Of a stretch of 63,803 nucleotides of DNA, positions 1 through 63,803 are shown piece by piece. Position numbers and translations under genes: made by a program. The notes under the pieces were generated by a model, which worked only from the letters and a program-made list of their open reading frames with translations, searched no databases and was not told where the DNA came from. Each line of letters begins with the position of its first letter. Within the stretch, counting starts at the first letter, position 1. The DNA is taken from assembly GCA_016748015.1 (NCBI GenBank), contig JAAOMT010000480.1:434001-497803 (forward strand), written 5' to 3'. This stretch comes from Geosiphon pyriformis uo1 (lineage: Eukaryota; Fungi; Glomeromycota).

Positions 1-2
1 GT

Positions 3-2410
3 GTGGATTACAAAAAACTCAACAGTGTAACTCATGGAGACAGCTACTTGACTCCACGAATCCAGGAATTATTTAACGCTTTTGATGGAAACAAATGGTT
101 CTTAATATTAGACTTGGATAGTAGTTACTGGCAAGTAGCCATGGATCCAGCTGACAAGGAAAAGACAGCATTCACTACTAGAGAAGGGAATTTCAAATTT
201 GAAGTAATGCTCTTCGGCTTAACCAATGTCTCAGCCATTTTCCAATGGCTAATAGAAATCATTTATACTGGCTTATTATGGAAATCAGTAATTGTATACT
301 TGGATGACACCAATGTATTCTCAAAAACATTTGATGATTATCTTCATCATTTTCAATAAGTGTTCGAAAAGTTAAGAAGAGCAGAACTAAAGTTAAATGC
401 AACAAAGTGCTTTTTCGGCAAGACAGAACTAAAATTCTTGGGACACATAATCAGTAAAGATGGCATTAAAATGAATCCAGAGAAAAAAGAGATAGTAAAA
501 AACTTTCCAGTACCAACCAATGTAACTGAATTGAAATCATTCTTGGGATTCGCAAGCTATTATCAATGCTTTATAAAGAACTTTTCAAAGATAGCTCAAC
601 TGCTCAATAATCTGTAAACCAAGAATACAAAATATGAATGGATAGAAAGTCAACAAAAAGCTTTTGATATTCTGAAAAGAAAGCTTATTCAAGCTCCAGT
701 ACTGATCTACTCAAATTACCATTCATCATTATTACTGATGCATTAGGCCAAGCATTGGGAGCAGTACTATCTCAGAAGGGACCAGACAGCAGAAAACATC
801 CAGTAGCATATGTCAACTGAGGTCTAACACCAGCTGAAAAGAATTATAAAACACCAGAACTAGAACATTTAGCAATCTATTGGGCAGTCATGAAGTGGAA
901 TGAATACTTGAGCCAAAAGTTTGATATATACATAGATCATAAAGGGTTAATATCACTTCAAAAGCAAGAATTTGATGACGGCCGCCAATCCAGATAGAAA
1001 ATGGCACTATCACAATATACTTATACTATACACTATAAGAAAGGAAAAGACAATGGAAATGCTGACAGTTTGTCGTGAATAAAACAAATCTAAAAACATT
1101 TCAACCCAAAAATATAACAAAACCAGAACAATACCAATAAAAAATAACAAAAGATGAACATACAAAAATATCAACAACTCCAACATTATATAAACACTTA
1201 AAAGTTCAAGGAGAATTTATCTCAAATAGAACAAAAGAGGATTAAACAACAATCAAAATATTTTATTACTCACCAAAATATACTTTATCAGAAAAATAGA
1301 AGAGATCTAGATCAACCAACCAGAGTAATTACAGAGCCAGAAAAAGAGACAATATTATTTAACATGCACTCAAATCCAACAGCCGGACATTTTCACAAAG
1401 AAGCAACCATAAAAAGAACCAGAAAAAGATACTATTGGCCATCAATGTATCCAGACATCATCCAATATGTTCAAAATTGTGACACTTGTCAGCAAAGAGG
1501 AGGAACAAGACCCAGTGAACTATTAAGACCAATCAAAGTGGGACAACCATTTGATTGGATTGGAATTGATTTAGTCGGACCATTAACAATTACCAGCAGA
1601 GGAAACAAATATATAGCAGTAGTCATAGACTATCTTACTAAATGGCCAGAGGCAAAAGCAATTCAAAGAGCAAATGCAGAATCCATTGCCAAATTTGTTT
1701 ATCAAGATTTGATTTGTCGACATGGATGTCCAAAAGAACTATTATCAGACCAAGGAACCCACTTTGTGAATAAAACATTAGCAGAATTAAGCCAGAGATT
1801 CGGAATTAAGAGACTATTATCATCACCATATCATCCATAAACAAATGGTCTAGTTGAAAGATTTAATAGAACATTGTGTGAAGCAATTGCCAAACTCAGC
1901 CAAGAAAACCAGGACGAATGAGATTTGTTCATATCATCAGTATTATTTGCTTATTGGATAATGAAACAAGATACTACACAAGCAACACCATTTAAATTAG
2001 TATATAGTAGAACAGCAACATTATTAGTAGAGAGAGAAATTAATACATATCCAGCTGAACCAATAACAGAAGAGAATTTTCAAGAAACATTGCTGAAAAG
2101 AACATATGACTTAATAGAAACATTGGAAAACAAACAAAGAAAAGCAGCTAATAATATTCAAAAGTCACAAAAAAAACAGAAAGAAAGACACAATAGTTAA
2201 CTACTAGACAAACCAGTTGAATTCAAAATTGGAGACAAAGTACTCTTATATTGTACCAAAGTGGAAAAACAATGGAGTGGAAAATTCGACCCCAAATGGA
2301 ATAGACCATTTCACATAGAAGAAATTTTAGGAAATGAAGCTTACAAATTAAGACTGAATAACAAAATTTTAACCAAAACAGCACATGGAGATTGACTGAA
2401 ACCATATCAC
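3..2410 (+). pseudogene. pol: pol remnant of A: RT (~3-620), RNase H (~715-1080), integrase with SH3-like tail (~1154-2410)
   Basis: ORFs 3..359, 360..617, 1364..1840 and 1925..2200. Stops are TAA/TAG/TGA at expected CAA/CAG/CGA/TGG codons. Confidence 0.93.
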
Positions 2411-3220
2411 AACATCATACTATCATTTACCAGTAATATTTCACAATTAGGAGTACAGAGAATACTAGTCCAACTAGATAAGATTCCACGAGATCTGAAA
2501 CCAATCGTTATTATCGACAACAACATGTTAAATTGATCCATCAAAAGAATATATAAAAACACAGTAGATGTGACAGGAAATATCAAAAAAAGGAAGATTA
2601 CAGACAACATTCACTCACTAGCACAACAACTTTTTCAATTGATCCAACACCAAGAAATGGAGATTACAATCAATCAATAAACCATTCAATATCAAGATAC
2701 AAAAAAGACATTACAACACAGAAAACAGAAGAAACCAGAAAATACTATTGACAAAATCATAGCAAAAGTAAAATTAGCAATAAAAAAATTAACAAAAGAG
2801 TCAATATATCAAGAGTTGACTAAGGAAACTTGGAATTGGTGAACACAACAATTTCCAAGAAACTATTGTTATTTTTACTTGGGACAACACGTAAATATCC
2901 AGAATTTATATATAGATAAAACAAAGCAGTTATTTGACACAACAATACTACAACAACTAGAACATTTTGTGGGGAAAAATAACTTATCCACACAAGCTTG
3001 AGCTATATACCTAATACATACAGCATTTCAAGATTGACCAGAAATCTTATTCAACAAAGCAATAGATATGGTTACCAGTAATCAATTGGGAAAGATCACC
3101 AATGCTCAATTTGAAGAATTACAAACTCAAATAACACAAGTAATTATCGAAAACAAAATCCAGGAGATACTTCAGAAAGGAGAATTAACAGAGTTGGATT
3201 TTGATGGAGCTCAATATTAA
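2411..3220 (+). pseudogene. ~270-codon unknown C-terminal extension in frame with integrase (env-position ORF3) of A
   Basis: Hand translation continues without frameshift from HGD(R)LKPY through ...NYCYFYLGQH...QLGKITNAQFEEL...ELDFDGAQY* (TAA 3218-3220). Only transition-type stops interrupt it. Confidence 0.8.
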
Positions 3221-3233
3221 AAAGAGGGAATAA

Positions 3234-4100
3234 TGTTACTCATAGAAATACAGGAAATATAGTAGTATGATTATTAGCCAATCAGAAGTAGACATAGTAA
3301 ATGTGGAATTCCAGAATTCCTCTCAAGAATTGCAGGATTCCAAGAATTACAGGATTCTTACACAAGGAATTGCAGGATTCCAGAATTCCAGGATTCTTCT
3401 TAAAGGAATTGCAAGATTCCAAGAATTCCAGGATTCCTGTCATGAAGAATCGAGGAATTGAAGAATCTCAATTATGTATATATAGTAGTAGCATTAGAAA
3501 CTGAAAAGAGAGATCCAGTTTAGATTTAATCTAAACAATCTTCCAGTTCCCAATTATCAAATAAATAATTATTTTATATCTCAATCCACTCTCCACTATT
3601 AACACTTCATGTTAATAGTAATTGATACTTAACCACGCTGGAACAATAGCTCTTGATCATGGCTATTGATGAAATACTAACTTACCAAATTGCCTTGGCT
3701 TATTTTCATTATTGTTATTTTCTTTATTTTATTTTTTTCTTTCTTTGATTTTGTTGTGCATACTAATTGATTGAGAATTAAAAACACTGAGTTATTAATG
3801 TTACAGATAGCCTGGTAAAAGACCCAGAAATAAGGATAGATTTATATATATTATCAATTAGCTTACCAGGAGAGCATGACTGCCAGAATAAATCTGGCCA
3901 CCAAGCTGAGAAAAAAATTGGGAAACAACTGACAACAAACAACAAATTGCCACACTATTGAATCTCTATCCATTATATAAAAGACTCCATCAAAACCTTC
4001 AGATACAACACTTTCAGAATATCATCGATAGAAATAGCTTTTGAACACCAAGTTATGGGTTTGTTATTTGACTTGAGACCCCAAATATTCAATCATAACA
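3234..4100 (+). repeat. 3' LTR of A (U3 type I, GGAATTCC array)
   Basis: TGTTACTCAT...CATAACA, TATA at 3477-3484, homologous to 8461-9307, 15457-16397 and 49936-50746. Confidence 0.95.
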
Positions 4101-6689
4101 CCATTAAGCAAAGGAAAACTAAAACAATCACTATTTACTTAAAATGCTTCCATAGAAACTTATGCTAAATACAAGCAATTGACATAAATTACTTTATAGT
4201 ATCACAAATTCTAAACCAGTTCATCCATGAGCTATGCAATAGCATCCTCCAATACATATGCCTAATGCACCCACAAACTCTCTAAGATGCAGTTATCAAT
4301 GCATAGGATTTTAAATTCGCAAAACTCAAAGCTAACCACACTTAAGCCATTAATTTAGTAATGAACAGATTATCTAAACTGGATTTCAAATTGAAACAAC
4401 TCAGTGATTCAATTAATTAGAAATTAGAAAGATATTTAGCTAACAATTGTGCAATTTATTAACCACCCCAATGATGCAATAATTCTGGAAATGTGAATTG
4501 CTCTCAAAATCAGTTATGTCTTTTATTATTATCCAATCAGCCATGGCAGCAAGAGATGTGTATTTACCACAATTGTAATAAACAAAGCCATTTGAGAATT
4601 AACTGCTGTTTTTATAATAATAACTTACAATCAGGAAATCAATATTGAAACCCCAATTGCAGGTTTTAAACTCTGAATTAATACCCAAATCAGGATCAAT
4701 ACTTACCTCATTACACCCAAATGACACAACAGCCAATTTATCAACCATTTATTTATTAGACTCTAGCACCAGTTATTTATCAACTACAGCTGCAAATAAT
4801 ATATCAACCCCAATAAATTCTCACACCACCACCAAATTCAGCTTAAATGACATCAGGGAATTCCAGATCAAGAGTTACTTAAAACTGGAGATCAGCAATA
4901 GTTGTCCACCAACTGATTCCCAGTTTTTCCAATTAATCATTGGGATTATGACAGTAGAGTTTGGGAACTAGGTACACACAAAACCCAAATTCTCAACACT
5001 ATTTAAGTCTCCTAGTAACTCCAGAAGACACCTCATCTAACAACACAGAACCCAATCAAACACAACCACTTATCAGCAATATATCTCTAGTTACTATTAC
5101 CAACAACAAATTACTAGCAGCAATTTTTCTGTTTGAACTCAAGGAACTATTATCTATGCCCTTGTTTAGTGGAGCCACTCTTGAAAAAAAACCAATCACT
5201 GCCATGTACATGGATGCTAAAGTTGATAGCCAATTCATCAAACTCATATTAAATAGCAGAACAGCAGATAATATCATTACATAACAATTCATAAACCAAT
5301 TAAGTCACTAAGTTGATCATACTGCCAGCACCAGAATCATAACAGCCAATGGAGCAACCAAAACTCCAATTGGTGAAATAAACGAATTACTTATTGAAAT
5401 CAATGGCATCATTATACCCATCAAAGTTCTTGTGATGGAAGCAACTTAGTACCAAGCTCTTATTGGAAACAACTGGCTGTTCAAAACTAATGCCATGCTC
5501 AACTGGAACACTCAAGAATTGCAGCTCACCCAAAACGGCCACTACACACATGTGCCAGCCACTTGTGGTCATTTTAAGACCACTGCCAAAGACAAGTCAC
5601 TTATTGAATTAAAAGAAAAAAAAAAAACCTAACTGAGAAGCTTACTAAGTTTCCTGGGCTAACAATGAACACAATGAGCTACCACCAGTACTTTTCTGGG
5701 ACAACAAAGAGAAAGGAAAAGAAAAAGACGTACTAGAAAAAGACATTACCACAGAAGAAATAATGAGTGGCTGGGAAAAATTCTACTCACATAAACCACT
5801 AAAGCAACTGTTATATATCCCACTCAAATGTCAAGATTGTGACAAGAAACTTTCTTCTATAAGAGCTTTGATTGTACCCAATGAAGATTACTGAATGCAA
5901 ACCCACTATTACTGCAAACCATGCCACAGAAAATAGTACAGCTATCTAAAATAACAAGACAAGTGAGACAACAAACCATGTTTTGTTTGTGAAGAACAGT
6001 TGCTTGACAAAGGAATATGGAACAACATTTCTGGTCAAGAAAGAACATGCGATATTTCATGCTAATACACAATCCTCATAAGTAACTGGATCAGTCATGG
6101 CACTCCTATTACTGCAGCCTGGCACTGAGCAATAACTCGCTTGGATGGTTACCCATATGACAAAGACAAAATTTGGAGAATGGTGAACACCAAAGTCAAA
6201 GAAGCCATGCCCAGCAAAATCTTGAAAATAAAAAATAATCCTCCAAAACCAGTTGACATTGTTTTCATCCCAAATCCAGATGTTTTTCTCAACATAGAGA
6301 CAGGCCCAGAGAAGTTTCATGAGCACTATCAAAATTTGGCACCAACAAAAAAAGAGCAGAAACAATATTTAGAAGAAATAAACACATGACTATGTGACCA
6401 TTGTTTAATTCTCTATGACTTTCAATATTGTAATAAGTGTAATCTCATTTACAATCCACCACTGCATATGATTTACACAATTCCAGAAGAAAAAGAACCA
6501 ATTAACAGCTGTACATCAGAATTGAAATCAACTTTCAATTCTGATTCAAACTCTAACAATGACAATAACAAAAACAATGGTTCTAGCTCTATGCAAATTG
6601 GCAACAATAACAATAACAATTCAAACTTAAATTCAAACTCCAAACAATATATCACATTTCTTGATTTCTTCAAGAAGCAGGAACTCAGA

Positions 6690-7115
6690 TGGTTCAGTGA
6701 CAACAATGAAGGTATTATGCCAGAATGTGCACATGATACCAATATTGGGTTTGATCTAAGATATCCAGGAAAAGATGCCATTAAATTGGAACCATATTTG
6801 CACACCTGCATTGATCTCAAAATAGCACTAGAAATCCTAGCAACAACAATAGTTCAACTAGCTCTAGGAGTAGTTTAATAAGAAAAGGAATCAACATCAG
6901 AGGAAAAATAATTGATACAGGATATATGAGAAATATCATTGTAATACTACAAAATGATTCAGAAAAGACCTATGTTATAGAGCCAAATAAAAAGATAGCA
7001 CAGGCAATATTTCTGTCTCTGATTAAAATAGCTCAATTAGTATCAGTGAGAAACAAGAAAGAACTAGGGATTATAGCTAGAAGAATACAAAGTTTCAGAT
7101 TCATAGGTAGAATAA
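6690..7115 (+). pseudogene. dut: dUTPase domain of B
   Basis: AHDTNIGFDL, IIDTGY, KIAQAIF and a degenerate RGxxGFGS motif. Confidence 0.88.
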
Positions 7116-7639
7116 ATATACCAGTTAATATGGCAGAGAAAGAAATTGTTAACAAGAGAAAAATTATCTCCACTTATCAATCAATTTTCATTTTACCATA
7201 TGACCAGTACATGTTAGCTATAGAAAGGAAAATAAATAATCAGGTTCAGATATTTGAAATAGAAGTCAAAACATATTCAACAAAACCAATAACAAAAAAA
7301 AATTTCCAAAGAACATTGTTGAAAAGAACATATAATTTAATAGAGACACTAGAAAACAAAAGATGAAAAGCAGCTGATAACATCCAAAAGTCACAAAAAA
7401 AACAAAAAAAAAAACATAATAACCAACTATTAGATAAACCAGTTGAATTTAAAATTAAAAACAAAGTACTTTTATATCATATCAAAGTAGAAAAACAATA
7501 GAGTAAAAAATTCAACCCCAAATGAGACAAACTATTTTACATAGAAAAAATTCTTGGAAATAGAGCTTATAAATTAAGGTTGAACAACAAAATCTTAACC
7601 AAAGCAGCATATAGTGATTGACTGAAATCATATTACTAT

Positions 7640-8448
7640 ATAGTATCATTATCTACCAATAACATTTTACAATTAGGAGTACAGAGAATACTAATACAAC
7701 CAGATAAGATTCCACAAGATCTAGAACCAATCATAATCATTGAACCAAACACATCAAATTAAACAACCAAAGGAGTATAAAAAGACATGGTATATGTAAC
7801 AAAAACAATATTAGAAAAATAGAAATTACTGACAGCATTCACTTACTAGCACAACAACTATTTCAATTAATCCAACAACAAAAAATAGAAATTACAATTA
7901 ATCAACAGACCATTAGATACAAAAACACCAAAAAGAACTCACAAAATAAAATACAGAAAAAAACAGAAAACACTATTGGAAAAATAATTACCAAGGTGAA
8001 ATTAGCAATAGAAACACAATCAAAAGTCATCTAATATCCAAAGTTGACAATAGGAACATGAAATTAGTGGATACAACAATTTCTAAGAAACTTTTGTTAC
8101 TTTTACTTGAGACAATACTTGAATATTCAGAACTTATATACAGATAAGACAAAGTAATTATTTGACACAGAAATATTACAACAACTGAAACAATTTGTGG
8201 GAAAAAACAATATAACCATACAAACATAAGTTATTTATTGACTACAAGTTGGATTTCAAGACAGGCCAGAAATTTTACTTAATCCAGCAATAGACATTAT
8301 TATTGTTAACCAAATGGGAAAAATAACCAATGCTCAATTTAAAGAATTACAAAACAAGATAACTCAAGTAATTCTCGAAAAAAAAGTTCAAAAAATATTC
8401 AAAAATAGAGAATTAGAATTAGGAAATCTTAATAGAGCTTAATATTAA
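7640..8448 (+). pseudogene. integrase-fused extension (ORF3) of B
   Basis: Colinear with 2411-3220 (NFCYFYL, MGKITNAQFKEL), in the integrase frame. Confidence 0.78.
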
Positions 8449-8460
8449 AGAAGGGAATAA

Positions 8461-9307
8461 TATTACTCATAGAATATAAGAAGTATATTAGCATATAAAT
8501 TAGCCAATCAGAAGTAAACATAGTAAATATAGAATTCCAGGATTCCTCTCAAGAAGAATTGTAGGATTCCAAGAATTTCAAAATTCTCATATGAGGAATT
8601 ACAGGATTCCAGAATTCCAGAATTCTTCTTAAAAAAAATTGCAGGATTCCAGAAATTCCAAGATTTCTGATGTGAAAAATCAAGAAATTAAGGAATTTCA
8701 ATTATGTATATATAGTAGTAGTGTTAGAAGTAGAAAAAACAGACCTCCCAGTTTAGATTTCATCTAAACAATCTTCCATAAACACAAATATCAATAAAAT
8801 AATTATTTACTATCTCAATCCATTCTCATTAAATCAACACTTGATGTTAATAGTAATCTGTACTTAATTACACTAGAACAATAGCTTTTGATCATTGCTA
8901 TTGACAGAATACTAATATGCAAATTGCCTTGGCTTACATTTTTATTTCTTGTATTTTTTCTTGTTTTATTTTCTTGTTTTGCTAACTTGATTAAAAGGAT
9001 TCACATGTGGAGATACTGACATCAAAATATAGCATTAGTAAAAAACCCAGGAATAAGAGTAGACACTCAGAATTAAGAATATCTTACCAGGAAGATTACT
9101 GGCTATTATGCTAAAAAAGAAATTGACGAAACTGTGGTTTTAAGAAGCTATGGATAAACAATTAATTGAATATTTGTCTATTGTACAAAAAACTTAAACA
9201 AAACCTTCAGATATAACAACCTTCAGAAACCAACATCTTTATACCAATTGAGTACCAAGTTACAAGTTTGTTATTTGCTTTAAGACCCCAAATAATTATC
9301 TGTAACA
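8461..9307 (+). repeat. 3' LTR of B (U3 type I)
   Basis: Preceded by PPT AAAGAAGGGAATAA; TATTACTCAT (G>A of TGTTA)...TGTAACA. Confidence 0.94.
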
Positions 9308-11255
9308 ATACATTAAAGTTTTGTGGTTTGTTAATAAGATTTTAATACTATAAATTGGCAGTATCCTGAAGAAAATATGGAATTGCTTGAAGTGCTCTGG
9401 TGTCATCTCAGTTATTTGCTGTGATTGCTTTAGTGACATTTTTTAACTAGACTTAAGTATTATTCTCTTTACCAGTGAATTTTTCAAGTTTTGTAATTAG
9501 AGTATAGACTATTGGTTATTGTAGCTGTTGTTGAAGTTGTAGTTGTGGTAATTGTTGCTAAGGTTGTGGCTGTGGCTGTTGTGGTGATGTAACAATAAGT
9601 GGTGAATTGATTACAATTACTGGAGGTAAGTTTTGCTAATTAGTGATATTGGGATTTGGATTGTTTTGATTTTGCTGAGTTGTAATAATCAAAGTTTAAA
9701 TTTCCAGGTTTTCTGGAATTGGGTTTTAATAAATGAATTCCTGATCTTCATTTTCTTTATTTTCTGACTCTGTTATTTTCCAAGAACTCACAGTTCCAAA
9801 ATCTGGCTAAGACAGTAGTGATCAAAATCCTAATAATGCTAGTAATTGTGAATTAAATCCTTTGAAATAATTACCATAGATTTCTAATAACTTTGCTTTT
9901 TTTTGTTTACTTTGAAACAGAAATTGAACTAATGCTGTTTTTACATTTGATGTAAATACACCTGTTGCTAAGATGTTAATGGCATTTTTGAGTATATAGT
10001 AATATGATAGATTGGTTAGTAATTCAACTCTTGTTTTCTTCTAAGTAAGTGGTTGTATTCTCTGAGGTGTTACTGTTGGTGTTTGTAGTTTTCCTTTGTT
10101 TTTGCTTGCATATGTAATTAGATATTTTTGTTGAGTGTGATTTTCAATTTTTCGATTGATTTCAGTAATAATGGATGTAAAATTATAATTTACTGATAAG
10201 CTGGTGTTTTGAATTAATTTGTTGTAAAAAATTTTTCTTACTAATTTGATATCTACTAATGTCTCTAAAAAATAAGAAATTCTCTCATTAATGTAAAAAT
10301 TAAAGGCTAATTCTGCTAATAGGTAATTGCTGGTTAATCTCAAGTGTTGACAGTAATGTTGAAATAAGGATTTGGTAAATTCTAAATGGTTTGTCCCTAT
10401 TTTTTTTGATTTTGCCACTTTTGAATAATTGTTGTTGGTGCTGGTTTTCTGTAAGATTATACTTTACAGAAAGCACCAAATGTTATAGGTAATTATTTGG
10501 AATCTTTAATCAAATAACAAATCTATAACTTGATGCTTAATAGCTAATATAATTGGTATTATCTAAAAGTTTTGTGATCTGAAGATTTTGGTTGAGTTTT
10601 TTGTATAATAAACAGAGATTTACATATTGTTTTATCTATCACTTCCCAGAATTACAATTCCATCAAATTTTTTTCTTAGTATAATAGCCAGTAATCTTCC
10701 TAGTAAGCTATCCTCAATTCTTGAATGTTCTATCCTTATTTCTGGGTCTTTTACCAGTCACTTTGACATCAATAACTTTGTGCATTTAATCTTTTAATTA
10801 ATTAGTAAATAAAACAAAACAAAAGAAAAAAAAAAAGAAATAAAGAAATAAAGAAATAAGCCAAGACAAAAAAGAGTTAATATCTTATTAATAGTCATAA
10901 TCAAGAGCTATTGTTCTAGTGTGATTAAGTATCAAATACTATTAATATTTCATGTTAATAATAAGAAAAGTAATTTAGATAGTGAATAATTATTTATTAA
11001 TATTGATGATTCTAATTAAGATGTTTTTCAATTGGAAAATTTTGGTATTGATTCAGTTCTTTCTGTTTCTAATGCTCTTATTATATATATATAATTTGAA
11101 TTTTATGAAATTGCTCACATTCCCAAGTAATGTGCTATAATTTTTCAAGTAATGCTTATATTGCTAAGCAATATGCTTATGTGTTAACTACTATTTTCCT
11201 ATTGGTTTATTTGTTTTTTCTACTTATTTTTTTGTATGTTTTTTTATGAGTAACA
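9308..11255 (-). mobile_element. Ty3/Gypsy element C (family 1), 5' part: 5'LTR, PBS, gag N-half; interrupted by B
   Basis: LTR 10481-11255, PBS 10462-10478, ORF 10041..10418 and capsid start (DDTRALQAIPYFLQDTA). Confidence 0.9.
10481..11255 (-). repeat. 5' LTR of C (U3 type II, TGCTGAGCA array)
   Basis: TGTTACTCAT start at 11255 and TAACA end at 10481, followed by TT and the PBS. Confidence 0.92.
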
Positions 11256-13748
11256 ATAATCATAACTAATTTTAGAAACAATTGGAGTTTCTTAGATTAT
11301 TTTGCCATTGTGAAGGTTAATAAATTGTTTGATTATTATTAGCTAAGTATCTCTCAAGTTTCTGATTAATGGAATCACTAAATTGTTTTAATTTAGAATT
11401 CAAGTTAGATAATTTATTTATCACTAGATTTATGACTTGAGCATGGTTAGTTTTGAGTTTAACTAATTCAAAATTTCGGACATTAGTAATTGTGTCTTAG
11501 AGAGTTTAAGGGTGCATTGAATATATGTGCTAGAAAATACTACTGCATAGTCTACAGATAAACTGGTTCAGAATCTGTAACACTGTAAAGTAATTTATGT
11601 CAATTGCTTGAATTTGGCATAGGTTTCTATAAAAGCATCCTAAGTAAGTAGTAATGGCTTTAGTATCTTTTTATTTGATAGTTGTGAAAGTATTGGCTAG
11701 ATAATTGATCTTATTATTGTTATTAAAATATCTCAAAAATTCAACTTTAAATTTGTTGAAGTTCTGGGGTTTTTGGATTAGGCTTTGATATCATGAATTG
11801 GCAATATCCTGAAGAAAATATGGAATTGTCTATAATGCTCTAACATTATTCTATCCATTGGCTGCAATGGCTTTTTCTATATTGTTGAGCCATACTTAAG
11901 TGTCATCTTCTTTGCCAGTGAATTTTTTGAATTTGGCAATTGGAGTATAAGCCATCAATACTAGTGATAGTAGTTGTTGTTGTGGTTGTAGTTGTTGTTA
12001 GAATTATTGCTGAGCTGATGGTGGTGGCTGTTGTTGTTGCTGTTTGGCAATTAGTAGAACTGGTGATGAGTCAATCACAATTACTGGAGGTAAGTTTTGA
12101 GAAACAATAGGAGTAATATTTGGATTATTTTGATTTCACAGAGTTAGAACAATTGGAGTTTGTACTTTTGGGTTTTTTGAGATCAGGTTTTGATTATTAA
12201 TTTTCTAATTACTATTTTTTTTTTCTTTGGAATCAGTTATTTCTCAAGAACTAGTGGCTCTAAAATCTGGTTGTAATAGTGGTAATCAAACTTCTAATAA
12301 CATTGGGAATTGAAATTTAAATTTCTCAAAATAGTCACTATAGATTCCTAATAACTCTGCTTTCTTCTGTTTACTTTAAAATGAGATTCTATTTAGTGAT
12401 ATTGTCATATTTGCTGTGGATGTGTCTATTTATGTTATATTGATAGTACTTCTGGATATGTGGTAATATAATAGATTAGCAGGTAAATCAACTCTCTGTT
12501 TTTTCCAAATAGGTAATTGTATTTGCTTTGGGATTTCTGCTGATATTTGCAATCTTTCTTTTTTTTTGTTAGCAAAAGTAATAAGAAATTTTTGTCTAAT
12601 GTACTTTTCAATTTTTCTGTTTATTTCTGTAATTAGTGGTACAAATAAATGATTTTATGGCAGTATAGTGCTTTGAAGTAGTTTACTAAAAAAATTGTTA
12701 AAAACAAATTCTGGATCTCCTTGGCCTTCCAAATAATATATAATCCTTTTATTAATGTAGCAATTAAAAGCTGATTCTGCTGGCCAATTATTATTTGTCA
12801 ATCCAAAATACTTTTTGTAATACTGGAATAAAGATTTCACAAATTCCAAGTGGTTTGTTCCTATTTTTTTTAATTCTGTCACTGTTTCAAATAGTTGTGG
12901 TTGATGCTGGTTCTCTGTTAGATTATACTTTACAGAGAGCACCAAATGTTACAAGTGATTATTTGGAATCTCAAAGCAAATAACAAATCCATAACTTAGT
13001 GCTTAATAGCTAATACAATTGGTAATATCTGAAGGTTTTGGTTAATCTAAAGGCTTTGGTTGAGTCCTTAGTATAATAAACAGAGATTCAATAAAGATTT
13101 TTTTTAGTGATGTTTTAAGTATTAACTCTTAGATTAGTGTGTTTTGTTGTTTGTTACTTTCTGGAATTGCAATTCCATCAATTTTTTTCTTGGCATGATG
13201 GCCAGCAATTCTCTTGGTAAGCTATTTTCAATTTTGAGTGTTTATTTTTATTTCTGAGTTATTTACCAGTGCTATATTCTAATATTAATACCTCTGTGTA
13301 TTAATTAATTAGTAAATAATAAAGACAAAATAAAAAAAATAAAAAAAATTAAGCCAAGGCAATAAAAAGTTAATATCTCATCAATAGTTATAATTAAGAG
13401 CTATTGTTTTAATATAATCAAGTATTGGATTTTATTAACATAAAGTGTTGATAATAGGAAGAGTGATTTAAATAGTAAATAATTATTTATTAATTTTGAT
13501 AATTCTAACTTAAGATGTTTTTAACCAAAAGATCTTGGTATTAATTTTGTCTTTTCTGCTTTTAATGCTCTTACTATATATACATAATTTGGGTTCTATA
13601 AGATTGTTTACATTTCCAAACAATGTTTTATAATTTCTTAAACAATGCTCACATTGCTGAACAATGTATTCACAGGTTAGCTACTATTTTTCTACTAGTC
13701 TATCTGTTTTTTCTACTATTTTTTTGTATGTTTTTTCTATGAGTAATA
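11256..13748 (-). mobile_element. Ty3/Gypsy element D (family 1), 5' part: 5'LTR, PBS, gag; interrupted by C, inserted in the 3' LTR of E
   Basis: LTR 12947-13748, PBS 12928-12944, ORF 12655..12945 and capsid homology. Confidence 0.9.
12947..13748 (-). repeat. 5' LTR of D (U3 type II)
   Basis: Homologous to the C LTR; termini TATTA (mutated TGTTA) and TAACA. Confidence 0.9.
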
Positions 13749-14278
13749 TTAATTAGTAGATAATAACAAAATAAAAAAATAAAAAAAAAAATAAAAAAAT
13801 AAAAAAATAAGCCAAGACAAAAAAGAGTTAATATTACATCAATAGTCATAATTAAGAACTATTGTTCTAGTGTGATCAAGTATTGAATACTATTAACATG
13901 AAGTGTTAATAGTAGAGAGAGTGATTTAATAGTGAATAATTATTTATTGATATTAATGATTCTAACAAAGATGTTTTAATTGGGAAATCTTAATATTGAT
14001 TTTTTTTTTCTGTTTCTAATGCTCTTGCTATATATACATAATTTGAGTTTTATGAAATTGCTTATATTTTTGAACAATGTGCTATAATTTTTTAAGCAAT
14101 GTGTCATGATTTTCTGACATTGTTCTATATTGTTAAACAATATGCCATAATTTTTAACAATGCTCCATATTGCTAAAAAATATGCTCATGTATTAACTAC
14201 TATTTTTCTATTAGTCTATTTGTTTTTTTTATTATTTTTTTGTATGTTTTTTTTTATGATTAATATTATCTCCTTCTT

Positions 14279-15090
14279 TTAATATTGAGCTCCATTAAAA
14301 TTTTCATTTTAAATTAGATTCATAACTTTTCTTTTTAATATTGTTTGTTCAACTCTGCTTCTTATATCTTTGATTTGCGAATTGTTTATTTTCTTCTATT
14401 GGTTAATAGTTATTGTCTCCATGTTAAGGTGTAGCAATATTTTTGGGTAGTTTTAAAATATTGTGTGTAATTAATAAATTGTTCTAATGTGTAGTGTCAG
14501 ATTTGTTTTCTTTCTAATAATGTCTTCAATATTTCTTATTATTTTTTGATTGAATATTCTTTTGGCTTTATTAAAATATAACTTCTGAATATTCAACTTT
14601 TGTCACAACTAATAGTAGTAATATGGTATTGGAAGTTGTTCTATTTACTGTTTCCAATTTTTTTTTGAAAGTTTTTCTGTTGGAACCATAATAGGTATTT
14701 TTCCAAAAGTATTCTTCACTTTTTCTATAATTTTATCTGACTAGTTTTTTGGTTGGTTCTGTAGTTGCTGATATAATGTACTTTTTTTTGCTTGGTGTTT
14801 TGATAACAGATTGTTTAGTGGTTAATAGTATTTTTTATGTTCAATTGTTGTTGATTTAAGGCCTGAAATAATTGTTGAGCTAAGGTGTGGATATGGTCTG
14901 GTATTTCTATTTTCTTTGGTTCTTTTATCACATATATTATGTTTTTATATATTTTTTTGGTCAATCAATTTGACATATTTAAATCAATGATTATAATTGG
15001 TTTCAAATTTTATGGGATCTTATCTGGTTGGACTAGTATTCATTGTACTCTTAGTTGTGGAATATTACTGATAGATAATAGTATTATATT
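14279..15090 (-). pseudogene. integrase-fused extension (ORF3) of E
   Basis: IPDHIHTLAQQLFQAL...GAQY*; homologous to the A and B extensions. Confidence 0.72.
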
Positions 15091-15456
15091 GTGATATAAT
15101 TTTAGTTAATTACTATGTGCTGCTTTGATTAAGATTTTGTTGTCTCATCTTAATTTATAAGCTCTATTTCCTAGAATTTTTTCTATATGAAATGATCTGT
15201 CTCATTAGGGATCAAATTTTCCACTTTATTGTTTTTCTGCTTTGGTACAATATAAGAATACTTTGTCTCCAATCTTAAATTCAATTGGTTTATCTGATAA
15301 TTAGTTATTATGTCATTTTTTTTGTTTTTTTTGTGACTTTTAGATATTATTAACTGCTTTTTTTCATTTGTTTTCTAGAGTTTCTATTAAGTTATATGTT
15401 TTTTTCAACAATATGTCTTGAAAATTGTTTTTTGTTATTGGTTTAGTTGGATATGT

Positions 15457-16397
15457 TGTTACTCATAGAATATAGAAATTAAATATTAGTACATAAATTA
15501 GCCAATCAGAATAAATGTAGTAAAAAGTGGAATTTCAGGATTTCTCTCAGAGAAATTACAAAATTCCAGGAATTTCAGAATTCTCATATAAAGAATTGCA
15601 AGATTCTAGAATTTCAGAATTCCTTTCAAAAAAATTGCAGGATTCCAAGAATTCTAGAATTTCTGGTTAGAGAATTGAAAAATTCAAGAAATCTTGTACA
15701 ATAAAATTTATATATATATAGCAGTAGTATCAGAAGCTAGAAAATTAGTCAGAAAGACTTTCAAAGTCAGTAGGATTATCAAAGTCAATTAGACTCACAA
15801 GTTATAATTATTAGAATTCTTTAGTTAAAGACCTTTCAGTTTAGATTTGATCTAAGCAATCCTTCACATCACCAATATTAATAAATAATTATTTTCTATC
15901 TCCAATTTACTCTCCACTATCAACACTTCATGTTAATAATAATTGATACTTAACCATACTGGAACAATAGCTTTTGATTATGGCTATTGATGAGGTACTA
16001 ACTTGCAATTGCTTTTGTTTATTTCTTTATCTTCTTTTGTTTTTCTATTTTTCTTTTGTTATTTCTTGGGTTTACTAATTGATTAAGAATTAAGCACTAA
16101 ATTACAGACATCATAGAAACTGGTAAAAGATCCGTGAAACAAGAGTAGAACACTCATAGATTTGAGGATAGCTTATCAGAAAGATTACTGACCACCACGC
16201 TGAGAAAAAAATTTGACAGAATTGCGATTCCAGGAGGTTATTGAAACAACTATTGAATCTCTGTCCATTATACAAAGAACTCCACAACAACACCTTCAGA
16301 TCAACCAAACCTTCAGATATTAACACCAGAATATCAATCAAGTACCAAGTTATGGATTTGTTATTTGATTTGAGACCCAAAATAAACATTTGTAACA
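15457..16397 (+). repeat. Solo LTR (family 1, U3 type I) with 4-bp TSD ATGT, inside the integrase of E
   Basis: ATGT 15453-15456 | TGTTACTCAT...TGTAACA | ATGT 16398-16401. Removing it restores the E integrase. Confidence 0.96.
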
Positions 16398-19149
16398 ATG
16401 TATTAATTTTATCTTAATTGGTAATATTGCTGTTTTATCATATACTAATTTAAATGGTGTTGCTTATATAGTATCTTGCTTTATTGTCTAATAAACAAAT
16501 AGTACTGATGGTATAAACAAATTTCATTTGTCTTGATTTTCTTGACTGATTTTGGTAATTGCTTCACACAATATTCTGTTGAATCTTTCAACTAAACCAT
16601 TTGTTTATGGATGATATAGTGATGATAATGGTCTTTTGATTTCAAATTTTTGACTTAATTCTGCCAATATTCTGTTTACAAAATGGGTTCTTTGATCTGA
16701 TAGCAATTTTTTTAGGCATCCATGTTGACAAATCAAATCTTGATAAATGAATTTGGCTATGGATTCTACATCTGCTTTTTGAATTGCTTTTATCTCTGGC
16801 CATTTTGTGAGATAGTTTATAACTACTGCTATATAACAATTGTTTCTACTGGTTATTGTTAATGGTCCAACTAAGTCAATTCTAATTCTATCAAATAGTT
16901 GTTCTATTTTAATTGGACTTAGTAGCTTACTGGATTTTGTTTCTTTTCTTTTTTGACAATTATTACAATTTTAAACATATTAGATGATATCTAAATACAT
17001 TAATGGCCAATAATATTTTTTTCTGGTTCTTTCCATAGTTGTTTCTTTATAAAAATGTCCTGTTGTTAGATCTGAGTACATGTTGTATAGTATTGTTTCT
17101 TTTTCTGATTTTGTGATTACTCTGAATGGTTGATTTGGATCCCTTCTGTTTTTCTGATATAAATATATTTTGGTAAGTGATAAAATATTTGGATTGTTGT
17201 TTTATATTGTTTCATTTCTTTTGAGATAATTTTTCCTTGAACTGCTGGATATTAATATAGTGTTGGAGTTGTTGATATTTTTGTGTATTCATTTTTTGTT
17301 ATATTTTTGGGTTGAAATGTTTTTAGATTTATTTTATTTATGACAAGCCATTAACATTTCCATTTTTTTTCCCTTTTTATAATGTACTGTATATTTGAAT
17401 GGTAAAAGTTCTATTTTCCATCTGGCATAGCAGTTGTTTCCAAATTTTTGCTTCTGAATTGATATCAATTCTTTGTAATCAGTGTATATGTTGAATTTCT
17501 GGCTTAAGTATTCCTTCCATTTCATGACTGCCCAATAGATAGCTAAGTGTTCTAGTGCTAGTGTTTCATAGTTCATTTGAGCTAGACTCAAACTTCAGCT
17601 GATATATGCCACTGAATGTTTTTGTTTATTCAGTTTTCTCTAAGATAGTATAGCTCTCAATCTTTAACTAAATGTATTGGTGATAATAATGAATGGCTTA
17701 TTGTAATCTGGATAGATTAACACTGGTGCTTGGATAAGCTTTTTTCTTAAAGCATTGAAAGCTTTTTGTTGCACTTTATTTCATTCATATTTCACATTCT
17801 TGGCTTGAAGCTGGTAAAATAGTTGAGCCAGTTTGGAGAAGTTTTGGATAAAGCAGTAGTAATATCCAGCAAATTCCAAGAATGCTTATAGTTCTATTAA
17901 ATTTATTAGTACTAAAAACTTTTTGACAATCTTAATCTTGTTTGGATCTGTCTTAATGCTATTTTTGCTTATAATATGTCCTAAAAATTTCAATTCCATT
18001 TTGCCAAAAAAGCACTTAGTTGTATTCAGTTTCAATTTTGCTCTTTGCAATCTTTTGAACATTTGCTGAAAATAATGCAAATGATCATCAAATGTTCTTA
18101 AGAACACATTGGTGTTATCCAAATATACAATTACTGATTTCTATAGCAGTCTGATGTAAACAATTTTCATAAGCTGTTAAAATATGACTGGAATATTAGT
18201 TAAGCCAAATGGCATTACTTCAAATTTGAAATTCTTTTTTCTTATAGTAAATGCAGTTTTTTTTTTGTTTTCTGGTTTTATGGCTACTTGTCAGTAACCA
18301 CTGTTTAGATCCAATGTTGAAAACCATTTTTTTCCTCCAAAAGCATCAAATAATTTCTGGATTCATGGAATTGGATAATTGTCTCTATGAGTAACATTGT
18401 TAAACTTTTTATAATCTACACAAAAACAGATTTTTCCATTCTTCTTATGAATTAATATTACTGATAATGACCATAAACTCATTGATAATTGAATTAACCC
18501 ATTGTTTAACATCTGGTTGATTTTTTGTTAGATGATTTTATGGTTTGCTGGTAGTACTCTGTATGCTTTTTGTTTAATTGGCATTGTATCTTTAGTCTTG
18601 ATCTAATGCTGAATGATGTCAATTCTACCAAATTTGTTTTCACTTGTAAAAATATTAGTGAAATTGTTAAGCAATATCTTGAGTTGTATTTGTTAGAGTG
18701 GGTCTAAATTTCTCAAGTTTATTTGTTTTAATTGTTTTGGTTAAAGCAAATAACATTCCTTTTATCCATATATTATTTGTAATGTGATATTCACATATCT
18801 ACACAGTTGTGAAAAATCCAGAATAGTATCTGGTAGTTGGTTTTCAATTTCAGTATTTAAATATCCAATAATAATTCTACTTGGTATTTTGATAGTGTTT
18901 CCAGTTGTATTGTGAATGAGAATTTTGATATATTTGTGATTTTTAGCTAGTATACAGAGATTGGTAATAACAATCTCTTCTGATTCACAAATAATAACTT
19001 CTACTTTGAAGATTTGGGGTTGATTCTTTACTTTTCTTTTTATAACTACCAAATACTAGTTATATGATGGAATAAAAATTGATTGATAGGTGAAGATAAT
19101 TTCTCCCTTGTCAATAACTTTTTCTTTTGTCATATTAACTGGTATGTCT

Positions 19150-19570
19150 ATTCTACTCATGAATCTGAATCCATTGATCTTTTTTGCTGTTATTCTTAAT
19201 TTTTCTCTATTTTCTACTGATACTAGCTGAGCTATTTTAACCAGAAATAGAAATATTGCTTGTGTTATTTTTTCATTTGGTTCAATAATATATTTTTTTT
19301 CCAAGTCATTTTGTAGCATTGCAATAATATTTTTTATATATTTTGTGTCAATTATTTCTCTTCTGATGTTGATTTCCTTCTTCGTTAAACTAGATCTAGA
19401 GACTAATTGTACTATAGTTGTTGTAAAGATTTCTAGTGCTATTTTCAGATCAATGCAGATACACAAATGTGGTTTCAATTTGATAACATCTTTTCTTGAA
19501 TATCTTAAATCAAACTTTATATTAGTATCATATGCATATTTTGGCATAATATCTTTATTATTATTACTGA
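19150..19570 (-). pseudogene. dut: dUTPase domain of E
   Basis: FDLRY, SRSSL, IIDTKY, EKITQ and NGFRF in ORF 19056..19793. Confidence 0.87.
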
Positions 19571-20394
19571 ACCATTTTAGTTTTTGCTTTTTGAAAAGAT
19601 TAGAAAGTACAATATATTGTTCAGAGTTTGAATCTGAGTATGAATTGTTGTTATTGGTGTTGTCATTTTGGACTGAGCTGGAATTATTGTTTTTATTATT
19701 ATTGTCAGAGTTTGAATTGGGATTGGATTTTAATTCTGATTTCAATGCATAGTTACTGATTGGTTTTTCTTCTTCTGGGATTGTGTAGATCATGTATAGT
19801 GGTGGATTGTAGATGAGTTTATACTTATTACAATATTGAAAGTCACATGAAATTAAACAGTGTTGACAAAGTCAAGGATTTAACTATTATAACTGCTGTT
19901 TTTGTTCTGCTCTGGTTGATGTTAAATTTTGGTAGTGCTTATAAAACTCTTTAGAACTAGTTTCAATATTGACAAAAATATTTGGATTAGAAATAAAAAA
20001 AGTTTTGGCTGGTTCAGGTGGGTTATTTTTAATTTCTAATATTTTATTGAACAAAACATTTTTGACTTTAGCATTTGTCATTCTCCAAATCTTATCTTTA
20101 TCATGTGGGTAACCATCTAAGTGTGATAAAGCACAGTTTTACATGACATTAAAAAGCATTTTTCTGCTGATCCAATTGCTTATAAGGATCATATATTGGC
20201 ATGAGACATTATATGTTTTTCCTTGACTAAAAATGTCATTCCACATTTTTTTGTTGAGTAAGGTTTCCTTACAAGTGAGACATAGTTTGTTGTCTCATTT
20301 TTTTTGTCTTTTTGAGTAGCCATAGCATTTATGGTAGTATGGCTTGCAATAATAGTGCATGTATGTTCAGTAATTTTTGTCAGGTGTAATCCAG

Positions 20395-20866
20395 TGTTAT
20401 AGATAATTATTTGGGATCTCAAAGCAAATAACAAATTCGTAACTTGGTGCTTGATTGGTACTCTGGCATAGATATCTGAAGGTTTTATTAATCTGAAGGT
20501 TTGTTGTAGAGTCCTTTGTATAATGAACAGAGATTTAACAATTGTTTTTAGTAGTCTTCTGAAATTGCAATTCTATTGAATTTTTTTCTCAGCATGGTGG
20601 CCAGTAATTCTTCTGGTAAGCTATTCTCAAATCTATGAGTGTTCTACCTTTGTTTCATGGGTCTTTTACCAGTCACTATGACGTCTGTATTTCAGCACTT
20701 AATTTTTAATTAATTTAGTAAAATCACAGAAATAATAAAAGAAATAAAATAAAAGAAGATAAAGGAATAACAAAAGCAATTACAAGTTAGTATTCTGTCA
20801 ATAGCCATGATCAAAAGCTATTGTTCTAGTGTAGTAAAGTATCAATTACTATTAACATAAAGTATT
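20395..20866 (-). repeat. Truncated family 1 LTR (U5/R side), closely matching the F 5' LTR, joined directly to the F integrase
   Basis: Shares diagnostic TACTCTGGCATAGATATC and A-rich block with 45792-46265; abrupt junction at ~20866. Confidence 0.88.
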
Positions 20867-23800
20867 AGAATTTTTTTTATGTGAAATGGTCCATTCCATT
20901 TGGGGTCAAATTTTCTACTCCATTGTTTTTCTGCTTTGATATAATGTAAAAGTACTTTGTTTCCAATCTAGAATTCAACTGGTTTGTTTGGTAGTTGGTT
21001 ATTATGTCTTTTTTTTTGTTTTTTTTGTGACTTTTGGATGTTATCAGCTGCTTTTTACCATTTATTTTCTAGTGTTTTCATTAAGTCATATGTTTTTTTT
21101 AGCAACGTTTTCTGAAAATTGTTTTCAGTTATTGGTTCTGTTGGATAAGTGGTGACTTTTATCTCAATTGGCAATGTTGCTGTTCTACTGTATACTAATT
21201 TAAATGATGTTGTTTGTGTAGTGTCTTGCTTCATTGTCCAATAAGCAAATAATACTGATGATATAAACAAGTCCCATTCATTCTGGTTTTTTTGACTGAT
21301 CTTGGCAATGGCTTCACACAATGTTCTATTAAATCTTTCGACTAGTCCATTTGTTTGTGGATGATATGGTGATAACAATGGCCTTTTGATTCCAAATCTT
21401 TGACTTAATTCTGTCAATGTTCTGTTTACAAAGTGAGTTCCTTGATCTGATAATAATTCTTTTGGACATCCATGTCAACAGATCAGATTTTGATGAACAA
21501 ATTTGGCAACAGATTTTGCATTTGCTCTTTGAATGGCTTTTGCTTCTGGCCATTTAGTGAGATAGTTCATGACTATTGCAATATATCTGTTGTCTCTGCT
21601 GGTGATTGTTAATGGTCCAACTAAGTCAATTCTAATTCAATTAAATAGTTGTTCTACTTTAATTGGTCTCAATGGTTTACTGGGTTTTGTTCTTTCTTTT
21701 CTCTGACAAGGATCACAATTTTGAATATATTGAATGATATCTGGATATATTAATGGCCAATAGTATCTTTTTCTAATTCTTTTCATGGTTGCTTTTTTAT
21801 GAAAATGTCCTACTGTTGGATCTAAGTACATATTGAACAATATTGTCTCTTTCTTTGGTTCTGTAATTACTCTTGTTGACTGGTCTGGATTTTTTCTGTT
21901 TTTCTGGTACAGTATATTTTGATAATTGATAAAATATTTTGATTGTTGTTTTATGTTGTTTTGTTTCTTTTGAAATAATTTCTTCTTAAACAATTGGATA
22001 TTTATATAATGTTAAAGTTGTTGGTATTTTTGTATATTCATCTTTTGTTATATTTTTGGGTTGAAGTGTTTTTTTTTTTTTTTAAATTTGTCTCATTTGT
22101 GACAAACTGTTGGCATTTCCATTGTCTTTTCCTTTTTTATAATGTACTGTATAATTGAATGGTAAAAGTTTTAATTTTCATCTGATATGGCAGTCGTCTC
22201 TGAATTTTTGCTTTTAAATTGAAGTTAATCCTTTGTGATCCATGTATATTTCAAACTTTTGGCTTAAGTATTCTTTCCATTTCATGACTGCTCAATAGAT
22301 TGCTAAGTGTTCTAATGCTGGTGTTCCATAGTTTTTTTCAGCTGGACTTAAGCTTTTACTGGTGTAAACTACTGGATGTTCTCTTCCATTTGGTTTTTTC
22401 TGTGATAGTACTGCTCTCAATGCTTGACTTGATGCATCAGTAGTAATAATGAATGGCTTGCTATGATTTGAATAGATTAGTACTGGAGCTTGAATAAGCT
22501 TTCTTTTTAAGGTATTAAAAGCTTTTTGCTGAGTTTCCGTCTATTCATACTTGGTGTTTTTCATTTGAAGCTGGTGCAGTGGTTGAGCTATTTTGGAAAA
22601 GTATTTGATAAAGTAATAGTAGTATCCAGTAAATCCCAAAAATGCTCTCAATTCTGTGAGATTATTTGGTATTAGAAAGTTTTTAACAGTCTTTATCTTA
22701 TCTGGATTTGTTTTGATACCATCTTTGCTCACAACATGTCCCAAAAATTTGAGTTCAGTTTTTCCAAAGAAGCATTTAGTAGCATTTAGCTTTAATCTGG
22801 CTCTTTTTAATCTTTCGAATACTTGTTGTAGATAATGCAGATGATTATCAAATGTTTTTGAGAACACATTGGTGTCATCCAAGTATATGACTACTGATTT
22901 CCATAGTAATCCATTATAAACAATTTCCATGAGCTATTGGAATGTTGCTAAAACATTCATCAAGCCAAATGGCATAATTTTAAACTCAAAATTTTTCTTT
23001 CTTATGGTAAATGCTGTTTTCTCTTTGTCAGCTGAGTTCATGGCTACTTGCCAGTAACTATTATCTAAATTCAGTGTCAAGAATCATTTATTTCTTCCAA
23101 AAGCATCAAATAGTTTTTGGATCTTTGGAGTTAGATAATTATTACCTTTAGTTACTTCATTTAGTTTTCAATAATCTATACAAAAATGGATTTTTCTATT
23201 TTTCTTCCAGACTAATACCATTGGTGATGATTATGGACTCATTAATGGCTGAATTAGTCTGTTGTCAAGCATCCGATTGATTTTCTGACAGATGATTTCA
23301 TGGCTAGCTGGTGGTACTCTATATGCTTTTTGTTTTATTGGCATTGCATCTCCAGTCTTGATCTGGTGCTAGATTATGTTAGTTCTGCCAAATTTATTTT
23401 TACTGGCAAAGATGTTATTGAAATTGTTGAGTAACATTTTAAGTTGCATCTATTGAAGTGGGTCTAAATTTCCCAAATTCATCTGTTCTAATTGTTTCAG
23501 TTAAAGCAGATAACATTCACTTTGTCCATAAATGGTTTGTGATGTGATATTCACATATTTACAAAGCTGTGGAAAATCTGAAATGTAGTTTGGTGATTGA
23601 TCCTCAATTTCAGTGGTTAAGTATCTGATGGTAGTTTTTTTTGGTATCTCAATGACATTTCCAGTTGTATTGTAGATGAGAATTTTGATATTTTTGGGGC
23701 TTTTGGCTGATATGTAGAGATTAGTGAGTTCAATCTCTCCTGATTCACAAATGATGGCTTCTGCTTCAAACAACTAAGCTTGATTCTTTACTTCTCTTTT

Positions 23801-23909
23801 TATGGCTAACATATACTGGTCATATGGTAGAATGGAAATTAATTAACAGGTTAAGATAATTTCTCCTTTGTCAATAACCTCTTCCTCCGTCATATTAACT
23901 GGTATGTCT

Positions 23910-24335
23910 ATTTTACCTATTAATCCAAATCCTTATATCCCTCTAGCAGTAATTTCTAACTCTTTCCTGTTTCCTACTAATACTAACTAAGCTACTTTTA
24001 CCAGAGGCAGGAATATTGTCTGTGCTATCTTTTCATTTGGCTCTATAATATAGGCCTTTTCTGAGTCATTTTGTAGCATAGCAATAATATTTCTTACATA
24101 TCCTGTATCAATTATTCCTCCTCTAATGTTGATTCCCTTTTTTGCTAAGCTACTTCTAAATGCCAACTGAACTATTGTTGTTGCTAGAATTTCCAATGCT
24201 ATTTTGAAATCAATGCAGATATGTGAATGGGGTTCCATTTTTATGGCATTCTTTCCTGAATATTTCAGATCAAACCCTGCATTAGTATCATGTACGTATT
24301 CTGGTATAATACTTTCACCATTATTGCTGAACCAT
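23910..24335 (-). pseudogene. dut: dUTPase domain of F
   Basis: AGFDL, RSSLAKKGI, GGIIDTGY, EKIAQ and ARGIxGFG: all five trimeric-dUTPase motifs are recognisable. Confidence 0.93.
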
Positions 24336-27300
24336 TTAAGCTCCTGTTTCTTGGTGAGATCAGGAAGTGTGATAAATGCTTCAGGGTTTGAATTAGAGTT
24401 TGAATCATCATAGTTTTCATTGCTATATTGAGTGGAGCTAGAACCGTTGTTTTTGTTGTCGTCATTGTCAGAGTTTGAATCAGAATTGAAAGTTGATTCC
24501 AATTCTGATGTGCAGCTGCTGATTGGTTCTTTTTCCTCTGGAATTGTGTAGATCATGCATGGTGGTGGATTGTAAATGAGATCACACTCATTACAATATT
24601 GGAAGTCACAGAAAATTAAGCAATGTTGACATAGTCAAGTATTCAATTGTTCTAGGCATTGCTTCTGCTCTTCTCTAGTGAGTGCTAATTTCTGGTAGTG
24701 TTCATGAAATTGTTCCAGGTCTAGAAAATTTATGACTGGTTCTGGGTCCCAATCAAGTTCTATGGATTCTAAGGGGTTGTTTTTGATTTCTCTGATTTTT
24801 TTAGGTAACACTTCTTCTATCTTGGCTATTGCCATTCTCCATATTTTGTCGTCATCATGTGAACAATTGTCTAATCACTGTACAGCTCTTTTCCAGGTGG
24901 CTTCAATTGGTGTCCCTTTCTTGACCCAATCGCTAATGAGAATTGTGTACTGGCACAAAGTGTCACATGTTCCTCCTCGACCAGGAATGTCATTCCACAA
25001 TTTTTTATTGGGTAAGGTTTTCTCACAAGCTAGGCAAGGTTTGTTGTCCCATTTTCCTTGCCATTTTGGTCATCCAAAGTGTTTTATAACACATGCATGG
25101 CAGTAGAATTTGGTTGCTGTTTGGTATTCTTTATCGTTGCCACAGCATGCACTCATTGATGACAATTTCTTGCTGCAATTAACTCATATCAGCTTTGGTT
25201 AATGACAGCTTGATTATTGTGATAGTATATATATGTAAGAGGTGTGAATGGCAGTTGGTAATAGCTTTTTTTCCTTTGCTTTTCTTTTCCCTTTCTCCTT
25301 CTCATCCCATTTCCAAGTTATTAGTTCTTCTGAATTATGATCAGTTTCCCAGGGTTAGTCAGTGTTCCAGATAAGTTCTTCTTTCTGCTTTTTTTTGTTG
25401 TTGTTGTCCCAGAAGAGTATTGACAGCAACTTGTTGTGGTTTTTGTCAGCCCAAAACACTTGATAGACTTCTCAGGTAGGTTTCTTCTCTTCTTTCTCGA
25501 ATTCGATAAGAGATACTGATGTGTTGAGGGTTTTGAAATGGCCATATGTGGCTGGTACTTGTGTGTGTTGACCATTCTGGCTGAGTTGGAGTTTCTGTGT
25601 CATCCAGTCAAGTATGGTATTGGTTTTAAATAACCAGTTATTTCTTATCAATGCCTAATATTGAGTTGCTTCCATTACTAGAACTTTGATGGAAATAATG
25701 ATGCCATTGACTTCAAAAAGAAAGTCATCAATTTCACCAATAGGGATTTTAGTTGTCCCATCAGTGGTAATTATGTGAGCACTAGCAACATGATCAACTC
25801 GGCGACCTAATTGGTCCATGAATTGTTATGTAATGATACTGCCAGCTGATCTGCTGTCTAATATTAGCTTAATGGCATGACCATCAACTTTCACATTAGT
25901 GTATATGGTGGTGATCAGTTTGGTGTCAAGAGTGGCTCCACTGAATAATAGGATTGTCATGGTTTCTTTGAGTTCAAAAGGAAAAATAGCTGCTAAAAAT
26001 TTGTTATGGGAGATGGTTATTGGTAGAATATTGCTAGTAAGTGACTGTTTTTGGCTGAATTCCAGGTTGTTGGATGTGGCATCTTCTGGGGTAACCAAAA
26101 GACTTAAATAGTGTTGGGAATTCAGATTTTGGGTGTACCCAATGCTTGAATTTTATTGTCAGGATCCCAATTGTTGCATTGAGAAACTGGAGATTGGTTG
26201 ATAGACTACTATCAATGATCTCCAACTTTGTTGTGTCAGTCTTGGCCTTTGGGTTCTATTTTGAGGTAAGTTCTGTGGCAGTGTTTGAATTGGTTGGGGC
26301 TGATAAATTACCTGAGGCTGTAATTGATAAATAGGTTGAGACTGCAGTTGATAAATGATGAAGTTTGTTGGCTGATAAGTTGGTAATTGATAGATTGGCT
26401 GTTGTGTCATAAGTAAGTAATTTGGTTGATATGGTGTTAAGTTGAGTTGATAATTCGGAGCTTGAAACTGGTGATTGGGATTTCAATATTGATTTTCTGA
26501 TCATGGGTTATTATTATAAGATTGGCAGTTGGCTCTAATGTGGTCTTGTTTACTACAGTTATGGCAGACACATGTTTCTTGTTGCCACAGCTAATTTGAT
26601 GATGGACACAACTGATTTTGGAAACAATTTGTGTTTTCTAAATTATTGCACCATTGTGGTGATTAATAAATTGCATGATTGTCAGCTAAATATCCTTTCA
26701 ATTTCTGATTAATTGATTCACTGAGTTGTTTCAATTTGGAATCCAAGTCAAATGATTTATTTATAACTAGGTTAATGACTTGTGCATGGTTTGCTTCAAG
26801 TTCTGCTAATTCAAAATCTCTCGCATTGGTAACTGTGTTTTGAAGAGTTTGTGAGTGCATTGGGCATACGCATTGAAGAAAACTACTGCACAGTCCATGG
26901 ATGAACTGGTTTAGGATCTGTGGCACTGTAAAATAATCAGCTTGAATTGCTTGAATTTGGCACAAGTTCTTGTGGAAGCATCTTAAATAAGTGGCAACTG
27001 CTTCAGTTTTTCCCTGTTTAATTGTAGTGAAAGTGTTGGCCAGGTGATTAATGCTGTTATTATTACTGAAATATCCCAAAAATGCAGTTTTAAATTCCTA
27101 AAATGTTTGAGATTTAACAGCTAAACTCTGATATCACGAGTTAGTGGTATTCTGTAGAAAATAGGAAATTGCTTGAAAGGCTCTGTCATCATTCCACCCA
27201 TTGGCTGCAATGGCTTTTTCCACATTGTTAAGCCATACTTGGGTGTTGTCCTCTTTGCCGGTAAATTTCTTTATTTTAGCAATTGAAGCATAAGCCATTG

Positions 27301-28130
27301 GTTGTTGTTGTGATTGCTGCTAGATTTGTTGTTAAAGTAGTGATTGTGGCTGTTGTTGCTGTCTGGTAATTGGTAGAGCTGGTAGTGAATTGATCACAAT
27401 TACTGGAGGTAAGTGTTGGTTAATTACATTAGAGTTTTGATTGTTTTGATTTTCCAGAGTTTGATTAACCAGAGTTTTAATTTCTGAATTTTTTAAGATT
27501 GGGTTTTGCTTGTTAACTTTCTGATCACTACTTTCTTCTTCCTTGGAGTCAGTTATTTCCCAAGGACTAATGGCTCCAAAATCTGGTTGTAGTGGTGGTA
27601 ATTGAATTCCTAATGGCATTGGAGATTGTGATTTAAATCCCTCAAAAAAATTGCCATATGTTTCTAATAACTTTGCTTTCTTTTGTTTACTTTGAAATAA
27701 GATTTTGTTTATTGTCATTGTTGTGTTTGCTGTAGCTGTGCTTATTATATTGATAGTGCTCCCAAGTATGTAGTAATATGATAGATTAACAGGTGAATTG
27801 AATCTTTGTTTCTTTCAAGTAGGTAGTTGGATTTGCTTTGGTGTTTCTGCTGATGTTTGTAATCTTTCTTTTCCTTTGTTGACAAAAGTGATAGAAAATC
27901 TCTGTTTGATGTATTTTTCAATTTTCCTGTTTATTTCTGTAATTAGGGGTGCAAATAGGTAGTTTTGTGGAAGGGTGGTGCTTTGGAGCAATTCACTAAA
28001 GAAGTTGTTGAAAGTGGATTTTAGATCTCCTTGGCCTCCTAAATGGTATATGATTCTCTCATTAACGTAGCAATTGAAAGCTGATTCTGTTGGCCAACTA
28101 TTATTTGTTAATCCGAGATGAGTATGATAG

Positions 28131-28785
28131 TGTTATAGTTGAAACCCATAATTTTTATTAATTATCACATGTATTAGCCACTAATGTCATATAATTAGCC
28201 ACTCTATTTTTAGATAGTGATCATTGACCTAATCAATAACCTGACCATTGACCTAGTCATTAACCACTTTCAATAGCTATAAAAGCAATAAGTCTCTTAG
28301 CTGTAGAAAATTATCTCTTAGACAAGAATCAAATAAATAAAAATAACAACTTTCATCTCAATCACTCTCTTATTGCTAATTTCTCTTTCCCTATCTTCAA
28401 GTATTCGAACATCTTAGGATAAAAAATTACTTGTTGGTCTTTTCCTGACATATATAATTGTAGCATTTGAAGATTATTTGAATAAACGTAACTGAAAAAC
28501 ACAAGTTAATACCTGATATTGAATTCTAAGAGTGTCAACATGAGGCATAGAATTATACCAGTGGTGATCAATTGTTGACAGTACAGACTATCTCTCTACC
28601 TTCAAATTCCCCAGTTACCTTTGAAAAGAATAGCAACTAAGATATTTTATGAGACTGATCTTGCACATTGAATCTATACTTATTCAATTCGCTCTTTAAA
28701 GTTGAATTCCCCTTTGATTATTTCCATCACCCTACAATCTTGTTCTTCCTTGCTATCTATTAGCTTGTTACTCCAATCTGTAACA
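28131..28785 (+). repeat. 5' LTR of G (655 bp)
   Basis: TGTTA...TAACA; TATAAAA at 28278; 12-bp CATTGACCTAAT repeats. Confidence 0.96.
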
Positions 28786-28791
28786 TAAAAG

Positions 28792-28808
28792 TGGTGCTCT
28801 CTGTGAGG
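28792..28808 (+). promoter_or_regulatory. Primer-binding site TGGTGCTCTCTGTGAGG
   Basis: Complement reads CCTCACAGAGAGCA-CCA, a tRNA-like 3' end. Identical to the F PBS (45773-45789). Confidence 0.85.
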
Positions 28809-28836
28809 TTGTCAAATTCACTTATTCCCTCATTGT

Positions 28837-30372
28837 ATGGGTGATTACTCATATCTGCCATAGTAATCAGAAGAACACTTTGCAGCACACAACAGAAACA
28901 ACCTAGATTTCATTGAACTTAATCCTCTGCCCTCCTGCTTGATCTGCTTTTCCATTGAAAAACAATCCAGCAGACAATTCCAAGACTTTTGAAACTGGTT
29001 CTTGAATGAGCATTCAGCTGAAACCTATACAACTTATACAACCTATTACTTTGATCAAGCTTATTTTGAAGACAACTTTAAAGAAAAAAACAACAATATC
29101 AATTAGCTCTTATATTCTACAACCTTTGAACAACAGCCTTCTGATTTTGAATATCTGAATCATCAAATCCACATTTGGATTGCTGTCCATTAATCAACAG
29201 TAACTCCCTTTGAAACAGAAGAAGAAAGCTACCAAACAGCCCCTATTTTTGATCTCTTTTTAAGTGAATCAGAGCACTCCACACAAACAGTAACTCCTGA
29301 ACCAATGGCCCAAGATCCAATGCAAGTAAACATCCTGGCCGCCCTCCAAGGCATACAAACTGCTTTGGAACAAAAAAACAACACCTCACTATCCCTATTC
29401 AGAGGTGATGCCCAAGATCTAATTGAATGATTAGATGATTTTAAAAGAGCAGCCACTGCAAACGAGTATGATAATGAATACAAGTTCTAAATCATTAGTG
29501 GCTACTTCCAAGACTCTCCTGCTACCTGGTTTTTACAAGAAACCAATGCTGGTGCTCAACAAAGAATTGTTAGATGGACCCCAGCAAATATTGGAGAAAA
29601 CAATACCTCTTTCACTACTCGATTTGAAAACAAATTTAGAACTCCCATCTTAATATCCAAATGGCATATGGAATTAGAAAGAAAAACCCAAAGTCCTGGT
29701 GAAATTGTGACTGAATATGCCAAAGCAATCAGAAAACTCATTAAGCGTGTAGACTCTGGTAGAAACTGGACTGAAAAGCAAAAGATCCACTCCTTTACAA
29801 AAAGATTGAGAACTGATTTATCGTATGCTCTTTGGCCTCTCTTGGCTCTGAAAGACAACTCTACAATGGATATGGCTATTGAACTCGCCCAAAAGATTGA
29901 AGATAACCAAAAAATGCATCTGGGATTCATACTTCCAATTTTTGCTCCTGCTCCTCAAGTGGCTGCTACTTCTTTTGCTGCCCAAACCCAAGACCCAAAT
30001 GAACAATTAATAGATAGACTCACAGCTAACCTTGCCCAGTTATTAGAACCATTGGCACAAGCAGTCAGAGATAACCAGCAACTATCAAGACCTAGATATG
30101 AATCTCATTTTAACCAGCCTCAGCAATCTCTCTATCAAAGACAGCAAAATCATGGTCCACCTGTGTGCTATTGTTGTGGATTAACTGGACATTATTCAAG
30201 AGATTGTAACAATCCTCCACTGCCTCCTCCAGCTCCCAGAAACAATGACAACCAAAACAACAGACCCAACAACAACAATGTCCCTAATCAAAGACCTAAT
30301 CATGCCAACATTAATTTCTTTGGAGAGGATCTCCTAGTTAAAGCCACTGTTTATTAGCTTTTAAACTGGTAG
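28837..30372 (+). pseudogene. gag: gag of G (capsid plus CCHC zinc knuckle)
   Basis: ATG 28837 is in frame with ORF 29668..30357; CYCCGLTGHYSRDC knuckle; probable true stop TAG 30370-30372. Confidence 0.88.
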
Positions 30373-30400
30373 GCACACTTCCAAAGGGTGAGAGTGCAAG
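30360..30400 (+). promoter_or_regulatory. Putative -1 ribosomal frameshift signal (T TTA AAC plus downstream stem)
   Basis: Heptamer in gag phase at 30360-30366; the -1 frame is open into pol ORF 30456; GCAC...GTGC stem ~6 nt downstream. Confidence 0.7.
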
Positions 30401-32427
30401 CCAACTAGAAGAAAATCTTTTTTACACTTTTAACTTAACTGATGATGACCATGACATGGATGAACTAGCAATCAACACCTCAGAACCAACCAGAAAGAAA
30501 AAAAAAGCCAAGGTTGATTTTGTTCTAGACTCTAACAAAGCCTCAACTTCTGCCATTGATAACAATGAGCCACCAAAGGCTAAAGTTTTTAAGAATCTTC
30601 TAAAGTTGGAATCCCCAGAAATTATACAAAAATCTGGACCTTATTTCGTTGTCAAAGATCTCATGAAAACCCCAGCACATATTACCTTTGGCCAGTTAAT
30701 GACCCACACACAGTTCAGAAAGGATCTTCACAAATCCTTGATTCCAAAGAAGAAGACACCAAAAACCAACAAGCGCTCTTGCCAAGTTGGACTTGCTGAC
30801 AACAGCAATATCACTCCTCTGATTTGTAAAGCCCAAGTGGCTGGATACTTCATTGACTTAATTCTGGACAGTAGATTATCTGTTAGTGTCATTGTCAAAC
30901 ACTTCTTGGAAACAATTGGTAGAAAGATTGATGAACCTTCTACTAGACCAATAACCAATGTACATAGTGACAAAAAGAAAGGACTGGGTATTGCCAAAGC
31001 TGTTCCTGTCCACATCAATGAAATCAGCATTGAAATTGACATGGAAGTTTTTGAAGCCAAGGAATACATCATCATTGTTGGCAATAAATGGCTCAAGAAA
31101 GCAAAAGCTTTGCTTGATTATAAAATTTGTGAATTAACCATCAGATGTGGTGAAAAACCCATTATGGTTAAATGTCGCCATTGGACAACTCCCCCAGTAC
31201 CCAAACAAAATCAAGAAGAAGAACAATCAGATAAATCAGATAATAAAGAGAGTGATGAAGAAGAAGAACAAAAAGAGCAAAAAAAAACTGCTGAACTCAC
31301 TTATACTACTTTCACCAGCAATGGCAAACCACTGGATAATGTTAAAGCAGACAAAGAAGGAATCATTGTAAATGGCAAGCTGATCTGCTGGCCTTATTAT
31401 GATATTCTTAGAAGAATCTTTGAAAAAAAACCTGGCAAGAAAGCCAAATACAGTTTTTGGTGACATGGTTCTTGTGCCCAGTGTTGGTGCAACAAACCCT
31501 TGTATTCTCCAAGCAATAAATGCAAATCATGCCTGATCTATTACAGAGATTGGGAACCAATCAGTTTGATACCCAGAGAAGAATTGAAAGAAGTACAGAA
31601 GTTCTTTGAGAATAAACCACCTGAGATCTAATCACTGGCTGTAGAACAAAAAAAACCCTCCTCAGAAGAAAGAAAAATAGACATTGAAAATTTGCTGACT
31701 AGAAATAGCCCAGTTATTTCCAAAGAAAGTGATACTTCTGGACGTACTCATGTGATACAACACACCATCACCACCAGAGAAACTCGACCCATCTATTTGA
31801 AGCCTTATCAATCCAATTGGCACAATGATGAGTTTATCAAGAAAGAGATAAACTAGATGAAAAAACTTGAATTCATACAAGAAACCAAAAGTGAATGGGC
31901 TTTCTCAGTTGTAGTGGTATCTAAAAAAGGTGGAACACTATGCTTTTGTGTTGACTACTGCCAATTAAATGCCATCACTGAAAGAAACATATACCCACTT
32001 CTCAAGATTGATGCAATGTTAGACCAATTCAAAGATGCTGCTTTCTTCTCAACTATTGACTTAACTGCTGAATTCTGGCAAGTAGAGATGGATCCAGAAA
32101 GTAGAAAAAAAACTGCCTTCATCACCAAGTATGGCACCTATGAATTCACAGTCATGCCTTTTGGTCTCATCAACGCCCCTTCCATCTTTCAATGCTTAAT
32201 GGATAAAGTATTTAAATCAGTCAAGAAAAACTTTGTTCTAGTCTATTTGGACGACATAATGGTATACTCAAAAATCTGGGATGAACATCTGGAACATTTG
32301 CAAAAGGTTTTTGACCTCCTCAGAAATGCTGGCCTCAAGATCAACCCAATCAAATTTTTCTTTGGAAGACAATCCACCCAGTTTTTTGGTCATCTTATCA
32401 CAAAAGATGAAATCTTTCCTGATCCAG

Positions 32428-33408
32428 TGTTACCGAAGGTTTTTGGTCTCTTTTCTTAAATGTTGTTAATGTTGATTTGTTGTGAATTCACGTTTCCAGG
32501 AAGTAGTTGGACCTCCAGTAACTGAATTTATCTTCAAATTATCTCCTATAATTTGAACTTGCTGGGCTTATGAGTGGAATGGCCAATTTTGTGCCAGTTG
32601 CTTTATGTAGTTATGTTGTAGTAAACATCAACTCTTTCCCAGAAATTGCTCATCTGGAAGCTTATTAAAAATGTGTAGTTACTTTGCTGTAAAAGTCAAC
32701 TTTTCTACAGAAATCTTGTCTGTAGGCTACCTTAATGATTGTAATAAGAAAATAAAAGAAAAATAAAAGAAATGTAAAAGAAATAGAATTTTGTCAAGAG
32801 AAACATTTTTTATCCAGGCCTGAAGTCACTAACAGTTTACTGAAATTGGTAGCTAATCAATTTCAAAACGTTAGTTGGGTTTTGAGAATTTTCCAAGTGC
32901 AATAATTTAAAGAATTTGGTTTTTCAAATTATTTGATATTTATTTCTTTTTGTGTGTGTAGAAATGGTTCTAAGTGATAAATCTAAAGTAAGATACATTT
33001 TCTCAAAGAGAGATGCTCTTTTTTTATACAACTTGTCATAACACTATTCTATAAACTTGAACTTTGCTATTTTCTACAATTTCACTGAACTAAAAATACA
33101 TTTTGGCAAACTACAAGTTATTTCTGCAAACTATTAGATATTTCAGTGAACTATCAATTATTTTGGTGAATTTCTACAAATTTCGGCAAACTTTTGAATG
33201 TTACCTAGTTTAGGGTATTGCATAATTTGATTATTGCAATTAGGTTACATTTGTGTTGTGTACAAATTAGGTTATTAATTAAATGATAATTTCGGACATT
33301 TTGCTAATGTAATAAGTAATAATTTGAAACAATAATATATGCTAATTAATGATAGGATTTATAAGATAATTTCATGCTAAATAATATCTCTAATTTTGTC
33401 TGGTAACA
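32428..33408 (-). repeat. 3' LTR of I
   Basis: Direct repeat of 41291-42271; TGTTACC...GGTAACA inverted termini. Confidence 0.97.
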
Positions 33409-34096
33409 TAATCTTCTCCTCAAGACTGAGCTCCATCGAAGTCCAAGTACTGTCTGTAATTTCCAGATAATAATCCACAATTATTGAAGAAATTTGGTCT
33501 GAAAATTGTTGAAATTTCAGTTCTGTGAGCTTTCCAATATATTGAATTTTCAAAAGTCATAAAATTGGGTTTTGTAGGACATTTTCACAGGTGTGGAATA
33601 GGTTATAAAGTCTAAGAGCAGCTCTGAGCTTGTAGCGACTGTTTGTTGGTCCAGCTGTTGTCTTGAATTCGTTGTGGAGTTGTTTCTGAATAGCTTCTTT
33701 TGTGAGGTTTGCTGTTGTAAGTTCTAGTTTCCGTTTATAGAGTGTTTTTCCAATGTGAAAATATCTATAGATTGGAGGATATTCAGTGTTTTCCTCATTG
33801 AGACACAGTTGAAGTCTTTGTTAAATTGTAGCATTTGGTGAAATACTAATCAGAGTGAGCATTAGGTTTTCTTTTAAAGCAAGCTTTAAAAGTTCTGGCA
33901 GGTGAATTCCAGAATAACTTCTTGTGTTCTTCTTATATGAGTGATATTTTCGCAAATTTGGGGCTAAATTTGTAACTACTTCTGTTTAGGTATAATTAAT
34001 GTGGTTTCCAGTAACAGTAATGAATAATTCGGGTATTGTTTTTAAAGCTAACATTAGTTTTTGGGATAATTGTTGAATGTTTTGAGGAATAGTCAT
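33377..34096 (-). pseudogene. Stand-alone env-position ORF3 of I (~239 aa, three premature stops), ending inside the 3' LTR
   Basis: Hand translation MTIPQNIQQLSQKLMLAL...YRYFHIGKTL...RAALRLYNLF...YIGKLTELKFQQF...IRDII*. Confidence 0.78.
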
Positions 34097-34199
34097 TAAA
34101 AGAGATTTGAAATAAAAGAAAATTATTTTTGGTGTATGAGTTTTTATGTTATTTTTGTTTTGATTGTTTCTAAATTATAAGGGAATAACTAGTAAAATT

Positions 34200-37100
34200 A
34201 AATTAAGTGTTCAGATTGAAAGGTTGTTCAATGACAACTATTGGTTCTAAGTTTTGGGATTAACTAAAGAGGAATATGTACCAATTTGTGGAATTAATAG
34301 TTCAGGATTGTTTCTGGAATGATAGTGTTTTAAACAATCTCTATGTGTAACTTTTGCTAGGATTTTGTCATCAAGTCTTAGCTTGTATGATCTGTTGCCT
34401 AGGACTTCATAGATAAAGAATGGTCTATCCCATTTATTTTCAAATTTTCCACTCCATTGTTTTTCAGCTTTAGTTCTGTGTAAGAGAACTTTGTTTCCGA
34501 TTTTAAATTTATTGGTGACTGGAGGCAATTTGTCATCATGCCATTCTTTTTGTTAAGCTTGAGAGTGTTCAATATGGGTGGCTGCTATTCGTCATTTTCC
34601 TTCCAATGTGCTAAGCAAAGTATAGGCTCTTTGCTAAAGTGTTTCTTGGAAATTGTTTTCATTGATTGGTTGTGCTGAGTATGTTTCCACTATGAAACTA
34701 ATTGGTAATGTTGCTGTCCTTTCATAAGTTAAATCAAATGGTGTGTGTTTTGTGGTATCTTGTTTTAGTGTTCTGTATGCTAGCAACACTGATGGAATAA
34801 AGATATCCCACTCTTGCTCAAAATCAGTTGAGACTTTGGCTAATGACTTATACAATATTCTGTTAAAATGTTTCACAAGTCCATTTGTTTGTAGATGGTA
34901 GGACAAAGACAGAGGTCTTTTGACATTGAATTGTTCACAAATTTCTTGTATCAGGTTGTTCACAAAGTGTGTCCCCTGATCAGATAAAAGTTCAATTAGA
35001 CATCTATGTCTACAAATGATGTCTTCATAGATGAAATTTGCTACTGATTTCGCATCTGCTCGTTGAATGGCTCTGGCTTTGGGCCATTTAGTAAGATAGT
35101 CTACAGCTACTGCAATATAACAGTTTTCTTGAGTGATAATAGATAGTGGTCCGACTAAATTGATACCAACTTGGTCAAAGAGTTGTCCAACTTTAATTGG
35201 ATTTAATGGTTCAGTAGGGCATGTTTCTCCTCTTCTTTGACAACTATCACAAGATTCAACATATTCATGAATATCTTTTCTCATTTGAGGCCAAAAGTAG
35301 TATTCTAGTGTTCTTTGGATGGTGCCATCTTTTCCGAAGTGTGCTGATAAAGAATCTGAGTGCATATTGTATAATATGATAACTTTTTTCTGTTCTTGTA
35401 TTAATCTGAGTGGTTTGTTTGGGTTTTTGAAATTTCGATGATAAATAATGTTGTTGTGTAGAAAATATTGTTTGGTTTGTTGTTGTAGTCGATGTTTTTC
35501 ATCTGGAGACCAATCTGTTGGGATTGTTAATGTTTCCAAATATTGCTTGAGATTGTTGTAGTTTTTTGAATTCATTGTTTGTTGGCTCTTTTGGTTGGTT
35601 AAGTTGAGTGTTGGTTTTTGTGTTTTCTAATCTTGTCTCATTCTGGAGAGACAGTCAACATTGGTGTGGAGTTTTCCTGGTTTGTGATGTACTATGTATC
35701 AATAGTTTGCTAGAAATCCTGTTTATCAGGTTTGTTTTGCATTCAGCTGAGTATTTTTGTTCTGAAGCCATTTGAGTCCAATATTATCAGTGATAATATC
35801 GAATTCTTTAGGCCTAAGATAAAGGTTGAAATGGTGTAGAGCCCAAATTACGGCTGCTGTTTCTAGTTCTGTGGCAGAATAATTTTTCTCAGCTGGTTTT
35901 AATGTTCTGCTGGCATAGGCGATTACTCACTCATTTCTATTGTTATCTAATTGTGATAAGATAGTACCAAAGGCAGTATAAGAGGCATCTGTTGCTAATT
36001 GGAATTGGTTGCTGAAATCTGGATAGGCAAAGATTGGAGCTGTTGTCAGTTTTTCCTTGAGAATTTCAAAAGCTTTTTGGTGTTCGGTAGTCCATTTGTA
36101 TTCAACGTTTTTGGTGGTGAACTGGTTAAGAGGTTTTGTAATTTCCAAGAATCTTTTGATAAACTTCTGATAGTAGGATGCTAATCCTATGAATCCTCTT
36201 AGTTCTGTAGTGTTTTGAGGAGTTTTGAAGTTTTTGACAACGCTGATTTTTCCAGAGTCTGGTGTGATTCCATCTTTACTAATGATATGCCCAAGAAAGA
36301 CCAGACTTGTTTTTCCAAAGTAGCATTTTTTGATGTTGAGTTTTAGTTCTGCTTTTCGTAATCATTGAAAAACTTCTTGCAGGTGTTTTAAGTGTAATTC
36401 GAACAATGGAGAATAAACATCAGTATCGTCAAAATAAATAACTACTAACTTCCAAAGAAGTCCTTGGTACACAACATTCATTAATCTCTGAAACATTGCT
36501 GGTGCATTGTATAATCCGAAAGGCATTACATTAAATTCGTAATTTCTGCCTTGGGTGGTGAATGTTGTCTTGGGGCAATCTTTGGGATCCATAGCAACTT
36601 GTCAGTAACCGCTTTCTAAATCTAGTGTTGAAAAGTATTTGGATTTTCCAAGGGCATCTAACATGTCATCAATCCGGGGAAGGGGGTAGGCATTTCCAAT
36701 TGTAATACTGTTGAATTGTCAATAGTCAACACAAAATTGGATCTTTCCATTTTTTTTTTTAACTAGCACTACAGGTGAAGTCCAAGAACTCATGGAGGAT
36801 TGGATAAACCCATTGTTAAGCATTCATTGTACTTCTTCTCAGATGAATTGGTGGCTTTCTGGAGCAACTCGATATGCTTGTTGTCTTCTTGGTTTGGCAT
36901 TTCCTATATAAATTTAGTGTTGGACCAAATCGGTTTTTCCTAAGTCATTGTTGTTTTCAGTAAAGATATCGGCAAATTCTGCAATTAGCTCTTTGAGCTG
37001 GATCTGTTGTTGTGGTTCAAGTTGTCCCATGTTGATTTGAGATAGTTTTTCCATGACAACATGGTAGTTTTCGGAGCTGGGGTTTGGATTGATTTTTGTT

Positions 37101-40100
37101 AGTAAATGTCCAATAATTTCAGAGAAATCGGAAACTGTTTGGGGTAATTCTTGTTGAAATATATTACTGTGAATAATTCTAATTTCTAAATTATTTAATA
37201 AAATTATGGGGTAATTATTGGGGTTGTAAAAAGTAACTTGGACTTTCTTTGTTCCTTCTGGAATATAAATATTTGAGATCAAAATATTATGTTCTAAGCA
37301 GACTTGTTCATTGGACTCAAAAATTTGTTGTGTGGTTGTTGGCTTTGGGCAGATGTAGATTTCTGAATGTTTTCCAAAGGGTGAGATAGTAATTGGTTGT
37401 GGAAGTCTGAGAATCTGGTGGGATTCGTTTTGTGTATTAAAAGCTATATTAACTGGAATTGTAAATCATCCAGTTGAACCAAAACCTTGGGTTCCTCTAT
37501 TGCTTTTTCCTAATTGTTCTCTTTGATTGACTAGTTGCAAACCCAAAATGTTGATTAGGGGTAGGTAAATAGCTTGGGCAATTTTTTCAGCATGTTTGAT
37601 CTTGAATAGTTTGTCAGTTTCATTTTGAAGCCTTATTGTAATGTCTCCAGTATATCCAGCATTGATTATTCCTCCTCTGACATTGATTCCTTTGCTTGCC
37701 AGAGAGGACCAGAAGGTGATTTGAACTATTGCTCCTGGTGGGATTTCGAGTGCAATTTTGAGGTTGATTTTTGTGAAAGATTTGGGTTTGAGAACAAGAG
37801 TATTTTTGCCTGGATATCTTAGGTCATATCCAGCATCAACTTCGTGTGCTTTTTCAGGTTTTATTCTTTGTCTGTTGTTGTTGAAGTATTTAAGTTGTAA
37901 GACAGGCTGATTTTCGATAAGATAGATGTGTGTTGTTTTAATTTCTTCTATTGCTTCAGGTTCTCCAAATTCAATTTCATTCTCATCATTTTTGCTGGGC
38001 TAGAGGATACTAAGAGTGTAGCATTCAGGACACTACTGTTTATTACAAGGCATAATGCATTCTTCACATAGCCTAATGTTCATTTGCTCTAATTGTTGAA
38101 TTTGAGCTTCTTGAGTTGGGTAGGTGTGACTTGCAATTTGGTGATAGACTTCTACTTCATCTTTGTAATTGAATCCCGCTAATTCCATGGTGTATTCAAT
38201 GTATTCTGCTTCCTTCATTTGATGAACATCTTCTTTGGTAGCTCTATTAATTAATGCCATTGCTAGGTCGAAAATCATCTCGGCATCATAGGAGTAGTGA
38301 TAAAATTTGTTAAGAGCACTGTTGTATGCTGCATTAAAGGGTGTTCCTCTTTTTACTTTTTCTGAAATTGATAAAGCATATTGGCAGGTCTGATCGCAGA
38401 CTCCTCCTTTCATGGCTACATCAATCCAATTACATTCTTCTGGTAGCATATCTCCACAAGTCAAACAAGGGGTGTTATCCCATTTTCCACTTCTTTTTAT
38501 TAGATGGTCTCATTGTTCTCTGTGACAAGCCTTGCAGTAATAACAAGTATGATTCTTATATTCTTCTTCTGGTAAAATACAGGCTCCCATTGACAATAGT
38601 TTCTTGTGGCAGTCTTTACATTTAAGAGGAATATAGGGGTGTTGTTTCCTTGGTTCAGGTTTTGAGTAAAGGATATTCCATCCAGAGGTTTTGGGTTTAG
38701 AGTGTCGGGTAAAATGTTCTTGTTCTGTTTTATCAGCCCAGTTGAACATTGATCCAAGAGCCATGAATGTTTTAATGAAGGGTTTTTCCTCTTCCAGTTT
38801 GAATTTAAAAGCCAGGGTTTTTTCAGAGCATTTGTTAAATATACCACAAGTGGCAGATACCTGGGCATGTTGTCCTTGGTAGGAGATTGTTAACTCTTGT
38901 GTTTCCCAATTCAGATTAGCATTGGCTTTTTGAAGCCAATTATTTCCGATGAGAGCTTGATACTGGGGTGCGTCCATTACAAAAACTTTGACTGGAATGG
39001 TGATTCCATCAAGAGTAAATGGAAAATTGTCAATTTCTCTTACTGGGGTCTTTTTCATGCCATGGGCAGTGACGATTACTGTTTGAGCTGGTCGGTTGAC
39101 ATTTCTTTTCAACTGTTTCATTAACTGGTAAGTGATAATGCTTCCAGCAGATCCATTGTCTAGGATCAAGCAAATTGTCTTTCCTTTGACTTCTGCTTCA
39201 GTGTACATAGCCATGATTGCTTTTTGTTCATTGGCGGCTGCATTGCTAAGCAGAAATGGTAACTCATTTGCTTCGAACTCAAAAGGGAATATATCTGAAA
39301 GATTAGCATTTTCAGCAATTCTGGCTGGTGGGATTGTAGTAGGAGTATAGAAAAAGTTTTGTTGTTGTGTTGCAGCTCTACCTTTCAAGGGTGCAGTATG
39401 GTGAAAATCCTGTTCTTCTGGCATTGTTAAATAACTAGGTTGAGTGTGATAGTGGTTGGGTCTTGGTTGAGTGGAATTTTGGGGAACCAATTGGTTGTTT
39501 GAACTGATTCTATTGTTGTTTACTTGGTATTGGTTTTGTGGTGTAAATTGATTTTGTGTGATCAGTCTTCAAATAGGTACTTGATAATATTGTGTGGGTG
39601 GTTGTTGATATTGTTGTTGGATTGGCTGTGGGGCAGGCTGATAATAGTTATTTTGGTATTGGGTCTTGGTGGATAGTAAGCTGGTGGTGGTGGTTGATAA
39701 TAAGATTGCTGTGGTGGAGGGTAACGTTGATTATTCCTATTTTGTTGGTCTCATTGTAACTTTCTGCAATCTCTTTTCCAGTGGCCAGAGATTCCACAGT
39801 AATGGCAATTCTGAGGCTGGTTATTAGAAAGTGGTGCAAAGTTATTTTGATTTTGTCTTTGGGATGGTTGATATCTTTGGGGTTGCTGTTGTTGTTGATT
39901 AGTGAAATAGTTTTCAACCTTCTTTGTGAGTTGGTCAATTTTTTTCTTAGCTGCTGAGCTGGTTTTTCCAATTGCCAAATTTACAAGTTTTGTGTAATTG
40001 GCCTCTTCCATGACCATTTCGTATCTTTTTGCATGCTGTATGGCAGAGTTTAAATCTTCTGGCACATGTGGGCGAATCTTTTTAATTAGTTTATCTTTTA

Positions 40101-41289
40101 AACCAGTGATAAATTGATCCAAGATTTGAGCATCAGAATAATAATTGTTTGTTTTGAGTTGGTGAATTTGTCTGAGAAGTTTGTTGAATTTCCCAATATA
40201 AGTCATAACAGATTCGGAAGGTTCTTGTTTGATATTTCAAAAATGATTGCAAAGGGTAATGGAGGTATTATTGTCAGTGAACTGTTCAAGGAAGGCTGCT
40301 TTGAAAGCATTTCAATCATTGAATGGGGCAGCCAAGTTTTCAAACCATTCTCCTGCTGTTTTTTTGAGAAAGTAAGAAATTGTTCTTAACATTCTGACAG
40401 CATTCCATCCATTTGCATCTTCAGCTTTAGTAACTTGGTCGAGCCATTTTTGGAGACTGGTCTCAATGTCTTTTCCATTAAATTCAGAGATTTTTGTGAT
40501 GTATGTTGTCATTTTATCTTCTTCGTTTTCACTGTCTATTGATTCTTCTTCAGATATTTCAGGTTCATTTTCTTCGTTCACTGCTGTCTTAAAGTGTTCA
40601 CTTTGATTTTCAGCTAGAAAGTCAAGGAGATTAGAACTAGTTTGAAGGGGTTCTTGTTGTCTGATAGAACTTTTGAGTGATGTAAAATCTTCTGGTCTTG
40701 CAAATCAATTCAAGGGTGAATTAGGCATTTGTGCTTGTGCAAGTAAAGCTAAAAAAGGTGTGATAGTAAGTGGAAGTTTTGAACTGGTTCCTTGTTCAGA
40801 TGTTTGTAAATGGTTGGCAGTTGTTTTTGGTAGTGTTGGAGTATTTGGGGTGGTTTTTGAGTATTGCTTCAATTTGTTTTTGTCTTTGTTGCTTGTTTCT
40901 GTTTCCAATTCAAAATCAATAGAGTATTGAGACTGCATTAGGTATGTTTCTTCACAGTATTTGATAATGTTAAAATTAAGTTCGTGAAAATAAGTGGCAA
41001 GTGTTTTGCTGTTAAGGTCTTCAGTTCCCAACTGTGAATAGTGTACTAAATTATTGTAAAAGTTGCTTCTAACTTCTGAGATATTGTAATTTCCAAAAAG
41101 ATAATTGTTGATGCAGTTTTTAATGTATTGGTATACTGATTTCTTGACAACTTCAATTTCATCTGAGATGTTGAATCTTTGCTTGCAGTGGATGTAAATT
41201 AATTGGTAATACTCTAGAGTTGTTGTATCTGGTGTGATCGCCACTTTGAATTTTGTTGTTGCTGTGTTATTTCCATGGGAGAGCACCAA
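34200..41289 (-). pseudogene. gag-pol of I: N-extension, capsid, CCHC knuckle, PR, CxxC module, dUTPase, dUTPase-like, RT, RH, IN
   Basis: ORFs 40705..41289, 40312..40581, 39751..40206 (CHYCGISGHWKRDC), 38510..39490 (ILDNGS), 38033..38464, 36914..37282, 36362..36592 (YFDD), 34634..35575 and 34247..34528. Confidence 0.93.
37470..37885 (-). pseudogene. dut: dUTPase domain of I
   Basis: DAGYDL, SSLASKGI, GGIINAGYTG, KIAQAIY, RGTQGFGSTG. Confidence 0.93.
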
Positions 41290-41290
41290 A

Positions 41291-42271
41291 TGTTACCAGA
41301 GGTTTTTGGTCTCTTTTCTTAAATGTTGTTAATGTTGTTTTGTTGTGAATTCACGTTTCTAGGAAGTAGTTGGACCTCCAGTAACTGAATTTATCTTCAA
41401 ATTATCTCCTATAATTTGAACTTGCTGGGGTTATAAGTGGAATGACCAATTTCGTGCCAGTTGCTTTATGTAGTTACATTGTAGTAAACATCAACTCTTT
41501 TCCAGAAATTGCTCATCTGGAAGCTCACTAAAAATGTGTAGTTACTTTGCTGTAAAAGTCAATTTTTTTACAGGAATCTCATCTGTAGGCTACTCTAATG
41601 ATTGTAATAAAAAAATAAAAGAAAAATAAAAGAAATGTAAAAGAAATAGAATTTTGTCAAGAGAAACATTTTCTATCCAGGCCTGGAGTCACTAACAGTT
41701 TACTGAAATTGGTAGTTAATCAATTTCAAAATGTTAGTTGGGTTTTGAGAATTTTCCAAGTGCAATAATTTAAAGAATTTGGTTTTTCAAATTATTTGAT
41801 ATTTATTTCTTTTTGTGTGTGTAGGAATGGTTCTAAGTGATAAATCTAAAGTAAGATATATTTTTTCGAAGAGAGATGCTTTTCTTTTATACAACTTGTC
41901 GTAACACTATTCTATGAACTTGAACTTTGCTATTTTCTATAATTTTGCTGAACTAAAGATACATTTTGGCAAACTACAAATTATTTCTGCGAACTATTAG
42001 ATATTTCAGTGAACTATCAATTATTTTGGTGAATTTCTACAAATTTCGGCAAACTTTTGAATGTTACCTAGTTCAGGGTATTGCATGATTTGATCATCGC
42101 AATTAGGTTATATTTGTGTTGTGTACAAATTGGGTTATTAATTAAATGATAATTTCGGACATTTTGCTAATATAATAAGTAATAATTTGAAACGATAATA
42201 TATGCTAATTAATGATAAGATTTATAAGATAATTTTATGCTAAATAATATCTCTAATTTCGTCTGGTAACA
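41291..42271 (-). repeat. 5' LTR of I
   Basis: Followed on the minus strand by TT + TGGTGCTCTC PBS. Confidence 0.97.
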
Positions 42272-44322
42272 CCAGCCAAAGTTGAAAAAGTCCAAAACAT
42301 CAAACAACCAATAAACATTCATGAACTACATTCTTTTCTTGTTTTGGTCTCTTATTATCACAAATTTGTCAAGAATTTCTCCAAAATCGCCTCTCCTCTT
42401 AATCAGCTACTCAGGAAAAATGTCAATTACCATTGGGGAACACATCAGCAAAAAGCCTTTGAAACTTTAAAGGAAAAACTGGTTACAAAACCCATCCTTA
42501 AGCAACCTAATCTAGATTAACCCTTTATTCTCCACACTAATACATCTGGCTTTGGACTTGGTGCTGTTCTCTCCCAAAAAGATGAAGATGACAAAAAACA
42601 TGCCATAGCCTATGCCAGTAGAACCCTTTCTCCAGCAGAACAGAACTATTCAGTCACTGAACAAGAATGCTTAGCAATAGTATGGTCCACCAATTACTGG
42701 AGTAAGTATCTTCTTGGTGTGAAGTTTTTGGTGGTAACAGATCACCAAGCTTTGGTTTGGCTGTACAACAAAAAGAGGCTAGAACACAAATGGATAACTT
42801 GCTGAATACTCCACTTGAATGAATTCGACTATGATATTCAACATTACAAAGAAGCTAATCATTAAAACACCGACGCTTTCTCCAGACTTACCATCCAGTG
42901 ACAAAACAACCCTCTCAAACCAAACCAACTTAATTATTAGTAATTCCCCTTTTTGACAAACATGATAATGGACTTGGATAACTACTCTGCCTTAATGGAA
43001 TTTTTGGGTAAAGAACAATACCCACCGAAATACACACAACAACAAAGAGAACATTTGCACAAACAATCAAATTTCTATTTGATTTGCCAGAACCAACTTT
43101 ATAAAAGAAATAGAAAAAATCCTGACTGCTCCCAGAAAGTCATCAAATTTGAAGAAAGAGAAATTGTGATCTACAATATGTACACTGATCCATTAGCTAG
43201 ACACTTTGAAAAAACAAAAACAATTCAAAAAACTCTAGCTCATTATTATTGGCCTACCTTGGGAAAAAATATTGCTGAATACATCAAAACCTGTGATATC
43301 TGCCAAAGAAGAGAAAAACCCAATCGCAAAGAAGATATTCATCCAATCTCTGTTGATCAACTCTTTAACAAAATTGGTATAGATGTTGTTGGATCTTTAA
43401 CAATAACTTCTAATGGCAACAGATACATTATCACAGCTACCAATTATCTTACAAAGTGGGTAGAAGCAAGAGCCACTTCAGACCAAACAGCAGTCTCAAT
43501 AGCCAATTTCATTTATGAAAATATTATTTGTTATCATGGCTGCCCCAAAGAACTTTTATCTGACAGAGGAAGAGCTTTTCTCAGTACACTTGTTGAAGAA
43601 CTTTGCAGAAAAATGGGAATATGTCACAAACTTTCCTCTCCTTATTACCCCCAAACAAATGGCCTAATAGAACATTTCAATAGAACACTATGTGAAACCC
43701 TAGCCAAAACCAGCGAAGAAACAAACTTATGGGACAAAGTACTGTCTTCAGCTTTGTTCGCTTATAGAACTGTGAATTATAACATAACAAGTTATAAACC
43801 CTTTTATCTACTTTATAGATGAATGGCAACTCTACCAATAGAAACTGACATTAAGACAATACCCTTTGAAGAAATAACAATAGGGAATTACAAAGACACT
43901 TTGCAAAAAAGACTTGGTATCATTCTTGACTTATTAGTAGAAGCATGGATAATTGCCTTTGAAAAGATAAAACAATTCCAAGAGAAGCTTAAGAAAAAGA
44001 AAACATATAAAACACTTTCCTTAAATGTTGGTGACTTAGTTTTAGAATATCATTTAGACAGAGACAATGTCTATGGTAATAAATTCTCTAGCCAGTAGAA
44101 AGAACCCTTTATAGTCAACAAAGTTTTAAACAATGGTTCTTATATCTTACAAGATCAATATGAAACAATCTTTAATGATTGCCCTGTTCATGGCACATGA
44201 CTCAAGAAATATTACAAACGACTTGATTGGTTACCTGTTGTGGTAATACCGACCCAAATGATCAACAAAAATCAGATATAAATAAATGCACTATTCCCAA
44301 AACAGAGATATCTTTAATCGAC

Positions 44323-44979
44323 ATGAACAATTATTTCCTAGATCAAAACATTCAAAACACTTTCTATACTCTCCATGAGTACTGGATCAAAAATTATCCA
44401 AATGTTACTCTGACCATTGGAAAACAAACCACCATAACTGATAACAGTAGAACACATACTGTTATTAGACCAAAGAAAACCACTACCAGAAGAGAAAGAA
44501 TTGGTAGCAAAATAGATAAGTATTTGCTGGAAAGCATAACAGCAGCAATACTTACACCTTCCATGACAATTGGAAAAACGATTAAGGAAATCTTGCCCAT
44601 AGACAAAAACTTGTCATATAAAAGACAACTAGAACTTTATGGTTGTCTTGGTGAAATCATAGAAGAAATGAAGCTCATGAAGAAAACAACTTCAGAAATA
44701 CAAGTGGAAATTTTGGGCATTATACATTTAGATATCTCAAGAGTTTTGACCATTGCAAGAAAAGCCAAAACTCTTATACAAAGATTTAGTCTCTTGGATA
44801 CAAAGCTTATTTTGCCTCAAGTACTATATACTTTATCCATAAAAGACTTCAACAAACTAGTTGGTTTTAAGTTAGACAAAACCCTTCAATTAGAATACCC
44901 TATAAATAGCTTGATTTCACCGGAGCTCAATCTCTTTGGAGAGGATGATGTTATGATTGAAACCCATAATTTTTATTAA
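44323..44979 (+). CDS. Stand-alone env-position ORF3 of G (218 aa from first ATG, uninterrupted), ending inside the 3' LTR
   Basis: ORF 44227..44979 with ATG 44323, ~40 nt after the pol stop; motif similarity to the A, B, E and I ORF3. Confidence 0.75.
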   Translation: MNNYFLDQNIQNTFYTLHEYWIKNYPNVTLTIGKQTTITDNSRTHTVIRPKKTTTRRERIGSKIDKYLLESITAAILTPSMTIGKTIKEILPIDKNLSYKRQLELYGCLGEIIEEMKLMKKTTSEIQVEILGIIHLDISRVLTIARKAKTLIQRFSLLDTKLILPQVLYTLSIKDFNKLVGFKLDKTLQLEYPINSLISPELNLFGEDDVMIETHNFY

Positions 44980-45663
44980 TTATCACATGTATTAGCCACT
45001 AATGTCATATAATTAGCCACTCTATTTTTAGATAGTGATCATTGACCTGATCAATGACCTGACCATTGACCTGATCATTGACCTAATCATTGACCTAATC
45101 ATTGACCTAATTATTGACCTAGTCATTGATTTGATTATTGACCACTTTTAATAGCTATATAAGCAATAAGTCTCTTAGCTATAGAAAATCATCTCTCAGA
45201 CAAGAATCAAATAAATAAAAATAACAACTTTCATCTTAATCACTCTCTTATCACTAATTTCTCTTTCCCTACCTTCAAGTATCTGAACATCTTAGGATAA
45301 AAGATTACTTGTTGGCCTTTTCCTGACGTATATAATTGTAGCATTTGAAAATTATTTGAATAAACATAACTGAAAAGCACAAGTTGATACCTGATATTGA
45401 ATTCTAAGAGCACTGACGTGAGGCATAGAATTATACCAGTGGTGATCAATTGTTAACAGTACGGACTATTCCTCTACCTTCAGATTTCCCAGTTACCTTT
45501 AAAAAGAATAGTGACTGAGATATTTTATGAGACTGATCTCGCACATTGAATCCATACTTATTCAATTTGCTCTTTAAAGTTGAATTCTCCTTTGATTATT
45601 TCCATCACCCTACAATCTTGTTCTTCCTTGCTATCCATTAGCTTGTTACTCCAACCCATAACA
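44949..45663 (+). repeat. 3' LTR of G (715 bp)
   Basis: Direct repeat of 28131-28785 with 60 bp of extra 12-mer repeats. Confidence 0.96.
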
Positions 45664-45791
45664 ATAGTGTTGGAATAAGGATTTTGCAAATTCCAAGTGG
45701 TTTGTTCCTATTTTTTCAGATTCTGCCACTGTTTGAATGGGGTTGTTGGTGCTGGTTCTCTGTAAGATTATACCTCACAGAGAGCACCAAA

Positions 45792-46584
45792 TGTTATAGA
45801 TGATTATTTGGAGTCTCAAAGCAAATAACAAATCTGTAACTTGGTGTTTAATTGGTACTCTGGCATAGATATCTGAAGATTTTATTGATCTGAAGGTTTG
45901 TTGTAGAGTCTTTTGTATAATGGATAGAGATTTAACAATTGTTTTCAGTAGCCTCCCAGAATTGCAATTCTGTCAAATTTCTTTCTCAGCGTGGTGGCCT
46001 GTAATTCTCCTGGTAAGCTATCTTCAAATCTATAAGTGTTTTATTTTTGTTTTACAGATCTTTTACCAATTACTATGACATCTATATCTTAGCACTCAAT
46101 TCTTAATTAATTTAGTAAAATTACAGAAATAATAAAAAAAATAAAATAAAAGAAGATAAAGGAATAACAAAAGCAATTGCAAGTTAGTATCCTATCAATA
46201 GCTGTGATTAAGAGCTATTGTTCCAGTGTAGTTAAGTATCAATTACTATCAACATAAAGTGTTGATAGTGGAAATGAATTTGAGATAGAGAATAATTATT
46301 TATTGATATTTGTGAATGGGAAGATTGCTTAGATAAAATCTAAACTGAGAGGTCTGTCTTTTCTACTTTTAATGCTACCACTATATATACATAATTTGGG
46401 TTCTACGAGATTGCTCACATTCTCAAGTAATGTGCTATAATTTCTGACATTGCTCCACATTGCTGAGCAATGTGCCATGATTTCTGACATTGCTCTATAT
46501 TGCTGAGCAATGTGCTTACATGTTAACTATTACTTTCTTATTGGCCTACTATTTTCTATATTTGTTTTCTTTTTATGAGTAACA
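45792..46584 (-). repeat. 5' LTR of F (type II U3 with type I R region)
   Basis: TGTTACTCAT at 46584, TAACA at 45792, adjacent PBS. Confidence 0.94.
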
Positions 46585-49500
46585 TCATGTATTGGCACAA
46601 TGCATTACATGTTCTTTCTTAACCAGGAATGTTGTTCCACATTCCTTCATTAAGTAACTGTTCTCCACAAATGAGACATAGTTTGTTGTCCCACTTGCCT
46701 TGTTGTTTTGAATAGTCATACCATTCTCAATAGCATGGCTTGTAGTAATAGTGGGTCTGCATTCAGTAATCTTCATCTGGCACAATCCAAGCTCCCATGA
46801 AGGACAATTTTTTCTTGTAGTCTTTACATCTTAGTAGAATATAAGATGGTTCTGGCCTGATATTAGTAAATTATGAACTTTTCCAACCACTAGTTTCTGT
46901 ATTGTCTGTGTTTTCTTCAGGTATGTTTTTTTCTTTTTCTTTCTCTTTTCCTTTGTTTTTTTTTTTTCACTTCCAAGTTGATGATTTGTCCAGATTATTG
47001 TTAGTTCTCTAGGCTTGGTTGGCATTCCAAATAAGTTTTTCCTTTTGTTTTTTTTTCTATTGTCATCCCAGAAGGGTATTGGCAATAACTTATTGTAATT
47101 ACCTTCAGTCCATAACACTTGATAGGCTTCCCAAGTAGGTTTCTTCTCTTCTTTCTTGAACTTGATGAGTGGTGCTGACATGTTGATGGTCTTGAAATGA
47201 CCACACATAACAGGTACTCATGTGTGTCAACTATCCTGGCTAAGCTGTAGTTCTTGTGTGTTTTAGTCAAGCACGGTGTTTGTTTTGACTAGCCAATCAT
47301 TACCAACTAATGCTTAGTACTGTATAGCTTCTATTACCAAAACTTTGATTAAAGTAATAATACCATTTATTTCAAAGGAAAAATCATCAATCTTGCCGAT
47401 AAGAGTTTTGGTTGCTCCATCTGCTGTTATTATTCTGACACTGGTAGCGCAATTAATTCAGTGACCTAATTGGTTTATAAGTTGTTATGTGATGATGCTG
47501 CCTGCTGATCTACTATCCAGAATCAATTTAATGGCCTGTCTATTGATTTTGGCATCAGTGTACATTGCTGTAATAGGTTTTTCTTTAAGTGTGGCTCCAC
47601 TAAACAAAAGAATTTCTAATGGTCCTTCAATTTCAAAGAGAAATATAGCTGTAAGTGACTCATATTCTGTAACAGTGACTGGTAAAATGTTGTTGGTGGT
47701 AAGTAGTTGTGTTTGTTTGGTTTCCAAGTTGTGAGATGTGGTGTCTTCTGGAGTTATTAGGAAACTTAAATAGTTTTGGGAATTCAGATTTTGGGTGTAT
47801 CTGGTTTCTGAAATCTGTTAGCATGATCCCAATGACTGGTTTGAGGAGTTGGGAATTAGTTGGTGAACAACTATTGCTGATTGCTAGTTTTGGGTGGTTC
47901 TCAATCTGGGATTTCCTGATGTCATTTGAGCTGGTAGTGTTGAAATTAGTTAGAGTTGATATATTACTAGAAACTGCAGTTAATAGATAGGTTGGAACTG
48001 CAGTTGATAAATTACTGGTGTTGTTGGCTGATAAACTGGTGGTTGATAGATTGGTTGTTGTATTATAGATAGGTAATTCAGTTGATATAGTTTTGGGTTT
48101 GATTGATAATTTGGAGTTAGAAACCTGTGATCAGGGTTTTGATATTGATTTTCCAATTGTTAATTATCTAGTCTTAACTTACAGTTAATTCTCAAATGTC
48201 TTTGTTTACCACAGTAGTGGCAAACATACATTTTTTGCTGTCACGGCTGATTGGAAAGTGGTTGACGATGTGACTGATTTTGGAAGTGATTCCCATTTCC
48301 CTAATTATTGCATCATTGTGAAAGTTGATAAACTGCTTGATTGTTAACTAAGTATTTTTCTAATTTTTTATCAATAAAATTACTGAATTGTTTTAGCTTA
48401 GAATCCAATTCAGATGATTCATTCATCACCAGGTTGATGGCTTGAACATGATTAGCTTTGAGTTTGACAGATTTGAAATCCTGTATATTGATAACTACAT
48501 CTTGGAGAGTTTGTGGGTGCATTGGGCGTATGTGTTAAAGAATGCTACTGCACAGTCTACAGATAAACTGGTTTAGAATCTGGTGGCACTGTAAAATAGT
48601 CAGCTTGAATTGCTTGAATTTGACACAAGTTCCTGTGGAAATGTCCCAAATAAGTGGTAACTACTTCAGTTTCTTCCTGTTTGATTGTGGTGAAGGTGTT
48701 AGCTAAGTGATTAATACTGTTATTATTACTGAAATATTTTAAGAATGCAATTTTAAATTTCTGAAATGTTTGAGGTTTGGTGGCTAAACTTTGATATCAT
48801 GAGTTGGCAATATCCTGTAAAAAATAGGGAATGGCTTGGAGTGCCCTGGTGTTATTTTATTTGTTAGCTGTAATGGCTTTTTCTACATCTTTCAGCCACA
48901 CTTGTGTATCATCTTCTTTGCTTGTGAATTTCTTGAGTTTTGCTATTGGAGTATAGGCTATTGGATCCTTATTTGGTTGTTGTGGTGGTTGAAGGAGTAG
49001 TGATTAAGATGGTATTGGTGGCTGTTAAAGTTGTTTAGCAATCAGATCAATTGGTTGCTGATTGATGACAATTTCTGGAGGTACATTTCTCTAATTAATT
49101 AACTCAGAATTCGGATTATTCAGAGTTTGCTGGGTTTAAATATTCGGGGTTTTAATTTCCAAATTTTCTGCAATTAGATTTTAATAATTAAATTCTTGAT
49201 TCTCTTCTTCCTCTTTTTTTGATGTCATTATCTCTCAAAAACTTGTGTTTCCAAAATCTGGTTGAGATAATAGTGATCAGAATCCTGATGGCATTGGCAA
49301 TTGTGATTTAAATTCTTTAAAGTAATTGCTGTAGGTTCCTAGTAATTCTGCTTTCTTTTGTTTACTTTGAAATAAGAGTCATCCAAATGTTGATGTCGTG
49401 TTTGATGTGGATACATCTGCTGAAAAGATATTGATGGCATTTCCTGGTGTATAATAGTATAATAGATTGGTTGGTGATTCAACTTTGGTTTTCTTCCAAG

Positions 49501-63803: not shown

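What the first reader, a model, noticed from the sequence alone, without database searches (positions are those of the whole stretch)
2411..3220. Conserved unknown protein at the env position of three Gypsy families, fused to integrase in one
Seen: every intact 3' end (A 2411-3220, B 7640-8448, E 14279-15090, I 33377-34096, G 44323-44979) has a 220-270 codon frame between the integrase SH3 tail and the PPT. Hand alignment shows shared blocks: IxxIxxLxQxL...IxI; YCYFYLG / YRYFHIG / LYGCLG; AxxxYxLF-like; LGKITNAQFEEL / IGKLTELKFQQF / LYTLSIKDFNKL. Family 1 reads it in frame after integrase, where chromoviruses carry a chromodomain. Families 2 and 3 have their own ATG and stop inside the LTR. 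No signal peptide or TM segment is apparent, so it is not env-like. Inference: a novel helical accessory module (targeting, anti-silencing or DNA binding) that switches between fused and free forms. It reminds me of an expanded uncharacterised Glomeromycota family with an A.KIY.LF...ISKLT motif (recollection only).
Basis: partly seen in the sequence, partly recalled or inferred. Interest (0 to 1): 0.85.

Follow-up and report, generated by a model that had tools for sequence, protein, structure and literature searches.

The report
Free-standing third gene of fungal retrotransposons
Several Gypsy jumping-gene families of a fungus (likely Geosiphon pyriformis) carry a real, conserved extra gene of no described family just after integrase, separated from it by a true stop codon, which likely encodes a DNA-binding regulator of the element's own terminal-repeat promoter.

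Summary
The third ORF is real; the fusion is not. The window is a pile of decayed Ty3/Gypsy elements, very likely of the fungus Geosiphon pyriformis. All five intact 3' ends carry a sense ORF3 of 209-239 aa between pol and the 3' LTR. In family 1, pol ends at a genuine stop (2534-2536): laid contigs vary there only TGA/TAA. ORF3 has its own ATG at 2591 in other copies. Families 1 and 2 are homologous (hhalign 92%, E 5.5e-7); family 3 is only a probable remote member. ORF3 is under purifying selection (dN/dS 0.24-0.28), soluble, not env-like, and matches no Pfam, PHROG or PDB family. Further types occur in Geosiphon and in unnamed metagenomes, one shown free-standing in the same position. ORF3 type travels with a type-specific tandem array in the LTR U3, upstream of a TATA-like box. 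Best guess (0.4): a trans-acting DNA-binding activator or anti-silencer of its own LTR. Folds were low-confidence and expression is untested. The scan noted similar ORF3s earlier on other fungal DNA.

The parts
1..2536 (+). Element A (family 1) pol: RT, RNase H, integrase, SH3 and C-terminal tail, ending at the stop TGA 2534-2536
   Evidence: family-2 pol gene model P0201 ends at the homologous place
2537..2590 (+). 54-nt spacer with a TATA-like box about 44 nt before the ORF3 start; a second possible ATG position at 2561 in other copies
   Evidence: dN/dS 0.82 and 1.63 in the pol frame over 17-18 codons; TATA scan; gene-model starts
2591..3220 (+). ORF3 of copy A (family 1, 209 aa); start codon mutated and four decay stops in this copy
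3206..3233 (+). Conserved GGAGCTCA motif and PPT; the motif is read in different frames in family 1 versus families 2 and 3, so it is likely a cis signal
3234..4100 (+). LTR shared by A (3') and B (5'), with a 39-40-bp U3 tandem array at 3306-3436 and a TATA-like box at LTR+243
7819..8448 (+). ORF3 of copy B (family 1, decayed; start approximate); B lacks RT, RNase H and the integrase core
14279..14910 (-). ORF3 of copy E (family 1b, frameshifted; start approximate), followed by a different U3 array at 14066-14185
33377..34096 (-). ORF3 of complete element I (family 2a, 239 aa, three stops); 106-nt spacer after the pol stop; reads through the PPT into the 3' LTR (32428-33408; 20-bp array 33106-33163)
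32428..42271 (-). Complete family-2 element I (gag, PR, dUTPase, RT, RH, IN, ORF3), LTRs 94.9% identical, 4-bp TSD CCAG, nested in element G
44323..44979 (+). ORF3 of element G (family 3, intact 218 aa); 41-nt spacer after the pol stop at 44279-44281; ends in the 3' LTR (44949-45663; 12-bp array 45036-45143 before a TATA-like box)
55554..56070 (-). Heavily decayed family-3 ORF3 relic in 13% GC DNA

Best explanation
ORF3 is a free-standing, conserved accessory gene of these fungal Gypsy elements, and it likely encodes a nuclear DNA-binding protein that would act in trans on the element's own LTR repeat array to switch on, or keep unsilenced, its promoter. Shown: separate gene after a real pol stop; purifying selection; soluble; basic linker; family 1/2/metagenome homology; ORF3 type tied to U3 type. 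Inferred: expression from its own short transcript (internal TATA-like box or spliced RNA); an N-terminal helix plus beta-hairpin, then a basic segment, then a helical core that binds DNA; target = the U3 tandem array; effect = activation or anti-silencing.
For: Free-standing: and L007 with a 316-nt spacer. Selection: dN/dS 0.28 (A-B) and 0.24 (A-E), against 0.60-1.80 in shifted frames and 0.57-0.99 in the A-B LTR. ORF3 evolves faster than IN: protein identity 25-31% where IN is 55-61%. ORF3 and U3 diverge together in E (identity 0.79-0.84 in the IN core/SH3, 0.51-0.69 in ORF3, 0.42 in U3, 0.76-0.77 further into the LTR). Family 2a/2b ORF3 types never carry the other's U3-encoded tail (0 of 89 readable; 31 of 120 had no readable tail). 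Each of four ORF3 types has its own 12-40-bp tandem array upstream of a TATA-like box. Basic stretch (net +4 to +6 in 15 aa) at residues ~33-68 in 10 of 10. Precedent: VANC targets form tandem repeats that vary between related TEs (PMC5735166, abstract). DNA methylation and small RNAs occur at TE loci in an AM fungus (10.1101/2021.03.30.436303, abstract); CpG o/e in the window is 0.21.
Against: No direct evidence of DNA binding, location or expression. AlphaFold models are poor (pLDDT 43 and 40). Best structural matches are Z 6.4 (rmsd 3.3, 67 aligned) and Z 5.3, within the tool's background. ORF3 and U3 are adjacent, so linkage alone predicts their co-segregation. Tandem arrays in U3 are common and may bind host factors. 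Palindrome enrichment is weak: A 2/200, B 1/200, G 0/200, E-type solo 8/200, but E 93/200, A-type solo 19/200, both I arrays none, and control stretches gave 6/200 and 15/200. The family-2 spacer has no TATAWAW box.
Confidence: 0.4

Rival explanations
1. ORF3 is an RNA-binding or particle-associated helper (genomic RNA export, packaging, nuclear import of the pre-integration complex, or suppression of RNAi), like retroviral accessory proteins.
For: Same soluble, basic, fast-evolving profile. The review proposes such roles for plant aORFs (PMC7264820, main text). B keeps gag, PR, dUTPase and ORF3 while lacking RT/RH/IN core, though this may be post-insertion loss.
Against: Does not by itself predict the type-specific U3 arrays; no RNA-binding fold or motif was found.
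Confidence: 0.3
2. ORF3 is a separate integration-targeting cofactor that does in trans what a chromodomain does in cis, possibly joined to integrase now and then by splicing or read-through.
For: These integrases have no chromodomain. Family 1 ORF3 is in frame with pol in A and E. 47 of 389 stored gene models join an IN piece to ORF3.
Against: The joins fall at many different points, as expected of automatic predictions. None of the 7 family-1 joins keeps both the IN end and the ORF3 start. The spacer shows no coding constraint, B has a 2-nt insertion in it, and families 2 and 3 are out of frame. ORF3 diverges with U3 rather than with IN in E.
Confidence: 0.15
3. One reading: in family 1 the domain is part of the Pol polyprotein and the stop at 2534 is decay damage.
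For: Same reading frame in A and E; CpG-type stops are common elsewhere in these copies.
Against: Stop in 3 of 3 window copies. Among 298 laid contigs the only listed variant of that codon at 3% or more is TGA>TAA (47 contigs, 29% of depth). True decay stops at 2678 and 2840 read as sense codons in 98% and 79% of depth, and 2591 reads ATG in 99%. Family-2 pol ends at the homologous place.
Confidence: 0.03
4. ORF3 is functionless, or an env remnant.
For: Most window copies are broken; it occupies the env position.
Against: dN/dS 0.24-0.28; frame and start kept across lineages at 25-31% identity; no TM segment and 0-3 cysteines.
Confidence: 0.04

Closest known systems
Sense additional ORFs between pol and the 3' LTR (aORF-3S) of LTR retrotransposons (PMC7264820); 'add. 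ORF of unknown function' and PR-RT dUTPase in fungal Gypsy elements (PMC2864245, figure legend and passages)
   Same: Position, orientation, presence in most copies, conservation, unknown function; dUTPase in families 1 and 2.
   Different: The plant sense aORFs discussed are mostly TM-bearing env-like proteins; this one is soluble. No sequence comparison with the published fungal add. ORFs was possible, so identity with them is untested.
Non-env ORF3s of bdelloid rotifer LTR elements (PMC5408684, passages)
   Same: A separate ORF3 after pol in dUTPase-bearing elements; some are 210-230 aa.
   Different: Those are fusion glycoproteins, TM proteins, GDSL esterases or DEDDy exonucleases; none of these families is hit here.
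VANC anti-silencing proteins of Arabidopsis VANDAL DNA transposons (PMC5735166, abstract)
   Same: Element-encoded accessory protein; tandem repeats that differ between related elements. A works-like model only.
   Different: No sequence similarity detected; retrotransposon rather than MULE; binding and demethylation are untested here.
3' regulatory genes of complex retroviruses (foamy virus Tas, HTLV Tax, HIV Nef; recalled, from no call)
   Same: Small gene between the enzymatic genes and the 3' LTR, overlapping PPT/U3; Tas and Tax act on U3 elements.
   Different: No homology shown; fungal host; no env.
Chromodomain of chromoviruses (PMC2864245, passages)
   Same: Lies just after integrase.
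   Different: A chromodomain is part of Pol; ORF3 is a separate gene and has no chromodomain match.

Membership tests
Ty3/Gypsy LTR retrotransposon (host element) | gag-PR-RT-RH-IN order, LTR pair, PPT, TSD | tested here: met
   (element I complete, TSD CCAG)
Integrase C-terminal module (chromodomain-like fusion) | continuous reading frame with integrase | tested here: not met
   genuine stop at 2534-2536; own ATG
Integrase C-terminal module (chromodomain-like fusion) | chromodomain profile match | tested here: not met
   Pfam gives only SH3_Tf2-1 on the IN tail plus ORF3 at E<=0.05
env / env-like ORF3 | position between pol and 3' LTR, sense strand | tested here: met
env / env-like ORF3 | transmembrane anchor or signal peptide, cysteine-rich ectodomain | tested here: not met
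   max KD19 0.27-1.41 and 0-3 Cys in 10 of 10 proteins; no dedicated signal-peptide predictor was run
Sense 3' additional ORF (aORF-3S) | present in most copies and conserved like other element genes | tested here: met
   5 of 5 intact 3' ends; 130, 26 and 203 database hits; dN/dS 0.24-0.28
Sense 3' additional ORF (aORF-3S) | own (spliced or internal-promoter) transcript | not testable with these tools
   no RNA run was listed
VANC-like anti-silencing factor | tandem repeats in the own element that differ between related elements | tested here: met
   four array types; circumstantial only
VANC-like anti-silencing factor | sequence-specific binding and loss of methylation in trans | not testable with these tools
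   needs EMSA, DAP-seq and methylome data
DUF1016_N (YhcG N-terminal domain) | significant profile match | tested here: inconclusive
   Pfam E 0.12 in 1 of 19 members; Atlas 0.85; hhalign 0.5-0.7% against a 6-sequence profile, within the shuffle range
Helix-turn-helix / Myb-like DNA-binding fold | structural match of the helical core | tested here: inconclusive
   pLDDT 43 and 40; best Z 6.4 and 5.3; PDB sequence hit to a telomeric DNA-binding protein at E 0.57

The most novel reading that the evidence does not exclude
These fungal Gypsy elements encode a family of sequence-specific DNA-binding anti-silencers or transactivators, each co-evolving with and inherited together with its own U3 repeat array. 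This would be a VANC- or Tas-like system in an LTR retrotransposon, and could help explain the LTR expansion to about 41% of the Geosiphon genome.
Probability: 0.25. Interest if true: 0.8.

Novelty: new variant of a known kind. Interest (0 to 1): 0.45.

Why it matters
The function of non-env third ORFs in LTR retrotransposons is an open question (PMC7264820). This family gives a directly testable case: at least five divergent types in one genome, four of them paired here with their own LTR array, so cognate and non-cognate binding can be compared. If true, it shows how a retrotransposon evades fungal silencing and supplies new sequence-specific DNA binders. In practice, hundreds of G. pyriformis 'hypothetical proteins' are this transposon gene and inflate its gene counts.

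Tried and rejected
Fusion to integrase: rejected. My own idea that copy I is frameshifted and family 2 really ends like family 1 before the PPT: rejected, because family-2 gene models read into the LTR; the shared 3' DNA is a cis motif read in two frames. Pfam and PHROGs (best E 0.006): nothing at a curated or convincing level. PDB sequence searches: best E 0.26. ESM Atlas: all hits under 0.9. Foldseek against BFVD: none at E<=0.001. VIA-align: no Z>=8; a missing fold match from poor models says nothing. DUF1016_N: not significant. Phage tblastn, viral contigs and the first metagenome scan: no relatives. Family 3 by local hhalign: not significant; it was not among the 111 hits; family 1 versus 3 is weak globally (7, 32 and 36 of 500 shuffles); the N-terminal block alone is not significant (10, 38 and 186 of 500). 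No RNA holder was listed; runs X2 and X3 laid nothing. No whole genome is held, so copies could not be studied in DNA context genome-wide. The complex predictor was not available, so the oligomeric state is untested. The B-E dN/dS pair was not computed (the script stopped). No family-1 search for proteins over 646 aa was run with the word-index tool; one search has no length limit, and its longest hits (745-1034 aa) begin with ORF3.

Full report
Setting. The window is a nest of decayed Ty3/Gypsy elements. All listed close hits of the three ORF3s are Geosiphon pyriformis gene models: 120 listed of 130 for family 3, 26 of 26 for family 1 and 120 listed of 203 for family 2. The host is therefore very likely this glomeromycotan fungus, whose genome is 41.2% LTR sequence (PMC11952901, passages). 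Element I (family 2) is complete at 32428-42271, with LTRs 94.9% alike and TSD CCAG, and is nested in element G (family 3, 28131-45663). A and B (family 1) share an LTR; B lacks RT, RH and the IN core; E is interrupted by an LTR in opposite orientation. Families 1 and 2 carry a dUTPase; none was found in G.

Observation. An ORF3 follows integrase at 5 of 5 intact 3' ends, and a sixth relic lies at 55554-56070. Only G is open (218 aa).

The fusion is wrong. In A the pol frame stops at TGA 2534-2536. B has TAA and E has TGA at the aligned place. Contigs of run X1 were laid on 2503-2572 (298 contigs). Only two variants were listed at 3% or more: G2535A (TGA>TAA; 47 contigs, 29% of depth) and T2541C. 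No CGA or TGG form appeared. Caveats: one run, possibly the window's own sample; contigs drop rare variants; only variants away from contig ends are listed, but the neighbouring base was scored. By contrast, decay stops at 2678 and 2840 read as Gln and Trp in 98% and 79% of depth, and codon 2591 reads ATG in 99% (40 of 112 rows were shown). 14 of 31 family-1 gene models carry this Met at residue 1-11, and it aligns with Met1 of family 2. A family-2 gene model ends at the homologous place of the integrase tail. The spacer shows dN/dS 0.82 and 1.63 over 17-18 codons, and B has a 2-nt insertion in it. Of 389 stored proteins, 47 join an IN piece to ORF3 at scattered points; none of the 7 family-1 cases keeps both the IN end and the ORF3 start. 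I read these as automatic splicing predictions; real rare splicing is not excluded.

It is a real gene. Nei-Gojobori dN/dS over ORF3 is 0.28 (A-B, 197 codons) and 0.24 (A-E, 191 codons), with third-position excess p 0.0045 and 0.0026. The IN segment gives 0.26 and 0.16, shifted frames 0.60-1.80, and the A-B LTR 0.57-0.99 (single decayed copies, transition bias not modelled).

One family? Families 1 and 2 match at 92% probability, E 5.5e-7, over 182 columns. A profile search of 1.84 billion representatives gave 111 hits. They add Geosiphon types 1b (E-like), 4 and 5 at 35-43% identity to family 1, and four unnamed metagenome proteins at 26-31% to family 2 (20 of the 111 were looked up). One of these was fetched with its DNA: L007 has RT-RH-IN, a stop, a 316-nt spacer, ORF3 with its own ATG, the same GGAGCTCA motif, PPT and TGTTACC. 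Family 3 was not retrieved, and local hhalign is not significant. A global profile alignment to family 2, with the cis-motif tail trimmed, beats 500 of 500 shuffles in three nulls (Z 3.7-4.2) and 73 of 73 real-protein windows. A deeper HMM aligns it collinearly from the N-terminus at 8.4 bits, above 258 shuffles (max 6.0). The predicted secondary-structure order is similar, and its integrase is the most distant (42-49%). I put family-3 homology at about 0.75.

Anatomy. Predicted N-terminal helix and beta-hairpin, a basic linker at residues ~33-68, then a helical core with a pattern Y-[YF]-x-[IL]-G ... G-K-T-N ... R-A-x-x-R-L-Y-x-x-F ... [IL]-G-K-[IL]-T-x-x-x-F (read from the alignments). No TM segment and few cysteines. 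No described family or fold was found. The models are too poor (pLDDT 43, 40) for that blank to mean a new fold. Weak leads point to helical DNA-binding domains (6hn7 Z 6.4, 7p4a Z 5.9, DUF1016_N, TEBP-1 E 0.57), each within chance.

Link to the LTR. In E, identity to A and B falls from about 0.83 in integrase to 0.46-0.73 in ORF3 and 0.42 in U3, and returns to 0.70-0.77 further into the LTR, while A-B stays 0.69-0.86. Family 2a and 2b ORF3s carry different U3-encoded tails with no cross-over (57 and 30 typical, 2 other tails, 31 of 120 unreadable). Each type has its own tandem array (39-40 bp A/B, 20/40 bp E-type, 20 bp I, 12 bp G) upstream of a TATA-like box. Adjacency alone could give this, and the palindrome test is mixed. 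A TATAWAW box lies 44-129 nt before the ORF3 start in family 1, family 3 and L007, but not in family 2. The background of 0.04 per 100 nt comes from pol and understates AT-rich spacers.

Mechanism. Most likely (0.4), ORF3 is made from its own transcript and binds the cognate U3 array to activate or unsilence the LTR. Only the gene's reality, independence, solubility and linkage are shown. Rivals: RNA or particle helper (0.3), separate targeting cofactor (0.15), no function or env remnant (0.04), Pol fusion (0.03).

Literature. Seen: PMC7264820 (main text, parts 1-2 of 3), passages of PMC5408684, PMC11728184, PMC2864245 and PMC11952901, and abstracts of PMC5735166 and 10.1101/2021.03.30.436303. 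Searches listed no paper whose title, abstract start or read passages describe this protein family. The library lacks most subscription journals, the G. pyriformis genome paper was not seen, and no supplements were read. The retroviral analogies are recalled. Earlier unchecked notes of this scan describe similar ORF3s after integrase in other fungal DNA; sequence look-ups found no look-alike, so their kinship with this family is untested.

Verdict. A real, apparently undescribed non-env ORF3 family, a new variant of the known class of additional ORFs. The fused/free switch is refuted. Interest 0.45.

Noticed in passing
window 3206-3233, 33409-33434 (-), 44922-44948; L007 3090-3118: A GGAGCTCA motif sits 26-28 nt before the 3' LTR in families 1, 2, 3 and L007 and is read in different frames, so it is likely a cis signal next to the PPT.
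   Followed up: partly
window 4100-9307: Element B shares an LTR with A and keeps gag, PR, dUTPase, the IN tail and ORF3 but lacks RT, RNase H and the IN core; a possible non-autonomous derivative or a later deletion.
   Followed up: partly
window 37466-37999, 19167-19583, 23915-24343, 6681-7108: dUTPase between PR and RT in families 1 and 2, not found in family 3; known from other fungal Gypsy elements.
   Followed up: partly
window 52000-58500: Very AT-rich block (10-15% GC) holding a heavily decayed family-3 ORF3 relic and an RNase H frame at 51979-52446; much stronger decay than in the neighbouring elements.
   Followed up: no
window 61706-63436 (-): Gln/His/Ser/Pro-rich exons of a probable host gene, with no Pfam hit at curated level; 258 N at 58730-58987.
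   Followed up: no
window 44282-44322: Many family-3 gene models join upstream pieces to a point a few codons before the ORF3 ATG, which hints at a usable splice acceptor (prediction only).
   Followed up: partly
window 32428-33408 vs 41291-42271: LTR pair differences are 48 transitions of 50; only about a third are in CpG context, so decay is not CpG-only.
   Followed up: partly
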